DNA of 64,000 nucleotides, taken from an uncultured Acidobacteriota bacterium. Lineage in GTDB: Bacteria > Acidobacteriota > Terriglobia > Terriglobales > Acidobacteriaceae. Both the position numbers and the translations under genes were made by a program. Positions 1 to 64,000 of this stretch are shown in pieces. The stretch is from assembly GCA_963761465.1 (NCBI GenBank), contig CAVXGX010000001.1, positions 868,083-932,082 of the forward strand. The letters are read 5' to 3'. The notes beneath the pieces are model-generated. The model did no database searches, was not told the origin of the DNA, and saw only the letters and a list, made by a program, of their open reading frames with translations. Each line of letters opens with the position of its first letter. Positions within the stretch are counted from its first letter, which is position 1.

Positions 1-92
1 TCGAAGGCAAGCCTCCCGAATTCTTCAGCGACTGGCGCTTCCTCTTCGTCGGCGTCCGCTGGTGGTGGGCCAAAATCAACGGCAAAGCCTGA
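1..92 (+). CDS. 3' end of an unidentified CDS (5' part lies outside the window)
   Basis: Frame is open from the window edge (codons from nt 3): ...EGKPPEFFSDWRFLFVGVRWWWAKINGKA, with TGA at 90-92. No product can be assigned. Confidence 0.35.
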   Translation, partial: EGKPPEFFSDWRFLFVGVRWWWAKINGKA

Positions 93-182
93 CCACCAGC
101 AATCCACTCTCACCCCATCCCCGTATCTAAACTGACAGGGGCCCCATTCCAGGCGTCCTTCGGCTTGCGTGGGATGTACCGG

Positions 183-225
183 GTGCCCTATTTCTCGCGC
201 GTTCTTTGCGCGAGAAACAGGGGGA
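183..225 (+). repeat. Type-A hairpin repeat (degenerate copy)
   Basis: gtgccctatttctcgcgcgttctttgcgcgagaaacagggg. Inverted arms ttctcgcgc/gcgcgagaa. Related to the copies at 8531, 13084, 16637, 23231 and 60208. Confidence 0.6.
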
Positions 226-315
226 GTCGGCGCCGGCTGCTGCCTTTGGCTTGCGTCGCTTCGAGTTTATGTTCTATGCTGGCCCAATCTTAGTGTTCGG
301 ATTCGCCTGATAACC

Positions 316-687
316 ATGCAGCGCCTGACCGCCAGATTCCTGTTGTTGTTCGCGTTGCTCGGCACCTTCGCGCCGCTGGCTCTGACTGCCACCTCTACCC
401 CCGCGCACTCCTGCTGCCGGCGCAAGTCCGCTCATCAGTGTCATCAGCCCGCCAGCGTGGCAGCCACCGACTCTGATCAGCGCTCCATCCATGGCGCCGG
501 ATGCTGCACCCACGACTGCTGCCGCGCCGTAACCACATCTCATTGGGCCGACCCGCAGCCGTCGGTTGCGCCATACTTCGCACCGAACATCGAAAGTTCC
601 ATCGCCGTAACGGACTCCACAAATCCCGCCTCGGAATCTTTCGCCTCACAATCCACCCGCGCTCCTCCGCAAATCTCCCTAGGCTGA
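316..687 (+). CDS. Small secreted Cys/His-rich protein (hypothetical)
   Basis: The internal ATG at 316 gives the signal-peptide-like N-terminus MQRLTARFLLLFALLGTFAPLALTA. The mature part has paired cysteines (SCC, QCH, GCC, DCC). It lies immediately upstream of a TonB-dependent receptor. The track's upstream extension covers the type-A repeat. Confidence 0.5.
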   Translation: MQRLTARFLLLFALLGTFAPLALTATSTPAHSCCRRKSAHQCHQPASVAATDSDQRSIHGAGCCTHDCCRAVTTSHWADPQPSVAPYFAPNIESSIAVTDSTNPASESFASQSTRAPPQISLG

Positions 688-807
688 ATAACCTCGCGAA
701 GAACTTCGCGACTTAATTGCCTCATGTGGGGACAGCCGCCCTCGGCTGTCCGCCGGGCAGAGCCTGGCTCTCGCGACCACACCCAAGGAATTCATCGGAG
801 ATCACTT

Positions 808-3120
808 ATGCGCGTCATTCGCATTTCACTCTTATTACTGTTCCTTTTCTCGTCTCTCGCCGCCTTCGCCAACATCTATGGCGCAATCCGCGGCATCGTT
901 CACGATCCCCAGCACCGCCCCGTGCAGGGAGCCATGGTCATGCTCAAAGCCAAAGCGTCCGACTGGGCAAAGTCCGTCATCACCGACGCCAACGGCGAAT
1001 TTCAGTTGAACGGCGTCCCTCTCGGCGACTACTCCATCAGCGTCGCCAGCCCCGGCTTCGCCCAAACCGAGCAGGATGTCACCGTAATCTCCGGGACCGT
1101 CCCCGTGGTTCACTTCCAATTGCAAATCGCAGCCGCGAATACGAATGTCACCGTTTCCGCCGCTTCCGAAGTCGTCGCCACCGACTCGGCCACTCCAGTC
1201 ACACTGATCGATCAGCTCGACATTGCGCGCACTCCCGGCGCCGACCGTTCCAACAGCCTGGCCATGATCACCGATTTCGTTCCCGGCTCCTACGTCACTC
1301 ACGACATGCTGCACATTCGCGGCGGACACCAGACCACCTGGCTGCTCGACGGCATCCCCGTCATCAATACCGCCATCGCGCAAAACGTCGGCCCCCAGTT
1401 CGATCCCAAGGATATGGAATATGTTGAAGCCGATCGCGGAAGCTACGGCGCCGAGTTCGGCGACCGCACCTACGGCGTTTTCAACGTAGTTCCCCGCACC
1501 GGCTTCGAACGGAACAATCAAGCCGAAGTCGTGCTCAGCGCCGGCAACTTTTATCAGTCCAACGACGCCCTCAGCTTCGGCAGCCATACTGAACGCTTCG
1601 CCTACTACGCCAGCGTCAATGCCAACCGCACCAACCTCGGCCTCCAGACGCCCGTCCCGCAAGTGGTTCACGATGCCGACAACGGCGTCGGCGGTTTCGG
1701 CTCCTTCATTTTCAATGCCTCACCCTCCAACCAGCTTCGCCTCATGACTTCGCTTCGCCGCGACTATTTCCAGGTTCCCTACGATCCCAATCCCAATGAC
1801 ATCGAGAACGGATCCATCGCGGCCAATGGCTACAGCCCGCAATATCCCAGCATCGGTCTGCGCGATGGCGAACACGAAACCGACGCCGGCGTAATGTTCA
1901 CCTGGGTCCACACTTTCAATTCGCATCTCCTCGCCACCGTTTCGCCGTTCTACCACTACAACCGCGGCGACTACACCAGCTCGCCCTTCGACACCCCCGT
2001 CGCCACTACCGAGGACCGCGGTTCCACCTACGTCGGCGGTCAGGCCAGCTTCGCTGCCAACTACAAAAAGAACGACCTGCAGGTCGGCTTCCTCAGCTTC
2101 TATCAAAGCGACAACCAACTCTTCGGCGCCATCTTCAACGACGGCAGCGGCAACACGCCCTTCACCGACAGCGAAAGCCCCACCGCAAATCTCGAGGCTT
2201 TCTACATCGACGACAAATTCAAACCGTTTCCCTGGCTGACCCTTTCCGCTGGCATGCGTCCCACCCGTTTCGCCGAAGGCAACATTCCCGTTACTGCCGC
2301 CGCGCCCCCAGTCGACGAATCCGCCATCCAGCCCCGTTTCGGCGCAACTTTCACCGTTCCCAAACTCAATTGGACTTTCCGCGCTTTTTACGGACACTAC
2401 TACCAGGCCCCGCCCATCGAAACCGTTTCCGGCCCCGCGCTCATCGATTACACCGGCCAGCAAGGCCTGGGATTCGCCACACTCCACGGCGAGCGCGATG
2501 AAGAACATCAATTCGGTGCAACCATCCCCTACCATGGATGGGTTCTCGACGGCGACACTTTCAAAACCAACGTCCAGAATTTTCTCGACCACAACAACAT
2601 CGGCGCGTCCAGCATCTTTTTCCCGCTCACCGTCTCGCAAGCAGTGATCCGCGGCTGGGAACTCACGCTGCGTTCGCCGCGCTTCGCCCATCGCGGGCAG
2701 TTCCATCTCGCCTACTCCAATCAAATCGCCGAAGGCAGCGGCACCATCACCGGCGGCCTCACCGATTTCACTTTGTCTCCCGGACTCACTCCCCTCGACC
2801 ACGACCAGCGCAACACTCTGAACGTAGGCGGCGACGTGTCCCTCCCCTGGCGCGCCTACGCCTCCACCAACGTCTATTACGGCTCAGGATTCAGCAACGG
2901 ATTCCCCGGCCAGCCTTATCCCGGCGACTACCTGCCCCAGCACACCACCTTCGACCTCTCGCTGGGAAAAGATTTCGGCGAGCGCATCACCGCATCGCTC
3001 ACCGCCCTCAACGTCGCCAACCGCCGCGTCGAGTACGACAACAGCCTCACCTTCGGCGGTTTCCACTGGAATAACCCGCGCGAGGTCTATGTCGAACTTC
3101 GCTACCGCTTCCACTATTGA
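808..3120 (+). CDS. TonB-dependent outer-membrane receptor with N-terminal carboxypeptidase-regulatory-like domain
   Basis: ATG at 808 with GGAG 8 nt upstream. Signal peptide MRVIRISLLLLFLFSSLAAFA. CarbopepD_reg-like stretch (IRGIVHDPQHRPVQGAMV...DANGEFQLNGVPLGDYSI). Long beta-barrel-type sequence ending in the aromatic ...LRYRFHY. Confidence 0.88.
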   Translation: MRVIRISLLLLFLFSSLAAFANIYGAIRGIVHDPQHRPVQGAMVMLKAKASDWAKSVITDANGEFQLNGVPLGDYSISVASPGFAQTEQDVTVISGTVPVVHFQLQIAAANTNVTVSAASEVVATDSATPVTLIDQLDIARTPGADRSNSLAMITDFVPGSYVTHDMLHIRGGHQTTWLLDGIPVINTAIAQNVGPQFDPKDMEYVEADRGSYGAEFGDRTYGVFNVVPRTGFERNNQAEVVLSAGNFYQSNDALSFGSHTERFAYYASVNANRTNLGLQTPVPQVVHDADNGVGGFGSFIFNASPSNQLRLMTSLRRDYFQVPYDPNPNDIENGSIAANGYSPQYPSIGLRDGEHETDAGVMFTWVHTFNSHLLATVSPFYHYNRGDYTSSPFDTPVATTEDRGSTYVGGQASFAANYKKNDLQVGFLSFYQSDNQLFGAIFNDGSGNTPFTDSESPTANLEAFYIDDKFKPFPWLTLSAGMRPTRFAEGNIPVTAAAPPVDESAIQPRFGATFTVPKLNWTFRAFYGHYYQAPPIETVSGPALIDYTGQQGLGFATLHGERDEEHQFGATIPYHGWVLDGDTFKTNVQNFLDHNNIGASSIFFPLTVSQAVIRGWELTLRSPRFAHRGQFHLAYSNQIAEGSGTITGGLTDFTLSPGLTPLDHDQRNTLNVGGDVSLPWRAYASTNVYYGSGFSNGFPGQPYPGDYLPQHTTFDLSLGKDFGERITASLTALNVANRRVEYDNSLTFGGFHWNNPREVYVELRYRFHY

Positions 3121-3330
3121 GAATTGTGCAGCGCAAACTGAACTACGTAGAAACGAACGCATTGGTCCGTCCCGCCAGCGCGCAGCGTGGCGGCCCCATA
3201 GGTGAGTGTGCGTTGTGGCTCGCGGAGGAGCAGTCGTGCAGAACCCGTGCGTGCGGCACTGTGGAAGAGCGGCGCGCCAGCGCCCCGTAAAGCAAACGAA
3301 AATTAACCGGGCTTTAAGCCCTGCCGATCC

Positions 3331-4173
3331 TCACCGCCCCAACCTTTCTCGCAACATCTCCTCCACATCCCCCATCTTCTCCCCCATCACATTCAACTTG
3401 CGCGCCAGCCCCAGAATCTCCGCTTCAGCCCGCCGGTTCACGTCGTAATCCAATTCGCCGCGCAGCCGGTCCTTCGTGTCCTGCCGGTTCTGGCTCATCA
3501 TGATCACCGGAGCCTGCACCGCCGCCAGCATCGACAAAAACAGATTCAGCAAAATATAAGGATACGGATCCCACGCCTTCCGCCCCAGCGCCGCATCCAC
3601 CGTCATATAAATCGCCAGCGCAACACCGAACGTGATAATGAAAGTCCACGATCCGCCAAAGCCCGCAACCATATCGGCAATGCGCTCGCCAAACGTCGCA
3701 TCCTTCTCAATCACTTCATTGGGATGCCGGTTCGCCCGCACCCGCACCAGTTGCTGCGAAGCATGAAACTGCCGCCCCAGCACCCTCAGCATATCCATCC
3801 CCGCCAGCGGCTTGCGCTGCAGCAGCACCGCAATGTCTTTCCGATCCACCTCGATGCACACCGCTTCATCAATCGCAACCGCCTCCGTCTGATGCGGTGT
3901 CTGCTCCAGCATGGAAGCGAACCCGAAAAATTCTCCGTGCGACGGCTCGTCAATCACCACTTCCTGGTGATCCTGATCGACGGTTGTGACCCGCACCCGT
4001 CCGGACACGACCACATAAGCCTGCCCGCTAACGTCGCCGATTTTATAAATCCGCTGCCGCGCCGCAAACGTCTTCAGCCGCACCTGCGCCGCCAGCACGC
4101 CGCTTTCCTCCTCATCCAGCAGCGCAAACAGTGGAACGTGTTTCAAAACTTCAGGATTGCATGCCATGACCAA
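3331..4173 (-). CDS. Cyclic-nucleotide-binding domain protein fused to a DUF1003-type membrane domain
   Basis: N-terminal cNMP-binding-like sequence (LFALLDEEE...GDVSGQAYVVVSGRVRV...GEFFGFASML). C-terminal two-TM segment GSWTFIITFGVALAIY...LLNLFLSMLAAVQAPVIMMSQNRQ, typical of DUF1003. Confidence 0.8.
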   Translation of the reverse strand: MVMACNPEVLKHVPLFALLDEEESGVLAAQVRLKTFAARQRIYKIGDVSGQAYVVVSGRVRVTTVDQDHQEVVIDEPSHGEFFGFASMLEQTPHQTEAVAIDEAVCIEVDRKDIAVLLQRKPLAGMDMLRVLGRQFHASQQLVRVRANRHPNEVIEKDATFGERIADMVAGFGGSWTFIITFGVALAIYMTVDAALGRKAWDPYPYILLNLFLSMLAAVQAPVIMMSQNRQDTKDRLRGELDYDVNRRAEAEILGLARKLNVMGEKMGDVEEMLRERLGR

Positions 4174-4419
4174 ACCCTCGCGAGTGAAATCTCTCTAGCC
4201 GGAAAGCCCTAACCGCGCAGACGCAAAAACGGCGGCCTGAAATCGCAGAAGAAATAATTCCAAGGTTTTCTCCGCGTCCTCTGCGGATTTTCTCCGATTA
4301 AAAGCTTTCCCCAGCACCGCCTCAGAGCATGTCACAAAACCGCCGCAGTCAACAATACGCGCCGCCTGGCACCACCACCCGCCCCCGAGTTACAGTGAGT
4401 GAGTTAGAGTGAATACAAC

Positions 4420-5334
4420 GTGATCAAACAAAACCCCGGTATTGTCTCCATCGCCCTCGTCCTTATCGTCGCCTCCATGCTCCTTCTTTCTTCGTGTCAG
4501 CCCCCAAATGCCGCCACCGCGAAACGCTATCCCTTCACCGGCCGCGTCATTTCCGTCGACTCTCAAGCCCAATCCGCCCTCATCGACGGCGACGCCATCC
4601 CCGGCTTCATGGACCCCATGGCCATGCCCTACAAAATCAAACCCGAGGCATCGCTGAATCACTTGCAGCCCGGTGACTCCGTCTCCGCCGAAGTCGTCGT
4701 CCAGGCCGCGGCACCCAAGAACGAAAACGCAGCACCCGACTACTGGCTGGAGAATGTGAAAGTCACCGCCCACACCAACCCCGCTCCAGCGGCCGCCGGC
4801 AGCGCGCTCCACACACCCGCGCGCGGCGAAGAAGTCCCCGATTTTTCCTTCACCGATCAAAGCGGCAAGCGAATCTCCCTGAAGCAATATCGCGGAAAAG
4901 TTCTGCTCCTCACCTTCATCTACACCCGCTGCCCCTTCCCCGATTTCTGCCCACGCCTCAGTAGCAACTTCGCCGAAATCTACAAACAGCTCGGAACGAA
5001 TCCTGCGCTCGCCAATACCCGACTCTTGAGCATTACCTTTGACCCCGAGCACGACACCCCCAAAGTTCTCCGCGACTACGCCTTCTCCGTCGCGCACGCG
5101 CACTCGCCAGCTCTCTTCACTCGCTGGCAATTCGCCGCCCCCGCCGCCGCCGACCTTCCCAGGCTCGCCGACTTTTTCGCCCTCACCATCAAACCCGAAG
5201 GCGGACTCATCACCCATAACCTCAGCACCGCCGTCATCGGCCCCGACGGCAAAATCGTGAACTGGTATCACGGCAGCGATTGGCAAGTTTCTGATTTAAT
5301 AAAGGACTCAGCCACAATCGCAGCGCAGAAATAA
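4420..5334 (+). CDS. SCO1/SenC-family copper chaperone (thioredoxin fold) with N-terminal CusF-like metal-binding domain; lipoprotein
   Basis: Lipobox LLLSSC. N-terminal domain GRVISVD...AIPGFMDPMAMPYKI. SCO-type CxxxC motif TRCPFPDFCP. GTG start at 4420. Confidence 0.82.
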   Translation: MIKQNPGIVSIALVLIVASMLLLSSCQPPNAATAKRYPFTGRVISVDSQAQSALIDGDAIPGFMDPMAMPYKIKPEASLNHLQPGDSVSAEVVVQAAAPKNENAAPDYWLENVKVTAHTNPAPAAAGSALHTPARGEEVPDFSFTDQSGKRISLKQYRGKVLLLTFIYTRCPFPDFCPRLSSNFAEIYKQLGTNPALANTRLLSITFDPEHDTPKVLRDYAFSVAHAHSPALFTRWQFAAPAAADLPRLADFFALTIKPEGGLITHNLSTAVIGPDGKIVNWYHGSDWQVSDLIKDSATIAAQK

Positions 5335-5543
5335 CCAGCCGCGATGCAGAACTCGAGCAGTCTGAAGGAGGATTTCGAGTTTGGGCACGCGGCTAAAAGA
5401 ATTCGAGTTGGGCACGAACGGGAAGGGCACGACTTCAATCGTGCCGTAAAGCTTTCAAAGAATATCCGCGCTTTAGCGCCTGAGGTTCGCTCGACCCCGA
5501 AACCAAATCTGCTCACATCCGTCCAACGCAAACGAGGAAATCA

Positions 5544-5957
5544 ATGAAATTCCTGCTCTTAATCCTGGCCACGCTCGGCATCATCGCCTCATCTCTCGCG
5601 CTCCGCGAGCACTACCGCACCTACGGCGATTCTCCCTGCAGCATCAACGATCACTGGGACTGCGGCGTGGTCAATCACAGCCCCTACGCCGTGCGCTTCG
5701 GAATTCCCGTCGCCATGTTCGGCATCGCCGGCTACCTGCTGATGGCCACCTTGGCATTCCTGCGCTCCTACCGCCTCTTGCTAATCCCCACCTTCGCCGG
5801 ACTCGCCTTCTCCCTCTACCTCGCCAACATCGAAGCCAACGTCCTCGGCGTATGGTGCATCTACTGCGTGATTTCCCTCGGCATCATTTCCCTAATGTCG
5901 CTTCTCACTCTCGGCACGGTCGTCTCCCAATTCGTCCGCAAGCCATCCCCCGCGTAG
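5544..5957 (+). CDS. Vitamin K epoxide reductase (VKOR) family protein
   Basis: Four-TM protein with loop cysteines (SPCSINDHWDCG) and the active-site CxxC in TM4 (WCIYCV). Confidence 0.82.
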   Translation: MKFLLLILATLGIIASSLALREHYRTYGDSPCSINDHWDCGVVNHSPYAVRFGIPVAMFGIAGYLLMATLAFLRSYRLLLIPTFAGLAFSLYLANIEANVLGVWCIYCVISLGIISLMSLLTLGTVVSQFVRKPSPA

Positions 5958-6210
5958 CGCTTTGCGACATTTTGGATTTCGGGTAGCGCGGCGCTTTCAG
6001 CGCTGCGATGAGGCTTCTATCTTAGGTCGGGGGTTTTAGCCCCCGAGCGTCGGAGAAACCCGCGCAGCAAAAAAGGCAAGCGGGCGGACCGCCACAGCTG
6101 AGGGGGCGATCCCCAGCTTGGTGTCCACCCATTCTTGCCCACTCATATTTAAAGCGCGATCCGCAGCCCGCGCTATCGGTGCATTCCTATCTTTCGAATC
6201 AGGGGAACTC

Positions 6211-7266
6211 TCATGACGAAGATAAGTGACGTCTAATTTTTTTTCGCGCGCCCAGCCGACGATTAATATCCGTCGAAAATTCGATAAATATATTCAGCAG
6301 CGACCCATACCCCGCCTGCCCCAGCACTGCCCGCCCACCTTCCGCGAACGCGTTCCGCGGATGCGGTTTCCACGCCGTCGAAATCATTCCGCCCCCAAAC
6401 GATCCCCCATACAATCCCCACTGCGGCCGCAAGTTCTGCTCACTTCGATCATAAGTAAGAAAGTTACGCAGAATCGCATGCCGCGTCCGCGGCCAGAATC
6501 CCTGGCAGCGGCATTGGTCGTACCGCGGCTCATAGCGCAGTGCCGCATTCCCCAGCGCCGCCAGGCTATTCGCCGAAATGAATTGCCCCTCCCGCGACGC
6601 GAACCGCTCCCCATATCCGCCCCACCCGTCGTCCCACTGCTCCGGCCAACCGCGCGCCTGGTCGATTCCGGCCGCGAACATCCGCTTCAAATAAGCTCCC
6701 GGCGTCGTCAACGTCTGCTGCAAATAAATCTGCTCGCGCTGGTGCACCGTCATTGGCACCAGCGGCCGCCCTTTCTCCACATACACGCCGGTCAGCCAAC
6801 CGCTCTCCCAATCGCGCGCCTTGTCCAGCGCCTCCGTTCCAAGTTTCTTGGTAGCCTCCGCCGTGGCCTCGGCCGCCTGCACCGTCGCATCTTTCACAGC
6901 TTCAGCCGGATTCGCGCCCTCATCTTTCTTCTCCTCATCCTTCTTTTCCTCAGCAGGCTTTTCGTCCGTGGAAGTCGGGTGCGGCGAGGATTGATCCTGC
7001 GGCTGACCAGGCTGGGAGCTGCTCTGCGAATCAGGCTGCGAATTGCTTTGAGATTTTGGCTCAGAATTACTCTGCGGTGTCGGTTGCGAATCACTCGAAT
7101 TAGGTCGCGAACCGGATTGCGAATTAGGTTGCGCGCTGGATTGCGAACTCGGTTCACTCTGCGCCCACGCACTCCCGCACGCAATCGCCAGAAAGCCAAT
7201 CACCACACTCGCGCACAACAGGGCGATCGAACAGAATCCTCCCCTCCCGCAGTCTTCTGTCCTCAA
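6211..7266 (-). CDS. Secreted hypothetical protein with Ser/Gln/Pro-rich low-complexity N-terminal region
   Basis: Signal/lipobox-like N-terminus (LLCASVVIGFLAIACGSAWA), then SQSSAQPNSQSGSRPNSSDSQPTPQSNSEPKSQSNSQPDSQSSSQP and a KDEEKK stretch, then a globular C-terminal half. Confidence 0.68.
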   Translation of the reverse strand: MRTEDCGRGGFCSIALLCASVVIGFLAIACGSAWAQSEPSSQSSAQPNSQSGSRPNSSDSQPTPQSNSEPKSQSNSQPDSQSSSQPGQPQDQSSPHPTSTDEKPAEEKKDEEKKDEGANPAEAVKDATVQAAEATAEATKKLGTEALDKARDWESGWLTGVYVEKGRPLVPMTVHQREQIYLQQTLTTPGAYLKRMFAAGIDQARGWPEQWDDGWGGYGERFASREGQFISANSLAALGNAALRYEPRYDQCRCQGFWPRTRHAILRNFLTYDRSEQNLRPQWGLYGGSFGGGMISTAWKPHPRNAFAEGGRAVLGQAGYGSLLNIFIEFSTDINRRLGARKKIRRHLSSS

Positions 7267-7513
7267 GCCCTCACCCCATGCGCATGCTTCGCAACGCTGC
7301 CAACATCATTCTGAGATCACCGCCAGCAGTGCAGTTTGTCCCGCGATTCTGTCATCTTGAGCGTAGCCGTTCTTCAGGCGTAGCGAAGAGCCTGCCCTCA
7401 GCGAAGTCGAAGGGACCTCCCGCTGAACCGGCCCAGCGCGCAAGCCAAACGTCACCACTACCAACTCAGTCAAAATTTTGCCCGCATCCGCGCGACCCGC
7501 TAGACTCCTTTCG

Positions 7514-8158
7514 ATGCCGTCCCTGTACAACCGTGTTGCCGGACAAAGTGTCGAGCGCCTCGCCGCCCTCAGCGACGGTATCTTCGCCGTCTCCATGACT
7601 CTGCTCGTCCTCGATCTTCGCGTCCCCGCCGCCGAAGCCTTCCATTCCGAAAAAGCCCTCTGGCACGCCCTCGTCGTGCTCTCCCCGCGCCTGATCATCT
7701 ACGCCATGAGCGTCATGACCAACGGCATCTTCTGGGTCGGCCAGCAGACTCAACTCAACCACTTCGCCCGCGCCGACCGCAACCTCGCCTGGATCCACAT
7801 CGCCTTCCTCAGCGCCATCACGCTCACCCCGTTCACCACCTCGCTGCTCGCCGAGTTCATCCACTACCGCGTCGCGCTGCTGGTCTACTGGTTCAACATC
7901 TTCCTGCTGGGCGCAACCCTCTACTGGAGTTGGAGCTACGCCACCCGCGCCCACCTGGTCTCCGACGACGCTCCTCCCAACATCAACTCCGCCGTCGTCC
8001 GCCGCATCGTAATCGCCCAATCCCTCTACGCCGCCGGCGCCGCCCTCTGCTTTCTCAACACTTACTACAGCATCGCCGCCATCGTCCTGGTACAAATCAA
8101 CTACGCCATCGCTCCAAGATTCTGCTGGGGATTATTTTCGAACAAATCGGAAGAATGA
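7514..8158 (+). CDS. TMEM175/DUF1211-family putative K+ channel
   Basis: Signature RLAALSDGIFAVSMTLLVLDL at the start of TM1, six-TM pattern. I prefer the internal ATG at 7514 because the sequence upstream is repeat-derived. Confidence 0.78.
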   Translation: MPSLYNRVAGQSVERLAALSDGIFAVSMTLLVLDLRVPAAEAFHSEKALWHALVVLSPRLIIYAMSVMTNGIFWVGQQTQLNHFARADRNLAWIHIAFLSAITLTPFTTSLLAEFIHYRVALLVYWFNIFLLGATLYWSWSYATRAHLVSDDAPPNINSAVVRRIVIAQSLYAAGAALCFLNTYYSIAAIVLVQINYAIAPRFCWGLFSNKSEE

Positions 8159-8297
8159 GTCGGGAAGAATAAGTAACGTGGAAGAGCGGCCCTTCAGGGC
8201 CGCGTCGAGCCAGCGGAAATTGAGGGGCTTTAGCCCCGGTTGAAAAATGAAGCTCTATCCGTGCAAATCCGTGTAGATCCGTGGCAAAGAATTTTCC

Positions 8298-9020
8298 CTA
8301 CCCTCTCTCAAACGCGTGCTTCTTCTCCAACTCCTTCACTGACTCCGCCCGCGCACTCTCAAATCGCTCGGCCTGACTCATCAAAGCCGGAGTCGCCTCA
8401 GCCCACTCGCCATCCATCCGCAGCAAACCCTGAGCCGCCAGCTTTCCCGCAATCTCCACCAAATGTTCCGGCGTACTCTGCAAATACTGCGCCTCCGTCG
8501 GATCGCCAATCCAAGCCCGAACTGAATCCGGTGCCCCATCCTTCTCGCGTTCTGTGCGAAGGGGTGGGGATTTTGACTCCCCCAGCTTTGTCTCCCAATA
8601 AACTTTCCGCTCCAAGAACTCCGCTATCGCCTCATCGCTCGCCTTGCCAAACACCCACTGCCCCCGCTTGAAGTCATAATGCCGGCTGGAAAACGGCACC
8701 GGCAACAATTTCCCCGATTTCACAAACTCAATCTGCCGCTTGTCCACTTCCTTGCGCAGCGCATTAATCACCGGAGCCTCCACATCTTTCGGCTCCAGCG
8801 ACGCCAACACCTCCCGCACCGTCTGCGAAAGATTCACCGCCACCGGCGCATGCAGCCCGTCCGCACCCTCCAGCCGAATATCCCCATGCAGCACAAAAAA
8901 GTCCGCTCCCGAAGTCGACGGATGAAACGGCCACTCCAGCCCAATCGTGAGCGGCAGCCCCTTTAGCGTGACCCAGATTTTTCTGCTGCCCGTCGCACCG
9001 CCATCGTGCCTCTCAGTCAT
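8298..9020 (-). CDS. Hypothetical protein (carries an in-frame type-A repeat)
   Basis: Start placed at MTERHDGG (9020) to avoid overlapping the upstream kinase gene. Coding-like composition. Residues ...SKSPPLRTEREKDGAP... are encoded by repeat 8531-8577. Confidence 0.55.
   Translation of the reverse strand: MTERHDGGATGSRKIWVTLKGLPLTIGLEWPFHPSTSGADFFVLHGDIRLEGADGLHAPVAVNLSQTVREVLASLEPKDVEAPVINALRKEVDKRQIEFVKSGKLLPVPFSSRHYDFKRGQWVFGKASDEAIAEFLERKVYWETKLGESKSPPLRTEREKDGAPDSVRAWIGDPTEAQYLQSTPEHLVEIAGKLAAQGLLRMDGEWAEATPALMSQAERFESARAESVKELEKKHAFERG
8531..8577 (+). repeat. Type-A hairpin repeat inside a CDS
   Basis: gtgccccatccttctcgcgttctgtgcgaaggggtggggattttgac. Near-identical to 13084-13130. 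Confidence 0.8.
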
Positions 9021-9102
9021 ATTCGAAAATCTCCCGATGTATTCTGTGATCCTCTGTGTCCCCTGTGGTAAAAGCCTTTTCTGGAAATCCGAAACCGAAC
9101 CG

Positions 9103-11796
9103 TCACTTCCCATCCAGCGTCGCCCGCACCTTCAACCCCAAATCATCCCGGCTAAACGGTTTCTGCAGCAACTTCACTCCCGGCTCCAGCACTTTGTGCT
9201 GCACCACCATATCGTCGGTATAACCAGTCATATAAACGATCCGCGTTTCCGGACGCTTCCCCAAAATATTCTCCGCCAACAGCCGCCCACTCATCCCCGG
9301 CATAATCACATCCGTCAGCAGCAGATCGATCTTCCCCGCGAATGCGTCCGCCACTTCAATCGCATCCTCCGCATTCGCCGCCTCCAGCACGGTATATCCA
9401 TATCCCTGCAGAAAAATCCGCGCCAGTTCCCGCAAATCCGGCTCATCCTCCGCAATCAGAATCGTCTCCGTTCCTCCCGCGACCACGTCGCTCACAACTT
9501 TCTTCTGCGCCTGCCTCGCGCCACCCTCCGCCACCGGCAAATAAATCCGAAACGTCGTACCCTTCCCAACTTCACTCTCCACCTGAATACTCCCACCACT
9601 CTGCTTCACGATTCCATACACCGTGGCCAGGCCCAGCCCCGTGCCTTTGCCCATCGGCTTCGTCGTAAAAAACGGCTCAAAAATGTGCGACAGCGTCCCC
9701 GCATCCATGCCATGCCCGGAATCCGTCACCGTCAGCATGGCATATCGCCCCGGCGTCAAATCGAGATCCCGCGCAACCTCCGCGCCCACTTCCATGTTCG
9801 CAGTTTCCATCCTCAGCCTGCCACCGTGCGGCATCGCGTCCCGCGCATTCACCGCCAGGTTCATCAGCACTTGCTCCACCTGCCCCGGGTCCGCCTTCAC
9901 CGAAACCAGCGACGGATGCAGACTCGCCACCAACTCAATGTCTTCGCCAATCACCCGCGCCAACATTTTCTGCACATCCGCGACCGCCTCATTCAGGTCC
10001 AGAACTTTCGGTTGCAGCACCTGCTTGCGGCTAAACGCCAGCAACTGCTGCGTCAGCGACGCCGCCCTCTCCGCCGCCCGCCGAATCTGCTCCAGCCCGT
10101 TCTGCGTGCGCTCATCCATTTCTCTTGCGCCCAGCAACAACTCCCCATGCCCCATGATGATGCTCAAAATATTGTTGAAGTCATGCGCCACGCCTCCTGC
10201 CAGCCGCCCAATCGCCTCCATCTGTTGCGCATTTCGCAGCTGCTCTTCCAGATGCATGCGCTCCGTCACGTCGCGCGATATTCCCCACGTCCCCACCCAA
10301 TGCCCATCCACTACCAACCCGGCCATCGTGTTGCGGAAAATCCTTTTCATTCCCTGCGCATCCAACTCGCGCGATTCCTGATCGGTAATCCGATATCCTG
10401 CTCCGATGAAGTCCTCCATAAATTGCCGCGTCACCGGATCGTGCAGCACCAGAAATTCCGTCAGCGGTTTCCCCATCAACTCCTTCGCCGACGCCCGTCC
10501 ATACATTCTCGCCAGCGCGTCATTGCACTCCGCCAAATATCCATTCTTCACTCCCATCGCCAGTTGTTCCGCGACCGGCAGATTCACCGGAACCGGCGGG
10601 TAATATTCCATGCGGAAAATTCCCTCCGAACTCTGCTCCACAAACACGCGATACCGTTCTTCACTCTGTCGCAGCGCTTCGTCCGCGCGCTTTCGATCCG
10701 TAATATCAATCAGCATCCCGCGCGTCAGGCGTTTCCCCGTGACCGGATCGCGCACAATCACCGCTTCATCCCGCAGCCACACCTCGCGCCCATCCTGCCG
10801 CCGCATCCGGTATTCCACCTGAAACGGACGATTCTCCTCCCACTGGTCCTCCATCAACGCAATCGGATGATCCTCAGGATTCAGGTGATCCCACCAGAAA
10901 TGCGGATCGGTCAGACAGTCTTCCGGACGGTAGCCGAGAATCGCGCTCACCTGCGGGCTCACATAAAGAAATCTCCCATGCACTCCCGCCTCGGCAACAT
11001 AGGAAATTGCCGGAACATGTTCCACCAACTGACGATATTTGGCCTCCGCTTCGCGCAGCGCCGCCGTCGCGCGCCGCCCTTCTTCCAGCGAGCGAATGGC
11101 CGTGATCCCATACGACAGGTTGTTCGCCATCTCGGTGAGCAACTCCACCTCCGAGCGTTCAAACGATCCTGCCTGCTCCGAATAAATCGCCAGCACTCCA
11201 AACGCCGCGCCCGCCACCCGCAGCGGCAACGCAATTACCGCCGCATATCCTCGCTGCACTGCCGCGTCCCGCCAAAACGCGAACGAAGGATCGTTCGCCG
11301 TATCCGCAATCACGCAAATCCGGTTCTCGCGAATCGCCGTCCCCGCCGGTCCCCGCCCCATCTGGGTGTCCGACCACTTCAGTTGAATCTTCTCCAGATA
11401 TCCGCTGCCGAAGCCAGCATGTGCCATCGGCAGCACCGTCTTCTCTTCGTCCTGCTGCGCATAAGCAATCCCCGCCATCCGGTATTCACCGAGACTCACA
11501 ATGATGTCGCAAACCTGCTGCAGCAACTCCTGCTCGCTCCCCGCCTGCGCCAGTGCCTGGTTACAAGCACTCAACGCATGCAATGCCCGGTTCAGCCTCC
11601 GCAATTCCTTATTGACCGCGCTCTCGTCCCCCGCATCGCCACCAGAAGACGAACTGGTAGCCTCGCAAGGAATCGTCGGCGAAGATTGGGGTGACAAAAA
11701 AGAAGAAGAGGGCGATGAGGACGAAAGATCCGAAGGCGAACCCGACACCCGGTCGACTCCCGCGGGCTGGTTCAGCTGAGAATTATCCTGCGTCAT
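9103..11796 (-). CDS. Hybrid sensor histidine kinase/response regulator (GAF + PAS domains + HisKA/HATPase + REC)
   Basis: H-box GGVAHDFNNIL. N, G1 and G2 boxes (NLAVNARDAM, DSGHGM, GKGTGLGL). C-terminal receiver ILIAEDEP...DLLLTDVIMPGMSG...KPF. Start taken at MTQDNSQ (11796). Confidence 0.9.
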   Translation of the reverse strand: MTQDNSQLNQPAGVDRVSGSPSDLSSSSPSSSFLSPQSSPTIPCEATSSSSGGDAGDESAVNKELRRLNRALHALSACNQALAQAGSEQELLQQVCDIIVSLGEYRMAGIAYAQQDEEKTVLPMAHAGFGSGYLEKIQLKWSDTQMGRGPAGTAIRENRICVIADTANDPSFAFWRDAAVQRGYAAVIALPLRVAGAAFGVLAIYSEQAGSFERSEVELLTEMANNLSYGITAIRSLEEGRRATAALREAEAKYRQLVEHVPAISYVAEAGVHGRFLYVSPQVSAILGYRPEDCLTDPHFWWDHLNPEDHPIALMEDQWEENRPFQVEYRMRRQDGREVWLRDEAVIVRDPVTGKRLTRGMLIDITDRKRADEALRQSEERYRVFVEQSSEGIFRMEYYPPVPVNLPVAEQLAMGVKNGYLAECNDALARMYGRASAKELMGKPLTEFLVLHDPVTRQFMEDFIGAGYRITDQESRELDAQGMKRIFRNTMAGLVVDGHWVGTWGISRDVTERMHLEEQLRNAQQMEAIGRLAGGVAHDFNNILSIIMGHGELLLGAREMDERTQNGLEQIRRAAERAASLTQQLLAFSRKQVLQPKVLDLNEAVADVQKMLARVIGEDIELVASLHPSLVSVKADPGQVEQVLMNLAVNARDAMPHGGRLRMETANMEVGAEVARDLDLTPGRYAMLTVTDSGHGMDAGTLSHIFEPFFTTKPMGKGTGLGLATVYGIVKQSGGSIQVESEVGKGTTFRIYLPVAEGGARQAQKKVVSDVVAGGTETILIAEDEPDLRELARIFLQGYGYTVLEAANAEDAIEVADAFAGKIDLLLTDVIMPGMSGRLLAENILGKRPETRIVYMTGYTDDMVVQHKVLEPGVKLLQKPFSRDDLGLKVRATLDGK

Positions 11797-11925
11797 GGAA
11801 ACCTGCCGGCATCGCCTCCGGCATTCATTTCTGGCTGGCAGTAGTGTACAGGTTCCCCTCCCCCCTCCGTCCAAAAACTAACTCCCGGCGCGTTGTTCGA
11901 AAAAATGCGCTGCCCGAAAAATGGG

Positions 11926-11966
11926 ATGCCCCACGTCTCGCCGCTGTTGCGAGACGTGGGAATCCC
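11926..11966 (+). repeat. Type-B hairpin repeat
   Basis: atgccccacgtctcgccgctgttgcgagacgtgggaatccc. Arms ccacgtctcgc/gcgagacgtgg. Reverse-oriented copies at 28337 and 58279. Confidence 0.8.
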
Positions 11967-12015
11967 GAACGCAGGAAGCGCGCCGGCTTCGCTCAAAGTG
12001 CGACTCGAGAGCAAA

Positions 12016-13068
12016 CTACCTCAAACTCCCCTCCACCACCCACCCCAACAATCCCAACAGACAAAATCCCATCGCATTCAAAATCCCATGCGTCCGCGCC
12101 ATCTCCGGAATCGTCAATGCCTCGCTCCCCACAAAATTAGCCACCGCATAAGCCCCCGACAAGATCATCGACGCAAAAACCGCCCCCGCCGCAACCTGCA
12201 ACATCACCCCAGCCGTAGAATCCTCCACCTTTCTCCCGCATCCCCGCACCGCAACCGCCAGCCCCGCCACGCTCCCCGAAAACAAAATCGCCGCCACCAT
12301 CTTCACCAGTGGAGAAACCACAAACCCCACCGCCACTACCATCGGCAACCCCACCATCACCAGCACCAACGGCTTCAACCACCGATACTCCCCGCGCCTC
12401 TCCGCAAACCGCAACGTTGCAGCCGCAATCGTCGCCGTAGCAAATCCCGCGAAATGAAAATGCACCGCCGTCAGCAACCCAATCGGTTCCTGGATCCCCA
12501 TCGGCCGCATTCCCAACCGCGAAGCCACCAGCCACGCCCCACCCACAATCAAATCGATTCGCGCAACATTGATCACGATCAATGTAGCCAACCCCGTTGC
12601 GCGGACACTCCCTTCGGCAGGCTCAGGACAGGCTCTCTCCGCGTCTCCCCACAACGCTCGAACCAATCCCGCAACCCCGCCCCCAGCCATCAGCAAACAA
12701 ATCCAAAACCATCCGCCCGCCAAAATCCCAGCTCTCCGCCCGGGCCCCATCCACATCGCGGCCACCGCAAGACCTGCTCCTAAAGGCTGCAATCTCCGCG
12801 CAAGTTCCTCCAGCCATCCCCCACCAATCCCGCGCCCCACCTCCATCCCCAACGGGACAACCACGAGAGGCGCAAACAAAAATAGGAGTTCAATCGCCCC
12901 CACCCGCACAATCCCCGCCCGCGCCAGCACCGCCGTCCCCGCCCAAACCACAGCCCCCACCGCAGCCCATCCCCGCGCCCAACCTCCGCCGTCAAGCGAT
13001 AAATCGACTCTGTCATTCCGGCCAGCGGGAGGAATCTGCTTTTCGTGGCACCGCACCGTAGCCGTCAT
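12016..13068 (-). CDS. Polytopic membrane protein (possibly YndJ-like)
   Basis: Multiple hydrophobic segments; motif LLTAVHFHFAGFAT. Contains a repeat-derived in-frame segment (GDAERACPEPAEGSVRAT, about 12596-12660). Confidence 0.55.
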   Translation of the reverse strand: MTATVRCHEKQIPPAGRNDRVDLSLDGGGWARGWAAVGAVVWAGTAVLARAGIVRVGAIELLFLFAPLVVVPLGMEVGRGIGGGWLEELARRLQPLGAGLAVAAMWMGPGRRAGILAGGWFWICLLMAGGGVAGLVRALWGDAERACPEPAEGSVRATGLATLIVINVARIDLIVGGAWLVASRLGMRPMGIQEPIGLLTAVHFHFAGFATATIAAATLRFAERRGEYRWLKPLVLVMVGLPMVVAVGFVVSPLVKMVAAILFSGSVAGLAVAVRGCGRKVEDSTAGVMLQVAAGAVFASMILSGAYAVANFVGSEALTIPEMARTHGILNAMGFCLLGLLGWVVEGSLR

Positions 13069-13083
13069 AAATCACCTCCCAGG

Positions 13084-13130
13084 GTGCCCCATCCTTCTCG
13101 CGTTCTTTGCGAGAGGGTGGGGATTTTGAC
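13084..13130 (+). repeat. Type-A hairpin repeat
   Basis: gtgccccatccttctcgcgttctttgcgagagggtggggattttgac, in the gap between two minus-strand genes. Confidence 0.85.
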
Positions 13131-13135
13131 TTCCC

Positions 13136-13546
13136 TCACTGAACCGGCCGAACCGCCGCCATCCCGAAAATCACCATCAGCACAATCAACGACGAGACAT
13201 AAAGCAGATCCAGTCCCCGGTTCTCCCGCCGAATCTCCCGGTCGTAATAAAAAATCTGCAACCCGATCCGCAACAACCAAAACCCCGCCATGAACCCACT
13301 CAGAAATCTCCCCAGCCCACTCGCCCCCGCCAGCTCCGGCGCAAACCCAAAGCACAGCGCGGCAAACATCCCCAGCACGATCACGATGTACACCCAGTGC
13401 ACATAAAAAATCTGCCGCACAAATCGCGGGACCCCCGCCAGCCGCTCCCGCACCCGCAACCTCCCCGGCAACGGCACATTCGCCGCCATGATCCCGACAT
13501 GCACCACCCCCGCTCCCCAAATCGCCCGAATCATCCAAGCATTCAT
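13136..13546 (-). CDS. Small integral membrane protein (hypothetical)
   Basis: Start placed at MNAWMIRAIWG (13546). The track's N-terminal extension is encoded by the gtcatcc...gagggacc repeat at 13566-13612. Four hydrophobic segments. Confidence 0.55.
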   Translation of the reverse strand: MNAWMIRAIWGAGVVHVGIMAANVPLPGRLRVRERLAGVPRFVRQIFYVHWVYIVIVLGMFAALCFGFAPELAGASGLGRFLSGFMAGFWLLRIGLQIFYYDREIRRENRGLDLLYVSSLIVLMVIFGMAAVRPVQ

Positions 13547-13697
13547 GTTTCCTCCAAAAATCTCTGTCATCCCGACCGAAGCGAGCGAATGCGAGCGCAG
13601 GGGAGGGACCTCTCGCGTTTCAGTTTTGCCCTCGCTCACAGCTCCTCTTGAGACAGATCATTCTGTATAAACAGATCAAGCATCCCAAAAAAAAGGG

Positions 13698-14219
13698 TTA
13701 CCCCTTCTTCTTCAACTTCGTTCCCATCTTCAACAATTTCCGCACCGTCCCCGTCGGCAGCCGTTTCATCTGGTCATACAATTCCGTCACCGCCTCAAAA
13801 AATCCCGCCATCGCCACCAGCCGCTCCCGCGTATAATCCGCTCCCGCTTCCTTCGGATCCAAATTCGCCAGGCACGTCCGCAAAATTTCCCGCGTGGGAT
13901 CAATCTCCCGCCGCTTCCTCTGCTCAATCACCAGCCGAAACATCTCCCACACATCCTTCATCGACTCATAATGTTCCCGCCGGTCGCCGAGCACATGCAC
14001 CGCCCGCACAATCCCCCAGGTCTCCAGCTCCCGAATCGACGTCGACACATTCGACCGCGCCACGCTCAGCGTCTCCGCAATCTCCTCCGCCGGCAGCGCC
14101 TTGGGCGACAAATACAGCAGCGCATGAATCTGCGCCACCGTCCGGTTAATTCCCCACCGCGTCCCCATCTCGCCCCAGTGAAGGATGTACTGCTTCTGCA
14201 CCCCAGTAAGTTCGCTCAT
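13698..14219 (-). CDS. GbsR/MarR-family winged-helix transcriptional regulator
   Basis: WGINRTVAQIHALLYLSPKALPAEEIAETLSVARSNVSTSIRELETWGIVRAV matches the GbsR-type HTH pattern. First gene of a three-gene minus-strand cluster. Confidence 0.8.
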   Translation of the reverse strand: MSELTGVQKQYILHWGEMGTRWGINRTVAQIHALLYLSPKALPAEEIAETLSVARSNVSTSIRELETWGIVRAVHVLGDRREHYESMKDVWEMFRLVIEQRKRREIDPTREILRTCLANLDPKEAGADYTRERLVAMAGFFEAVTELYDQMKRLPTGTVRKLLKMGTKLKKKG

Positions 14220-14432
14220 AACGTTTCTTTCAGTACAAACAGAATATACAGAATTCTAAGCCCCTTGTCAAGCCCACCGCCGGCACAAGAAACCCCGTCC
14301 ACGAACAGCAGCTGCAAGACTTTGCACTTTCTCTCCTTCGAAAAATAACCCTACCGATTCCTTCCACCCGAGGTAGAATGGCCCGCCAACTTTGGCATTG
14401 AGGGGGAATTCACATGCGAGGACTAGTCAAAG

Positions 14433-16613
14433 ATGACCCGCACATTGCGCAGTATTCTTGCTCCGCTGTTGCTCCTCTTGACGGCGACCTTTGCCCACGC
14501 CGCCTTCGTACCCATTAGCGTCTATCCCAACCCGGCACAGTTCGGAACCATCGCTGAGTATTCCAGCGGCTATCTGACTCTCTACGTCAGTAATGTCACG
14601 GCGAATTCCGTGGTCATTACGAGCATGTCGATCTCCGGCTCCAACAGCGCCGACTTCGCCTTCTACGGCAGCAACTGCGTCGGCACTCTCGGCGCCAATG
14701 AAACCTGCAGCATGTACATGGTCTTCACGCCTGAAGCCATCGGCGCGATCAGCGCCAATCTGCTCATCTCCGTGCAGGGGTTGGCGCAGCCGGTCACCGT
14801 CTCGCTCGATGGCACTGGCGCAACTCCTCTTCCCATCCTCACCTCGATGTCTCCCACCACCACCTATCTCGATAGCGCCGGTTTCACCCTAACCGTCAAT
14901 GGCACCGGCTTCGTTTCCGGCGCCTCGGTGTACTGGAACTACGCTCCACTCACCACTACCTACGTCAGCTCCACGCAGCTCACCGCGCTGGTGCCCGCCA
15001 GCGATCTCACATATGCCAATTCGTATTATGTAGACGTCGTCAATTCCGGCGGAGGGTCTTCCAACCAGCTGGACTTCAGCGTGGTAGCTCTCGACCCCTA
15101 CATCAACGATCTTGCACCCACATCGATGATCGCGAAAACGGCGCCCACTGCTATCGTCATCAACGGCAGCAATTTCATGTCCGGCGCAAAAGTTCTGTGG
15201 AATGGCAAACCCACGCCCACCACTTACCTCAGCTCTTCCCAACTCCAGGTGACACCGTCCGCAGCCCAGGTCGCCGCCGCTGGCATCGTCCAGTTGACAG
15301 TCTCCAATCCACCTCCCGGCGGCGTTTCCGCAGAGGTCAACTTCAACGTAACCTATCCCGCTAAAGTCACAGTCCTGGATCTCCCCGCCAACAACCTGGT
15401 CTGGGATCCCTACGCGCAACGCATCTACGCCTCCTTGCCCAGCAGCTACGGCACACAAGGCAACACCATCGCCGACATCAATCCCACCACCGGCAGAATC
15501 ACCGGATACTATTTCGCCGGCAGCGAGCCCAACCAACTAGCAATCTCTGCCGACTCGCAATACCTTTACGTCGGTCTGAACGGCAACGGCTCTGTGCAGC
15601 GGCTCCTACTTCCCGCCTTCACTCCCGACATCGACGTGAGCCTCGGCACCAGCGAATACGGCGGCCTCAACACCGCTCTCGCTCTCCAGGTCTCTCCCAC
15701 TGATCCCCACACCTTCGCCGTTCCCGAAGGCAGCAGTGAATGTTGCGGCGGCAGCTCGGGTCTTTATTTCTTCAAAGACTCAACTCAACTGGCGGACTAC
15801 ATCACTTATCCGTCCTTCACCGATATCGCATTCGTCAACGGCACCACACTTTACGCCTACTACAGCGGCACTCTCGGTCAGGTCGCGGTCAGTTCCAGCG
15901 GCGGCACCTTAACTCAGCAATGGAACGACCTTGTCGAGGGCAACACCTTTCAGTATGACTCCAGCCTGGCCTACGGCAGCAACGGCCAGGTTCTCAACAC
16001 GACTACCGGCCTGCTCGTCGGCACCTATGACGTGTTAGGCAGCTACTGTTGCAGTTCGTCGAATCAGTTGCTGCCCGACTCAGCCATCGATCGCGTGTTC
16101 GATGTAGGCACAAGCCCCTTCTTCAGTTCGTTCGGCATCACCGCCTACGATCTCGCCAAGTTCACACCCGTGGCCGTCACCAATCTCTCGCAGCTCACCT
16201 CGAGCACCCCGGTATCCTTCATCCGCTGGGGGAACAATGGACTGGCCTTCATTCTCGGACCCGGGTGCTGCGGCAACACCAACACTCAAGTAGTCCTGAT
16301 ACAAAGTCCGTCGATGTTTGCTACGACCGGCGCAGCCAACAATCCCCAACCAGTCGCTCAAACCCTGTCGCCCTCCACCGCAACACACGGCGGCTGGAAT
16401 TTCGTGCTGAACGTTCAAGGCAAGAACTTCGTCTCCGGCTCGCAAGTCACCTGGAACGGCACCTCCCTCGCCGCGGACTACATCAGCCCAACTCAACTCA
16501 ACGTCTACGTGCCCGCCGCCAACCTCGCGTCCCCGGGCACCGCCAAAATCATCGTCACCAACCCAGCCCCAGGCGGCGGACCATCCGCCTCTCTGGCCTT
16601 CGTAATCAATTAA
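14433..16613 (+). CDS. Secreted multi-domain protein: choice-of-anchor-D-like N-terminal domain, IPT/TIG repeats, beta-propeller-like core
   Basis: Signal peptide. Repeated about 85-aa Ig-like units (P.L.SMSPTT...GFTLTVNGTGFVSGA.V.WNG...TTY.SSTQL...VP...) three times near the N-terminus and once at the C-terminus. Confidence 0.8.
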   Translation: MTRTLRSILAPLLLLLTATFAHAAFVPISVYPNPAQFGTIAEYSSGYLTLYVSNVTANSVVITSMSISGSNSADFAFYGSNCVGTLGANETCSMYMVFTPEAIGAISANLLISVQGLAQPVTVSLDGTGATPLPILTSMSPTTTYLDSAGFTLTVNGTGFVSGASVYWNYAPLTTTYVSSTQLTALVPASDLTYANSYYVDVVNSGGGSSNQLDFSVVALDPYINDLAPTSMIAKTAPTAIVINGSNFMSGAKVLWNGKPTPTTYLSSSQLQVTPSAAQVAAAGIVQLTVSNPPPGGVSAEVNFNVTYPAKVTVLDLPANNLVWDPYAQRIYASLPSSYGTQGNTIADINPTTGRITGYYFAGSEPNQLAISADSQYLYVGLNGNGSVQRLLLPAFTPDIDVSLGTSEYGGLNTALALQVSPTDPHTFAVPEGSSECCGGSSGLYFFKDSTQLADYITYPSFTDIAFVNGTTLYAYYSGTLGQVAVSSSGGTLTQQWNDLVEGNTFQYDSSLAYGSNGQVLNTTTGLLVGTYDVLGSYCCSSSNQLLPDSAIDRVFDVGTSPFFSSFGITAYDLAKFTPVAVTNLSQLTSSTPVSFIRWGNNGLAFILGPGCCGNTNTQVVLIQSPSMFATTGAANNPQPVAQTLSPSTATHGGWNFVLNVQGKNFVSGSQVTWNGTSLAADYISPTQLNVYVPAANLASPGTAKIIVTNPAPGGGPSASLAFVIN

Positions 16614-16636
16614 AGCTCGGACCTAACTAAACCCGG

Positions 16637-16683
16637 GTGCCCCACCCTTCTCGCGTTCTCCGCGAGAGGGTGGGGTTTTTGAC
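16637..16683 (+). repeat. Type-A hairpin repeat; possible intrinsic terminator for the upstream gene
   Basis: gtgccccacccttctcgcgttctccgcgagagggtggggtttttgac. About 14-bp stem followed by TTTTT, 24 nt after the stop of 14433..16613. Confidence 0.75.
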
Positions 16684-16763
16684 TTTCACTCGGAAACAAC
16701 CAAAGACGCCGCCCGCGAAAACCCGGAATTCCCGAGACCGCCAAGCTATAATTGCCCGCACCC

Positions 16764-19478
16764 ATGCCTCTGGCCCCCGGCACAAAACTCGGCCCTTACG
16801 AAATTCAGTCCCCGCTCGGCGCCGGAGGCATGGGCGAAGTCTACCGCGCCAACGACACTCGCCTCGACCGCATCGTTGCCATCAAAATTCTCCCCACGCA
16901 TCTCTCCGCGAATCCCGAATTCAAGCAGCGCTTCGAGCGCGAAGCCCGCGCCATATCTTCCCTCAATCATCCCCACATCTGCCATCTCTACGACATCGGC
17001 TCGCAAGACGGCACCGACTTCCTGGTCATGGAGTTCCTCGACGGCGAGACTCTCGCCGACCGCCTCCGCCGCGGCGCGCTCCCGTTCCCCGAACTCCTGA
17101 AAATCGGAATCGAAATCGCCGAAGCCCTCGAGATCGCGCATCGCGCCGGCATTGTTCACCGCGATCTCAAACCCGGCAACATCATGCTCACCAAGTCCGG
17201 AACCAAGCTCATGGACTTCGGACTCGCCAAACCAAACTCCCTCGGCAGCGCCGGCTCCGGATCAGCTCCACTTCTCTCCGTAGCCCGCACCATGTCCGGA
17301 GCCACTCCCATCACCCCGCTCACCACCGCCGGCAGCATCGTCGGCACCATCCAGTACATGTCTCCCGAACAAATCGAAGGCAAAGAAACTGACGCCCGCG
17401 CCGACATTTTCGCCCTCGGCGCAGTCCTCTACGAAATGGCCATGGGCAAGCGCGCCTTCGAAGGCAAAAGCCAGATCAGCGTCGCCTCCTCCATCCTGGA
17501 AAAAGACCCCGACCCCATCAGCGCCTCCAAACCTTCCACGCCCCAATCTTTCGACTATCTCGTCGCCGCCTGCCTCGCCAAAGACCGCGAAGACCGTTTC
17601 CAGTCCGCGCACGACGTCCGCCTGCAACTGAAAGGCATCACCCAACAACCCGCCACGGCGATCGCACCACAGCAATCTCGAAGCACATCAATCCCGCGCG
17701 CGCTCCTGGCCGCCGCCTCTGCTCTGCTAGTCGCCGCCACAATCCTTTTCTATTTCTCGCAGCGCACCGCCGCTCCCACACTTTCCATCCGCGCCTACAT
17801 CCCACCGCCGCCCGGCACCACCTTCCGCGCCTCCGGCTTCGACGCAGGTCCGGTAGTCGTTTCGCCCGACGGAAAAACTTTAGCCTTCTCCGCTGTCGAC
17901 GACCAGGGCCATACCAACCTCTGGCTTCGCCCGCTCGATGCCCCACAAGCCACCATGCTTCCCAGCACCGAAGACGCCACCACACCCTTCTGGTCTCCCG
18001 ACGGCCATTACCTTGCCTTCATCGCCGACCGGAAACTAAAAACCATCAGCGTCTCCGGAGGCGACGCCCAAACCCTCACCGCCGATCTTTATGAAGTTTA
18101 TAGCGGATGCGGCGATTGGAGCCCCGCCGGCATCATCCTCTTCTGCAAACAAAACTTCGGGCCGATCTCGCAGATCGCAGCCTCCGGCGGCCCGGCCTCG
18201 CCAGCCACCCGTCTCGACAAGAACGAAGCCGCGAACGAAGATCCATATTTCCTCCCCGACGGCCAACATTTTCTCTACGTCTCCCGTCAGCTCTCTCAAC
18301 CAAACCGAATCAAGGTAGGCGTGTTGGGTAAACCCGACCAAGAGGGAGCCGACATCGCCCCCGGCGGTAGCCCCGCCTTCGCTTCCGATCATCTCCTGTT
18401 TGTCCGCGCCGGACACATTCAGGCTCAGCCTTTCAATCCGCGCACTTTCAAGCTCTCCGGTGATCCTCAAACCATCGGCGAAGCCCGCACTTTCTCCGTC
18501 TCCCAAAACGGCGTGCTCGCCTACCACGAGAGTTCCGCCCAGTCCGAGCTCAAGGTATTTGATCGCAGTGGAAGCCTGATCGGCACCCCCGGTCCGCTGG
18601 CGGTTTATTCCGATCCCCGCTTTTCTCCCGATGGTAAATCCATCGCCGTCACCATCCAGGACCCGCGATCCGGCGCAGACGATATCTGGGTACTTCCCGT
18701 CGCACGCGGCCAACCCACCCGCATCACCTTCGGACCCGAGGATTATTGGCCGGTATGGTCGCCCGATGGAAAGCAAATAGCCTACGGCGTCCGTGAAAAT
18801 GACAAGCTCTCCATCCGCCGCCGCTCCCTCGACGGCAGCCAGCCCGAAGAAGTTCTCTATCAGAACGACGCCTATATCAACGGCTCGCCCATCGACTGGT
18901 CGCCCGACGGAAAGTACCTCTCCATCGATCTGGAATCGAAAGAAGGAATCTTCTCCAATTGGATTCTCCCCTTAACCGCGGACGGGAAGCCCGGCGAAGG
19001 CAGGGTCGGCGAATCAAAGATCGCCGAAGGCAAGACCGGGTACCGCAAGATCTTCCAACCCCCCGCCGCCGCCCACATGACGGCAAGCGAGTATGACGGC
19101 CGCTTCTCTGCCGACGGCCGCTGGCTGGCCTATTTCTCCTACGAAACCGGCCGCCCCGAAATCTACGTCGTGCCCTTTGCCGCCGGCGCCAAAACCCAGG
19201 TCTCCACCACCGGCGGATGGAACACAATGTTCAGCCGCGGCCAGGAACTCTTTTACGTCACCATGGGAAATCGCCTCATGGCCGCGCACACTTCCACTCA
19301 ACCCAATTTCCACGTCGATTCCATCGAACCCCTATTCCAACTCGACCTCCCCAACTTCACCGGCATCAGCTTCGATGTCAGCCCCGACGCCAAACACTTC
19401 GTAGTCCAAACCACCGATCACACCAAATCCACCTCCATCACGCTCCTAACCAACTGGCCCGCCCCGTTAAAAAAATAA
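16764..19478 (+). CDS. Serine/threonine protein kinase with TM segment and C-terminal TolB-like (PD40/WD40-like) beta-propeller
   Basis: Kinase motifs GAGGMGEVYRA, VAIK, HRDLKPGNIML, DFGLAK, SPEQ. Repeated W(S/T)PDG propeller blades. ATG at 16764. Confidence 0.9.
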   Translation: MPLAPGTKLGPYEIQSPLGAGGMGEVYRANDTRLDRIVAIKILPTHLSANPEFKQRFEREARAISSLNHPHICHLYDIGSQDGTDFLVMEFLDGETLADRLRRGALPFPELLKIGIEIAEALEIAHRAGIVHRDLKPGNIMLTKSGTKLMDFGLAKPNSLGSAGSGSAPLLSVARTMSGATPITPLTTAGSIVGTIQYMSPEQIEGKETDARADIFALGAVLYEMAMGKRAFEGKSQISVASSILEKDPDPISASKPSTPQSFDYLVAACLAKDREDRFQSAHDVRLQLKGITQQPATAIAPQQSRSTSIPRALLAAASALLVAATILFYFSQRTAAPTLSIRAYIPPPPGTTFRASGFDAGPVVVSPDGKTLAFSAVDDQGHTNLWLRPLDAPQATMLPSTEDATTPFWSPDGHYLAFIADRKLKTISVSGGDAQTLTADLYEVYSGCGDWSPAGIILFCKQNFGPISQIAASGGPASPATRLDKNEAANEDPYFLPDGQHFLYVSRQLSQPNRIKVGVLGKPDQEGADIAPGGSPAFASDHLLFVRAGHIQAQPFNPRTFKLSGDPQTIGEARTFSVSQNGVLAYHESSAQSELKVFDRSGSLIGTPGPLAVYSDPRFSPDGKSIAVTIQDPRSGADDIWVLPVARGQPTRITFGPEDYWPVWSPDGKQIAYGVRENDKLSIRRRSLDGSQPEEVLYQNDAYINGSPIDWSPDGKYLSIDLESKEGIFSNWILPLTADGKPGEGRVGESKIAEGKTGYRKIFQPPAAAHMTASEYDGRFSADGRWLAYFSYETGRPEIYVVPFAAGAKTQVSTTGGWNTMFSRGQELFYVTMGNRLMAAHTSTQPNFHVDSIEPLFQLDLPNFTGISFDVSPDAKHFVVQTTDHTKSTSITLLTNWPAPLKK

Positions 19479-19520
19479 TCCGTTTTGAAAAGGGCGCGGC
19501 TTCAGCCGCGCACCCCAGTT

Positions 19521-19547
19521 CATGTGGGGCGGACACTCCTGTCCGCC
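19521..19547 (+). repeat. Type-D hairpin repeat
   Basis: catgtggggcggacactcctgtccgcc. Also at 54088-54115, and it forms the TIRs of the MITE-like unit at 38612-38772. Degenerate copy at 723-754. Confidence 0.75.
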
Positions 19548-19846
19548 AACTGTCAGAGCTGAACTCAGACCATGGAGGAAACCACGAACCACGTAGGGAC
19601 GGACGCATTCGTCCGTCCCGCCGAGCAAAGCTCGGCAGGCCACCCCCGTGACGCTTGATGCAATAGAAATATCTGGCTCCCCAAAGCACCGCTGTCATCC
19701 CGACTGAAGCGAGAGCGAATGCGACAGCGAAGTGGAGAGCCCGCCCTGACCGAAGCCGAAGGGGACCTGCTTTCCAGCAGCCCACACAAAGGGCTACTGA
19801 AGCTCATGTTTTTTATTTGTTGGAAACCGCGTGAGGGTAGCGCGCC

Positions 19847-20050
19847 CTAGTTCAACGGCGCAGCCGAAGGATCACTCAACGCAATCAACTTCCCCGGCGG
19901 ATATTCGGTAGGCGACAACGGAGTCTCCGGGTCCGGATTCATAATCGTCAGCACCTTCCCGCTCTGCACACCCCGGATGACCAGGCACTGACTCTCCACA
20001 GAGATGACTCGGTATTTTTCGTCGAAGATTTCCACCGTGTCATCTCCCAT
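19847..20050 (-). CDS. Small hypothetical protein (67 aa)
   Basis: Clean ATG-to-stop ORF with non-repetitive, coding-like composition. No recognisable family. Confidence 0.4.
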   Translation of the reverse strand: MGDDTVEIFDEKYRVISVESQCLVIRGVQSGKVLTIMNPDPETPLSPTEYPPGKLIALSDPSAAPLN

Positions 20051-20288
20051 GCAAACTTAGATGCACTAATTCTCCCACGCGACTCCCCCAACTTTCCACC
20101 CGATTCCCCAAGTTCGCACACCCGCAAGTCGTAATCCCTCCGCCCGCCAAAATCCGGGGACAGACGGGTGGAGTGCACCCCATTATTCTCTCCGGCGGCG
20201 ACCGCACCGGCCGGAGGTTTAATCAATAGCCATCGCATTCATCTTTCCCAAATGACGAATCGCGCATCTACAATCTGTAGTCTCCGCC

Positions 20289-21170
20289 ATGAACTCTGCG
20301 CGCATCGCCGAACTACTCGACCCCTTCCTCCGCGCTCCACTCAACCCGTGCCATTCCCAAGGGGCGAACGCCGGTGAGGAATCTGCTGTCTTGTCGCCAG
20401 CTCAACTGGAATATATATCGACATACATCGATATACTAGTCCGCTGGAATTCCCGCATCAACCTCACCGCTATCCGCGACCCCGAAGACATCGTCCCTCG
20501 CCACTTCGGCGAGAGCATCTTCTCCGCGCGCCACCTCTTCCCCGCGGGACTCCCGGGAGGAAGTTCGAATGCACGAGCAGGTGGAAGTCCGGAAGAAGGT
20601 GCAGAAGGAAGCGCGAGCGGCACAGCGAGTGCCACTGCGAGTGGCAATGCCAATGGAAGTCAGAGTGGAAGAGCGGCCCTTCAGGGCCCCGTAAGCAGCC
20701 ATACAAGAGAGGGGGCTTTAGCCCCCGAGGCCGTGGCCAACGACCAACGACTAGCGGCCAACCACGTCCGCGTTGCGGACCTCGGCTCCGGCGCCGGCTT
20801 CCCCGGACTCCCCATCAAACTCTGGGCGCCACACATCTCGCTCACTCTGATCGAATCGAATCACAAAAAGGTAGCCTTCCTCCGCGAAGTCACCCGCGCC
20901 CTTACATTGACCAACGTCGATATACAAAACGCCCGCGCCGAAACCCTGACCGGCATCTTCGACGTAGTCACCCTCCGCGCCGTCGAACGCTTCGAATCCA
21001 TCCTCCCCACCGCCGCCGCCCTGCTTGCCCCCGCCGGTCGCCTCACCCTCCTGATCAGCGCCGCACAACAGGCGCAAGCCCACGAAACCCTCCCGCTCTT
21101 CGCCTGGTCACCGGCCATCCCTATTCCAAATTCCCGCTCACGCATCCTCCTGATCGGCGTTCGACAATAG
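20289..21170 (+). CDS. rsmG: 16S rRNA (guanine527-N7)-methyltransferase RsmG (GidB) with a large internal insertion
   Basis: RsmG pattern: ILVRWNSRINLTAIRDPEDIVPRHFGESI ... VADLGSGAGFPGLPIKL...LIESNHKKVAFL...RAE. About 70 extra low-complexity or repeat-derived residues lie between these blocks. Confidence 0.85.
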   Translation: MNSARIAELLDPFLRAPLNPCHSQGANAGEESAVLSPAQLEYISTYIDILVRWNSRINLTAIRDPEDIVPRHFGESIFSARHLFPAGLPGGSSNARAGGSPEEGAEGSASGTASATASGNANGSQSGRAALQGPVSSHTREGALAPEAVANDQRLAANHVRVADLGSGAGFPGLPIKLWAPHISLTLIESNHKKVAFLREVTRALTLTNVDIQNARAETLTGIFDVVTLRAVERFESILPTAAALLAPAGRLTLLISAAQQAQAHETLPLFAWSPAIPIPNSRSRILLIGVRQ

Positions 21171-21527
21171 TAACTATATAGTTATAAGTGGGATGAAGTA
21201 TATAAATTTCAACACATATCGTTATTAAATAAATCGTTGGTCGTCACCTCTAGACACATAAGTGGGAAACAATAGCGCATATTGGCGATTCTCGACATCG
21301 AAACAGTCCTATCATCTCGGCAAAGCCAAGGCGGGCAGCGGATTAACCTGGCAAGGCTGCCACCTGGGTATCAAGAATATAACAAGTGGAACATAAACCG
21401 AGATTATGTAGTTGTTTTGGCTATCAATAGGCTGTGTTTTTGCTTTCCAACCACAATAAAGTGGAAATACTTCACTGAAAATAACCAATAGGTCGCTCAG
21501 CCGGTTCCCCCAGAAGCGGGAACCGAA

Positions 21528-21549
21528 AAGTGTTCCTGCAGGAACACTT
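21528..21549. promoter_or_regulatory. parS-like 22-bp palindrome, copy 1 (perfect)
   Basis: aagtgttcctgcaggaacactt. Confidence 0.55.
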
Positions 21550-21646
21550 CTCGCAGTTTGCAACATCAAACCGGTTAGGCAGGGCTGCGGGTTCGGGCTA
21601 AATTATGTGGCAATTATAGATGCGCGATCATCTCTGATAAGTCTCA

Positions 21647-21668
21647 CAGTGTTCCTTCAGGAACACTT
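21647..21668. promoter_or_regulatory. parS-like palindrome, copy 2 (centre TTCA)
   Basis: cagtgttccttcaggaacactt. Confidence 0.55.
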
Positions 21669-21766
21669 CCTCTTTCCTAGCATCTAGGCGCCGCATCCCC
21701 GGATTAGGAATTCTCAACCAAGCCCAGACCGAGCAAGCGATCCGCACTCCCAGGCCAGCGCCCGCC

Positions 21767-21788
21767 GAGTGTTCCCGCAGGAACACTT
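21767..21788. promoter_or_regulatory. parS-like palindrome, copy 3 (centre CGCA)
   Basis: gagtgttcccgcaggaacactt. Confidence 0.55.
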
Positions 21789-21905
21789 TGTGGCTTTTCA
21801 ATCGGACGATGGCCTGAAGTCTCCCGGAGTCAACCTCACAGCTCAACCACCACGTCAGCCCAAGGCGAACTGCCTATAAGCCCTTAGGACAACTAGGAGC
21901 CAGCC

Positions 21906-21927
21906 AAGTGTTCCTGCGGGAACACTT
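21906..21927. promoter_or_regulatory. parS-like palindrome, copy 4 (centre TGCG)
   Basis: aagtgttcctgcgggaacactt. Confidence 0.55.
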
Positions 21928-21980
21928 CTCCGAAATTGGCATGCAGCTGAACCAGCCTTGCCGGTCACGCTAAACCGCAA

Positions 21981-22002
21981 AAGTGTTCCTGCAGGAACAC
22001 TT
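21981..22002. promoter_or_regulatory. parS-like palindrome, copy 5 (perfect)
   Basis: aagtgttcctgcaggaacactt, 108 nt upstream of the parA ATG. Confidence 0.55.
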
Positions 22003-22109
22003 GACTGGTTTTGCACAACAATTCACCAGCGTGCACAGCAGATCGTCATTGATTTGAAGTGCGTTGCGGATTATGCTGCGCTGTAGCTCTGCTTCTCCAA
22101 GACAATCTC

Positions 22110-22952
22110 ATGGGACGTGTCATCGCTGTTGCCAACCAGAAGGGCGGCGTGGGTAAGACCACGACCGCCATCAACCTGGCCGCGTCGTTCGCGGCTGCGG
22201 AAGTGAACACGCTGCTGGTCGACTGCGATCCGCAGTCGAATGCCACTAGCGGCCTCGGTTTCGCTAAGGATCCTGACCGGATCAGCTCCTACCACCTGCT
22301 GATGGGAGCGGCCACGGCTGAGGAGGCGCTGCTCACCACTGAACTCGAGCAGCTGTGGCTGATTCCTGCGCACAAGAACCTGATCGGCGCGAACATTGAG
22401 CTGGTTGATGCAGAGGGTCGCGAGTTCCGCATGCGCGAGGCGCTGGCCCAGGTACGCGATCGCTTTCAGTTCATCGTGCTGGACTGTCCGCCAGCGCTTG
22501 ACCTGCTGACGCTGAACTCACTCGTCGCGGCTGACGCGGTGCTCATCCCGATGCAGGGCGAGTACTTTGCGCTTGAAGGTGTGAGCGAGTTACTCGACAC
22601 GATCGAGCGCATTCGCGCGGCGTTGAATCCTGGGTTGGAGATTGAGGGCGTGGTGCTGACCATGTTCGACGAGCGCACCAACCTGGCGCAGCAGGTGATG
22701 ACTGAGCTCAAGAATTATTTTGGGGAGAAGCTGTGCCGCACCACGATCCCGCGGAACATACGGTTGGCTGAGGCGCCCAGCCATGGGATGGCGGCGCTGG
22801 TATACGATCCGCGGTCGAAGGGTGCGGAGAGTTATATCAGGCTGGCGAAGGAGATTATTGAGCGGCAAGTATCAGTGGCCAGTGATCAGGGGAGAGGGGT
22901 CAGTGAGCCCACTTCGGAGCCGGACTCAGGGGAGATGGACAAGACGGCTTAG
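22110..22952 (+). CDS. parA: Chromosome partitioning ATPase ParA (Soj)
   Basis: MGRVIAVANQKGGVGKTTTAINLAA deviant Walker A, DCDPQ, LDCPP. ATG at 22110. Confidence 0.95.
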   Translation: MGRVIAVANQKGGVGKTTTAINLAASFAAAEVNTLLVDCDPQSNATSGLGFAKDPDRISSYHLLMGAATAEEALLTTELEQLWLIPAHKNLIGANIELVDAEGREFRMREALAQVRDRFQFIVLDCPPALDLLTLNSLVAADAVLIPMQGEYFALEGVSELLDTIERIRAALNPGLEIEGVVLTMFDERTNLAQQVMTELKNYFGEKLCRTTIPRNIRLAEAPSHGMAALVYDPRSKGAESYIRLAKEIIERQVSVASDQGRGVSEPTSEPDSGEMDKTA

Positions 22953-23024
22953 TATATTGATGGGCGTCGATGTATTAGATTGATGGGCATCGATATACGG
23001 ATTGATCGGGATTGAGGGAGAGAT

Positions 23025-24167
23025 ATGACTAATACTGCGGAGAAGGTGGAGAAGCGGCGGGCTTTGGGGCGGGGATTGGATTCGTTGTTGCCGGGGCCGC
23101 GGGTGGTTGCGGCGGTTCCTCCGCCGGTTCCTGCACCGATCGTCATTCAGGCGGTGGTGGATGATGGCGTGGAGGAAATCGAGCCGGAATCCCGTTCCGT
23201 GGTTGATCGCGTGGCTCACTCGTCTGAGGTGGGCCCACCCTTCGCAAAGGACGCGAAGGATGGGGCACCCATTTCCGGTTTGGCGGCGGAAGAAACCGAG
23301 ACGATTACGATTTTTGCGCAGGCGGAGTCGCGGATTCCGGGGAATCTGGTGGCGAATCTCGACATTGCCGACATTGATAAGAATCCGTTTCAGACTCGCT
23401 ACGTGGATGACGATGATGCGCTGGAGGAGTTGGCGGATTCGATCAAGGCCAATGGGGTGGTGCAGCCGATCATGGTGCGTCCGGGGGAAGAGGACGGGCG
23501 CTACATCTTAGTATTGGGCGAGCGGCGGCTGCTGGCTTCGAAGAAGGCGGGGAAGACGACGATTCCGGCGATGGTGCGGCGGTTGTCGCTGCAGCAGGCG
23601 GCAGAGTTGACGATTATCGAAAACCTGCAACGGGAGAATTTGAGTGCGCTCGAACAGGCGGAAGCGTTTCGCGTGTTGAGCAGTAAATTCCAGATGACGC
23701 AGCAGGAGATTGGCGAGCGGGTGGGATTGTCGCGGACGTCGGTGGCGAATTATATGCGGCTTCTGAAATTGCCGCGCGACGTGATGCAACTGCTGGCCGA
23801 GAAAAAGATTTCGTTTGCCGAGGCGAAGGAATTGTTGACCCTGGCGAACGACGATCAGATCTCGAAGGCAGCGATCTACATGGTGAAGAAGGGGCTCACG
23901 CTCGAGCAGATTGAACGCCTGGTGTTGTCGATGAACGGGGATCTGGATCCGTTTCCGGGGATGCCGGGGGAAGTGGTGAAAAAGGCGAGCGGGGCGCGGT
24001 GGGTGGATCCGAATGTGAAGGCGGCGCAGACTGATTTGGAGCGGATGTTGGGGGTGAGGGTGAGGATTCGCGACCGGAAGGGTAAGGGGAAGATTGTGAT
24101 TGAGTATCACACGGTGGATGATTATGACCGGGTGGTGGAGATGCTGAGGGGGAAGGGCAGCGCTTAG
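23025..24167 (+). CDS. parB: Chromosome partitioning protein ParB (Spo0J) with extended N-terminal linker
   Basis: RALGRGLDSLL; ParB box VQPIMVRP...YILVLGERRLLASKKAG; HTH QQEIGERVGLSRTSVANYMRLLKLP. Confidence 0.95.
   Translation: MTNTAEKVEKRRALGRGLDSLLPGPRVVAAVPPPVPAPIVIQAVVDDGVEEIEPESRSVVDRVAHSSEVGPPFAKDAKDGAPISGLAAEETETITIFAQAESRIPGNLVANLDIADIDKNPFQTRYVDDDDALEELADSIKANGVVQPIMVRPGEEDGRYILVLGERRLLASKKAGKTTIPAMVRRLSLQQAAELTIIENLQRENLSALEQAEAFRVLSSKFQMTQQEIGERVGLSRTSVANYMRLLKLPRDVMQLLAEKKISFAEAKELLTLANDDQISKAAIYMVKKGLTLEQIERLVLSMNGDLDPFPGMPGEVVKKASGARWVDPNVKAAQTDLERMLGVRVRIRDRKGKGKIVIEYHTVDDYDRVVEMLRGKGSA
23231..23268 (-). repeat. Type-A hairpin repeat (reverse orientation), in frame within the parB N-terminal linker
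   Basis: gggcccacccttcgcaaaggacgcgaaggatggggcac aligns with the reverse complement of the type-A consensus. It encodes ...EVGPPFAKDAKDGAPI... Confidence 0.7.
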
Positions 24168-24224
24168 CCCTTGGCTCTTGGCTTTTGGCTCTTGGCTTGT
24201 ACCTCCTAACTTCTAGCTTTTCTC

Positions 24225-24253
24225 GGCGGCCTTACGGCCGTCTTTTCTTTTTT
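24225..24253 (+). terminator. Putative intrinsic terminator after parB
   Basis: ggcggcc-ttac-ggccgtc stem (7 bp including one G-U pair) followed by ttttctttttt. Confidence 0.5.
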
Positions 24254-24524
24254 GCGGCGGTGGCGGGAATCTAGATCGTTAATAGTGGTGGGACGGGGGG
24301 TGTGGGTTGGGTGATATTTTGGGGCTCGGCTGGGGGTGAAATGCGGGGCTTTGCGGTTTGAGTGGGATGGGCATGGAAATCGAGGGAGTGGTGTTTACTG
24401 TTTTGGTTCCTGGGAGGTGCGGAGTCAAAATCCCGGCCGCGGGTAGGGCGGCTTTGGCGGGGCCTCTCGACTGCTGGTGCGCTTGCGGCGGACGTAAGGT
24501 CCCTCATGGCGGCTTCGCCGCCAT

Positions 24525-24597
24525 TCAGGATGACACGTCTAAATTTTCAAGATGACAAGTCTAATTTTTCAGGATGACGAGTCCGTGATTTTTTTTC
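24525..24597. repeat. Three tandem about 22-bp units
   Basis: tcaggatgacacgtctaaattt / tcaagatgacaagtctaatttt / tcaggatgacgagtccgtgatttttttt. Confidence 0.7.
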
Positions 24598-24611
24598 CGC
24601 GCGAAAATTCT

Positions 24612-25064
24612 TCAGATGAGGCCGGCGCGGACTCGGCGGAGGAAGTCTTCGGCGTCGGTTTGGGCCTGGGCCAGGACTTTGGGTTGGTTGCGGTATTCGA
24701 GGGCGACTTCCTGGAGGAAAAGTTCGACGGCGTCTTTTGGCTTGAAGCCTTGGGTAACCAGTTTGCGGATGCGGGGGGTGAAGCTGTCGGCGTCGTCGGC
24801 GGAGCCGAGGCGCGAAAGATGGTCGGGACATTTGTGGTCTTTGAATTTGGCGGCGGCGAGGCGATCGTAGGCGGTTTTGGCGGCGGGATCGTTCAGCAGC
24901 GTAGGGAGCGGGTAATTCCATTCACACTGGGAACAGGTCCAACCGTGGAAGGAATGGTTGGAGGTCCAGATGAGTTCTCGGGCGGTGCCGTGTGGTTGGG
25001 TGCGGTGATCGAGGCTGCTGTCCATGAGCGGCGCGAAACTCCAGATTTCACTTGCGTGGCCCAC
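24612..25064 (-). CDS. Hypothetical protein (150 aa)
   Basis: Coding-like, non-repetitive; CxxC (WTCSQCEW). Start uncertain (25064 or MDSSLDH at 25025). Confidence 0.55.
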   Translation of the reverse strand: MGHASEIWSFAPLMDSSLDHRTQPHGTARELIWTSNHSFHGWTCSQCEWNYPLPTLLNDPAAKTAYDRLAAAKFKDHKCPDHLSRLGSADDADSFTPRIRKLVTQGFKPKDAVELFLQEVALEYRNQPKVLAQAQTDAEDFLRRVRAGLI

Positions 25065-25304
25065 GAGTTCCCTGAGGAAATGATAGTCCCTGAGGGCGTG
25101 AGTGGGGACTGACTAGAGGGGTTCGGGGGGCGGACGGTTGAAGCCGCGAAACGGCCCGCGGAAAAAACTCCGCTTTGCGCGCAGTCCACACCCGGCGGCT
25201 GAAGCCGCGATTCTTTTGTAGCGCATTTACGGCGCGGCTTGAAGCCGCGCCCTTTCAAGGCAACACGCGGCGCGACATTACGCGTGAACATTCTATTCCA
25301 CATC

Positions 25305-26873
25305 CTATTTCACTTCGAGGGGGAAGACGACGGTGCCGATGTGGCCGGAGTTGTTGTCGCGGGCGAAGAAGCGGAGATTGTAGGAACCGGGGGCGAGGTC
25401 GAGGGTGGCCGGGAGACGGATGCCTTCTTTGGCCCAGGTCTGGACATTCTCTGGCTTGGGATCGCCTTTTACGGGTTCGATGAACTCGGCGGCTTCTTTC
25501 AGGCCCTTTTTTTCTTGAGTCAGGGCGATGGCACCGATTTCCAGATCGAGAGAGGCGCGGCTCGAGGCGTCGATGAACAGGCCGTTGAGCGGGATGGTCA
25601 TGCGGAATGTGATCTTCTTTTTTTCTCCAGCGGCGGGCGCAGAGTTCGATGGCGCGCTGGGCGCTGTCTCCAGCACTTTTACGAACATGGGAATGCCGCT
25701 CTGGGGCAGAGCGGAGGCAAGCGCTTTGAGTTCGTCAGGGCGTTTGGCCTGCTCGACGGGAGGCATGCCGTAGTAGAAACCGTTGCGCGCGGAAACGTTG
25801 GAATGTTCGACGGAGACTTTTACTTTCAGATCGCGCCAACCCGGCTTGCGATCGTCGGGCTGCACGGAGAATCCGAGCATGTAGTAGGAGCGGGAATCTT
25901 CGACCGCCTGGGTGAGGCAGCCCATTAGATCGTTGGACTCGACGCAGCGACCGGCGCCGGTGGAGTCGGCGAAGGTGTTAACGGAGAATTCCTGCCGCGC
26001 GGTGCGCTGGTCGGGGCGCGCGGCCCAATCCATGAGGCCGATGGGGTAGACGGAAATGTTGGCTTCAATCAGGTTCCGCCACATGCGCTGCAACGAACCT
26101 GCGATAGCGCTGGAGGGAAGGATTTGAGTTTCGCTGACGAGTTCAGAAATGTTGCCGGCGGCGAAGATCATGGTCTTGCGGCCTTCGATGCCGGCGTAGG
26201 CCTGGGCAAGTTCGGTGATCGCGCCGATCGTAGTGTCGACCACGTTCGGCCTTGGCATGACCGTCTCGGCGCCCGGCGGAGTATTGCGCAGAGCGTCGAT
26301 CAGTGATTTTGTGTCGGTGCTGAAGGGGTGAATCGACTGCAGTCCTTTGTTGGTGATGGAAAGCTCGGCGACCATCTGGCCGCGGGGCAGGCCGTTGGAA
26401 AGGAACTTGATCATCAGCTGCTTGCCATCTTCGCGCTGAATGGGCTTCGTGCTCAGCAGATCGAGGACGATAATCACGAGGCTTTGGCGGGAAGCGTTGT
26501 CGAAGGGAAGGTTGGAGTAACCGAGTTCGGGCGAAGGATAGGGCGCGGAATCGAGGTCGGTGGGATGAACTTCTTCGAAGAAGGAGATGGTCTGCGGCTT
26601 GCCGTTTTCTTCCAGATGGAACATGTCCTTGGTGAGACCGGGTAAATGTTTGCCGTGATGATCGCGGACGACGGTCGGGACGAGAACGAGATTTGAGCTG
26701 CTTTTGAAGGTCGGGACGGCCGGGGACGGCGGCTGTGGTTCTTGGGATTGTGCGGAAGGGGATTGCTGCGCGAAAAAAAACAGAAGCGCGCAGGCGGACG
26801 AAACGAACACGGCCCGGTTCGCGTGCCAGCACTTTGGAAAGCCAGGAATCTTGGCGGGCAAACGACTCATCAT
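25305..26873 (-). CDS. VWA-domain protein (VWFA-related acidobacterial-type)
   Basis: Start at the ATGATG at 26873/26870, overlapping the stop of the upstream STAS gene (ATGATGA). Signal/TM segment, then FKSSSNLVLVPTVVRD..GK.L.GLTKDMF.L.ENGKPQTISFFE and LVIIVLDLLS. The 125-aa Arg/His-rich upstream extension in the track is spurious. Confidence 0.78.
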   Translation of the reverse strand: MMSRLPAKIPGFPKCWHANRAVFVSSACALLFFFAQQSPSAQSQEPQPPSPAVPTFKSSSNLVLVPTVVRDHHGKHLPGLTKDMFHLEENGKPQTISFFEEVHPTDLDSAPYPSPELGYSNLPFDNASRQSLVIIVLDLLSTKPIQREDGKQLMIKFLSNGLPRGQMVAELSITNKGLQSIHPFSTDTKSLIDALRNTPPGAETVMPRPNVVDTTIGAITELAQAYAGIEGRKTMIFAAGNISELVSETQILPSSAIAGSLQRMWRNLIEANISVYPIGLMDWAARPDQRTARQEFSVNTFADSTGAGRCVESNDLMGCLTQAVEDSRSYYMLGFSVQPDDRKPGWRDLKVKVSVEHSNVSARNGFYYGMPPVEQAKRPDELKALASALPQSGIPMFVKVLETAPSAPSNSAPAAGEKKKITFRMTIPLNGLFIDASSRASLDLEIGAIALTQEKKGLKEAAEFIEPVKGDPKPENVQTWAKEGIRLPATLDLAPGSYNLRFFARDNNSGHIGTVVFPLEVK

Positions 26874-27229
26874 TTGGCGAAGAAGTAATCGAAGGATTTT
26901 ACGGCGGTGAATTCGTCGTCTTTGATGTCGAAGACGGTGTAGAGCTTGGTGACGTAGAGGACGTCCTGGACTTTCTGGGTGAGGTTGAGGAGTTTGAGTT
27001 CGCCGCCGGCGTTGCGGACGGTGGTGAAGCTGCCGACGAGTTCTCCGACGCCGGAGCTGTCGATGTAGTCGACGCCGGCGAGGTTGAGGATGATTTTCTT
27101 TTTGCCCTGGGCGATGAGGTCGTGAATGGCGTCGCGGAGGTCGCCGATTTCGTCGCCTAGGACGATGCGCCCGTTGATGTCGAGGATGGTGACGTGGGCG
27201 ACTTCGCGGGACTGGATGGTCAAGGGCAT
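26870..27229 (-). CDS. STAS-domain anti-sigma-factor antagonist
   Basis: MPLTIQSREVAHVTILDINGRIVLG...KKIILNLAGVDYIDSSGVGELV...GGELKLLNL matches the SpoIIAA/RsbV-like pattern, including the conserved DSSG serine. Confidence 0.85.
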   Translation of the reverse strand: MPLTIQSREVAHVTILDINGRIVLGDEIGDLRDAIHDLIAQGKKKIILNLAGVDYIDSSGVGELVGSFTTVRNAGGELKLLNLTQKVQDVLYVTKLYTVFDIKDDEFTAVKSFDYFFAK

Positions 27230-27405
27230 GTGCGGGCTCGCGCTGCAAGGGCGCTGGCGGGAATGGTAGTGGGTGCGGGGGGGAGTGTCAATGGGAAGTG
27301 GGGACCTCCGAAATCCCAGTTTGTCGCATGCAGGCAACTCTGAGGATGGGACCGGAATCTGGAAGATTGAATCCCCAGGGAAAATTGAGTTCGAGGAGGG
27401 GTGCG

Positions 27406-28290
27406 ATGCGGAGCCAATGGGTGCGAGTGCTATTGGGCCTGGCGTGCCTGAGTTTGATGGCGCGGGCGCAGTGCGCGAATGATCACCGGGACGAGAAGAA
27501 GGGCGGAATCCTGGTGACGGACTTCACGATCACGGGAACGCAGACGATCAGCACAACCGAGTTGGCGGGAATGACCGGCGAGTTCATTGGGGACTGTTTC
27601 AATGACGATTCGGACGAGATGGGTGAAAGAGTTCGAGCTCTGTTTCAGGACCGGGGGTACTTTTCCGTCGAGTTGAAAAGCGTGAAGTTTAAGCCGGGAG
27701 ATCCGCTGGCAGTTCCGAAGCCGGTGACGATGGAGGTGGAGGTCGCGGAGGGTCCGAAATACAGGGTTGGGGAGATTACGTTCTTGGGCTATCGCGCTTT
27801 CAGTCCGGACACGCTGAGGGAGGAATTTCCGCTGAAGATTGGCGCGGTGTTTGAACGGGGCAAAGTGGCTAGCGGACTCGAGCACCTGCGAAGGCTTTAT
27901 GCGAAGGCTGGGTACTTGGACTACATGGCCATTCCGGAAACAACGGCGGGATCAAACGCGACGATGAACTTGAACCTGACGATCGATGAGGGGCCGCAGT
28001 ACCGGCTGGATAAAATCGCGTTCGTGGGAAAGAAGGAAATGACATCGCGATTGCAGGTGCAATGGAAACTGGAGCAAGGGTCGGTTTACGACGTGACTTA
28101 TCTGGATCAGTACATCGAAACCAATCGGGAATTTCTGCCGGAGGGATTTGGGCGGAAAGATGTGCAGGTGGTGAAAGATTGTCCGAAGGCTCTGGTGGCG
28201 GTTCGGTTCGTGGTGGACGCGGGAGAAGATGCGTCGCGATCGCAGGTTAAGGATGTGCCTTGCGAGGATGCGGGGGATAAGGCGAAATAA
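27406..28290 (+). CDS. POTRA-repeat protein without an evident beta-barrel
   Basis: ATG at 27406 preceded by GAGGAGG. Signal peptide. Three POTRA-like units (e.g. EVAEGPKYRVGEITFLGYRAFSPDTLREEFPLKIGAVFERGKVASGLEHLRRLYAKAGY; IDEGPQYRLDKIAFVG). Confidence 0.72.
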   Translation: MRSQWVRVLLGLACLSLMARAQCANDHRDEKKGGILVTDFTITGTQTISTTELAGMTGEFIGDCFNDDSDEMGERVRALFQDRGYFSVELKSVKFKPGDPLAVPKPVTMEVEVAEGPKYRVGEITFLGYRAFSPDTLREEFPLKIGAVFERGKVASGLEHLRRLYAKAGYLDYMAIPETTAGSNATMNLNLTIDEGPQYRLDKIAFVGKKEMTSRLQVQWKLEQGSVYDVTYLDQYIETNREFLPEGFGRKDVQVVKDCPKALVAVRFVVDAGEDASRSQVKDVPCEDAGDKAK

Positions 28291-28336
28291 CTGGCTGAAA
28301 TGGTGTACCCATTCGACAACGATCCCCGCAGCAGGA

Positions 28337-28376
28337 GTTCCCATGTCTCGCAAAAGCGGCGAGACATGGGGCACCC
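28337..28376 (-). repeat. Type-B hairpin repeat
   Basis: gttcccatgtctcgcaaaagcggcgagacatggggcaccc. Confidence 0.8.
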
Positions 28377-28449
28377 ACCGTTCGGCGCTGCATGCAGGTT
28401 GCATGGGCCCTTCGCTTTGCTCAGGATGACAAGGGTTGTGAGATAGAGA

Positions 28450-28884
28450 TTACGAGTGCGCGCCGTGGGGGCGGGAGTCGAGTTCCAGTGCGGGGAGCGG
28501 GGGGCAGGCGCGGGCAATTTTCTCTCGGACAATGTTGTCGCGGATTTCCTGGATGGGTGAGGTGATGATGGGGGTGGAGTATTCGGGGTGGCGGAATTCG
28601 AGGTGCATGCCGCGGCCGACGTATTGGAGTTTGAGCATGGAGCCTCCCCAGGTGGAACCGGCGATGGCGACCTGGACGGGCTTGGGGCAGAACTCGGGAT
28701 GGCCGGAGAGTAGAGCTTCACTGCCGCCAAGAAGTACGGCGGTGTAGCAGTGGTGCATGGTTTGAATTTCGAGGACGGTGGAGGGCGGGAGGTCGTCCAG
28801 AAAAACTCCGCCTTCGATTTCCGACTGGATGATGCCGCGGTTGACTGCGTCGGCGAGGTTGGGGTGGGGGTTAAACATGCTCAT
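28450..28884 (-). CDS. Hypothetical protein (144 aa)
   Basis: Coding-like ORF, no family recognised. Confidence 0.5.
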   Translation of the reverse strand: MSMFNPHPNLADAVNRGIIQSEIEGGVFLDDLPPSTVLEIQTMHHCYTAVLLGGSEALLSGHPEFCPKPVQVAIAGSTWGGSMLKLQYVGRGMHLEFRHPEYSTPIITSPIQEIRDNIVREKIARACPPLPALELDSRPHGAHS

Positions 28885-29125
28885 ACGAATGATTGCGAAT
28901 TAGCGTATCTGGTTTCTGGCCGGGGGACAAGGGTCCTTTAGTACTGGGGTGGGGGAGGGGGACATGTCCTTTAGAGGAGTGTCGGGGTGGGTGGGTTGCA
29001 GAGAAGTTTTGGGGCAGCCAACAAGCGGCCGTTTTGGCTCTTTGAAGATGGGGATGCGGGAGTGAATGTCGGCATCTTGCCGCCTCGGCCCTGAAGAAGC
29101 TTTTGAGGGCTTCGAGAAATATTTG

Positions 29126-29890
29126 TTACTCCCAGCGAAACACCTTCGCCGAGACTGCCGTGCACACGATAAACGTCACGGCCAGTGCGGTCAGGTCGCG
29201 CGAGTGCGCCCACCACGCGTCACCCTTCCAAATCCCTTCGAGCAGTGACACCGCGTAAGTTAACGGCAAAAATTTAGCCACCGCTTGCGCCGCTAGCGGT
29301 AGCGATTCAACCGGCACGAAAAGTCCCGAAACCGCCATCATTGGATACATGATGACGGCGCCAATCGGCTGCGCAAAACGCGCTGTGGGAACCAGGCTGG
29401 CGATGAGAAAGCCGATCGACAAAATGCTGCAGGTGCTGATCAGAAGCGCCATCGTAAACCCTACCAAGGGGGCATGAATGCCGACCGGATAGTAGCGTTT
29501 GCCGGCCGCCACCATTAAAACCAGTGTGGCCGCCGTGAGCAGCAGCTTTACGATCACATGGGCGGTAAGAATTGTCTGGGGTCGCAGCGGAGTGGCGCGG
29601 AGTCGTTTGAGAATGCCCCCTTCGCGGTAGATGGAAATGATTGTGACCAGCGATAGCACGGCACCGATAAGGATCAGGACCGAAGCGAGCACCGGTAGAC
29701 CGACGCCGATAAAACTACTCGCCGCGGGTGAGGTCAGCGCGGCCCTGCGACCGAGCATACTACCACCGAACATTCGACCCGCCACGAGGAACACTCCAAC
29801 CGGGATAACAATCGTCCCGATCGCGCCCAGCGGCTCGCGCAGGAATATCTTGATTTCGATCCAGGTTAATTTCCAGAGTCCACGCAGCAT
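29126..29890 (-). CDS. ABC-2-type transporter permease
   Basis: Six hydrophobic segments, downstream of an ABC ATPase. Start at MLRGLWKL (29890); alternative GTG at 29941. Confidence 0.78.
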   Translation of the reverse strand: MLRGLWKLTWIEIKIFLREPLGAIGTIVIPVGVFLVAGRMFGGSMLGRRAALTSPAASSFIGVGLPVLASVLILIGAVLSLVTIISIYREGGILKRLRATPLRPQTILTAHVIVKLLLTAATLVLMVAAGKRYYPVGIHAPLVGFTMALLISTCSILSIGFLIASLVPTARFAQPIGAVIMYPMMAVSGLFVPVESLPLAAQAVAKFLPLTYAVSLLEGIWKGDAWWAHSRDLTALAVTFIVCTAVSAKVFRWE

Positions 29891-29959
29891 AGAGATCAAG
29901 CCTCGTTCGCCAATCCTCGTTCGCCAATCCTCGTCAACCACGCCTCGTTAAACCCAGCC

Positions 29960-30889
29960 TCAATCGCGAATCGAGTGACCCGTCAGTTTGAGAAAGACAT
30001 CCTCAAGGCTGGGGAGAATCGTTCGGAAATCGGTGACCCGCATCCGATTCTCCGACAGACAATGAATCACATCGGTGACAAAATCGTCGCCGCTACCCCG
30101 AATCGTGACTTGCGACCCTGTGCAGGTGATCGCCTCGACTCGCGAGATCGCTCGAAAACGCTCGGCGGCGCTTCCGTCGTCGGTGGCGAGGATGACAGTT
30201 CGCTCAGGGCAGTGCCGCTTAACCAGGCTCTCTGGGCTGTCGATGTCGATGATGCGTCCGTGTTCGATGATGGCTACCCGGTCGCACAAGCGCTCGGCTT
30301 CCTCCATGAGATGCGTAGTCAGGAAAACCGTCTTGCCGCGCTCGCGGATTCCGCGCACCAAGTCCCAGATGGCGCGCCGCGCCTGGGGGTCCAGTCCGGT
30401 GGTTAGCTCGTCGAGAAACACCAGCTCCGGATCGTTGATCAGCGCAAGGGCAATGAACAAGCGTTGCTTCTGGCCGCCCGACAGGGTCATGAACCAGGCA
30501 TTCCGCTTGTCGATAAGGCCAAGCTGTGCGAGCAACCGTTCGCCGTCAATCGCAGTCTTCCGGTAAAGGGATGCCCAGAGATCTACCGCCTCCCACACCT
30601 TGATGCGCTTCTGCAGCTGCGCCTGCTGCAGCTGAACTCCGATGCGCTCCTGCAGCTTGTAAACGTCTTTGACGGGATCAAGACCCAGCACCGAGATGGA
30701 GCCCCGGTCGGGCTTGCGCAGACCCTCAATGCACTCCATCGTCGTGGTTTTTCCCGCGCCGTTGGGCCCGATTAATCCAAAGATCTCACCGTCGTTGACC
30801 TGAAACGATACCTCGTCGACCGCCACCGTAGAACCGTAGGTCTTACGAATTGCGGACACTTGAATGACTGGACGCATGATCGATGGCAA
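29960..30889 (-). CDS. ABC transporter ATP-binding protein (DrrA-like)
   Basis: Walker A GPNGAGKTT, Q-loop, signature LSGGQKQRL, Walker B LVFLDELTTGLD, H-loop TTHLMEE. Confidence 0.92.
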   Translation of the reverse strand: MPSIMRPVIQVSAIRKTYGSTVAVDEVSFQVNDGEIFGLIGPNGAGKTTTMECIEGLRKPDRGSISVLGLDPVKDVYKLQERIGVQLQQAQLQKRIKVWEAVDLWASLYRKTAIDGERLLAQLGLIDKRNAWFMTLSGGQKQRLFIALALINDPELVFLDELTTGLDPQARRAIWDLVRGIRERGKTVFLTTHLMEEAERLCDRVAIIEHGRIIDIDSPESLVKRHCPERTVILATDDGSAAERFRAISRVEAITCTGSQVTIRGSGDDFVTDVIHCLSENRMRVTDFRTILPSLEDVFLKLTGHSIRD

Positions 30890-31224
30890 GAATACTAGAT
30901 TTGATGAACCCGAAGGCTGGTCTATGTCTCGGGACGCAGCCTCGGTCGACGTAGCCCAGGTCTGAGAACTTTAGACAAACAAGTATCCCAGGGTTGGTCA
31001 GAGACGCCGTCGAGGAAAGCAGAATACGACGCTCTGGCTGGTTGGTCGGCTGCTCGGAAGTTACCGCCCAAAAGCACCCTGGAGGGTCAACTTCTAGCCC
31101 CGCTGGGCTTAAGTTTAGTCCTTATGGGGCCAGCATCCCGGCTGTGGTCACCTAGGTACCTCCCAGGCACCCTGCGGGTGGGCGCAAACTGATAAAATAA
31201 TGGGACAAGGGGTTCCTTACTTTC

Positions 31225-32340
31225 ATGCCAGTTCCGGTTTCACAGATGTGGACGGTGTCGACCTACGTGCTGCGGCAGAAGCTCGCGGGGCGGAAGCAGT
31301 ATCCGCTGGTGCTGATGCTGGAGCCGCTGTTTCGCTGCAATCTCGCTTGCGCGGGGTGCGGGAAGATTCAGTATCCGGCGCATATTTTGAAGAAGGATCT
31401 CACGCCGGAGGAGTGTTTCCGGGCTGTGGATGAATGTGGCGCGCCGATGGTTTCGATCCCGGGCGGAGAGCCGCTGATGCATCCGCAGATCGGGGAGATT
31501 GTTGAGGGGTTGGTGGCGCGGAAGAAATATATTTATCTGTGCACCAACGCGCTGCTGCTCAAAGAGAAGATTGGGCTGTTCAAGCCGAGCAAGTATTTGA
31601 CGTTTAGTGTGCATCTGGATGGGCAGCGGGAAGAGCATGATTTGGCGGTGTGCCGCGAGGGTGGATACGACATTGCAGTCGATGCCGTGAAAGAGGCGCT
31701 GAAGCGCGGGTTTCGGGTGACGACGAATACGACTTTGTTTGATGGAGCGAATCCGAAGTCGGTGCGGGCGTTTTTTGACGAGATGATGGAGCTGGGCGTG
31801 GAGGGGATGATGCTCTCGCCTGGATACTCGTATGACAAGGCGCCGGATCAGAAACATTTTCTGGGGCGGGCGCGGACGCGGCGGATGTTTCGCGCGATTT
31901 TGTCGAACCGGAAGAAGGAATGGCAGTTTAATTTGTCGCCGCTGTTTCTGGAATTTTTGATGGGGAAGAAGACGTATCCGTGCACGCCGTGGGGGATGCC
32001 GACTTATAACGTGTTTGGGTGGCAGAAGCCTTGTTACTTGTTGCAGGATGGATACGCGGAGAGTTTTTCGGAGTTGCTGTCGACGACCGAGTGGTCGAAG
32101 TATGGGACGGAGTCGGGGAATCCGGCGTGCGCGAATTGCATGGTGCACAGCGGGTACGAGGCTTCGGCAGTGCACGCTACGTTCAATTCGCTGAGCGGAT
32201 TTCTGGCGACGGTGAAGGGAACTTTGTTCTCGCGATATCGCGATGACGAGGCGCTGCGGATGCTGGAGGAGCCGGTGGCGGCGGTGCATCCGCTGGTGCA
32301 GATTGCGGTGCCGGAGGGGATGCAGGAGACGCGGGTTTAG
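31225..32340 (+). CDS. hpnH: Hopanoid-associated radical SAM protein HpnH (adenosyl-hopene transferase)
   Basis: [20 protein letters not shown] radical-SAM CxxCxxC variant; [12 protein letters not shown]; C-terminal ...[14 protein letters not shown]. Overall strong resemblance to HpnH. Confidence 0.85.
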
Positions 32341-32475
32341 GGTTGGTGTAGAAATTCCCTCATCGGCCATAGACAGCGCTTAACTGGTAGGGGTCCTTCG
32401 ACTGCGCGTGAACGCCTTTCAGGCGCTCCCGCTTCGCTCAGGATGACAATTCTGTTTTAGTCCAACGAGAAAATT

Positions 32476-32937
32476 ATGACAGGAAAAGAGGGTGGGCATC
32501 TCGATCATGCGGCGGGGCAGGCTGCGCCGCATGTGGATGTGAATCCGGATGCGCTGGAGGTTGCGCCGGGGACCGAGCATGAGCGGCTGGAGGGATGGAT
32601 TCCGGCGCTGGCTTCCGAGGACGAGTTGCGCGTGGCGTTGGAGAAGGCGTTTGATTATCGCGGGGATGTGACGATCACGCGCAAGGATGGGTCGACGGTT
32701 GAGGGATATTTGTTTGACCGGCGGACCGGCGGGTCGCTGCGCGAGTCGGTGGTGAGAATTTATCCCAAGAATTCTTCGGAGAAGGTTTCGATTTCGTATG
32801 CGGAGATTGCGGCGCTGGCTTTTTCGGGGCGCGATACCGCGGCGGGGAAAAGTTGGGAAGCGTGGATGAAGAAGTATGCGGAGAAGAAGGCGGCGGGGGA
32901 GAAGGATTTGAGTTTGCATCCGGAGATGTTGGAGTAG
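32476..32937 (+). CDS. Hypothetical protein (153 aa)
   Basis: Coding-like ORF downstream of hpnH; no family recognised. Confidence 0.5.
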   Translation: MTGKEGGHLDHAAGQAAPHVDVNPDALEVAPGTEHERLEGWIPALASEDELRVALEKAFDYRGDVTITRKDGSTVEGYLFDRRTGGSLRESVVRIYPKNSSEKVSISYAEIAALAFSGRDTAAGKSWEAWMKKYAEKKAAGEKDLSLHPEMLE

Positions 32938-33053
32938 GGGTGGTCTTGTTTTTGATTCGAGGGGGCGAGGTCGGGATCGACGATCCTCTGGGGTAAGCCT
33001 GAGGCCCGTTTCATTTTTCGATAGTGGCTCAATTTCAAAACTAGTTCAGCGAT

Positions 33054-33228
33054 GTCATCCTGAGCGCGGCGGGAGCCGGGCGAGGGACCTTATGTCGGTA
33101 AGCGCAGTTGATGGAGTGGAGAGGCGTGCCCACGCTTCACGCAGTACCGGCGGTCCTCGCGTCGGTACAACCGCTGCATGAGCTGCGTAAGGTCCCTCCG
33201 GAGCGCTTGGCGCGCGCTCCGGGATGAC
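33054..33228. repeat. Inverted pair of gtcatcc...gagggacctta (type-E) repeats
   Basis: Left copy gtcatcctgagcgcggcgggagccgggcgagggacctta. Right copy in reverse orientation taaggtccctccggagcgcttggcgcgcgctccgggatgac. About 100 bp between them. Confidence 0.65.
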
Positions 33229-33311
33229 ATCATTTCGACTCCGTGCCTACCACGGCACTTTCAGAACACTCTCCAACTGCAATCCAACGCACCTTCGTTC
33301 TGCGGACAAGT

Positions 33312-33819
33312 CTATTTTCCCCAGGCGCCCAGCAGGCGGCGGACGTCGAGCAACTGCGCCAGGTGGTAGGCGTTGTGATCGGCTGCCAGCAAGGCTTCGC
33401 GGAGGATGGTTTGGCCGGTGCCCCAGGGGATTCGTGCATACAAATCTGTATGGCGATTGGCGACTGAGAGCTTTGATGGCTTTCAGGTCGGCGCGGAAAT
33501 CGCGGAGACTTTTATTCCAGGCTGCGGCGTTTGGGGGAGCTGGAGAATTTGGCCAGTAGGAGTCGGGCCATTTGCGGTGCTTGTATTTTGGGTTGGTGCT
33601 GAAGTCGAGAATATCGCTTTGCGCGATGCGGAGATGTTCGAGGAGCATCCAGGGGGAGTGGGGAAAATTTGCGGGCTTCGCGCCGCGGACGTTGGGCGGG
33701 AGACTTTTTATGATGTCGTCGAAGGTGGCGTGGGCTTGGCCTCCGGTTAGGAGTTCGAGGAGATGTTGGCGGAGTTCGCGATCGTGATTCGGGGTGGGGG
33801 ATTTTTTTGGGGTGGGCAT
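33312..33819 (-). pseudogene. DinB-family protein with an apparent frameshift
   Basis: The N-terminal 115 aa run in the track frame (...[18 protein letters not shown]). The conserved DinB C-terminus [45 protein letters not shown] is in another frame, ending at 33312. Total length is 1 mod 3. Confidence 0.75.
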
Positions 33820-34061
33820 TTTTTCCTCGGGTGATCTTCTGGGTGCTGCGTTGAGTTTAGTGTAGCGCTGTTTGGGAAGTGAATGGTGCGGGGTTCCGGC
33901 GGGCTCGCTTCTGTCGAGAATCCGGCAGTAGGAATTTTGCAGGGACTGTTGGTGCGCCGCGGGCTTCGCGTTGGGTCCATCACCCCGGCTTTCGCCGGGG
34001 TTCAGGATGACAGAATCTAAACAAGTGCGGGCATGATTTGCGGGCTGGATCTTCTGTTCGT

Positions 34062-35687
34062 TTATTTGTTTTGGGCGGTTGCGGTTTGCGACGCGGGCTC
34101 GTCAATCGTGCTGCCGATGGCGTCGCCGCTAAGGACTAACTCTACGCGGCGGTTCTGCTGACGGCCTTCCGCGGTGTCGTTGGAGGCGATGGGATCGGTT
34201 TTGCCGAAGCCGCGGGCTTCGATCGCGCTGGATTGAATTCCCTGCTGCACGAAATAATCGCGGACGCTTTCGGCGCGGTGCTCGGAGAGATCCTGATTGT
34301 ACTGGTCGCTGCCGACGCTGTCGGTGTGGCCCTCAATCGCGACGTGGAGGCTGGGATAGGCGAGCACGATGCCGGAAACTTTGGCCAGGCGCTCGCGGGC
34401 GGCGGGAAGAAGCTCGAAACTGCCGCTGCGGAATAGAACGTCGGACATGTTGGCGACCAGGCCGCGGGCGGAGTCGCGGGTGGCGAGAATGGAATTGAGT
34501 TGCTGCAGCAGGCGGGCGCGCAGTTCCTGCTTCTCTTTTTCGGCTTGTTGGCGAAGATTTTCTGATTGCGCGGCCGCGGCGCGGGCTTTGTCGGTTTCGG
34601 CGGACAAGACTTGCTGTTGCGCTACGGCTTCGGCCTTGGCTTTTTCTGCTTCTTCTTTTTGGCGCGAGGCTTCCTGCGCGGCGGCTAATGCTTCTTCCTT
34701 CATGCGCTCCGCTTCAGCTTTCGCCTGTTCCGCGGCGGCGCGGGCTTGTTCAGCTTGAGCTTGCGCGGCTTGGGCCTGGGCACGATCGGCTTCGGCGTCG
34801 GCACGGCGCTTGGCTTCGGCTGCGGCGTCGGCGCGAGCCTGGGCTTCGCGGGCTGCGGCTGCGGCCTGGGCTTCGTCCTCGGCTTTTTGTTTTACAGCCA
34901 TCAGGCGGGCTTCTTCGGCGGTTTCGGTGGCTTCTTTGGCGGCGGCTTCAACGGCGGCTTTGTTTTGTTTCTGGCGATAAATTTCTTCGGCGTGCAGGAG
35001 TTGCTGTCCGGCTTTCGACAGAATCGAGGCGGCGTATTTGTCGGCGGCGGCGATGTGCGCGATGCGCAGGGCATTGCGCGCTTCGAAGAGTTCGAGCGGA
35101 GTCTTGCTGTCGATGCCGAAAATTGCGTCTTGAATATGCGTGTTCGTAGAAGAATATGTTCCGCGAGTTACGAGCTCGTAGTTCGCGTCGATGACTTCTC
35201 CGCCGCCGGCGACGCTGGCGCTTTCCATCACCACCATGTTGCCGGGCTGAGTCACGGCGAAATAAGGTTCGGCGGTGACGATCATGCCGAAAGTTTGCAG
35301 ATCCGTGTAGGCCTTGAGGTGGGCGTTGCCGTTGTGATCGAGCGAGAGCTCTCCGAGGTTGACGGGGCGGCCTTGCGGCGATACAGCCCAGGCAACGTAG
35401 GTGAGGAACTCGAGTCCGAACTTGGTGGCTTCTTCGAGGTTCTGAAATTTGGCTTCGATTTCGAAGTTGGTCTTTTTGCCGTCGACGCGGGCTTCACCGG
35501 TGGCTCGCTGGAGCAGATCGGTTCCCTGGAAATCGACTTTAGTCGATCCGCCTTGCAGGCGATAGTGGACGGCTTTGGTAGTGCGGGAAACCATTGTGGC
35601 CTGAGTGTTCGGCGAGGCCGGCGTTGGCGTTTGGGCGAACGAGAGCGTGGCAGCGAAGACGAAGATGGCGACGGCGATATTTTTCAC
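34062..35687 (-). CDS. OmpA-family protein with long Ala/Glu/Gln-rich coiled-coil spacer
   Basis: Signal peptide. C-terminal OmpA-like domain (FRSGSFELLPAARERL...LHVAIEGHTDSVGSDQYNQDLSEHRAESVRDYF...RRVELVLSG). Confidence 0.85.
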   Translation of the reverse strand: MKNIAVAIFVFAATLSFAQTPTPASPNTQATMVSRTTKAVHYRLQGGSTKVDFQGTDLLQRATGEARVDGKKTNFEIEAKFQNLEEATKFGLEFLTYVAWAVSPQGRPVNLGELSLDHNGNAHLKAYTDLQTFGMIVTAEPYFAVTQPGNMVVMESASVAGGGEVIDANYELVTRGTYSSTNTHIQDAIFGIDSKTPLELFEARNALRIAHIAAADKYAASILSKAGQQLLHAEEIYRQKQNKAAVEAAAKEATETAEEARLMAVKQKAEDEAQAAAAAREAQARADAAAEAKRRADAEADRAQAQAAQAQAEQARAAAEQAKAEAERMKEEALAAAQEASRQKEEAEKAKAEAVAQQQVLSAETDKARAAAAQSENLRQQAEKEKQELRARLLQQLNSILATRDSARGLVANMSDVLFRSGSFELLPAARERLAKVSGIVLAYPSLHVAIEGHTDSVGSDQYNQDLSEHRAESVRDYFVQQGIQSSAIEARGFGKTDPIASNDTAEGRQQNRRVELVLSGDAIGSTIDEPASQTATAQNK

Positions 35688-35859
35688 GATGATTCTCTAT
35701 CTGGGGGTTTTAGAGCTAGTTAATCTTCTTTATCTTCGTTGAAGAGACGGGGAATGCAAAGAACTGGAAGTGATGGGACTTTGGTCACTGGGGCGCGGTC
35801 CAAAAAATCTTTAACCACGGGGGGACACAGAGGAACACAGGGTAAAGACAGAGGGGTAG

Positions 35860-36999
35860 TTACGGGATCATTGCGATTGAGCCTTTGGGGCCTACTACCA
35901 GGGCTCCGCCATCGGGATATGCGGCGGCGGCGTTGAAGGTGATGTTTTGTTTTTTCTTGCCGTTGATGCGGCGGGGGTTGTTGGGTGGGATGAAGTCGAA
36001 GATGAAATCCTGGCCGACGATGAAGATGCGTTCGGGTGTGATCGGCTTGATGCGGGGCTTTTTTTCTTTTTCTTTTTCTGAATCGAGTTTGGCCTCGAGC
36101 TGCGCGGTCGCGTTTACTTTCTGGTCGTAGGTTACAGCGGAGAAATAGGCCTGGGGTTTGAGGTCGGAGAGGGTCCAGGTTTTGCCCCTGTTGTTGGTGA
36201 AGGCGAGGTTGGGGCCGTCTTGATTCGGATGTTTGTAGTCGCCGCCGGCGATTACGCCGTGCGTGGCGTCGCGGAAGGCGATTGAGAAAATTCCCGCGGA
36301 GTCGGAGCCGTGAATAATGGGAGTGTCGAAGACCTGCCAGGTTTGTCCGCGGTCGGGGGAGTGGAAGACGCGGGCGACTTTGCCTCCGGTGGCGAACCAA
36401 AGGTCCGGATCAGCAGACGCGGGCAGGATGGCGAGGCAGGAGTTGCTGGCGGCGAATGCGCCTTCGCCTTCGATGGCCGCGGGGAGTTGCGACGGCGGAA
36501 TTTGGCTCCAGGTTTGGCCGTCGGTGGTTTGGAGGAGTTCGAATTTGAGTTGGCCGGATGCATCTTTCGTGGAATCGTCGGGGATGGGGTCGCCGAGAAC
36601 TACGCCATGTTTCGGGTCCCAGAAAACCATGGAGTCGAAGAAGCCTTTGGGATTTTTGTTGGTGAATTGGAGTTGCCAGTGCTGACCGGCGTCGGAAGTG
36701 TGGAAGATGCGGGATTGCTCGCCGGGGCCGGCCGACATCAGGAAAGCTTCGTCGGCGGAGAAGGCGACTACGGCGCGGAAATCGAGGGTTGTGGCGTCGG
36801 GGACTTGGGCGGGGGTCCAGGTGCGACCGGAGTCGGTGGTGCGGAGATAGGTTCCGTGGGTGCCGCTGGCCCAGGCGATTTCGCGGGAGACGGCGCTTAC
36901 GCCGCGCAGGCTTTCCGTGGAGTGCGAGAGCTGCACGCGCGGGCCGGTTTGCGCGACGGCGGTGAGGGAAATGAAGAGGATTAGGAGTGGGCGCAGCAT
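35860..36999 (-). CDS. BNR/Ycf48-like beta-propeller protein
   Basis: Signal peptide. Repeated S.D.G.TW sialidase/Asp-box-like motifs (TDSGRTWT, SDAGQHWQ, TDGQTWS, PDRGQTWQ, NNRGKTWT). Confidence 0.78.
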   Translation of the reverse strand: MLRPLLILFISLTAVAQTGPRVQLSHSTESLRGVSAVSREIAWASGTHGTYLRTTDSGRTWTPAQVPDATTLDFRAVVAFSADEAFLMSAGPGEQSRIFHTSDAGQHWQLQFTNKNPKGFFDSMVFWDPKHGVVLGDPIPDDSTKDASGQLKFELLQTTDGQTWSQIPPSQLPAAIEGEGAFAASNSCLAILPASADPDLWFATGGKVARVFHSPDRGQTWQVFDTPIIHGSDSAGIFSIAFRDATHGVIAGGDYKHPNQDGPNLAFTNNRGKTWTLSDLKPQAYFSAVTYDQKVNATAQLEAKLDSEKEKEKKPRIKPITPERIFIVGQDFIFDFIPPNNPRRINGKKKQNITFNAAAAYPDGGALVVGPKGSIAMIP

Positions 37000-37160
37000 G
37001 CGGTGATTGTAGCGCGGGCGGAACTCAGGGGCTAAAGCCCCCGGCAGAATTAAGGAGCTTTATCGCAGCGCTGAAAGTGCTGCGCCGCCTAAAAACAGAA
37101 TCACAGCACAGTCAGAATCGGACGAAAGAATCAAAAATCGAAATCGCAAACATCAAAACC

Positions 37161-37655
37161 TCACTTGGCGCTGAAGTCGGCGAAGGAGGCGGTTTTGCCG
37201 GTGTAGATGCGCAGGGTACAGCGTTCTCCGACATGGGCGAAAGCGACTTCGAGCGCGTCGGAGGGCTGGTCGACCTGGGCGGTTTCCATGGGGGCGCGCG
37301 CGATGTCTTGTTTCTCGTCGTAGGCGGCGCCGGGAGTTACGTTTTTGTTGACGACCAGAGTCCAGTGATCTTTTGCTGGGATGGGATAGACGGAATAGGC
37401 GCCGATGGGAATGACCGAGCTGCCGAGGGTGAGCTTGGCTTCGGTGAATAAAGTCATGGGCGCGCCGCCCGGAGACCAGGGCCTGCCGTTGGGGGGCTTC
37501 TCTTTGGCCGGGACAGCGATATAGCGCACATAGACCTGGCGGCCGTCGTCGAGGTTGCAGGTGGTGGTGGAATTCGCGCCGCCAGATTGCGCGGCGAGCC
37601 AGGGTGTCCACAATAACGATACGAGTACAGCTCTCCAGACGAGAGTGGCCGACAT
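37161..37655 (-). CDS. DUF2911-family secreted protein
   Basis: Start at MSATLVWRAVLVSLLWTPWLAAQ (37655). The pattern ...WSPGGAPMTLFTEAKLTLG...IPIGAYSVYPIP..DHWTLVVNKN is typical of DUF2911. Confidence 0.72.
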   Translation of the reverse strand: MSATLVWRAVLVSLLWTPWLAAQSGGANSTTTCNLDDGRQVYVRYIAVPAKEKPPNGRPWSPGGAPMTLFTEAKLTLGSSVIPIGAYSVYPIPAKDHWTLVVNKNVTPGAAYDEKQDIARAPMETAQVDQPSDALEVAFAHVGERCTLRIYTGKTASFADFSAK

Positions 37656-37945
37656 GGGTAGGAAAGCCTCCGCGCAGAAGTGTAGCGCTGCAGAGGCAGA
37701 AGTGGAAGAGGGAAACCGTTGGCCACGGATTTGCACGGATTGCCAGCGATACTTCAAACACCGGTTTTGCGTTATCCGTGATGATCCGTGGGAACCCGTG
37801 GCCAAGAGCGGTCCGGGAGGGCTGCCAATATTCCGTTCGTCGTGGGGCTTTGGTGACGTTTCCCGGGGTTCGGGCGGTTGCTACCGTTTCTTCAGGTACG
37901 GGTGCGTCAGGTACCAGGCAAGAGCGATTCAATCGAGGATGACTC

Positions 37946-38329
37946 ATGGCGAAATCGAAGTTGCGGATTCTTTATGGCGAAGGCGATAACGAAGTCTTGG
38001 CTGCGCAGACGACGGTGATCGAAAAGGCCGGACACGTGGTGCAGGCGGCCGAGGGTCGCAAGGCCGTAGTCGAGGCGCTGCAGAAGCAATCGTTCGATCT
38101 GGTTGTGCTGGGGCCGACTTTGACGCGGAATGATCGTCATCATCTGCCGTATATGGTGAAGAAGGCGAATGCCGAGACCAACGTGCTGGTGATGCATGCA
38201 GACGGAAGCCGGCATCCTTATGTCGATGCCTGCACGGACACCGGGGCGAGTTTGGAGTCGGTGCTGCAGCGGATTGAGGGGATGAAGATTGCCGGGACGA
38301 AGGCGGCGGGAGCGGCGGCGGGGCGGTAG
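37946..38329 (+). CDS. Stand-alone receiver-like (pseudo-receiver) domain protein
   Basis: REC-like alpha/beta pattern, but aligned by eye to CheY the acidic pocket is YGEGD and the phospho-acceptor position reads DLVVLG (Gly in place of Asp). Confidence 0.55.
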   Translation: MAKSKLRILYGEGDNEVLAAQTTVIEKAGHVVQAAEGRKAVVEALQKQSFDLVVLGPTLTRNDRHHLPYMVKKANAETNVLVMHADGSRHPYVDACTDTGASLESVLQRIEGMKIAGTKAAGAAAGR

Positions 38330-38371
38330 GGCGGTGTTGGTCGTTGGTCGTTGGTTCTTAGATCTCCACGG

Positions 38372-38399
38372 GGGCGGCCTTAAAATGGCCGCCCTTTTT
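38372..38399 (+). terminator. Intrinsic terminator
   Basis: gggcggcc-ttaaaat-ggccgccc followed by ttttt, 43 nt after the stop of 37946..38329. Confidence 0.65.
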
Positions 38400-38611
38400 C
38401 ATTTTGCGAACCAGTGCGGGGAGGAATCAAGGTGGTTAACCAGTGGAGGGAATGGGGAACTATTCGGATTTCTTTTTCTGCAACTTGCCACCCGGGCGCG
38501 GGAAGTGGGAATTCTCGGTTTCGCGGGGTTGGCGCGATGCGACGAACCTAGTTGGTAATAGTGGAACGTGGCGGCGGATTCCAGCCCGAGATATCAGCCA
38601 TGAAAGCTTCG

Positions 38612-38772
38612 ATGTGGAGCGGACACTCCTGTCCGCTTCCTTTGGTGTTGCTTTTGAATTTTGGATTCGGTTTCGAGTGTCGGTTTTGAGCTCGACAATC
38701 GTCGGGTCAAGGCTCAAGGCCAAAATACAGAATCTACGTCAAAGGCAGCGGACAGGAGTGTCCGCTCCACAT
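38612..38772. mobile_element. MITE-like element with about 33-bp terminal inverted repeats
   Basis: Left end atgtggagcggacactcctgtccgcttcctttg. Reverse complement of the right end atgtggagcggacactcctgtccgctgcctttg (32/33 identical). 161 bp in total, no ORF. Confidence 0.5.
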
Positions 38773-38794
38773 GAGCTAAGGTGCCGGGCCAGGG

Positions 38795-39313
38795 CTAGGT
38801 TCGGGCCGCTGGTTTGTAGTCCTTGGGGTAGACGACTAAGCAGCGGCGCATGCCTTCGCCTTCGCTTTCGGTGCGGAGGTCGGCTTCGTCGCGGAGGGCA
38901 AGGTGGACGATGCGGCGTTCGCGGGAGGACATGGGGCTGAACTCGTAGGGAGAGCCGGTGCGGCGGACTTTTTCGGCGGCGACCGTCGCGGCGGTGCGCA
39001 GTTCCTGGATGCGGAGCGAGCGCTGGTTCTGGCAGTCGAAGGAAATCTTTTCGTGCTCGCCGGAAGGCAGGCGCAGCATTTCAAGGGCGAGCAGTTCGAG
39101 AGCCCGCAGCAGTTCTCCGCCGCGATCGAGCAGGAGGGCGGAGTCGGGGCCGGCGAAGTCGACGAGAATCTCCGGCTTCTCCCAGTCGCGGTTTTCGGGC
39201 AAAGGGGGATCGACGACGATCCGGTATTTGAGGCGGAGTCCGCCGTGAGTGACGACGGCCTGGAGGAAGGTGTTGATCTTATTGGCGGCGGCGAGTTTAT
39301 CGGGAATGGACAT
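38795..39313 (-). CDS. jag: Jag/KhpB-like R3H-domain RNA-binding protein
   Basis: Downstream of yidC. KH-like N-terminal part and R3H-type SSRERRIVHLALRD. Start at MSIPDK (39313). Confidence 0.8.
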   Translation of the reverse strand: MSIPDKLAAANKINTFLQAVVTHGGLRLKYRIVVDPPLPENRDWEKPEILVDFAGPDSALLLDRGGELLRALELLALEMLRLPSGEHEKISFDCQNQRSLRIQELRTAATVAAEKVRRTGSPYEFSPMSSRERRIVHLALRDEADLRTESEGEGMRRCLVVYPKDYKPAART

Positions 39314-39466
39314 GGGTGTTGGCTCTTGGCTCTTGGCTCTTGGCTTGAATCTTACTGAATCAGGATTCTTGGTGCACTCTTGCTTTGCAGACCGCTTCGA
39401 ATTCGTTTCGATCACCCGTTGTTCGAAAGCCTTAAGCCAAAAGCTAAGAGCCAATGGCTAAAAGCT

Positions 39467-41329
39467 TCACTTCTCTTTCTTCCTGGCGCGCTTGGCCTGC
39501 ATTTCGCGCATTTCTTGACCGAGGGAAGTCCGGTTCATGATGGCTTGCTGCGCCATCTGGATTAAGTTCGATTCGGCGTAGTACAGGTTCAGGCCGGCGG
39601 GCAGCCGGAAGAAGAAGAAGCCCATCATGAGCGGCATCATGAGGGTCATCATTTTCTGCTGCGACGCGTCGACGCCGGGTTGCGGAGTCATGCGCGACAC
39701 GATCAGCATGCTGCCCACCATGATGATCGGCAGAATGTAGGGAAACGGCTCCGAGCCTGACAAGTCGTGAATCCACAGCCAGTGGGCGTGGCGCAGGTCG
39801 AGCGCGATCCTGAGCATCTGGTAGTAGGCATACAGAAATGGCAACTGGATCAGCATGGGCAGGCAGCCGCCGGCGGGATTGACGCCTTCTTTTTTGTAGA
39901 GAGCGCTGATCTCCTCGTTCATGGGCGCCTTGCGGGGATCGCGCAGGCTGTATTTTTTGTATCTCTCCTGAATCGCCTTGATTTGCGGGGCGACGCGCTG
40001 CATCTTCAGCATCGATTTCATCTGGGTGATGCGCAGGGGCAGCAGCAGCAGCGTGAGAATCAGGGTCTGCAGAACAATGGCCCAGCCCCAGTTGGCGACG
40101 ACGTGATGGTACATCCATTTCAGCCAGAGGAAGAGGGGCTTGGCGATGATGCCGAAGAAGCCGAAATCGACCAGGCCGTTGAGATCGTTGTCTGCGCCGG
40201 AAACGCCGGGGACCGAAACTTTCTGCAGGACTTCGAGTTCTTTGGGGCCGGCGAAGATGCGTTCGGCGGTGGGGCCGGCGAGGCTGCCGACGGCAGCGCC
40301 CAGAACGACGACTTCCGACATTTCTGTGGATTCAGGCTTTTGCGGATCGCGCTTCACCGACAGCGGATTGCGCAGCGTGACCATGGACGCGGACTTGGGA
40401 TCGTCGGGGATGAAGACCGCGGCGAAATATTGATCAGTGGGTCCGGCCCAGTGGAAGGGGCCCGAGACGGTGTTGCCGTTAGCGATCGCCGTGCACTTGG
40501 ACATGAACGAGAAAAACCCGCAGCTCAAGGGCAGGCGCTCAATGTTTTTGTTGAACTGGTAGTCAATGAATCCGGCGGCGTAGAAGGCGGGCGTATTCTG
40601 GCTGCCGAATCCGGAAGGCCAGGCCGGCAGCGCTTCGACTTCGCTGCCTTTGTAAGTGACGTTGGTCTTGATGGCGACGACGTAGGTGTTATCGAACGTG
40701 AAGGTCTTGCTGACGGAGAGATCCTGGTCGGCGTATTCGAAGGTGAGGGTGGTGGGGGCTTTAATGGTTTGCCCTGCGAGTTCACCTTTCGCAGAGGTGA
40801 CGGTGACCTTCGGAGTCTCCTCGCCCATCAGGATGCTTTCCTTGTTGCTCACAACGTAGAGAGCGGAGGTGAGTTGGTCGCGCAGGGCTTCGTCGTAGGT
40901 CCAGAGCGAGAGCGGGTAGCCGTATTTTGGCGCCGCATCGGGATTAACCAGGTCGAGCGGGCCGTTCTGGGCTTCGTTGTCGAATTTTTTCAGGATCCAG
41001 GATTTCACCTGCGCGCCGCGGTTGGTGAAGGTGATGCGGTAGAGATCGTTTTCAATTACGGTCTCGGTTTCGCTGGCGGCTTGTTTGGTTACTGCGGAGG
41101 CGGCGGGCTTGGCGACTGCGGGGGCAGGAGCCAGGACTGGAGCTGCCGCGGTCGCGGGCTGTGATTGCGCGGGCTGAGGCTGCTGCTGGGCCGGCGGCGC
41201 GACCGGTTGCGGAAAATATTTCTTGAGCAACGGCTGGAACGCCAGCATCACGATGAAGGCCAGCAGGAAAACCAGCATCAGCCGCTTTTCGTTGCCGGGT
41301 TCGTGTTGTGGATTTTGAATGTCTGGCAA
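39467..41329 (-). CDS. yidC: Membrane protein insertase YidC
   Basis: Long periplasmic domain plus the conserved C-terminal 5-TM core (..PLFLWLKWMY..WGWAIVLQTLILTLLLLPL..Q.KSMLKMQ...P.GGCLPMLIQLPF). Confidence 0.95.
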   Translation of the reverse strand: MPDIQNPQHEPGNEKRLMLVFLLAFIVMLAFQPLLKKYFPQPVAPPAQQQPQPAQSQPATAAAPVLAPAPAVAKPAASAVTKQAASETETVIENDLYRITFTNRGAQVKSWILKKFDNEAQNGPLDLVNPDAAPKYGYPLSLWTYDEALRDQLTSALYVVSNKESILMGEETPKVTVTSAKGELAGQTIKAPTTLTFEYADQDLSVSKTFTFDNTYVVAIKTNVTYKGSEVEALPAWPSGFGSQNTPAFYAAGFIDYQFNKNIERLPLSCGFFSFMSKCTAIANGNTVSGPFHWAGPTDQYFAAVFIPDDPKSASMVTLRNPLSVKRDPQKPESTEMSEVVVLGAAVGSLAGPTAERIFAGPKELEVLQKVSVPGVSGADNDLNGLVDFGFFGIIAKPLFLWLKWMYHHVVANWGWAIVLQTLILTLLLLPLRITQMKSMLKMQRVAPQIKAIQERYKKYSLRDPRKAPMNEEISALYKKEGVNPAGGCLPMLIQLPFLYAYYQMLRIALDLRHAHWLWIHDLSGSEPFPYILPIIMVGSMLIVSRMTPQPGVDASQQKMMTLMMPLMMGFFFFRLPAGLNLYYAESNLIQMAQQAIMNRTSLGQEMREMQAKRARKKEK

Positions 41330-41343
41330 AGTTTACCGTTTCC

Positions 41344-41646
41344 TCAGATCGCGCCGTGGAATGGAGCAGGCGAAGTTGATGGTGCGTCGGGTGTCTGGAT
41401 TCGCGAGTCCGCCCCGTGATCGCAACTGCCGTGGTGGAAACCCGGGCGCTTCACGACTGGATCGTAGCCACCATGCGCGAACGGATGACAGCGCAGCAGG
41501 CGCAGCAAAGCCATTGCTGTGCCGCGCACGGCGCCGTAGCGATCGACAGCTTCCATCGCATAGTCGGAGCAGGTCGGAATGTAGCGGCAGGCCGGCGGGA
41601 ACAGGGGCGAGATGGCCCACTTGTACGCTCGCAAGAATTGCAGCAC
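41344..41646 (-). CDS. yidD: Membrane protein insertion efficiency factor YidD
   Basis: [29 protein letters not shown]...G...[15 protein letters not shown]. Confidence 0.9.
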
Positions 41647-41666
41647 AACGAGTTTGGAAATCGGCT

Positions 41667-42299
41667 TCAGGCTTTCGGCTTTCGGCTTCCGGATTGATCG
41701 TTGTTCCGAATGGTGTTCTGAATCTTGTTCTGGATCTTCTCGCTCTTTTCCAGTCTCTCTGGCTTCGCCAGCTTCTCTTCTATGACTACGAAAGCGCGGC
41801 CGACTTCGTTCACGACCGCCGTGAAGTCGACCGTGAGGAGCGACTTTTTCGGATTGATGACCACATCGGCGTTCGGGGCCGCGGGCGGACGCGTTTGCCG
41901 CACGGCTTCACGCAGTCGGCGCTTCATCCGGTTACGCTGCACCGCGCCGCCGAGGGCGCGGCTCACGGTGAAGCCGATGCGCAGTCCCGGTGCGGGCGGC
42001 CTCGCTGCGAGATTCTTCGCCGCAGTTTCCACGTCCGGCCGGGGCCAATAGAAGACCGTCATGGACGCGGAGAAATGCCGCCGCCCCAGCTTGTAGACGC
42101 GCTCGAAGTCGGCGTGCCGCACCAACCGCGTGTTGCGGGGAAAGGCGGCGTTGCCGGAGGGCCGGGCTTCGCTTGAGCGAGCGTCGCTAGGTCGAACCTT
42201 GCTTGGTCGGACTTGGCCGGACGACAGAACGACGTCCCGCGGCACGAGCCCGTGCGGCGCAACATCATGATTCGATTCTCCAGGGACACTGGCGGTCAC
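41667..42299 (-). CDS. rnpA: Ribonuclease P protein component RnpA (N-terminally extended ORF)
   Basis: [22 protein letters not shown]...[26 protein letters not shown]. Start uncertain (ATG at 42299, or a GTG about 20 codons downstream). Confidence 0.85.
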
Positions 42300-42424
42300 A
42301 AGTGACTCTAAAATTTCCGGATCGCTTGCATCACAGCGGGTAAGCGGCTGATTTCTGTTAAGCCGCTCGGCGAGCGGCTGGCTGGGAAACCCGGCCGCAC
42401 CACTAAGATGACTCGCGGAAATTT

Positions 42425-42580
42425 CTATTCGCGGAAACCTGGTTTTACCGAGACCCGTTTGCGCCCCTTGGCGCGCCGGCGGGAAATTACCTTCTTGCCG
42501 CCCTGGGTCTTCATGCGCTTGCGAAATCCGTGTACTTTGGATCGCTTGCGCCGGTTGGGTTGGAATGTACGCTTGGGCAT
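42425..42580 (-). CDS. rpmH: 50S ribosomal protein L34
   Basis: Not in the ORF track (under 60 aa). My hand translation: [51 protein letters not shown]. Confidence 0.95.
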
Positions 42581-42844
42581 GAAAAGTAGCTGCTCCTGAT
42601 CAGTTCGACGGTGTTAGGGCAAACCGTAAGTATAAATGACGGAGAGCATTCCGTCCAAGCGGGATGCGATGGTAGCCGCTCGGCTTCAAGATTATCTCTC
42701 AGTCGGATGTCATTCTGAGCGCGGCGCCAGCCGGGCGAAGGACCTTACGGCGGCCGGGTGTGTTGATGCCGTGGACGGGAGTGCCTGCGCTTTCTGCAGT
42801 GCAGGTACTCCTCGCATCCGTACAACCTGGGTATGGACTCAACC

Positions 42845-43516
42845 TTAACAGCTTCCGCTCAGGGTTTGGCCGCAGAGGTTTCCCGTCAGGGTGCAGGTTG
42901 TGGCTGAGGTGATCGACACCGTCGCATTCATGGTGCAACTGCCTTTGGGGTTGGGCCCAAAGGAAATCCCGCCGGTTTCGGTTAGGGTGATGGGATAAGT
43001 GGGAACATCGTTGGTGAAGTTCAGTTGCGAGGCTACCGTGATACTCGGATCGCCGTTGATAGTCTCGCTCGACACCGAGCAGTTGGTCGGCGTAATCGTG
43101 AGCGTCGAACTATCGGAGCCATCCCCGGAATTGTTCAGCGTGAAATCAAAATCTCCGGAGGCTGCGATCGTCCCGCCGCCGGGGCAAGCGCCGCTATACG
43201 TGACTGGGATATTGCAGGTGGTTCCGCCGTCAGTCACAGTGCAGCCCGACGAGGTATGCGGATTGATTTGCGATATAGTCGCGGCGAGACTGCGATGGGA
43301 ACCAGATGCTTCATCGGCTGCCGCGCCCGAGGAAAAAGCGTTGGCGAGGGCAGCTTGCACAGCCACATCAACTTCTTGTGTGACGGCCTGGGCTTGTGCC
43401 GGGGTGAGAGTGTTGGAGCTCGAACTGCCGCAGCCTGAAGCGAGCATACTTAACATCAGGACAAGAGTTGCGAGCGCGACTGGAATTGGCGATGCAGATT
43501 TGCCGGACCGATTCAT
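42845..43516 (-). CDS. Hypothetical lipoprotein
   Basis: Start at MNRSGK (43516); lipobox MLASGC; Ser/Thr/Gly-rich beta-type sequence. Confidence 0.62.
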   Translation of the reverse strand: MNRSGKSASPIPVALATLVLMLSMLASGCGSSSSNTLTPAQAQAVTQEVDVAVQAALANAFSSGAAADEASGSHRSLAATISQINPHTSSGCTVTDGGTTCNIPVTYSGACPGGGTIAASGDFDFTLNNSGDGSDSSTLTITPTNCSVSSETINGDPSITVASQLNFTNDVPTYPITLTETGGISFGPNPKGSCTMNATVSITSATTCTLTGNLCGQTLSGSC

Positions 43517-44015
43517 GGAAACCTCCTCGGCGCGATTGGTTGAAGGGCCGAACTGCGACGTTCCCCAAGGGCAATATGTGGAGGCTAGCATGGGGCTGAG
43601 GCGAGGTCAATAATTCCGCTGATATTCTGCGCACTCCTGGCCGTAGCTATCATCTCTGTATTTCGCCTCTCCATATTTACCGACGATTCGCAGTTTTCTC
43701 TTTTCCGAAGTCGGAAACTTTCTGCACCTTCTCTGCGGCAGTTACCAGCGCGGCACTTGACAGCGCTCTGCTGGCGGGTTCTGAATAAGTGTTCGCGGAA
43801 AAATTCCAGCCGAAGTTTTCCACACAACAAAAAATTTTGTGCTAGTATGCCGGACTGATCTTGCTTTTGAAATTCTTTCGGTTTGGGCAGCCACGCACAA
43901 GTTGTTCCAATGCATTTCCGCAGTAAACTTGATGGTTCCGGCTACTTCGTAAAACGGCAGTTATAGACAGGCGCTCCCCACCAGCCGCCGGAGCGCCGCG
44001 GTGAATATTTCATAT

Positions 44016-45390
44016 ATGTCAGTTCCAAGCACAACTCTCTCCCCGAATCCGTGGGCGCGCATCCTCGATGCGCTGGAAAAGAAAATCAACCGGCATTCCT
44101 ACGACACCTGGTTGAAGCCCACACGCTACAGCCACTCGAGCGGCGGAGTTTTGTTCGTTCGCGTTCCGACGGTCGAGTTCCGCCACGCCGGCGATAAATA
44201 CGCCGACTTGATCCAGGAAGCGATCGACAATCTCGGGCTCGGCTTCAACGACGTGAAGTTTGTGACGCCGGAGGATGATCCGGCGGCGACGCCGGTGCGG
44301 CACGATGGCGGGCTGTCTGCGCCATCCGCGAACCTCCGGTCCGTCGCAGTCACGCTTCGATTGGGACGGCGCGGCGCAACTGAATCCGCGCTACACGTTT
44401 GACGCGTTCGTCATCGGCAGCGGAAATCAGTTCGCCCACGCCGCGTGCCAGGCGGTCGCGGAGCGGCCGTCGAAGGCCTATAACCCGCTGTTTTTCTATG
44501 GCGGCGTCGGCATGGGCAAGACGCATCTGATGCAGGCCATCGGACACGAGATCAAGCGGCGCATGCCGCAGGCGGCCATCTGCTACACCTCCAGCGAGAA
44601 GTTCACCAACGACATGATCAACTCGCTGCGCTACGACAAGATGACCAGCTTCCGCGACAAGTTCCGCAACGTGGACGTGCTGCTCATCGACGACATCCAG
44701 TTTCTGACCGGCAAGGAGCGGACGCAGGAAGAATTCTTCCACACCTTCAACGCGCTGCATGAATCGATGAAGCAGATCGTCATCGCCAGCGACCGCTCGC
44801 CGAAGGAGCTGGCCGAGATTGAAGACCGGCTGCGCAGCCGCTTTGAGTGGGGATTGATCGCCGACATCCAGCCGCCGGATCTGGAGACGAAAGTTGCGAT
44901 TCTGCAGAAGAAGGCCGAGCAGGAAAAAGTAACGCTGCCCACCGATGTGGCGCTGTATGTCGCTTCGAACATTCGCTCGAACGTGCGCGAGTTGGAAGGC
45001 GCGCTGATTCGACTGGTGGCGCATTCGTCGCTGATCGGCGCGGAGATCACTCTGCCGTACGCGCAGCAGGTGTTGAAGAATTTCATCGACTCACAGGCGC
45101 GCAAGGTCACCATCGAGTCGATCCAGAAAATGGTGGCCGAACAGTTTGGGCTGCGCCTGGTCGAGATCAAGGCGAAAAATAATTCACGCGCGATCGTTTA
45201 TCCGCGGCAGGTTGCCATGTATCTGGCCAAGCACATGACCGAAGCGTCGCTGCCGGAAATCGGGCGGCAGTTCGGCGGCAAGCATCACACCACCGTGCTG
45301 CACTCCGTCGAGAAAATCGAAGAGCTGCGCAAGAACGATAAAGATTTGAACAGGCTGATCAATAAATTGACCGAGCAATTAGGCGGATGA
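44016..45390 (+). CDS. dnaA: Chromosomal replication initiator DnaA, reading frame interrupted once
   Basis: Domain I ([23 protein letters not shown]...) is in the frame of ORF 44001..44402. Domains III-IV ([19 protein letters not shown]..., [22 protein letters not shown], ...[12 protein letters not shown]) are in the frame of ORF 44275..45390. Total length is 1 mod 3. Confidence 0.9.
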
Positions 45391-45742
45391 ATCGCGCGGT
45401 TCGAGTGAGTTTTCCACTCGTGCAAGTCGAGTCTTCCTTCGCGACGGCTGTGAATGCGATGTGGAAGTTGTGTAAGGCAGGGGAGAAATCGGAAGTTGGC
45501 GGCGGATTTCACTACTGGCTCCGCAGAGTTTGGGACCGATTTCTAACATCAAGGGTTGGGTTGGAACCCGGTGACAACAGGCGAGTTGGCCCGGTTTTCC
45601 ACTTCTGCGAAGGCCCTACTGTTACTGCTGGTTTTATAGGTTTTGCATTTGATATAAGAGAAGTACTAGAAGTAGCACGGCAAGTAGAAGTATCGGGGAG
45701 ACGGATTTTATGCCGGTCGAAGCCGCCGTTGCCGCGGGCACC
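45391..45742. other. Candidate oriC segment (dnaA-dnaN intergenic region)
   Basis: DnaA-box-like 9-mers TTTTCCACT (45410-45418, 45595-45603) and ACTTCCACA (reverse strand, 45460-45468). AT-rich stretch at about 45625-45700 with three AGAAGTA repeats. A better box, TTTTCCACA, lies upstream of dnaA at 43816-43824. Confidence 0.35.
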
Positions 45743-46859
45743 ATGGAGATCACGGTCAGTAAGTTCGAGTTGCTTCGGGAATTGACTGCCACGCAAGGTG
45801 TGGTCGAGCGCAAGACCACGATTCCAATCCTGTCGAATTATTTATTTGAGGCGGCCGGAGACCGGTTGTCGCTGACGGCGACCGATCTCGATCTTGAGCC
45901 TGCGGACTTCCTGCGACGCCAAAGTCAAAAAAGAAGGCTCGTGCACGATTCCGGCGCGCAAACTTCACGACTACGTGAAGTTGCTGCCTGACGCCGACAT
46001 CACCATCAAACTGCTGGAGAATCACTGGGTCAGCATTCGCTGCGGCCGGTCCAACACCAAGATGGTGGGCATGGCGAAGTCAAATTTTCCCAGCCTGCCG
46101 GCGTTTCCGACGGCGGGAGCGCTGACGATTCCGGCGCAAGTATTGCGCGGGCTGATTGCGCGGACCGGATTTGCGATTTCGAATGAAGAGTCGCGCTACA
46201 CGCTGAACGGCGCATTGATGATGATCAAGCCCGAGTCGATCACCATGGTTGCGACCGATGGACATCGCCTGGCCCACTGTGAACGCGCCGGAGAAAAGTT
46301 CGAGGGAGTTTCTGGCGAGTTAAAAACGCTGGTTCCGAAGAAAGCGATGGACGAACTGAAGTCGCTGCTCGATTCGACCGACGCCGAGACGATTGAGTTT
46401 GCCAAAGATGAATCGACGCTGTTCTTCCGGATCGGCTCGCGACTTTTGACGTCACGGCAACTGACCGGACAATTTCCTAACTTCGAAGCCGTGCTGCCGA
46501 AAGATAACAGCAAGGTCGTGCCGCTGAATTCCGACGAACTGAATTCCGCGATTCTGCGCGTGGCGCAGTTTGCCGACGAGCGCTCGCGCGCGGTGCGGCT
46601 GCGGCTGGAAAAAGGCGAGCTGAAGATTTCCGCTTCGTCGACTGAAGCAGGTGAGTCGGAAGATTCGATCGAGGCTCCGTACACCGGCGAACCGCTGACC
46701 ATCGGTTTCAATGCGCAGTACCTGGTGGAATTTCTGAAAGCCGCGGGCACCAGCGAAGTGCGGCTGGAGTTGAAGGATTCCCAATCCGCCGGGCAGTTCC
46801 GGCCCGCTGAGGGCGACGATTATAAGTACCGGTATATCGTGATGCCGATGCGGATCTGA
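45743..46859 (+). CDS. dnaN: DNA polymerase III beta sliding clamp DnaN, reading frame interrupted once
   Basis: [47 protein letters not shown] runs in one frame, then [31 protein letters not shown]... continues in the +1 frame from about 45894. Total length is 1 mod 3. Confidence 0.9.
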
Positions 46860-46993
46860 GCGCCGACCTGACGAGCGATTCATAGCTGCAGCTGTTTGCA
46901 CCAGCCTTATTCCTACCGCGTCGGGCCTTGTGGGCCTTGACCTGATGCGGTCCCTGACATACATTGGCGGCACTTCGAATTTGGGAGGACTTT

Positions 46994-47410
46994 ATGCTCA
47001 GCGGTTTCAAGAAATTTATTCTGCGTGGAAATGTTGTGGATATGGCCGTCGGCGTCGTGATTGGTGCGGCGTTTGGCGGCGTGGTTACGGCGCTCACTAC
47101 AGATTTGTTGACGCCGCTGATTGCGGCGATTGTGGGCAAGCCGGATTTCTCGGCGTTTCAGTTTACGGTTCACGGATCGCTGTTTCCGGTGGGGCACTTC
47201 ATCAATGCGGCGATTTCCTTTCTGCTGATTGCGGCGGCGATTTATTTCTTTGTGGTCACGCCGGTGAACGCGCTGGTGGCGCGTATGCGGAAGGACCCGG
47301 CGCCGGCCGATCCGACGACCAAGAAGTGTCCGGAGTGCCTGAGCGAGATTCCGATTGATGCGCGGCGGTGTGCGTTTTGTGCGCAGCCGGTGCTGGGCCG
47401 CGCGGCTTAG
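46994..47410 (+). CDS. mscL: Large-conductance mechanosensitive channel MscL with C-terminal CxxC...CxxC tail
   Basis: MLSGFKKFILRGNVVDMAVGVVIGAAFG..V..L..D.L.P. GGGAGG lies 7 nt upstream of the ATG at 46994. C-terminus is KKCPECLSEIPIDARRCAFC. Confidence 0.9.
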   Translation: MLSGFKKFILRGNVVDMAVGVVIGAAFGGVVTALTTDLLTPLIAAIVGKPDFSAFQFTVHGSLFPVGHFINAAISFLLIAAAIYFFVVTPVNALVARMRKDPAPADPTTKKCPECLSEIPIDARRCAFCAQPVLGRAA

Positions 47411-47575
47411 GCATTTCGTACGCGCCTCGATACATTGCGCGAAGAAAAAACGCAAGTTTCCTCCACAGCGCCCTCGCTGGCCCTCCGGCTTCGGCCGGAA
47501 TGACAATTTCATATTCAACGCGAGGGATTCCAGGCTAGGGATTTCCCGAGACTCGGCATCCGTTAAAATTGATAC

Positions 47576-48304
47576 ATGAAATTGCGGTGCATGGTTTGTT
47601 GCGCGGCGGTTGCAGCGCTTGTATTTTCGCTTTCTGCCACGGCTGCGGCGCAAGGTTCGTCCGCGGCTTCTCCTCCTCCTACTGCTTCAGCCAAACCTGC
47701 TAAGAAGGCCGTGCTGCCGGCTGAATCTGCGATTGATTCCGGAAGCGTTCTCAACGGCGTTTATCACAATAAATCACTCGCGCTCTCGTGCAAGATTCCT
47801 CCCGGATGGGTGCTGCGGACCGACGAGATGAATGCGCGGGACGAAGCACCGAAAGACAGCCAGGAAAAAAAAGAGGGTGACGACCAGGCGACTGCGCCGG
47901 CTGCGGAAGCGGCTTCGAGCGTGGGCGCAAAGGTTTTGCTGGCTGCGTTTTCGAGGCCCCCGGAGGCGCGGGCGGAGGATGTGAATGCGTCGCTTGTGAT
48001 TGCGGCGGAGAGTGTGGCGGCGTATCCGGATTTGAAAGAGGCGGCGCAGTATTTTTTTCCGCTCACTGAGGTCGCGAAGGCGCAGGGGTTTTTGGCGGAC
48101 GAGGATCCGTACGGTATCGCGATCGGAACGAAAATGCTGGTGCGCGGGGACTTTCACAAGAATGTGGGATCGCGCGTCATGCATCAGTCGACGCTGGTCA
48201 TGCTGGCGCGCGGATACGCGATCTCGATAACGGTGATTGGCGGGACGGATGATGAGGTTGAGGATTTGATTGACGGGCTGAGTTTTAGCGCCCCCGGGAA
48301 ATAG
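47576..48304 (+). CDS. Secreted hypothetical protein
   Basis: Signal peptide MKLRCMVCCAAVAALVFSLSATAAAQ. No family recognised. Confidence 0.6.
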   Translation: MKLRCMVCCAAVAALVFSLSATAAAQGSSAASPPPTASAKPAKKAVLPAESAIDSGSVLNGVYHNKSLALSCKIPPGWVLRTDEMNARDEAPKDSQEKKEGDDQATAPAAEAASSVGAKVLLAAFSRPPEARAEDVNASLVIAAESVAAYPDLKEAAQYFFPLTEVAKAQGFLADEDPYGIAIGTKMLVRGDFHKNVGSRVMHQSTLVMLARGYAISITVIGGTDDEVEDLIDGLSFSAPGK

Positions 48305-48380
48305 TTTCGCAGTCGTCCCACTGCACACAAAATCAGCGACATGTTCGGCATCCTGCGCAAGAGAGTTCTCGCGCAACATT

Positions 48381-50030
48381 TCAGATTGCAATCGGCAACG
48401 GCGAGTCCGGGATTTCGTGGGCCTCGGTGGGGCCGCGGCGCGAGCGGACTTCGGGGCGTTTGCGGAAGACGACTTTGACACCTTCGCGCCAGCGTTCGTC
48501 GATGCCGGCGAATTCCCATTCGATTTCGGGTGAGATGTAGCGGAGCAGCGTGTCGGTTGCGGGATGGATATGAAGCGCTGGAGCGACCAGGTAGAGCAAC
48601 GGTTTTTCCGGCGCCAACTCGCGATCAGGAAAATATCCGAAGCGGGGAAATTCTTCGCGACTGTGATGCCAGGCAACTCTTGACCAATAGTCGAGGCCTT
48701 GCAGCGGCAGGTGGATATCCTCGTCGGCTTTGAGTTCGAGGACGGCGAGACGGCCCTCGCGCGTGACGGTTAACACATCGAGCATGGCGCGGTCGGCGGC
48801 CGAGAATGCCGGGACTTGCGAGTAGAGCGCGTGCGACTCTCGCGATGACTCCTGCGATTCCTGCATTGGCGAGATCAGGCGCTCGTCGATGACACTGACG
48901 TCGGCCACGACCAGCGATTCGAGCCAGCGTTCGGGGCGCAGTCGGAAAAGCGGGTTCTGGCGCGGGCCGTAGGGATGGCGGGTGTCGCGCAGCGCGGTGA
49001 TTACCTCTAGGAATAACGGGAAGTTACGATCCTCCAGAACGCGCTCTTCGGCGCCGACTCCAAAAACAATTTCCTGTTTGCTGCGGAAAGTTGCGGCTTC
49101 GGCGCCCATGCGGGCGCGCGCGAATTCCAGGCCGCGCCAGCGGAAGGCGAGCTCGGCCGCGGACAGCACCGCGACTTCGCAGTTGGGCAGCAGCGAGGTG
49201 ATTCGGGCGATGGAGTCGGTGAAGCGTTCGCGGGCGGCGGACTCGTTAGGCGCGTGGACAAGGCGCGTGGTCACGTTGCCGCGGTCAGTGCAGTCGATCT
49301 CGATCAATGAGTCATCGCGTTCTTCGAGTTCGAAGAGGCGCCATTTGGCCGCGAACTGATTCAGGTTGGCCATGCGCTCGCGAACCAGTGCGGAGCATCC
49401 GTGGGGAACGAAGAGATGCAGCCCCTCAACCAGAAATTTTCCGTTGCAGGACTTGCGGCAGGCTTCGAGCCAGAGAATCGCGAAGGTCAGAGACGCATCG
49501 ATCGATGCCTGCGTTTCGGAAGCGTTGACCCCGAGCACGGCGAATGCAGACTGGCCGTGGCGCAGGAGTCCGCGGGCGTAGATGGGGCCGAAGGATTTTT
49601 CGAGGTCGACGGCGGTGGTGAGGCGAATTATCGAGTAGGCGGGAAAACGGCGTTCGAGGGCGCGGCGGAGTTTTTGTTCGTAACTGCTGCGGGCTAACTT
49701 CTTGGCGGTGGGCGAACGGCGGTCGCGCTCGCGGCAGATTTCTATTTTCGTGGGCCGCGACTGGCCGAGGCGCTGCACGAATAATTTCAGCGTGCCGTTT
49801 TTTACCTCGGCGTCAAGCACGCGGCGGACAGTGTTGCGCTCGGCCGACCAGAGATGCAGCAGGCATTTGTTGTACTCGCCGGAAATCGAATATTTGGACT
49901 GGGCCAGGTCGAAGGCTACGGCTCCGTTTTCGAGGACGATGGCGCCCGCGGCCTCGCTGAGAAAATCCTGCAGGGTGCGGGTTAGGGCGTCGGGGGTCAC
50001 GAGGGGGATTGTGCACATTGCGTGAGGCAA
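48381..50030 (-). CDS. Large conserved hypothetical protein with a PD-(D/E)XK-like C-terminal motif
   Basis: 549-aa clean ORF. The C-terminal region ...YSQVPAFSAADRAMLDVLTVTREGRLAVLELKADEDIHLPLQGLDYW resembles a restriction-endonuclease-fold D...E-x-K core. Confidence 0.65.
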   Translation of the reverse strand: MPHAMCTIPLVTPDALTRTLQDFLSEAAGAIVLENGAVAFDLAQSKYSISGEYNKCLLHLWSAERNTVRRVLDAEVKNGTLKLFVQRLGQSRPTKIEICRERDRRSPTAKKLARSSYEQKLRRALERRFPAYSIIRLTTAVDLEKSFGPIYARGLLRHGQSAFAVLGVNASETQASIDASLTFAILWLEACRKSCNGKFLVEGLHLFVPHGCSALVRERMANLNQFAAKWRLFELEERDDSLIEIDCTDRGNVTTRLVHAPNESAARERFTDSIARITSLLPNCEVAVLSAAELAFRWRGLEFARARMGAEAATFRSKQEIVFGVGAEERVLEDRNFPLFLEVITALRDTRHPYGPRQNPLFRLRPERWLESLVVADVSVIDERLISPMQESQESSRESHALYSQVPAFSAADRAMLDVLTVTREGRLAVLELKADEDIHLPLQGLDYWSRVAWHHSREEFPRFGYFPDRELAPEKPLLYLVAPALHIHPATDTLLRYISPEIEWEFAGIDERWREGVKVVFRKRPEVRSRRGPTEAHEIPDSPLPIAI

Positions 50031-50327
50031 AGTCTGTGACGAGTGACCACGGTTTTCGGCGAGGGCTGTGGAAGACTTTGGGGAGGCTGCGGAGCGGTTG
50101 GGGTGTGGGATAATAAAAGAAACCGGTCAGGGGATCGTTTTGGGCGTGATTCATCGCCCCTCAGGGGCTAGAGCCCTCAGTTTTTGGGCGCTAACGGCAG
50201 GGCTGAACCCGCGCCCTTCCCAAAACCTTTCGCGGCCCGGATAGAGGATCAGTTGCAGTAAGACCGGTCTTCTCGGAGTAGATTGCGGTCGAGTCGTGGG
50301 TTGGCGCGGCGGCATCTAAAGACTATC

Positions 50328-51809
50328 GTGGACAAACAAACTTCGGACAGACATCTCTCGGATCGCCAACGATTTTTCTTCGAAAACTACGGCTTGAGCG
50401 AGCATGATCTCGAGCGCTATCTCGGGGCCGCGCTTTCAGCGGGCGGCGATTATGCCGACTTGTATTTCGAATATCTGTCGTCGACCTCCCTGATGGTCGA
50501 TGAGTCGATGGTGAAGTCGGCGTCGCAGGGAATTTCGGTGGGCTGCGGCGTGCGCGTGGTTTCCGGTGAGCGCACGGGCTATGCCTATACCGACGATCTT
50601 TCGTCGGATCGGATTCTGCACGCGGCGCGAACGGCGGCGTTGATTGCGAGCGCTCCGGCGAAAACGACCGTCGCGGGATTTCAGAAGGCTGCCGCGCGCA
50701 GTTTGTATCCGGTGACGCTGCCGTCGGTGGATGCGGAGATCAGCGCCAAGGTTGAGCTGGTGATGCGCGCCGATAAAGCGGCGCGGGCGTATGACGTGCG
50801 GATTCAGGAAGTGCGCGCGAGTTACTCGGATGAGCTGCGGAATATTTTAGTGGTGGGATCGGATGGAACGTTTGCGGAGGATTCGCAACCGCTGGCGCGG
50901 ATGAATGTGTCGTGCATCGCCAAGACCGAGGGGAATTCGGCGCGCGGGACATCTGGTGGTGGGGGACGCGTGGCGCTGGACTTTTTCTTTGGCGAGAAGA
51001 CCCCGGAATTTTTTGCCAGGGAATCGGCGCGGCAGGCGATTTTGCAACTCGATGCGCGCGAGGCTCCGGCGGGAGAGATGGAAGTTGTGCTGGGGCCGGG
51101 ATGGCCGGGAGTGCTGCTGCACGAGGCTGTGGGACACGGGCTGGAAGCGGACTTCAACCGCAAGAAAACTTCCGCGTTTGCCGGGCTGATTGGCAAGCGT
51201 GTCGCGAGCGAAAAGTGCACGGTCGTCGATAATGGGACCATGCCGTGGCGGCGTGGGTCGCTCAATGTCGACGATGAAGGCGGGTCGACGCAGGAAACCG
51301 TGCTAATTGAAAATGGGATTCTGAAGGGATATCTGAGCGATAAGTTGTCGTCGCGGCTGATGGGGATTGCGAGCACGGGCAACGGCCGGCGCGAGAGCTA
51401 TGAGCACATTCCGATGCCGCGTATGACCAACACTTACATGCTGGCGGGGCAGGACAATCCGGAAGATATTATTCGCTCGGTGAAGCATGGAATTTATGCG
51501 GTGAATTTTGGCGGCGGCCAGGTCGACATCACGAACGGCAAGTTCGTATTCTCGGCCAGCGAAGCCTACATGATTGAGGACGGACAGATCACCGCGCCGA
51601 TCAAGGGCGCAACGCTGATCGGAAACGGTCCGGACGTGCTGACGCGGGTTTCAATGGTGGGGAACGATTTGAAACTCGACGAAGGCGTGGGCACTTGCGG
51701 CAAGGATGGGCAGGCCGTGCCGGTGGGCGTGGGAATTCCGACGCTGAAGATCGATCGGCTGACGGTGGGCGGGACGGCGCGGAAGGATCCGGGCGGGTTC
51801 ATGCAGTAG
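50328..51809 (+). CDS. tldD: Metalloprotease TldD
   Basis: GDYADLYFEY...GVGVRVVSGERTGYAYTDD...HEAVGHGLEADF. GTG at 50328 fits the length of TldD N-termini; the track start at 50283 is the alternative. Confidence 0.9.
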   Translation: MDKQTSDRHLSDRQRFFFENYGLSEHDLERYLGAALSAGGDYADLYFEYLSSTSLMVDESMVKSASQGISVGCGVRVVSGERTGYAYTDDLSSDRILHAARTAALIASAPAKTTVAGFQKAAARSLYPVTLPSVDAEISAKVELVMRADKAARAYDVRIQEVRASYSDELRNILVVGSDGTFAEDSQPLARMNVSCIAKTEGNSARGTSGGGGRVALDFFFGEKTPEFFARESARQAILQLDAREAPAGEMEVVLGPGWPGVLLHEAVGHGLEADFNRKKTSAFAGLIGKRVASEKCTVVDNGTMPWRRGSLNVDDEGGSTQETVLIENGILKGYLSDKLSSRLMGIASTGNGRRESYEHIPMPRMTNTYMLAGQDNPEDIIRSVKHGIYAVNFGGGQVDITNGKFVFSASEAYMIEDGQITAPIKGATLIGNGPDVLTRVSMVGNDLKLDEGVGTCGKDGQAVPVGVGIPTLKIDRLTVGGTARKDPGGFMQ

Positions 51810-51863
51810 AGACCTGATGGCCACGGATTTTGCGCGGATCTTCACCGATGGTGCAAGACCGTG

Positions 51864-52259
51864 CTAAAGCAGCCGCGCCGCTACCCCCTGCGCCTTGAGC
51901 ATTTCCACCGCCCTCTTATCGAACGAAACAAACGTCTCCGCTCCCAGCCATCGCCCCTCATAGGCGATCACGCCATCGGCGAAATCGCCGCCGGCATCCA
52001 ACATGGCCAAGCCCGCATCCACCACTGGCCTGTTCGTTTCCACATTGTCTGCTGCCAGCAATGTACGAATCGCTCTGCTCATATCGGACGACTTAAAGCC
52101 ATAGACGCTGCGCAGCACCCACACAAACTCGCACAAGGAAGGGACGGCGATCGCCACCATCTTGGCGCGTCCCATCAGTCGGATCGCGGCCTCGGTCTGT
52201 TCAGGTTCGTCGCGCACCGCCGCTCGCACCAGGACATTCGTGTCCACCGCGATCTTCAC
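51864..52259 (-). CDS. vapC: PIN-domain toxin VapC
   Basis: MKIAVDTNVLVRA... plus later acidic residues. 131 aa. 4-nt overlap with the upstream antitoxin gene. Confidence 0.82.
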   Translation of the reverse strand: MKIAVDTNVLVRAAVRDEPEQTEAAIRLMGRAKMVAIAVPSLCEFVWVLRSVYGFKSSDMSRAIRTLLAADNVETNRPVVDAGLAMLDAGGDFADGVIAYEGRWLGAETFVSFDKRAVEMLKAQGVAARLL

Positions 52260-52537
52260 TCTTTGCTCGTCGCTTTCGAGTCCGCCTGAGTCAAGCCAGC
52301 CCAGCCGCGCGCCGCCGCCTCATTCATCTCTTCAATGGTTGCGATTTTCTTCGTCTTGCCGGCGAGCACGCCAAAGAAGTCCTGTATGTTTCCGGTCGGC
52401 TTGGCCGCGCGGATCATCCCCCGGCCGTCGGGAAGCAAGTCGAGCTCAATCTTTTCTCCAGGCTTAATGCCCAGGTGTTCCAACACCTTTTTTCGAAAGG
52501 TTACTTGTCCCCTCGTGGTTACAGTAAGTGTGGCCAT
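52256..52537 (-). CDS. vapB: AbrB/MazE/SpoVT-type antitoxin (VapB)
   Basis: MATLTVTTRGQVTFRKKVLEHLGIKPGEKIELDLLPDG matches the SpoVT/AbrB swapped-hairpin pattern. Confidence 0.8.
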   Translation of the reverse strand: MATLTVTTRGQVTFRKKVLEHLGIKPGEKIELDLLPDGRGMIRAAKPTGNIQDFFGVLAGKTKKIATIEEMNEAAARGWAGLTQADSKATSKE

Positions 52538-52690
52538 CCTATGGTTCCTCTACAAATCCATTGTAATGCAAAATAGCATTATTTGCACTGGATTTCTTTC
52601 GAGCACTTTCGAGCACGTCCCTTGCGTCTCCCTTGCTTAAGGTTCCGGCCAAACAGGACAATCACCCACATTTGTTGGGATAATGAATGT

Positions 52691-54079
52691 ATGTCTTCAG
52701 TACAAGCCGAAACCGGTAACCCAAAACTCGCAACCGACCTCCGCGAAATCGCCCAGGATATCGTCCGCCGCGCCATGGCTGGTGGGGCAACCGCGGCCGA
52801 ATGCGTTGTGCGCGAGGGGGATGAATTCTCTACGCTCGTTCGCCTCGGCCAAGTTGAAACGCTGAAAGAGTCTGGCTCGAAATCGATTGGGGTGCGGGTG
52901 TTTTTTGGGCAGCGGGCGGCGAGTACTTACTCGAGCGATTTTTCGCGCGCGGGGCTTGACCGGATGGTGACGTCGGCGCTGACTCTGGCGAAGATTACTT
53001 CGGAAGATCCGTTTGGCGGAATTCCGGAGGCATCGCAGTTGGGCTCGATCGCGGGTGATCTTGATTTGTATTATGACGACGTCTATTCGCTCGCCGGGGC
53101 GGACCGCATCGACTACGCCCGGCGCGCGGAGAAAGCGGCGCTGGATTTCGATCCGCGCATCAAGAACTCGGAAGGCGGATCGTTTGACGCGGCCACGGGG
53201 CACAAGGTGCTGGCGAATTCTCATGGGTTCGTGGGCGAGTATCGGCGGTCGTATTGTTCCGTCGCGGCGGTGCCGATCGCGCAGACTGAAGCGGGCGCGA
53301 TGCAGCGCGATTACTGGTACTCGGTGGCCCGCACGCTTTCGAAGCTGGATGCGCCGGAGAAAGTCGGCAGGATTGCCGCGGAACGTACATTGCGGCGGTT
53401 GGGTGCGCGCAAGGCCAAGACCGCGCAGGTGCCGATTATTTTCGATCCCATGGTTTCGACTTCGATCCTCGAACATATTTTCGAGGGGATCAACGGAGAT
53501 TCGGTTTATCGCGGCGCGTCTTTTCTGGCCGGCAAGCTGGGGCAGAAAATTGCCGGCGACAACGTCAACATCATCGACGATGGCACGATTCCCGGCGGGT
53601 TCGGAACGAGTCCGTTCGACGGCGAGGGCGTGCCCACGCGGCGCACCGTGGTGATTGAGAACGGCGTGCTGAAATCTTATTTACTGAACACCTACACCGC
53701 GAAGAAACTGAAGATGCAGACGACCGGGAACGCCTCGCGCGGGCTCGCCGGAACGCCGGGGATTGGGCCGGGAAATTATTTTCTGCAGGCGGGCACCAAG
53801 ACGCCGAAGGAATTGATTGGCGGAATCAAGAACGGCCTATACGTGACAGAGTTTCTCGGCAGCGGGGCGAACCTGGTGACCGGAGATTATTCGCGCGGGG
53901 CTTCGGGGTTGTGGATTTCCGGTGGAGAGTTCGCGTATCCGGTGGAAGAGATTACGGTGGCGGGAAATTTGAAGGAATTGTTTTTCAATATTTCGGAGAT
54001 CGCCAATGATCTGGAGTTTCGCGGGTCGGTGGCGGCGCCGACGATTCGCGTGGACGGCCTGACGGTGGGCGGGGAATAG
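52691..54079 (+). CDS. pmbA: Metalloprotease PmbA/TldE
   Basis: ATG at 52691. Typical PmbA blocks (...GVRVFFGQRAASTYSSD..., ...GNASRG..., GLYVTEF.G.G.N..TGDYSRGA.G.WI..GE...PV.E.T.AGN). Confidence 0.9.
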   Translation: MSSVQAETGNPKLATDLREIAQDIVRRAMAGGATAAECVVREGDEFSTLVRLGQVETLKESGSKSIGVRVFFGQRAASTYSSDFSRAGLDRMVTSALTLAKITSEDPFGGIPEASQLGSIAGDLDLYYDDVYSLAGADRIDYARRAEKAALDFDPRIKNSEGGSFDAATGHKVLANSHGFVGEYRRSYCSVAAVPIAQTEAGAMQRDYWYSVARTLSKLDAPEKVGRIAAERTLRRLGARKAKTAQVPIIFDPMVSTSILEHIFEGINGDSVYRGASFLAGKLGQKIAGDNVNIIDDGTIPGGFGTSPFDGEGVPTRRTVVIENGVLKSYLLNTYTAKKLKMQTTGNASRGLAGTPGIGPGNYFLQAGTKTPKELIGGIKNGLYVTEFLGSGANLVTGDYSRGASGLWISGGEFAYPVEEITVAGNLKELFFNISEIANDLEFRGSVAAPTIRVDGLTVGGE

Positions 54080-54087
54080 ATTCGGCT

Positions 54088-54115
54088 CATGTGGGGCGGA
54101 CAGCTCCTGTCCGCC
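54088..54115 (+). repeat. Type-D hairpin repeat
   Basis: catgtggggcggacagctcctgtccgcc. Confidence 0.75.
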
Positions 54116-54158
54116 AGCCTTTGCGCCGGCACTGCACTTCGCCAAGAGAGCAACCCGA

Positions 54159-54527
54159 ATGAAATTCGCCAAAGTAGTTTTCTGGATTGCCGCGGTCTGG
54201 GGCATCCTGATTCTTACGCCCGCTATATTTCATGTTCGATGTGATTGGCCGGCAGGATCCTCCGGCGATTACGCATCCCGGCTTTTATTACGGCTTCGCC
54301 AGCGTTGGGCTGGCCTGGCAGGTCGCGTTCATCGTGATTGCGCGCGACCCGGTGCGCTTTCGTGCGATGATGATTCCGGCGATGCTGGAGAAGTTCGGGT
54401 ACGGGGCTACCTTCCTGGTGTCTGTATCTGCAGCACCGGCTGCATGCGTCGGACCTGGTGTTTGGCGGAGTGGATGTGCTGTTCGGCGTGCTGTTTCTGC
54501 TTGCCTTCTTTCGAATTTCCGGCTTAA
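54159..54527 (+). pseudogene. Small membrane protein gene broken by at least two frameshifts
   Basis: A continuous protein-like sequence is spread over three frames: MKFAKVVFWIAAVWGILILTPAIF (frame of 54159), then MFDVIGRQDPPAITHPGFYYGFASVGLAWQVAFIVIARDPVRFRAMMIPAMLEKFGYGATFLV (frame of 54232), then LYLQHRLHASDLVFGGVDVLFGVLFLLAFF (frame of 54458). The 3' end is uncertain. Confidence 0.6.
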
Positions 54528-54678
54528 ACATTTCCTTGTATTTTCAGGTTCTGGCTCACATCGCACAGCTGCGAAAGCTCTTAACCGCTGAGTCGCTGAG
54601 TAAGGCCGCCGAGAAGTGTGGGCTGCAACCTGCACGTTTCATACGGAGGAGCTTACATAATCTCATACATCTTGCGGT

Positions 54679-55893
54679 TTGCGAATCTGGCCGGACTTGA
54701 GGCGAAATCTCGATGCGCTTTTCCGCGGGCCGCGGCGCAAAAGCGGTCCCTCCGCAGCAAAGCTCGATTCGCCCGAGACGATTCTGCTCAAGGATTATCG
54801 ACCGAAGTCGATCTACAAAATTCCCGTCACGGAGATTGCCAAGGCGAAGTTTCCGATCATCGACATGCATTCGCATCCTTACGCGAAGACTGCGGGGGCG
54901 ATCGACGAGTGGGTCGGCAACATGGATGAAGTGGGAGTCGAGAAGACGATCATCTCTGACCATGGCGACTGGCGCGGAGTTTGACGAGATCAACGGAAGT
55001 ATGCGAAGCATCCCGAGCGGTTTGAGATGTGGTGCGGACTCGATTTCTCGGGCCACGACAAGCCGGGATTCGGTCCGGCGGCGGTGAAAGAGTTGGAACG
55101 CTGTCAGGCAAGCCGGGGCGCGCGGCGTGGGCGAGATTCACGACAAGGGCAAGGGATTGAGATCCGGAAAGTCGAGATGCCGCGGGCATGCATCCGGACG
55201 ATGCGCGCATGGATTCGCTGTGGGGAAAATGCGGCGAGCTCGGGATGCCGGTCAGCCTGCACGTGGCCGATCCGATCTGGATGTACCAGAAGATGGACCG
55301 GTACAACGACGGCCTGATGAACGCGTACGAGTGGCGGCTGGACAATCAGCCGGATATTGTGGAGCTGTCGGGGATGGTGGATATTTTCGAGCGCACGCTG
55401 GCGCGGCACCGGAACACGACATTCGTCGCGTGCCACTTCATGAATCTGGATTACGATCTGGCGCGGCTGGGCGAGGTGCTGGAGCGGAATCCAAATTTGT
55501 ATGCGGATATTTCCGCGCGGTATGCGGAGACAGCGCCGATTCCGCGCTTCGCAGCGCAGTTTTATGCCAAGCATGCGGACCGGCTGGTTTACGGCACCGA
55601 CATGGGAGTCGATCAAAGCGATGTACCGGGTTACGTTTCGCATTCTGGAATCGCTGGATGAGCATTTTTATGAGAATGAGCAGTTTGGATATCACTGGAG
55701 CTTGAATGGGTTCGGGTTGAGTGATGCGGTTCTGCGGCAGGTTTATCGCGAGAATGCGGCAAGACTGCTGGCGGCGCGAAAGCCTAACCCTAGAGAGAAC
55801 CCATCAACCACAAAGGACTCGAAGGATCACGAAGGAATTCGCTGGATGGATTCCTTCGTGCACCTTCGTGTCCTTCGTGGTTTAAGCTCTTGA
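54679..55893 (+). pseudogene. Amidohydrolase-family gene broken by about five frameshifts
   Basis: Homologous-looking sequence hops between frames: ...FPIIDMHSHPYAKT...VEKTII / LTMATGAEFDEI / KYAKHPERFEMWCGLDFSGHDKPGFGPAAVKELERC / GEIHDKGKGLRSGK / MHPDDARMDSLWGKCGELGMPVSLHVADP...LVYGTDMG / IKAMYRVTFRILESLDEHFYE...VYRENAARLL. The 5' end is uncertain. Confidence 0.65.
55806..55882. repeat. Long imperfect palindrome (33-nt arms, 11-nt loop)
   Basis: Left arm aaccacaaaggactcgaaggatcacgaaggaat; right arm attccttcgtgcaccttcgtgtccttcgtggtt. Confidence 0.7.
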
Positions 55894-55952
55894 ATCCGCA
55901 CCCGATCAGCGAGAAATCGACAATCAAAATCAACAGCCTACAATTCTCTGAC

Positions 55953-56456
55953 ATGGGCAGCTTGGGACAGCCAACACCGGTCGCAGAGGAACGCGACTCC
56001 AGCCGTTTGATTATTGGCATCGCGATGGCGGTGCTGATCGGCGGCGCGCTGCTGGCGGCGTTTCTGCTGCGCGAGCCGCCTCGGGTTGCGAAGACCGCGT
56101 CACCTTATATTGCCAGCCTGAAACTTTCTGATTTCAAGATGAGCGCGGCCGAGAATTTTATTGGCGCCACGGTCAGCTACATCGACGGCAGCATTACGAA
56201 TAGTGGCGGCAAAACAGTGACGCATGCCGTGGTCGAAGTCGTGTTCAAGGACGAGATGGGGCAGGTCGCTCAGCAGGAGGAGGTGCCGTTACAGGTGATC
56301 CGGACGAACGGGCCTTATCCTGAGCCGGTCGACCTCAGCGTTTCTCCCTTGGCGCCGGGGCAGACGCAACCGTTCCGGCTGACCTTCGACCATATTTCGG
56401 CGCAGTGGAACCGGCAGTATCCGGAGATTCGGGTTACGGATGTGACGGTGAAGTAG
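55953..56456 (+). CDS. Membrane-anchored hypothetical protein (DUF2393-like?)
   Basis: Start at MGSLGQ (55953). A single TM (LIIGIAMAVLIGGALLAAFLL) followed by a beta-rich ectodomain. Confidence 0.58.
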   Translation: MGSLGQPTPVAEERDSSRLIIGIAMAVLIGGALLAAFLLREPPRVAKTASPYIASLKLSDFKMSAAENFIGATVSYIDGSITNSGGKTVTHAVVEVVFKDEMGQVAQQEEVPLQVIRTNGPYPEPVDLSVSPLAPGQTQPFRLTFDHISAQWNRQYPEIRVTDVTVK

Positions 56457-56490
56457 TGCGCTGCGCGGCAGTTTTGATCGACGGCAATAT

Positions 56491-57027
56491 TCAGTTCAAA
56501 GGGATCGGTATTTGCACGGCCGGGTATTTTATCGCGGCGACCGCCTTCGGAATGTCGGTCGGACCGTAGTTCACCCCAATCTTGCTGCCATCGCTGTATT
56601 CGATGACGACCCACGATTCCGGCAGGTCTCTACAGGAACGACAACCTCCGGCCTGTGGCACAGCCAGTAGCGCCCTAGCATCGATCGAGCGCAGCAGATT
56701 CTTCCAATCTTGTTTCGTGATTGCGATTCTGGTTTTCTTGTTCGGGAGCTTTTTCGGATTTGAAGAATTCGCTCCTTCCCAAACAAGAACCGACGGTTCG
56801 ACTGTGGTCGTGGTCGTGTGGTAGAAGAGACCGCCGCCGCACATACCGCAGGAGTCTCCGGTTCGCACGCGAACCACATGCGCAGTCGCCGCCGGGCCGG
56901 CCGGCGGAACTGGAGTTTGAGCGAGGGCGCTGGTGACCATGCCTGCCGTGACCAGAGTCGCGCCGATTAGACTCGCGAAAAATGATTTCCGATGTTCCGA
57001 GCGCACTGCAACCTCTCCAAGCGTCAT
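56491..57027 (-). CDS. Secreted hypothetical protein
   Basis: Start at MTLGEVAV (57027). Signal peptide ...LIGATLVTAGMVTSALAQ. Cys pairs CGMCGG and GGCRSC. Confidence 0.52.
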   Translation of the reverse strand: MTLGEVAVRSEHRKSFFASLIGATLVTAGMVTSALAQTPVPPAGPAATAHVVRVRTGDSCGMCGGGLFYHTTTTTVEPSVLVWEGANSSNPKKLPNKKTRIAITKQDWKNLLRSIDARALLAVPQAGGCRSCRDLPESWVVIEYSDGSKIGVNYGPTDIPKAVAAIKYPAVQIPIPLN

Positions 57028-57224
57028 GAGTATAGAACGCGCGTGCCTGGATTTCTTGCGCCTTGGAGAACTGCACTCAGTGACGCATGTCTGCGGGCTT
57101 GAGATCACAAATTGTGATCTCAAGTTTTGAATCCTGAAGCCTGTCTTCGGAATTTGCCATCCAGGCCGTAGAACAATCCTGTAATTGAACTGATCCAGCG
57201 AAAACCGTCCGCTACAATGGGCTC

Positions 57225-58271
57225 GTGACGGGGAGCAAGCCATTTCGCTTGACGGAGTCAGTGAAAGCTGCGGGTTGAGCGAGCAAGCTGAGTCCGGCGG
57301 CGCTGGACACGGTGCTTGGGAAATTAGCCCGGCAACACGACCCGAATGTGCTGGTCGGCTTCGATCATGCCGACGACGCCGGAGTGTATCTGATCGCGCC
57401 CGAGCAGGCGCTGGTACAGACGGTGGATTTCTTCACGCCGGTTGTCGACGATCCCTACACCTTCGGGCAGATTGCCGCGACAAATTCTTTGAGCGACGTG
57501 TATGCCATGGGCGGGAAGCCGCTGACGGCTTTGGCTCTGGTTTGTTTTCCAGAGAAAGCGGATCTGGCGATTCTCGAGCGCATTCTCGCCGGCGGATTGT
57601 CGAAGATGATTGAAGCCGGATGCACGGTAATTGGCGGGCACAGCATTCGGGATGAGGAAACAAAGTTTGGATATTCGGTGACGGGAGTTGTGCATCCCAA
57701 GAAAATTCTGGCGAACCAGGGAGCGAAGCCGGGAGACGCGTTGTTGTTCACCAAGGCGCTGGGCACGGGCGTGATTTCAACCGCGATCAAGAAAGGCAAA
57801 GCCGAGCCGGCGTGGATTGAAGCAGCGGTGCGGTCGATGACGACGCTCAACAAACGGGCAGCGGAAGTAATTGCTGCTGGAGAGTTTCGCGTGAATGCAA
57901 TGACCGACGTCACTGGGTTCGGGATGATCGGGCATGCACGCGAGATGGTGCTGGCATCAGATGTGTCGATCGGAATTTTCGCGGAGAAGATTCCTCTGAT
58001 TGATGGCGCGATCAACTGTGTGCGGGCGGGGTATGTTCCGGCGGGGCTCAAGAACAATCGCGAGTTTGCGGAGTGCCTGGTGGAGTATGACGATGGAGTC
58101 GCGGAGGATGTGCGGGCGCTCCTGTTTGATCCGCAGACTGCGGGAGGGTTGCTGATCTCGACGCCCGAGGCGGAGCGGCTGACGAGGGCTTTAGCGGAAG
58201 CGGGCGTTGCGGCGGTGGTGATCGGGGAAGTGCTGAAGAACTCAAAGCCCCGCATTAGAGTGTCACCGTGA
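57225..58271 (+). CDS. selD: Selenide, water dikinase SelD; predicted selenoprotein with in-frame UGA at 57276-57278
   Basis: Extending the track ORF (57312..) upstream in frame gives V(M)TGSKPFRLTESVKAAG-U-ASKLSPAALDTVLGKLA..., matching the SelD N-terminal G(C/U)xxK loop. The rest is SelD-like (DDAGVY, DFFTP.VDDPY.FG.IAA.N..SD..AMGG.P, TDVTGFG..GH). GTG start at 57225. Confidence 0.88.
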
Positions 58272-58278
58272 TCGCGTG

Positions 58279-58318
58279 GTTCCCACGTCTCGCAAGGAGG
58301 CGAGACATGGGGCATCCC
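58279..58318 (-). repeat. Type-B hairpin repeat
   Basis: gttcccacgtctcgcaaggaggcgagacatggggcatccc. Confidence 0.8.
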
Positions 58319-58327
58319 ATTTTTTCG

Positions 58328-58876
58328 TTACGGTTTTGTGTTGATCAGTTCCCAGATTCGCGCCAGATGGTGGTCGTCGTGTTCGGCTACGAAGTAGAGA
58401 TGGTCGACCAGGCGCATGGGAGTTTTCAGGCGCGGGTGGGGAATCGAGCGCGAGAAGAGAGACGCATTCATCTCTGCAGCTCGCTGCAACAGTTTCTCTC
58501 GCGCGCCGCGGAAATCTTTCAGAATTGTTTTCAGCGGTTGCGCGTTGTGGCTCGCTTCGGTGGTTTTTCGATTCTGCAGATCAGTGGAGGTGAGTTGGGT
58601 GCTGGCTGCCACGTAATCGTTCACTCGCGCCAGCCAGAGGGGTTCGAGATCCAGCAGGTGGCCGGCGTGTTCCTGGGCAGACCATTTTTGTTCCGGCTTC
58701 ATGGTCAGGATTTCTTGAGAATGGCCGCGAAGCACGTCCTCGAGTCTAGCCGGAGTGCCGCGCAGGCGGGCCAGCAGGTTGGGGTAAAGCTCGACGGGAA
58801 AAGAAAACTCGAACTTGCGTTCAAACCAGATGGGCACCTGACTCATAGATTCCGCCCTGTCGACCGAGGACTCCAA
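58328..58876 (-). CDS. DinB-family protein
   Basis: ...WSAQEHAGHLLDLE...HLYFVAEHDDHHLARI matches the His-triad pattern of DinB_2. Alternative start MSQVPIW at 58846. Confidence 0.72.
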   Translation of the reverse strand: MESSVDRAESMSQVPIWFERKFEFSFPVELYPNLLARLRGTPARLEDVLRGHSQEILTMKPEQKWSAQEHAGHLLDLEPLWLARVNDYVAASTQLTSTDLQNRKTTEASHNAQPLKTILKDFRGAREKLLQRAAEMNASLFSRSIPHPRLKTPMRLVDHLYFVAEHDDHHLARIWELINTKP

Positions 58877-59002
58877 CGCAATACAAGATGCTCCAGCGGC
58901 GTGCTCGACTCAGGAATTTGTGTCATCGCGGGCGGGGGCTGGTGCATCTGTTAACTGTGCAGTCCGACTGTCATTTTTATTTCGTACTCGTGAGGAGCCA
59001 TT

Positions 59003-59993
<991 letters not shown>

Positions 59994-60207
59994 AATCGGC
60001 CATCCATCAAAATCTTGTCAATAGGCAGAAATTACACGATCGGGTTTAACTTCATGAAAGCAATCACAATATAAAGTCACCAACCATGTCCACTTTAACC
60101 CCTCCAATTTGATATTCTAGAAGTATAGAGACAATTTCTGGTCCAGAAGGCGAGCCCTACAGGTCGCGCCTTTTTTATTGGCCGCAGTGTCGGACACCCG
60201 GTGCCGG

Positions 60208-60256
60208 GTGCCCCATTTCTCGCGCGCACTTTGCGCGAGAAGTGGGGATTTTTTTT
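60208..60256 (+). repeat. Type-A hairpin repeat followed by T8
   Basis: gtgccccatttctcgcgcgcactttgcgcgagaagtggggatttttttt. Confidence 0.75.
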
Positions 60257-60296
60257 GGCGATCAATGGGACGAACCCAAGGGAAGAGCACACAGAG

Positions 60297-60791
60297 ATGC
60301 GCACAAACAACAGCAACAACCGCAATAACGACTGGATCCACTTCAAAACCTTCAAGCAGCGCGGCGAATGGGTCGAGCTGCAATTCATGGCCGAAGCCGC
60401 CAAGCACCGCTTTGCCATCAGCAAGCCCTGGGGAGAAACGCAATCCTACGACGTCGGCATAGAACACAGTTCGAACTTCCTTCGGGTGCAGGTCAAGTCC
60501 ACCGTCGTGAGGTCCGCTGCCGGATACCTCTGCCAGTTCAAGCCCAACCACCTGAAGAAGCGGGACTACTCCCTCAAAGAAATCGACGTCTTCGCCGCCT
60601 ACGTCATTCCGGAAGATGCCTGGTACCTGATCCCAGCGGTCTTACTGCTGGGCAAGCGCCGACGCACCATGGCCATGCTCTGCCCCGTAGTCCCCCCAAA
60701 AAAGAAAGCCTGCTACCGCTACGAATCCTACCGCGAAGCGTGGGATCTGCTCAGGAAGAGCCGGCTGGAATTGGGAAACTACGGATGCTGA
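60297..60791 (+). CDS. PD-(D/E)XK endonuclease-family protein (PDDEXK_5-like)
   Basis: ATG at 60297. RGEWVELQFMAEAAKHRFAISKPWGETQSYDVGIEHSSNFLRVQVKST...YSLKEIDVFAAYVIPEDAWYLIPA follows the G-E..E...A...G...P.G....YD....RVQVK....ID..A.Y....WY.IP pattern of that family as I remember it. Confidence 0.65.
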   Translation: MRTNNSNNRNNDWIHFKTFKQRGEWVELQFMAEAAKHRFAISKPWGETQSYDVGIEHSSNFLRVQVKSTVVRSAAGYLCQFKPNHLKKRDYSLKEIDVFAAYVIPEDAWYLIPAVLLLGKRRRTMAMLCPVVPPKKKACYRYESYREAWDLLRKSRLELGNYGC

Positions 60792-60942
60792 CGCCCGGCC
60801 CATTCTTAGCCCCAGAGGGGCGAAATATGTGCCTTGCATCCATCGAGGACACCGCAAAGCTGTCAATCTTCCATGAGAAAAATTAGCAGGCTCACAGCAA
60901 GGATCGAACCTCTTTAATTCACAGGGGTGTAACATTAAACTA

Positions 60943-60970
60943 TTGACACAGGAAGTCGGCAGACTATTAT
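60943..60970 (+). promoter_or_regulatory. Near-consensus sigma70-type promoter
   Basis: TTGACA (60943-60948), 16-nt spacer, TATTAT (60965-60970). Lies 23-47 nt upstream of the candidate starts of the small ORF. Confidence 0.45.
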
Positions 60971-60992
60971 CGAGCTTCGGAACTTCGAACAA

Positions 60993-61226
60993 ATGGCGAA
61001 AGAAGGTGATGGAACTATGGCAGATCGCAAACAATTCATCGGAGACATGAAAACTGACCCTGCACTGGTAAAAGCATTGGAAGCAGCGCGACAAAAACCT
61101 GTGACGGAGGACGACTTGCGCGAGCAGAGAATCAGCTTTGCATTCGGCAACGCCCCGGCCAACGCCAAAGCTATTACCAAAGACAGCGTACGGAAGGCGT
61201 CCGAGCACATTCGCCTGCTGCCGTAG
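60993..61226 (+). CDS. Small protein preceding Fic (possible antitoxin/regulator)
   Basis: 69-77 aa. An AAGGTG Shine-Dalgarno-like sequence precedes the second ATG (61017). Contains ...LREQRISFAFGNAP..., reminiscent of but not matching the VbhA-type (S/T)xxxE(G/N) helix. Confidence 0.5.
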   Translation: MAKEGDGTMADRKQFIGDMKTDPALVKALEAARQKPVTEDDLREQRISFAFGNAPANAKAITKDSVRKASEHIRLLP

Positions 61227-61242
61227 CTTTCTATTCAGCACG

Positions 61243-61280
61243 GGCCCGCAATATCCATTGCGGGCCAATTTCTTTTACAA
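61243..61280 (+). terminator. Hairpin plus T-rich tract between the small ORF and fic (terminator/attenuator candidate)
   Basis: ggcccgcaat-atcc-attgcgggcc (10-bp perfect stem, 4-nt loop) followed by aatttctttt. It ends 1 nt before the fic ATG. Confidence 0.45.
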
Positions 61281-61877
61281 ATGTCGGTACGCGAAAAAGA
61301 CAACCCCGCGCTATACACACGGATTCAGGAACAGAATCTTCTGAGGCAGTACGATCTCCTGTCCAATTGCATCGAAATTGGTTTAGAGAAAAAAATAGAA
61401 GCGTTCGACAAGTACACATTGTGGGCACTCAACTATGTTGCCGTTGCAAATATAGCTCAGTTTGGAGGGCGATACCGAGAAGACCCGATCTACGTGGGCA
61501 AGCACACCCCGCCCCACTTCAAAGAGGTTCCGAACCTAATGGATCGCTTCTTCTCGCTCATCCACGAAAATTGGACCATCGTAGATCATCCCACCTGGCT
61601 GGCTGCGTATGCCCTTTGGAGATTGAACTGGATTCACCCGTTTGTTGAAGGGAACGGTCGGACAGCCCGAGCAGCTTGCTACTACTTAATTTGTCTGAAG
61701 CAGGGGAAGCTTTTGCCCGGAAAGAAAATCGTTCCCGAGCGAATCCGAGAAAACCGACAGCCGTACTACGACGCACTAGAGGCTGCGGACCGAGCCTGGG
61801 ACGAAGGGAAGCTCGATGTATCGATGATGGCGAAGTACCTGGAAGAACTTCTCAAAGGGCAACTCACGGAGCCATAA
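61281..61877 (+). CDS. Fic-domain protein (canonical AMPylation-type active site)
   Basis: HPFVEGNGRTARA is a full match to the Fic motif HxFx(D/E)GNGRxxR. 198 aa. Confidence 0.9.
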   Translation: MSVREKDNPALYTRIQEQNLLRQYDLLSNCIEIGLEKKIEAFDKYTLWALNYVAVANIAQFGGRYREDPIYVGKHTPPHFKEVPNLMDRFFSLIHENWTIVDHPTWLAAYALWRLNWIHPFVEGNGRTARAACYYLICLKQGKLLPGKKIVPERIRENRQPYYDALEAADRAWDEGKLDVSMMAKYLEELLKGQLTEP

Positions 61878-61978
61878 ACTTTCTTTGTCGTCGGTCCCTT
61901 CCTCATTGCAAGGTGGTCAGCGATGCTACGCGGGTCTTGTCCATCGATGTTATTCTGCGGAACGTGTGTGAGCCAGAG

Positions 61979-62893
61979 ATGTCGAAACGAATCGATTTCG
62001 CGGGAAAACGTAGAAAGCAAGGGCGCTTGTTAAGCAAGGCTGTCGGCGAACTCAAAGCGGTGATAAAGACAGCAGCGCATCAAGGCAGAATTGATCTTCA
62101 GGCACGTTTAGACGAGTCGTTAGCTCGAAAATCAGTAGAGAAAGGGCTATTAGCCGAACGCCTGCAAGAGTCAGTGGTGCCTCTGTTTATCGGAGATCCC
62201 GCGGGGCAACCCGACAGAATTGGTTCTTGCGTCCTTGCGCAATTGGATTCAGACCTCTTTGCATTTACCGCAGCCCACGTCATACGCGGGGCTAACTCAG
62301 CAAGACTCTTTGCTCCTCCACACGGCCGGGGCGGAAAGTTGCTGCCGCTGCCGCAGTGCGCCGCCCACCTGAACGACGACCTCGATGTTGGCGTGCTGGC
62401 CTTACCGGCGAGCCAACTAGGCGCTTTTCAGCAGCGCATTTTTCTCGATGGCGGAGAAATCGATCAAGCAGATCGACCAGACGAACAAGGTCCTGAGCTG
62501 TTCTATTTTGTCCTCGGATATCCCGCATCAAGGACACAAGTGAAGTTATCCACTCCCGAGCGTCGAATTCATCAAAAGTCGTTTCACTTGTGTACTTACC
62601 CGGCGCATCCCGCCGAATACCTACAGGAGCGACTGTCACAGGCGGACAATATACTGCTCGACTTTGACCACAAGGAGATCGTATCTGGAGGGAAGCGGAC
62701 CAATCCGCCCAAACTCCAGGGTGTCAGCGGCGGAGGAATTTTTCGGATATCCAGGGGAACAAGGCGCGGCCCACTCATCGCGATCGCTACACAGAATCGA
62801 CGCGGGTCACGGCTGATCGCAGGCACGAGAATCAAGCACTTCCTGGCTATGGCTCGTGACCTGAAGACGATATCTCCGCCCCGAACGTCTTGA
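61979..62893 (+). CDS. Cytoplasmic trypsin-like (S1/Trypsin_2-type) serine protease
   Basis: ATG at 61979. Triad-like motifs in canonical order: FTAAHVI (His), DLDVGVLAL (Asp), LQGVSGGGIF (Ser). No N-terminal signal peptide (MSKRIDFAGKRRKQGRLLSK...). Confidence 0.68.
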   Translation: MSKRIDFAGKRRKQGRLLSKAVGELKAVIKTAAHQGRIDLQARLDESLARKSVEKGLLAERLQESVVPLFIGDPAGQPDRIGSCVLAQLDSDLFAFTAAHVIRGANSARLFAPPHGRGGKLLPLPQCAAHLNDDLDVGVLALPASQLGAFQQRIFLDGGEIDQADRPDEQGPELFYFVLGYPASRTQVKLSTPERRIHQKSFHLCTYPAHPAEYLQERLSQADNILLDFDHKEIVSGGKRTNPPKLQGVSGGGIFRISRGTRRGPLIAIATQNRRGSRLIAGTRIKHFLAMARDLKTISPPRTS

Positions 62894-62902
62894 ACCGTCC
62901 TC

Positions 62903-64000
62903 CTACTGAATCAGCGTCCCTCCGTTGCCGCCCTCTGGCGCTGCTTCCGGCGCCAGGACTACCGCCGCGGCTACGCGGTCGCCGGGTTCCATGTTCAGGA
63001 GTCTCACGCCCTGGGCGTTTCTGCCCGATTCGCGGATGGTGGTTGAGTCCATGCGGATGATTTTGCCGTAGTGGCTGATCAGCATGACTTCGCTGGTTTC
63101 GTCGACCTGGGCGATGGCGACGACTTTGCCGACGCGCTCCGTCGTCTTTAGATTGATCACGCCTTTGCCGCCGCGGTTAGTGAGGCGGTATTCGTCGGCT
63201 GCGGTGCGTTTGCCGAATCCGTTTTCGGTGACGGAGAGGATCAGGCTGCCTTTGACGGCGATGTCGATGGGCTCGGCATCGGTTTCGGATTTGCCCGGCG
63301 CCGAAGCGCCTGCGGCGTCCGTCGCTCCAGGAGTTTTCTCCGTGCCGGGCTTTGGCGTGGTGGCCATGCCGACTACGTAGTCTTTCTCTTCGAGGTCGAT
63401 GCCCCAGACGCCGTAGGCAGCGCGGCCCATGGGGCGGACGTGGCTCTCGTCGAAGCGCACGGCCATGCCTTCGTGGCTGGCGAGGAACACGATTTGATTG
63501 CCGTCAGTGATGCGGGCGGCGACCAGTTCGTCGCCTTCTTCAATGGCGATGGCGTTGATGCCGTTGGAGCGTACGTGTATGAATTCGCGCAGCTCGGATT
63601 TTTTCACCAGGCCTTTGCGCGTCGCGAAGAAGACGTATTTATTGGCTTCTTCGAGATTGCGCACCGCGAGCATGGTCTTGGTGGTTTCGCCGGGTTGCAG
63701 GCCGATCAGGTTGCCGACGTGTTTGCCTTTTCCGGCGGCGCTGACGTCGGGAATTTCGTAGACCTTGAGCCAGTAGACGCGGCCCTTGTTGGTGAAGATG
63801 AGAATGTAGGCGTGTGTGCTGGCGATGAAAAGATGCTCGACGAAATCTTCGTCGCGCGTCTTCATGCCGGTGCGGCCCGTGCCTCCGCGGCGCTGCATGC
63901 GGTAGGTGGAGATGGGCGTGCGCTTCATGTAGCCGGAGTGGCTGACGGTGACGGCAACCTGCTCGTCGGCGATGAGATCTTCGAGAACGATCTCGGCGGC
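62903..64000 (-). CDS. gyrA: DNA gyrase subunit A, C-terminal part (5' end beyond the window)
   Basis: The frame stays open to the window edge: ...VTVSHSGYMKRTPISTYRMQRRGGTGRTGMKTRDEDFV.... Repeated GyrA C-terminal beta-pinwheel blades. Contains a Gly/Ala/Pro-rich insertion (PKPGTEKTPGATDAAGASAPGKSETD). Confidence 0.95.
   Translation of the reverse strand, partial: AAEIVLEDLIADEQVAVTVSHSGYMKRTPISTYRMQRRGGTGRTGMKTRDEDFVEHLFIASTHAYILIFTNKGRVYWLKVYEIPDVSAAGKGKHVGNLIGLQPGETTKTMLAVRNLEEANKYVFFATRKGLVKKSELREFIHVRSNGINAIAIEEGDELVAARITDGNQIVFLASHEGMAVRFDESHVRPMGRAAYGVWGIDLEEKDYVVGMATTPKPGTEKTPGATDAAGASAPGKSETDAEPIDIAVKGSLILSVTENGFGKRTAADEYRLTNRGGKGVINLKTTERVGKVVAIAQVDETSEVMLISHYGKIIRMDSTTIRESGRNAQGVRLLNMEPGDRVAAAVVLAPEAAPEGGNGGTLIQ

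What the first reader, a model, noticed from the sequence alone, without database searches (positions are those of the whole stretch)
21528..22002. Array of five 22-bp palindromes with parS-like arms but a non-canonical centre, directly upstream of parAB
AAGTGTTCCTGCAGGAACACTT occurs five times at centre-to-centre spacings of 119, 120, 139 and 75 bp, in the non-coding gap between rsmG and parA. Two copies are perfect. The three variants differ only in the central tetranucleotide (TTCA, CGCA, TGCG), while the arms GTGTTCC/GGAACAC are invariant. The inner 16-mer TGTTCCTGCAGGAACA shares the outer arms of the widely conserved chromosomal parS (TGTTNCACGTGAAACA) but has TGCA where parS has ACGT. 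I noticed no canonical parS in the window, not even inside parB where one often lies. A plausible reading is a lineage-specific centromere variant forming the ParB loading array. Alternatively it is an operator array for another dimeric DNA-binding protein that controls parAB.
Basis: partly seen in the sequence, partly recalled or inferred. Interest (0 to 1): 0.7.

Follow-up and report, generated by a model that had tools for sequence, protein, structure and literature searches.

The report
Diverged parS centromere array at origin
The five palindromes are most likely this soil acidobacterium's own version of the chromosome "centromere" (parS): the usual outer arms with the middle four bases changed, in the exact spot where close relatives carry the standard parS, which makes it a rare natural change in an otherwise near-universal bacterial signal.

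Summary
GTGTTCC-N4-GGAACAC occurs five times, only in the rsmG–parA gap (0.17 expected by chance). No canonical parS lies in the 64 kb window.

The window comes from an uncultured Acidobacteriota MAG (Sulfotelmatobacter-like). All 76 relatives with enough upstream sequence carry 2–7 such sites just upstream of parA. The rest of their ±10 kb flanks holds only chance levels.

The 320-site consensus is A-R-TGTTCC-TGCA-GGAACA-Y-T, in the 16-bp register of parS.

The deciding evidence is comparative. Neighbouring acidobacterial lineages have canonical TGTTCCACGTGGAACA at the same position. The promoter-proximal site and its flank align base for base, and only the centre differs. A third lineage keeps the arms but has no conserved centre. 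On a ParB tree, TGCA is the derived state.

ParB here is a full chromosomal ParB with clade-specific changes near DNA-contact positions. I could not identify the specificity residue, and my His202 idea was refuted.

The gap also sits at the GC-skew switch, and its sites are flanked by DnaA boxes at fixed distances. Single copies occur at a few other recurrent intergenic spots.

Verdict: a lineage-specific parS variant array, that is, a ParB loading site. This is a new variant of a known kind. Binding has not been tested.

The parts
21528..21549 (.). parS-variant site 1, AAGTGTTCCTGCAGGAACACTT (centre TGCA; perfect 22-bp palindrome)
21647..21668 (.). parS-variant site 2, CAGTGTTCCTTCAGGAACACTT (centre TTCA)
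21767..21788 (.). parS-variant site 3, GAGTGTTCCCGCAGGAACACTT (centre CGCA)
21906..21927 (.). parS-variant site 4, AAGTGTTCCTGCGGGAACACTT (centre TGCG)
21981..22002 (.). parS-variant site 5, the promoter-proximal one (centre TGCA; perfect palindrome). It is orthologous to a canonical parS in sister lineages. In 76 relatives the equivalent site starts 152-159 bp before the ParA Walker-A lysine codon.
22009..22017 (+). DnaA-box consensus TTTTGCACA (TTWTNCACA), 9 bp after site 5. GTTTTGCACA is present in 76/76 relatives.
22049..22077 (+). Putative parA promoter, inferred only: TTGATT (22049-22054), 17 nt, TATGCT (22072-22077). The -10-like TTATGCTG is conserved in 49-63 of 76 relatives.
   Evidence: Read from the sequence; 8-mer conservation; alignment. 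The consensus scan did not list it (8 of 12 matches).
21171..21480 (+). AT-rich upstream part of the gap (up to 77% A+T in 40-bp windows) with four AAGTGG(G/A)A boxes (21186-21193, 21260-21267, 21384-21391, 21459-21466). Possible origin-unwinding or initiator region; function unknown.
20289..21170 (+). rsmG (gidB), the upstream neighbour
22110..22952 (+). parA (Walker-type partition ATPase)
23025..24167 (+). parB (380 aa): ParA-interaction peptide RRALGRGLDSLL, a ~100-aa linker, then ParB_N, HTH_ParB and ParB_C domains. This is the presumed binder of the sites.

Best explanation
The five palindromes are the chromosomal centromere (parS) of this acidobacterial lineage. They keep the arms of the standard 16-bp parS (TGTTCC...GGAACA), but the central ACGT has been replaced by TGCA, more loosely T-N-N-A.

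Inferred mechanism, by analogy with characterised ParABS systems: dimers of the ParB encoded 1 kb downstream recognise each palindrome through their helix-turn-helix domains. They then close into CTP-dependent clamps, slide off and accumulate. This builds one partition complex on a ~475-bp platform that lies at the replication origin. ParA then segregates that complex, and SMC is probably loaded there.

The promoter-proximal site sits at a fixed distance upstream of the parA promoter and next to a conserved DnaA box. The same array therefore probably also feeds back on parAB expression and couples ParB to DnaA and replication initiation.

What is shown: the sequence anatomy, its conservation, positional orthology to canonical parS, the origin location and the presence of an intact ParB. 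What is inferred: ParB binding, clamp loading, autoregulation and DnaA coupling.
For: (1) Five exact copies occur only in the rsmG-parA gap.

(2) All 76 relatives with enough upstream sequence (ParB 57-83% identical) have 2-7 sites within about 800 bp upstream of parA. Outside the arrays there are 3 sites in 1.43 Mb, which equals chance. Where a gene has been inserted between parA and parB (L043, L075), the array stays upstream of parA.

(3) The logo of 320 sites has 12 near-invariant arm bases in the exact 16-bp parS register, centre T85 G74 C79 A89 %, and information falling off outside about 20 bp.

(4) Sister lineages carry canonical TGTTCCACGTGGAACA arrays in the same gap with the same AAG/CTT flanks (L082-L084; L209-L211). 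The proximal site plus about 110 bp of promoter region aligns base for base, and only the centre differs.

(5) A further lineage keeps the arms with non-conserved centres (L085-L088). A ParB tree places TGCA as derived from ACGT.

(6) Canonical parS is absent: 1 hit at 2 mismatches or fewer in 1.56 Mb and none in the window.

(7) ParB is a complete chromosomal-type ParB. It passes TIGR00180 and fails the Noc model. It keeps R173, which reads the retained G at site position 1. It carries clade-invariant substitutions at or near DNA-contacting positions (L171, K196, 201-205, Y221).

(8) The location is origin-proximal: GC skew flips sign in this gap in the window and in 66/68 relatives.
Against: No binding data exist; everything is comparative.

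The centre fails the canonical parS consensus at 4 of 16 positions.

I could not identify a ParB residue that explains the switch. The obvious candidate, His202 to Glu/Gln/Lys, was refuted: E202 ParBs in L209-L211 sit next to canonical parS. The remaining discriminating columns are confounded with phylogeny.

The GERRxRA arginine patch reads GERRL(H/L)A in this clade, so clamp or CTP behaviour may not be standard.

The flanked 20-mer also occurs as single copies away from parA, in at least 20 of 80 sampled metagenome loci. These lie at recurrent intergenic positions, often just after stop codons. That pattern fits extra parS sites, but a second binder is equally compatible with it. I could not test whether these singletons are ori-proximal.
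Confidence: 0.8

Rival explanations
1. Operator array for another dimeric DNA-binding protein (for example a MarR-, Crp/Fnr- or LacI-type regulator) that controls parAB and a small regulon. On this reading ParB uses some other site, or none.
For: The 6-N4-6 palindrome geometry is typical of dimeric regulators. The proximal site is at a fixed distance from parA. Single copies occur in other intergenic regions near rnhB, polA, PPK2, a Ser/Thr kinase and an SDR gene, which could be read as a regulon. A MarR-family gene lies about 8 kb upstream in L001, L085 and L086.
Against: The orthologous sites in sister lineages are canonical parS, the established ParB target, with alignable flanks. No alternative parS exists near parAB. 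Arrays of 2-7 sites with variable number and spacing (25-307 bp) over 100-620 bp are unlike an operator. Several singletons lie just after stop codons rather than in promoters. No regulator gene is consistently adjacent.
Confidence: 0.08
2. Origin-of-replication architecture: the palindromes are oriC elements recognised by an initiator-associated or origin-regulating protein, or they help DNA unwinding by cruciform extrusion, rather than acting as centromeres.
For: The GC-skew switch lies in this gap in the window and in 66/68 relatives. Perfect DnaA boxes are about 100-fold enriched in the gap and sit at fixed offsets from the sites: box-N1-site and site-N9/10-box. An AT-rich stretch with repeated AAGTGGRA boxes lies upstream. 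The palindromes can form 8-9 bp hairpins as single strands.
Against: The arms do not match the DnaA-box consensus. Twelve arm bases are invariant with no compensatory changes, which points to base-specific protein reading rather than structure. Orthology to canonical parS points to ParB. Being inside oriC does not conflict with being parS, so this is better seen as an added layer than as a true alternative.
Confidence: 0.07
3. Structural or selfish repeats: a REP/MITE-like hairpin family, or intrinsic terminators, that happen to pile up in a long intergenic region.
For: The consensus scan flags three copies as terminator-like hairpins. Some singletons follow stop codons and have T-runs. The bare 16-mer is common in unrelated phage contigs.
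Against: There are only five copies in 64 kb, all in one gap. Density outside arrays is at chance level in 1.43 Mb of relatives. The arm sequence is invariant rather than covarying. Five tandem terminators in front of a promoter make no sense. The viral hits have random flanks and low GC, so they are background. Rfam gave one match, mir-503 (a eukaryotic miRNA family), at 25.4 bits against a gathering score of 54, which I treat as chance.
Confidence: 0.02

Closest known systems
Canonical chromosomal parS (TGTTNCACGTGAAACA; for example TGTTCCACGTGGAACA of Pseudomonas, TGTTCCACGTGGAACG of Myxococcus)
   Same: Both are 16-bp palindromes with identical outer arms (TGTTCC/GGAACA), including the G at position 1 that ParB R173 reads. 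Both are origin-proximal, clustered next to parAB, and encoded beside a chromosomal-type ParB. The window's sites are positionally orthologous to canonical sites in sister Acidobacteriota (consensus examples from PMC7022226).
   Different: The central tetranucleotide is TGCA (T-N-N-A) instead of ACGT, so positions 6 and 7 of each half-site differ. Position 6 is one of the two bases that separate parS from the Noc site (PMC7383237). The whole primary cluster sits in one ~0.5-kb non-coding gap directly upstream of parA, inside the skew-switch region, and not within or downstream of parB.
Noc-binding site (NBS, ATTTCCCGGGAAAT) and the ParB-to-Noc specificity switch
   Same: This is another natural case in which a ParB-family protein and site pair has moved away from parS by changes in the inner half-site. 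It has apparent intermediates: a lineage with the arms kept and the centre unconstrained. K/R184, the 'permissive' lysine position of Noc, is invariant in the clade.
   Different: There is no gene duplication; the primary ParB itself has changed. Position 1 stays G and residue 173 stays Arg, where Noc has A and Gln. Position 6 is T, not C. Residue 201 is A/S/G, not Arg. The protein fails the Noc model cut-off (181 vs 315 bits). Noc is a Firmicutes protein.
Replicon-specific parS of secondary chromosomes and plasmids, and repeat arrays upstream of parAB that double as origin or operator (for example Deinococcus radiodurans cisII/cisMP; Burkholderia replicon-specific parS; the latter from memory)
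   Same: An array of ParB-type sites lies immediately upstream of the parAB operon, associated with DnaA boxes and origin function (PMC7671480, abstract only). The site sequence has diverged from the universal parS.
   Different: Here the array is on the main chromosome (rsmG-parA-parB synteny, with dnaA 22 kb away). The ParB is orthologous to canonical chromosomal ParBs. The repeats are palindromes derived from canonical parS, not direct repeats.
DnaA binding at the Caulobacter centromere (Mera et al. 2014, from memory) and ParA/ParB-DnaA crosstalk (review PMC6399470, listed)
   Same: DnaA boxes lie next to parS, which suggests coupling of initiation and segregation.
   Different: Here the box-to-site spacing is fixed at 1 bp or 9-10 bp. 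It recurs at the first and last site of the arrays and at many singleton sites. I do not know of this geometry being described elsewhere.

Membership tests
Chromosomal parS (ParB nucleation site) | 16-bp inverted repeat with arms TGTT(N)C / G(N)AACA | tested here: met
   The arms TGTTCC/GGAACA are invariant in all 5 window copies and near-invariant (98.4-100% per position) across 320 sites from 80 relatives. Information content drops outside about 20 bp.
Chromosomal parS (ParB nucleation site) | Central CACGTG core, i.e. a match to TGTTNCACGTGAAACA | tested here: not met
   The centre is TGCA/TTCA/CGCA/TGCG. The best canonical match in the window has 3 mismatches, which is chance level. There is 1 hit at 2 mismatches or fewer in 1.56 Mb of related loci.
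Chromosomal parS (ParB nucleation site) | Origin-proximal location | tested here: met
   GC skew changes sign, and cumulative skew reaches its minimum, at about 21.1-22.3 kb. The same flip is seen in 66/68 relatives.
Chromosomal parS (ParB nucleation site) | Cognate chromosomal-type ParB (N-terminal CTPase domain, HTH, C-terminal dimerisation domain) encoded in the genome | tested here: met
   Pfam finds ParB_N, HTH_ParB and ParB_C. TIGR00180 scores 167.8 bits against a cut-off of 58.45. There is 36-41% identity to solved ParBs over the core. Caveat: GERRxRA reads GERRLLA.
Chromosomal parS (ParB nucleation site) | Descent from, or positional orthology to, accepted parS sites | tested here: met
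   Canonical TGTTCCACGTGGAACA arrays lie in the same rsmG-parA gap in L082-L084 and L209-L211. The proximal site and promoter flank are alignable, and only the centre differs.
Chromosomal parS (ParB nucleation site) | Specific binding by ParB and CTP-dependent clamp loading or spreading | not testable with these tools
   This needs EMSA/BLI, cross-linking or ChIP-seq.
Chromosomal parS (ParB nucleation site) | Low copy number, concentrated in the ori domain rather than dispersed | tested here: inconclusive
   Within ±10 kb of parAB the sites are confined to the array. In a motif-first metagenome sample, 27 of 80 loci were parA-adjacent arrays (plus 3 short rsmG-adjacent contigs) and at least 20 were singletons at a few recurrent intergenic positions. 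Their distance from the origin could not be measured.
Noc-binding site / Noc | Site with A at position 1 and C at position 6; protein with Q173, K179, K184, R201; passes the Noc model | tested here: not met
   The site has G1 and T6. The protein has R173, Y179, K184 and A201. TIGR04285 scores 181 bits against a cut-off of 315.
DnaA box | Asymmetric 9-mer TTWTNCACA | tested here: not met
   The palindrome arms do not match. Genuine consensus boxes lie beside the sites instead: 22009-22017 in the window, with the geometry.
REP / intrinsic-terminator hairpins | Many dispersed copies; stem maintained by covariation; T-run after the stem | tested here: not met
   Five copies in 64 kb, all in one gap. 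The arms are invariant without compensatory change. Density outside arrays is at chance. Rfam gave no match above a gathering score.

The most novel reading that the evidence does not exclude
A primary chromosomal ParB-parS pair has undergone a natural specificity switch at the centre of the site (ACGT to TGCA). Extant sister lineages preserve the ancestral state and a 'centre-blind' intermediate. In addition, the resulting centromere is built into oriC, with DnaA boxes at fixed 1-bp and 9-10-bp offsets from ParB sites, so that ParB and DnaA act on one composite element that couples initiation to segregation.
Probability: 0.35. Interest if true: 0.8.

Novelty: new variant of a known kind. Interest (0 to 1): 0.62.

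Why it matters
Chromosomal parS is one of the most conserved cis-elements in bacteria, and genome annotation and ParB studies generally assume the TGTTNCACGTGAAACA consensus.

A large, abundant group of soil Acidobacteriota appears to use a different centre. Consensus searches would therefore wrongly score these genomes as lacking parS.

The three states found side by side (ACGT, unconstrained centre, TGCA), together with their ParBs, form a ready-made natural series. It could be used to ask how a protein-DNA pair changes specificity without a gene duplication, which complements the engineered ParB-to-Noc work.

The fixed DnaA-box/parS geometry at the skew switch also offers a concrete, testable handle on how replication initiation and segregation are coupled.

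Tried and rejected
(1) His202 as the determinant of the ACGT centre. H202 went with ACGT, D202 with degenerate centres and E/Q/K202 with TGCA in the first loci. I then fetched E202 ParBs (P0454, P0504), and their loci carry canonical parS, so the idea is refuted. The remaining discriminating columns (106, 133, 167, 171, 196, 205, 208, 221, 239) are clade markers and cannot be separated from phylogeny.

(2) The palindrome arms as DnaA boxes: no match. The classical TTATCCACA search with 1 mismatch or fewer found nothing in the gap. The looser TTWTNCACA found one box beside site 5.

(3) Lineage-specific covariation of the flank base (G...C vs A...T) with ParB residues 201-204: no clean association.

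(4) A known RNA family: one sub-threshold hit, a eukaryotic miRNA model, which I treat as meaningless.

(5) The bare 16-mer in viral contigs: at least 120 hits, but with low GC and random flanks (2/80 have AR...YT). This is background and served only as a chance control.

(6) Literature: the exact 16-mer and the phrase 'non-canonical parS' gave no papers. Nothing specific turned up on parS in Acidobacteria.

(7) The sigma-70 and terminator consensus scan did not give a convincing parA promoter. It only flagged the palindromes themselves as hairpins.

(8) rnhB, polA and PPK2, the genes that neighbour the singleton sites, are not in the window. I therefore could not see whether this genome has those sites.

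Full report
**Observation**

The window holds exactly five matches to GTGTTCC-N4-GGAACAC, at 21530, 21649, 21769, 21908 and 21983. None appears elsewhere even with two mismatches allowed. Shuffled sequence gives 0.17 on average and never five. The one exception is that the outermost base of the 22-mer also varies in copies 2 and 3.

The copies lie in the 939-bp non-coding gap between rsmG (20289-21170) and parA (22110-22952), with parB at 23025-24167. The canonical parS TGTTNCACGTGAAACA has no match better than 3 mismatches in the window, which is chance level.

**Source and conservation**

The exact ParB sequence is encoded on a 1.26-Mb contig of an ENA metagenome assembly. Its closest homologues are labelled Acidobacteriota, Acidobacteriaceae or Candidatus Sulfotelmatobacter.

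I fetched 80 species-level relatives (ParB 57-83% identical) with ±10 kb of flank. Every locus with enough upstream sequence has 2-7 copies (median 4) of TGTTCC-N4-GGAACA within about 800 bp upstream of parA. That is 76 loci in the count. Spacing is variable (25-307 bp), but the last site starts a near-constant 152-159 bp before the ParA Walker-A lysine codon.

Outside the arrays there are 3 sites in 1.43 Mb, exactly the chance expectation. Where a large gene has been inserted between parA and parB (L043, L075), the array stays upstream of parA.

A logo from 320 sites reads A-R-TGTTCC-TGCA-GGAACA-Y-T. The twelve arm bases are essentially invariant, and the centre is conserved but softer (T 85%, G 74%, C 79%, A 89%). 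The base flanking the 16-mer switches symmetrically between G...C and A...T in different genomes. The conserved block therefore has the width and register of parS.

**The decisive comparison**

A full-library search showed that ParBs around this clade fall into sequence groups in the helix following the HTH. I retrieved genomic loci for the neighbouring groups.

- Three Terriglobales loci (ParB about 51% identical in the core) have three sites in the same rsmG-parA gap that read aaGTGTTCCACGTGGAACACtt. This is the canonical parS found in, for example, Pseudomonas, with the same arms and the same flanks as the window's copies (consensus examples in PMC7022226).
- Two closer ParBs (about 66% identical in the core) also sit behind arrays of canonical or near-canonical sites (L209-L211).
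- Four loci of another group keep the arms but have non-palindromic, non-conserved centres (GACT, CATC, GTAC, CGTC and others; L085-L088).

An alignment from the promoter-proximal site to the parA start codon shows one orthologous segment. Its form is TGTTCC-xxxx-GGAACA-TTGGACGCG-TTTTGCACA ... ATTATGCTG ... AGCTCTG ... GACAATC..ATG. It is shared by TGCA-, ACGT- and GACT-centre genomes, and only the four central bases are exchanged.

On a neighbour-joining tree of the ParB core, ACGT is the outgroup and basal state. TGCA defines one derived clade, with L075 (CGCG/CGCA/TGCA/TGCG) at its base.

Canonical parS is otherwise absent from 1.56 Mb of ori-proximal sequence in the clade.

The simplest reading is that these palindromes are parS sites whose centre has changed.

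**The protein**

ParB has the N-terminal ParA-interaction peptide, ParB_N, HTH_ParB and ParB_C domains. It passes NCBI's ParB model and fails the Noc model.

I aligned it to solved ParBs and used the Caulobacter numbering and contact map of Jalal et al. (PMC7383237). On that basis it keeps Q162, G170, S172, R173 and N178. R173 reads the G at position 1, which the sites retain.

It differs at K171 (Leu, clade-invariant), 179 (Tyr), 184 (Lys/Arg), 196 (Lys vs Gly) and 200-205 (F-[A/S/G]-[E/Q/K]-A-[K/R]-E instead of M/S-G-H-A/G-R/K). Residue 201 lies against base pair 6, the very position that differs (A in parS, C in the Noc site, T here).

I hypothesised that loss of His202 explained the switch. 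That was refuted when E202 ParBs turned out to sit beside canonical parS. The remaining discriminating columns cannot be separated from shared ancestry. ParB has clearly changed at its DNA interface in this clade, but which change matters is unknown.

**Setting: the origin**

GC skew is about -0.2 to -0.4 to the left of the gap and about +0.2 to +0.4 to the right, with the cumulative minimum at about 22.0-22.3 kb. The same sign change occurs at this gap in 66 of 68 relatives. It is not explained by gene orientation: the genes to the left are on the + strand, yet the skew there is negative.

dnaA lies 22 kb away (44275-45390) with yidC at 39467-41329, and the skew does not change there.

Perfect DnaA-box consensus 9-mers (TTWTNCACA) average 1.6 per gap against 0.017 per control kilobase. 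They sit in two fixed geometries: box-1 bp-site, typically at the first site, and site-9/10 bp-box after the last site. In the window the latter is TTTTGCACA at 22009-22017. The same geometry is present in the ACGT-centre locus L209, so it predates the centre switch.

The upstream third of the gap is AT-rich and carries four AAGTGG(G/A)A boxes, a motif also enriched in relatives.

I infer that the centromere array is embedded in, or abuts, oriC.

**Is the motif dispersed?**

The 80 loci returned break down as follows:

- 27 are parA-adjacent arrays.
- 3 are short rsmG-adjacent contigs.
- At least 20 are clearly not next to parA.
- The remaining 30 are too short to tell.
- Among the loci not next to parA or too short to tell, two are low-GC and look like chance.

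The singletons fall at a few recurrent intergenic positions:

- about 35 bp after the rnhB stop codon (six loci);
- after polA;
- between PPK2 and an MBL-rhodanese gene (six loci);
- between a Ser/Thr kinase and a peptidase;
- after araA.

About 46% of all sites in these metagenome loci have a perfect DnaA box within 30 bp. polA lies within 10 kb of parAB in one relative (L045).

This pattern (one main cluster plus a few conserved extra sites) is what chromosomal parS looks like in well-studied bacteria, and it is unlike a REP family. I could not measure how far the singletons are from the origin, nor whether they switch centre together with the array. The bare 16-mer is frequent in unrelated low-GC phage contigs with random flanks, which serves as a chance control.

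**Mechanism (inferred)**

ParB dimers nucleate on the five sites, load as CTP-gated clamps and spread. This forms the partition complex at the origin, on which ParA acts and where SMC is probably recruited.

The proximal site is about 90 bp upstream of a weak but conserved sigma-70-like promoter (TTGATT-17-TATGCT, 22049-22077) and 9 bp from a DnaA box. ParB autoregulation of parAB and ParB-DnaA interplay are therefore plausible.

One caveat is that the arginine patch GERRxRA reads GERRL(H/L)A in this clade, while sister clades keep the Arg.

**Rivals**

- An operator array for another regulator. This is hard to reconcile with orthology to canonical parS, and with the variable number and spacing of sites.
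- A purely origin-related element. This is compatible with the location but does not explain the parS ancestry, so it is better treated as an added layer.
- Hairpin, REP or terminator repeats. The invariant (not covarying) arms, the copy number and the lack of a significant Rfam match all count against this.

**Novelty and verdict**

I found no paper containing the 16-mer or describing a non-canonical chromosomal parS of this kind.

The element is best filed as a new variant of a known kind. It works like parS, it descends from parS, and it fails the consensus test at the centre.

Confidence that it is the ParB loading site is about 0.8. Confidence in the added oriC/DnaA coupling layer is lower.

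Noticed in passing
window 21100-22300 (and L002-L081 at the same gap): GC skew flips from strongly negative to strongly positive exactly in the rsmG-parA gap, in the window and in 66/68 relatives. dnaA lies 22 kb away (44275-45390) with no skew change there. The replication origin therefore appears to be at parAB and not next to dnaA.
   Followed up: partly
window 22009-22017; first and last sites of arrays in L002-L081; singletons in L089-L168: Perfect DnaA-box consensus 9-mers (TTTTCCACA/TTTTGCACA) sit at fixed offsets from the palindromes: box-1 bp-site and site-9/10 bp-box. 36-46% of sites have one within 30 bp, against 0.8% expected. The geometry is also present in the ACGT-centre relative L209.
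   Followed up: partly
window 21186-21193, 21260-21267, 21384-21391, 21459-21466: Four same-strand AAGTGG(G/A)A boxes lie in the AT-rich upstream third of the gap. The 8-mers are present in 46-52 of 76 relatives, and AAGTGG also occurs in sister-clade gaps. They may be a lineage-specific initiator or unwinding element; function unknown.
   Followed up: partly
window 23025-24167 (ParB residues about 163-169, GERRLLA): The conserved arginine patch GERRxRA has lost its last Arg. It is Leu in the window and His in about 70% of the clade, while sister acidobacterial clades and reference ParBs keep Arg. This residue class is linked to spreading and CTP function in model ParBs (from memory), so clamp behaviour may differ.
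   Followed up: partly
L125, L130, L138, L160, L161, L167 (after rnhB); L119 (after polA); L099, L106, L141, L142, L149, L156 (PPK2 / MBL-rhodanese): Single TGCA-centre sites recur at the same intergenic positions in different metagenome contigs, often about 35 bp after a stop codon and next to a DnaA box or a GTAC-rich motif. They may be secondary parS sites. Their distance from the origin is unknown.
   Followed up: partly
L085 8680-8825: In one relative with 'degenerate-centre' sites, six sites form a head-to-tail tandem with a 26-bp period (TGTTCCGACTGGAACA plus a 10-bp spacer). This shows that arrays can grow by local duplication.
   Followed up: no
window 21497-21518: An imperfect inverted repeat, GGTTCCC-cagaagc-GGGAACC, lies just before site 1. 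It resembles the site arms with a longer spacer and may be a decayed site or a hairpin.
   Followed up: no
L075 6320-9889; L043: In two relatives parA and parB are separated by about 4-5 kb (a 1189-aa ORF in L075). The palindrome array remains upstream of parA.
   Followed up: partly
window 23025-23340 (ParB residues 1-105): ParB carries a ~100-residue Pro/Ala/Val-rich linker between the ParA-interaction peptide (RRALGRGLDSLL) and the ParB_N domain. Relatives are 380-470 aa, against about 280-300 aa for model ParBs.
   Followed up: no
L014, L016, L017, L021: A sub-lineage with Gly at ParB position 201 (F-G-E-A-K) favours TATA/CATA/TGTA centres rather than TGCA. This hints at finer site-protein co-variation, but there are too few independent genomes to judge.
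   Followed up: no

Follow-up and report, generated by a model that had tools for sequence, protein, structure and literature searches.

The interval between an aldo/keto reductase (AKR) gene and the 3' end of gyrA in an acidobacterial contig raises the question of whether four adjacent genes, encoding a nuclease, a small protein, a Fic protein and a protease, make up a single toxin or defence system or are independent occupants of the same site. We addressed this question on a window of 64,000 nucleotides, by which we mean the whole stretch of DNA analysed. The preliminary description of the window had reported the four genes on one strand; our ORF calls agree with it in both strand and coordinates. 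The interval, a block of 2.9 kb (59994-62893), and its right flank contain the following features:

60010..60174, + strand: non-coding DNA travelling with the nuclease gene (73-75% nucleotide identity to the regions upstream of PDDEXK_5 genes in L121 and L122; no Rfam match)
60211..60247, + strand: strong terminator-like hairpin, a 16-bp stem followed by T8
60297..60791, + strand: solo PD-(D/E)XK nuclease (PDDEXK_5, PF11645) of 164 aa (Pfam 3.4e-15)
60915..60924, + strand: conserved TAATyCACAG box lying 18 nt before the -35 hexamer and found with this spacing in many unrelated Fic cassettes
60943..60970, + strand: cassette promoter TTGACA-N16-TATTAT, near-consensus for sigma-70 (11/12 positions match)
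61017..61226, + strand: putative Fic partner protein of 69 aa, directly upstream of Fic in 84/84 testable loci
61243..61266, + strand: intercistronic G+C-rich hairpin followed by a T-rich tail
61281..61877, + strand: Fic protein of 198 aa with canonical HPFVEGNGRTAR (H119, R127, R130; Pfam Fic 6.5e-17)
61979..62893, + strand: solo cytoplasmic PA-clan (probably trypsin-fold) serine protease of 304 aa, with an invariant triad and a weak Trypsin_2 match
62903..64000, - strand: 3' part of gyrA, the right flank, which continues beyond the window edge (DNA_gyraseA_C 6.6e-68; frame open to the window end)

Several further elements of the preliminary description were borne out, namely the near-consensus promoter, the PDDEXK_5-like character of the first gene, the perfect Fic motif, the lower G+C content of the block, the proximity of the protease and gyrA stop codons, and the lack of an integrase or a clear att duplication. 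The G+C content is 0.529 for the block compared to 0.586 for the window, and the minimum of the whole 64 kb in 1-kb windows (0.503; mean 0.585, standard deviation 0.021) falls within the block. GC3 values are 0.54-0.61 for the small ORF, the Fic gene and the protease gene, and 0.79, a native value, for the nuclease gene. The protease stop codon (62891-62893) and the convergent gyrA stop codon (62903-62905) are separated by 9 nt. The hallmarks of an integrase-borne island were not found at the block: ORF, profile and repeat searches revealed no integrase-like ORF within 57000-64000 and no convincing flanking direct repeats or att sites, the repeats at the block edges being short and imperfect, and no tRNA gene lies within 50000-64000. 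An Rfam search of the block returned no match.

Comparison of the AKR-gyrA junction in relatives, which had been proposed together with the preliminary description, identifies the interval as a slot for variable cargo. In L120, the nearest relative to share its flanks (89% nucleotide identity in gyrA and 81% in AKR and SelD), an Lnb_N gene and an 89-aa ORF take the place of the entire block, and homology to the window begins precisely at the gyrA stop codon. Three independent assemblies (L022, L023 and L123) show the arrangement of the window, L123 being its only occurrence elsewhere, in a close relative that is 93.5% identical at the nucleotide level. L023 was rejected as a case of presence/absence polymorphism, since it is the same sequence with a 1-bp indel. 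The earlier view of the block as inserted rather than ancestral is hence upheld as regards the variability of the interval, but not as regards its composition. Fic genes fall below their flanks in G+C content in 31/31 loci and protease genes in 19/19, and since this is so at all loci measured, low G+C is a family trait and not a mark of recent insertion. Its use as a sign of recent transfer was rejected on this family-wide pattern and on the saturation of synonymous sites in Fic.

The small ORF and the Fic gene, judging from their shared distribution, are a real conserved pair and the only conserved unit in the block. The small ORF is present in 84 of the 86 Fic loci, the remaining two being without upstream DNA, and in L113-L115 the pair is still found together at about 40% identity. 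Across the Acidobacteriota, the cassette is conserved at many different sites, with Fic proteins that are 82-96% identical; one distant member adjoins a phage-type integrase, and one copy, in a complete genome, carries a frameshift. Set against this protein identity, a third-codon identity of only 41% in Fic points to long-standing purifying selection rather than recent spread, and among top hits Fic is about as conserved (81-92%) as the GyrA C-terminal domain (77-93%). A phage origin was considered and rejected, as only one IMG/VR contig was found and the Fic genes of Gordonia phages are distant, with none close in INPHARED.

The promoter, a Shine-Dalgarno sequence and the hairpin are conserved with the cassette. 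Promoter matches at 10 or more of 12 positions, located 34-60 nt upstream of the small ORF, occur in 34 of 58 distinct loci, compared to about 0.7 expected from shuffles, and 32 of these 34 have a 16-nt spacer. The spacers between the small ORF and the Fic gene reach fold energies of -10 kcal/mol or lower in 38 of 64 distinct sequences (14.4 expected from shuffles), and compensatory changes were seen in 6/6 consensus pairs of the hairpin on a hand-picked subset of spacers. The small protein had been described as 69 to 77 aa long; the ORF is indeed present, but the alternative start at 60993, yielding 77 aa, is less likely than the start at 61017, because the MADRK N-terminus encoded from the latter is conserved in relatives and is preceded by AAGGTGA 7-8 nt upstream.

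The Fic protein matches Pfam PF02661 with 62.6 bits (cut-off 24) and, over its full length, phrog_23170 (1.7e-50). Within its motif, H119, P120, E123, N125, G126 and R127 are invariant and R130 is at least 90% conserved among 26 homologues. The nearest solved relative by sequence is FICD (1.7e-14), which also ranks on top in a Foldseek search with the predicted model (probability 1.0, TM 0.57-0.60 over 182 columns, 28% identity), although confidence in this fold is moderate because the pLDDT of the model is 71. FICD/HYPE, a class II Fic protein, has the same motif and a similar flap region (GGRYR / AGRFR). In contrast, the inhibitory helix of class II proteins belongs to the same polypeptide and precedes the core, with TPR domains in addition in FICD, whereas the window Fic consists of nothing more than a 198-aa core and has its partner encoded separately.

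In FICD, the inhibitory Glu234 precedes His363 by 129 residues (PMC6826200). The alignment of the window Fic with FICD is gapless from G62 to H119, and collinearity places the equivalent of Glu234 about 10 residues before the N-terminus of the window protein. No same-chain [S/T]xxxE[G/N] helix of the class II or class III kind was found in the window Fic. The segment S28-NCI-E32-I was rejected as a class II inhibitory helix, since by collinearity it corresponds to FICD residues 253-280 and it is without the G/N; S92-LIH-E96-N97 sits in a core helix, and the C-terminal Glu188 and Glu189 are not conserved in the 26 homologues. As far as sequence comparison can tell, Fic is thus devoid of an inhibitory helix of its own.

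The family of the small protein comprises 134 clusters at 50% identity and has an invariant QRxSFx[FY]GN segment. In an alignment of 131 sequences (the window protein and 130 representatives at 50% identity), 0/131 have Glu at the fifth position of the SF[AV][FY]GN segment, and the window protein has Gly at the position of the defining inhibitory Glu. Searches of Pfam, NCBIfam, PADLOC and PHROG returned no family match for the small protein, which these searches place in an unannotated family. The VbhA and Fic_N profiles matched neither the small protein nor any of 51 relatives, VbhA not even at E up to 10, and hhalign gave a probability of 0.1% against an EcFicA sequence in which S24, R25 and E28 fall at the positions numbered in PMC5033356. 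No homology to the inhibitory-helix/N-terminal region of FICD was detected: hhalign set ITKDSVR of the small protein on LTLSEIR of FICD with a probability of only 0.1%, and when the small protein and Fic were joined into one virtual query for a PDB search, the alignment never reached into the small protein. Fusions of the two proteins were not found among 1.84 billion representatives, in which three long matches were repeat-protein artefacts.

We compared the pair with class I Fic toxin-antitoxin modules, as represented by VbhT/VbhA and FicT/FicA (PMC5033356, PMC3667792). Common to both are a small same-strand ORF immediately upstream, a Fic protein of about 200 aa that has a canonical AMP-transfer motif and contains no inhibitory helix, a dedicated promoter, and a mobile, variable location. 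The class I layout assigned in the preliminary description is therefore sustained for the conserved position and orientation of the small gene (84/84), but not for its product: class I partners carry [S/T]xxxE[G/N] with an invariant Glu, whereas the window partner has SFx[FY]GN, with Gly replacing the inhibitory Glu, and no homology between it and VbhA or FicA was detected. The window Fic core is also nearer to FICD than to VbhT, which ranks 41st in the fold search.

On balance, the conserved pairing makes it rather likely that the small protein physically associates with Fic and regulates it. That this regulation takes the form of toxin-antitoxin-like inhibition is suggested by analogy and is a more tentative proposal. 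Because the partner has Gly at the position of the inhibitory Glu, the control mechanism must differ from that of VbhA/FicA, and since VbhA, Fic_N, EcFicA and FICD-helix homology all went undetected, the small protein may not act at the active site. The succession of SFx[FY]GN and ITKDSVR in the small protein does resemble that of TVAIEGN and LTLSEIR in FICD. It is conceivable on this resemblance, if doubtful, that the small protein corresponds to the Fic inhibitory helix, acting in trans, and has naturally lost the inhibitory glutamate.

The strongest competing explanation holds that the pair is a conserved physiological regulator and not a toxin-antitoxin, with an AMPylase and its adaptor, chaperone or specificity subunit serving a housekeeping role in Terriglobia. 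Such a role would agree with the high identity of Fic in spite of saturated synonymous sites, at about the level of GyrA, and with a partner that has no inhibitory Glu, and there is a parallel in E. coli FicTA, which has been described as vertically inherited and suspected of a specific physiological role (PMC5033356). It fits less well with a cassette that occupies many chromosomal sites under its own promoter and is everywhere lower in G+C than its flanks; these traits, together with the distant member beside an integrase and the frameshifted copy in a complete genome, would suit an accessory element. We consider a housekeeping role somewhat improbable and retain a class I-like cassette as the preferred reading.

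The nuclease scores 56.7 bits against PDDEXK_5 (cut-off 26.1), with further matches to the PADLOC HEase profile (1.4e-6) and to phrog_5018 (8e-14). It is 70% identical at the amino acid level in L121 and L122, where the gene lies 3-6 kb from gyrA with neither Fic nor protease. The hairpin at 60211..60247 is single-copy in the window, and a 44-nt copy with 95% identity is located elsewhere in L120. By its Pfam score and its match to the PADLOC 'homing endonuclease' profile, the window nuclease resembles the solo PDDEXK_5 endonucleases, of which it is an ordinary member, showing nothing unusual and no link to the other genes in the block. The first unit in the slot would be a PDDEXK_5 nuclease that stands alone, accompanied by conserved DNA upstream of its gene.

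The protease had been described as a trypsin-like protein of 304 aa. Its catalytic triad, H100 (TAAHV), D136 (DLDVG) and S250 (GVSGGG), is invariant in 27 sequences, but its match to Trypsin_2 is weak (E 0.0088; 17.2 bits) and lies under the 27.6 cut-off. The family numbers 385 homologue clusters with no Pfam assignment above threshold, and one homologue, P0073, has a precomputed PF13365 match. An N-terminal helical hairpin spans about residues 7-65. The structural model is poor (pLDDT 56.5), with a badly modelled C-terminal barrel; the top Foldseek matches of this low-confidence model are all PA-clan, with TM about 0.3, and include HtrA1, HAV 3C and DegS. PADLOC reports a match to LmuA (2.4e-4) in its N-terminal part only, at positions 16-161 of 425. 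The corresponding unit would be a serine protease that stands alone, cytoplasmic and probably of trypsin fold, from an acidobacterial family so far uncharacterised.

These matches bear on a second alternative, in which the interval is a small defence island of independent anti-phage genes: a SoFic-like abortive-infection Fic, a stand-alone protease effector and a nuclease. Like SoFic, which acts in anti-phage defence with a small antitoxin (PMC12249575), and the PADLOC candidate PDC-S04, the cassette couples a Fic-domain protein with an adjacent small protein, which in SoFic is neutralising, and the window Fic matches both profiles (4.5e-16 and 5e-13, respectively). The HEase and LmuA matches, the variability of the slot in relatives and the full-length PHROG relative of Fic point the same way. 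The PADLOC matches are, however, limited to catalytic cores. SoFic has about 360 aa with extra domains, and the window Fic matches only its core, at positions 137-245 of 361; the NCBIfam SoFic model gives 22 bits against a cut-off of 550; and the SoFic antitoxin AS1 is encoded downstream, whereas the small ORF of the window lies upstream.

Trypsin-like anti-phage proteases resemble the window protease, which has a probable trypsin fold and a cytoplasmic location, no signal peptide and the weak LmuA match. In the trypsin-MBL nuclease pairs of Hachiman, AVAST and Lamassu, an MBL-fold nuclease always comes before the protease, which forms a fusion with HamA, Avs1 or LmuA (PMC12799240). The window protease, in contrast, has neither the fusion nor an upstream MBL nuclease, standing alone with its helical N-terminal hairpin and with no conserved neighbour in 21 loci. 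The loci inspected showed no known defence genes next to either the protease or Fic, and only one relative occurs in IMG/VR, with none close among INPHARED phages. A defence island consequently appears unlikely.

The preliminary description had further proposed Fic and a dedicated protease as a unit, and had named as evidence against this proposal that the two should never be neighbours elsewhere. Such is the pattern we observed, except in the 93.5%-identical L123. Within up to 10 kb, 0/21 protease-bearing genomes have Fic, the small ORF, the nuclease, gyrA or AKR. The protease and the nuclease are likewise missing from all 86 Fic loci, of which about 46 extend downstream by 1.2 kb or more; protease neighbourhoods were drawn from GTDB genomes and Fic neighbourhoods from metagenomes. 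The neighbours of each gene are many and varied, with 38 different families downstream of Fic in 58 loci and no gene family recurring within 4 kb of the protease (n=21). The nuclease and the protease were likewise rejected as a known defence pair, since known pairs consist of MBL-fold nucleases with fused proteases (PMC12799240) and the two genes do not co-occur.

A single toxin or defence system of small ORF, Fic and protease, whether or not the nuclease is included, in which the protease would, for instance, cleave the small protein or Fic to release activity, has in its favour the shared strand, the promoter ahead of the small ORF, the gene order kept in L123, and the existence of anti-phage systems with protease-activated effectors (PMC12799240). 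The Fic and protease genes are moreover spaced by 101 nt with no predicted terminator between them, and they may be co-transcribed in this lineage. The neighbourhoods nonetheless leave such a system very improbable, as the sole shared case, L123, is a close relative and counts as one evolutionary event. By the same neighbourhoods, the adjacency of Fic and protease is a chance one, within one lineage of a soil bacterium. An assembly chimera is practically negligible: single-base indel errors are indeed indicated in the window by a frameshift in AKR and by one indel that separates it from L023, but independent assemblies (L022, L023 and L123) span the Fic-protease-gyrA or nuclease-small-Fic-protease-gyrA junctions.

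Taken together, the gene neighbourhoods make it highly probable that the slot holds three evolutionarily independent units and not one system. The best explanation overall, which we regard as probable, is a variable slot with three independent units, one of them a cassette with class I-like behaviour. In this Sulfotelmatobacter-like acidobacterium, the AKR-gyrA slot would have gathered these units. The cassette would move as a block composed of promoter, 69-aa protein, G+C-rich hairpin and 198-aa Fic, and its mode of action would most likely be that of class I Fic toxin-antitoxin pairs. One transcript would yield both proteins, with the hairpin biasing output towards the small protein, which would bind Fic and hold it in check; free Fic would AMPylate a cellular target.

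As a conserved unit, Fic-plus-protease is absent and is not to be pursued as one. What remains of interest is the Fic cassette, a compact element with its own promoter that occurs throughout soil Acidobacteriota, and, as a second and smaller item, the solo protease family. To our knowledge, the glutamate that the partner protein does not have is required in all modes of Fic auto-inhibition and de-AMPylation described so far. The cassette is thus a natural setting in which to ask how a canonical Fic AMPylase is kept in check, or left unchecked, without this residue. Should the small protein prove to be a trans-acting helix, a widespread acidobacterial Fic would be under a control mechanism so far undescribed, which might work by aromatic or steric occlusion; or else the partner would be a subunit that activates, or lends specificity to, an enzyme constitutively competent for AMPylation and unable to de-AMPylate.

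The block between the aldo/keto reductase (AKR) gene and gyrA (59994-62893) holds four genes, whose positions in the preliminary description were reproduced by ORF calling, together with a promoter and two short boxes.

Features of the AKR-gyrA block
60297-60791, PDDEXK_5 nuclease gene
60915-60924, TAATyCACAG box ahead of the -35 hexamer, recurring in many unrelated Fic cassettes
60943-60970, promoter TTGACA-N16-TATTAT, 11 of 12 consensus positions
60986-60993, CGAACAAA box in the 5' leader, recurring in many unrelated Fic cassettes
61017-61226, small ORF
61281-61877, Fic gene
61979-62893, protease gene

As already proposed, the first gene encodes a PDDEXK_5 nuclease (Pfam E-value 3.4e-15, exceeding the cut-off) and the third a canonical Fic protein (6.5e-17) carrying HPFVEGNGRTAR. 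The trypsin-like assignment of the fourth gene was borne out by its catalytic triad but not by its profile score: His100, Asp136 and Ser250 are invariant among 27 aligned homologues, whereas the Trypsin_2 match is weak (E-value 0.0088; 17.2 bits against a cut-off of 27.6). A poor structural model of this protease (pLDDT 56.5), used as a fold query, matched PA-clan proteases only. Its stop codon is separated by 9 nt from that of gyrA. The block is indeed poorer in G+C than the window (0.529 versus 0.586) and contains the minimum among all 1-kb windows of the 64 kb; the sole other low-G+C patch lies at 21001-22250 (1-kb G+C 0.52). The closest named relatives of the window GyrA belong to Candidatus Sulfotelmatobacter (Acidobacteriota).

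The four genes had been put forward as a candidate toxin/defence module, with the Fic-protease pair to be tested as a unit. Searching GTDB with the protease profile, each species being represented by a single genome, yielded 21 loci with flanks of up to 10 kb on either side, and none of them contained Fic, small ORF, nuclease, gyrA or reductase genes; besides the protease itself, no neighbour family recurred within 4 kb, and annotated examples were flanked by unrelated housekeeping genes. Reciprocally, the protease was absent from all 86 Fic loci (80 from a metagenome scan and six others), about 46 of which have at least 1.2 kb of downstream sequence, and the gene downstream of Fic fell into 38 families among 58 loci. 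The arrangement of the block was found again only in two assemblies of the same sequence (L022 and L023) and in one relative, L123, which is 93.5% identical to the window across 60290-63019. The preliminary description had itself held that lack of adjacency elsewhere would tell against the module, and no Fic-protease adjacency was found outside the same sequence and L123. The observation was confirmed; its headline interpretation is not supported.

The real unit is the small ORF with Fic. The small ORF lies directly 5' of Fic in 84 of the 86 loci, the remaining two having no upstream DNA, and its start is conserved as MADRK (61017; 69 aa) behind a Shine-Dalgarno sequence. Of 58 distinct loci, 34 have a promoter that agrees with the consensus at 10 or more of 12 positions, where chance would give about 0.7, and in 32 of those 34 the spacer is 16 nt long; the TAATyCACAG and CGAACAAA boxes could be operator or leader elements. 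The short spacer between the small ORF and Fic carries a G+C-rich hairpin in 38 of 64 cases, where shuffled sequences would give 14.4. Identity among Fic proteins is 82-96% but drops to just 41% at third-codon positions, a combination that indicates long-standing, strong purifying selection on Fic. The pair is retained even at about 40% identity, in one case adjoining a phage-type integrase. Among these distant loci, L115 (CP172862.1, a complete 4.08-Mb genome) has a frameshifted Fic at 3266-3869 behind a 42%-identical small ORF, and L113 has, behind the small ORF, a 39%-identical Fic at 3210-3794 that the gene caller overlooked, with the integrase 250 nt further on.

The window Fic has a canonical motif that homologues share, and the closest solved relative, by both sequence and fold, is FICD, which aligns without gaps over G62-H119. 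In FICD, the inhibitory Glu234 precedes His363 by 129 residues (PMC6826200), a position that maps about 10 residues before the N-terminus of the window Fic, which therefore lacks an N-terminal inhibitory helix; its C-terminal glutamates are unconserved in homologues. Since the Fic chain has no such helix, the layout resembles class I, in which a small antitoxin provides the inhibitory helix with the motif [S/T]xxxE[G/N] (PMC5033356). The class I reading made earlier fits the layout, but not the partner itself. Its invariant segment is QRxSFx[FY]GN, and the representatives of all 134 clusters have Gly where class I has Glu; none of 51 family members matched Pfam VbhA or Fic_N, and profile comparisons with EcFicA and the FICD N-terminus were insignificant. 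Motif resemblance is thus the one ground for the idea that the small protein may be a glutamate-less inhibitory helix. The N-terminal half of small-protein profile A3 weakly matches Ltp, a lipoprotein of phage TP-J34, in each of its two repeats (PDB 4eqq; E-value 0.0018; 'eelr.Q.vSF'), probably by chance.

In the mechanism we propose, the strong promoter would drive one transcript, the hairpin would tilt output toward the small protein, the small protein would bind and restrain Fic, and unbound Fic would AMPylate a cellular target. A serious rival is that the cassette is a housekeeping regulator, a reading that we take seriously because the conservation of Fic is comparable to that of GyrA. 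A defence role is possible on the strength of PADLOC profile matches, which are confined to catalytic cores. Proximity to gyrA is a tempting functional clue given that FicT toxins act on GyrB by modification (PMC13327609), but it is not conserved.

The protease family comprises 385 clusters, and all 21 genome loci are from Acidobacteriota. With a predicted N-terminal helical hairpin, and neither a conserved partner nor an MBL nuclease beside it at the 21 loci, the protease is set apart from known trypsin-MBL defence pairs, which have an MBL nuclease (PMC12799240). Homologues are interrupted in four of the 21 genomes (L016, L017, L018 and L021), being either pseudogenes or MAG errors; in L017 some 3.4 kb separates the two halves (10001-10639 and 14056-14472), as if an insertion had split the gene.

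The block had also been described as looking inserted. In L120, the closest relative retaining the flanks (gyrA 89%, AKR and SelD 81% nucleotide identity), a Lnb_N-domain gene and an 89-aa ORF lie between gyrA and AKR, and homology with the window ends at 59984 and restarts at 62902. With different cargo between matching flanks, the AKR-gyrA interval is a variable slot. The low G+C is not a local signal: at every locus compared, G+C falls below that of the flanks, both for Fic (31 of 31; mean -8.7 points) and for the protease (19 of 19; mean -3.9 points); nuclease GC3 is native. Like the preliminary description, the analysis found no integrase around the block, and no tRNA or convincing flanking repeat. 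The nuclease (70% amino acid identity) and its upstream 165 nt recur in two further relatives, L121 and L122, 3-6 kb from gyrA and without Fic or protease.

Several smaller features adjoin or lie within the slot. Between SelD and AKR, the region 58257-58990, with a DinB-family gene (DinB_2, 58328-58876, minus strand) lacking a counterpart in L120, where the SelD-AKR gap is 123 nt, is a second small variable insertion adjoining the block. AKR (59003-59993) is split into two frames near 59347 by an extra C (GGCGGCTCGGGCG versus GGCGGCT-GGGAG in L120, whose 329-aa gene is intact), either as a pseudogene or through a single-base assembly error. Directly upstream of the nuclease gene, a hairpin at 60211-60247 (16-bp stem, then T8) recurs in L120 as a 44-nt copy with 95% identity at an unrelated position (8165-8208) and may be a dispersed terminator or REP-like element. 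A 22-nt inverted repeat (60016-60037/60927-60948; 73% complementary), which may be due to chance, brackets the nuclease gene, its right arm overlapping the cassette -35 region.

After this check, the block comes down to two ordinary solo genes and a Fic cassette whose partner is non-canonical.
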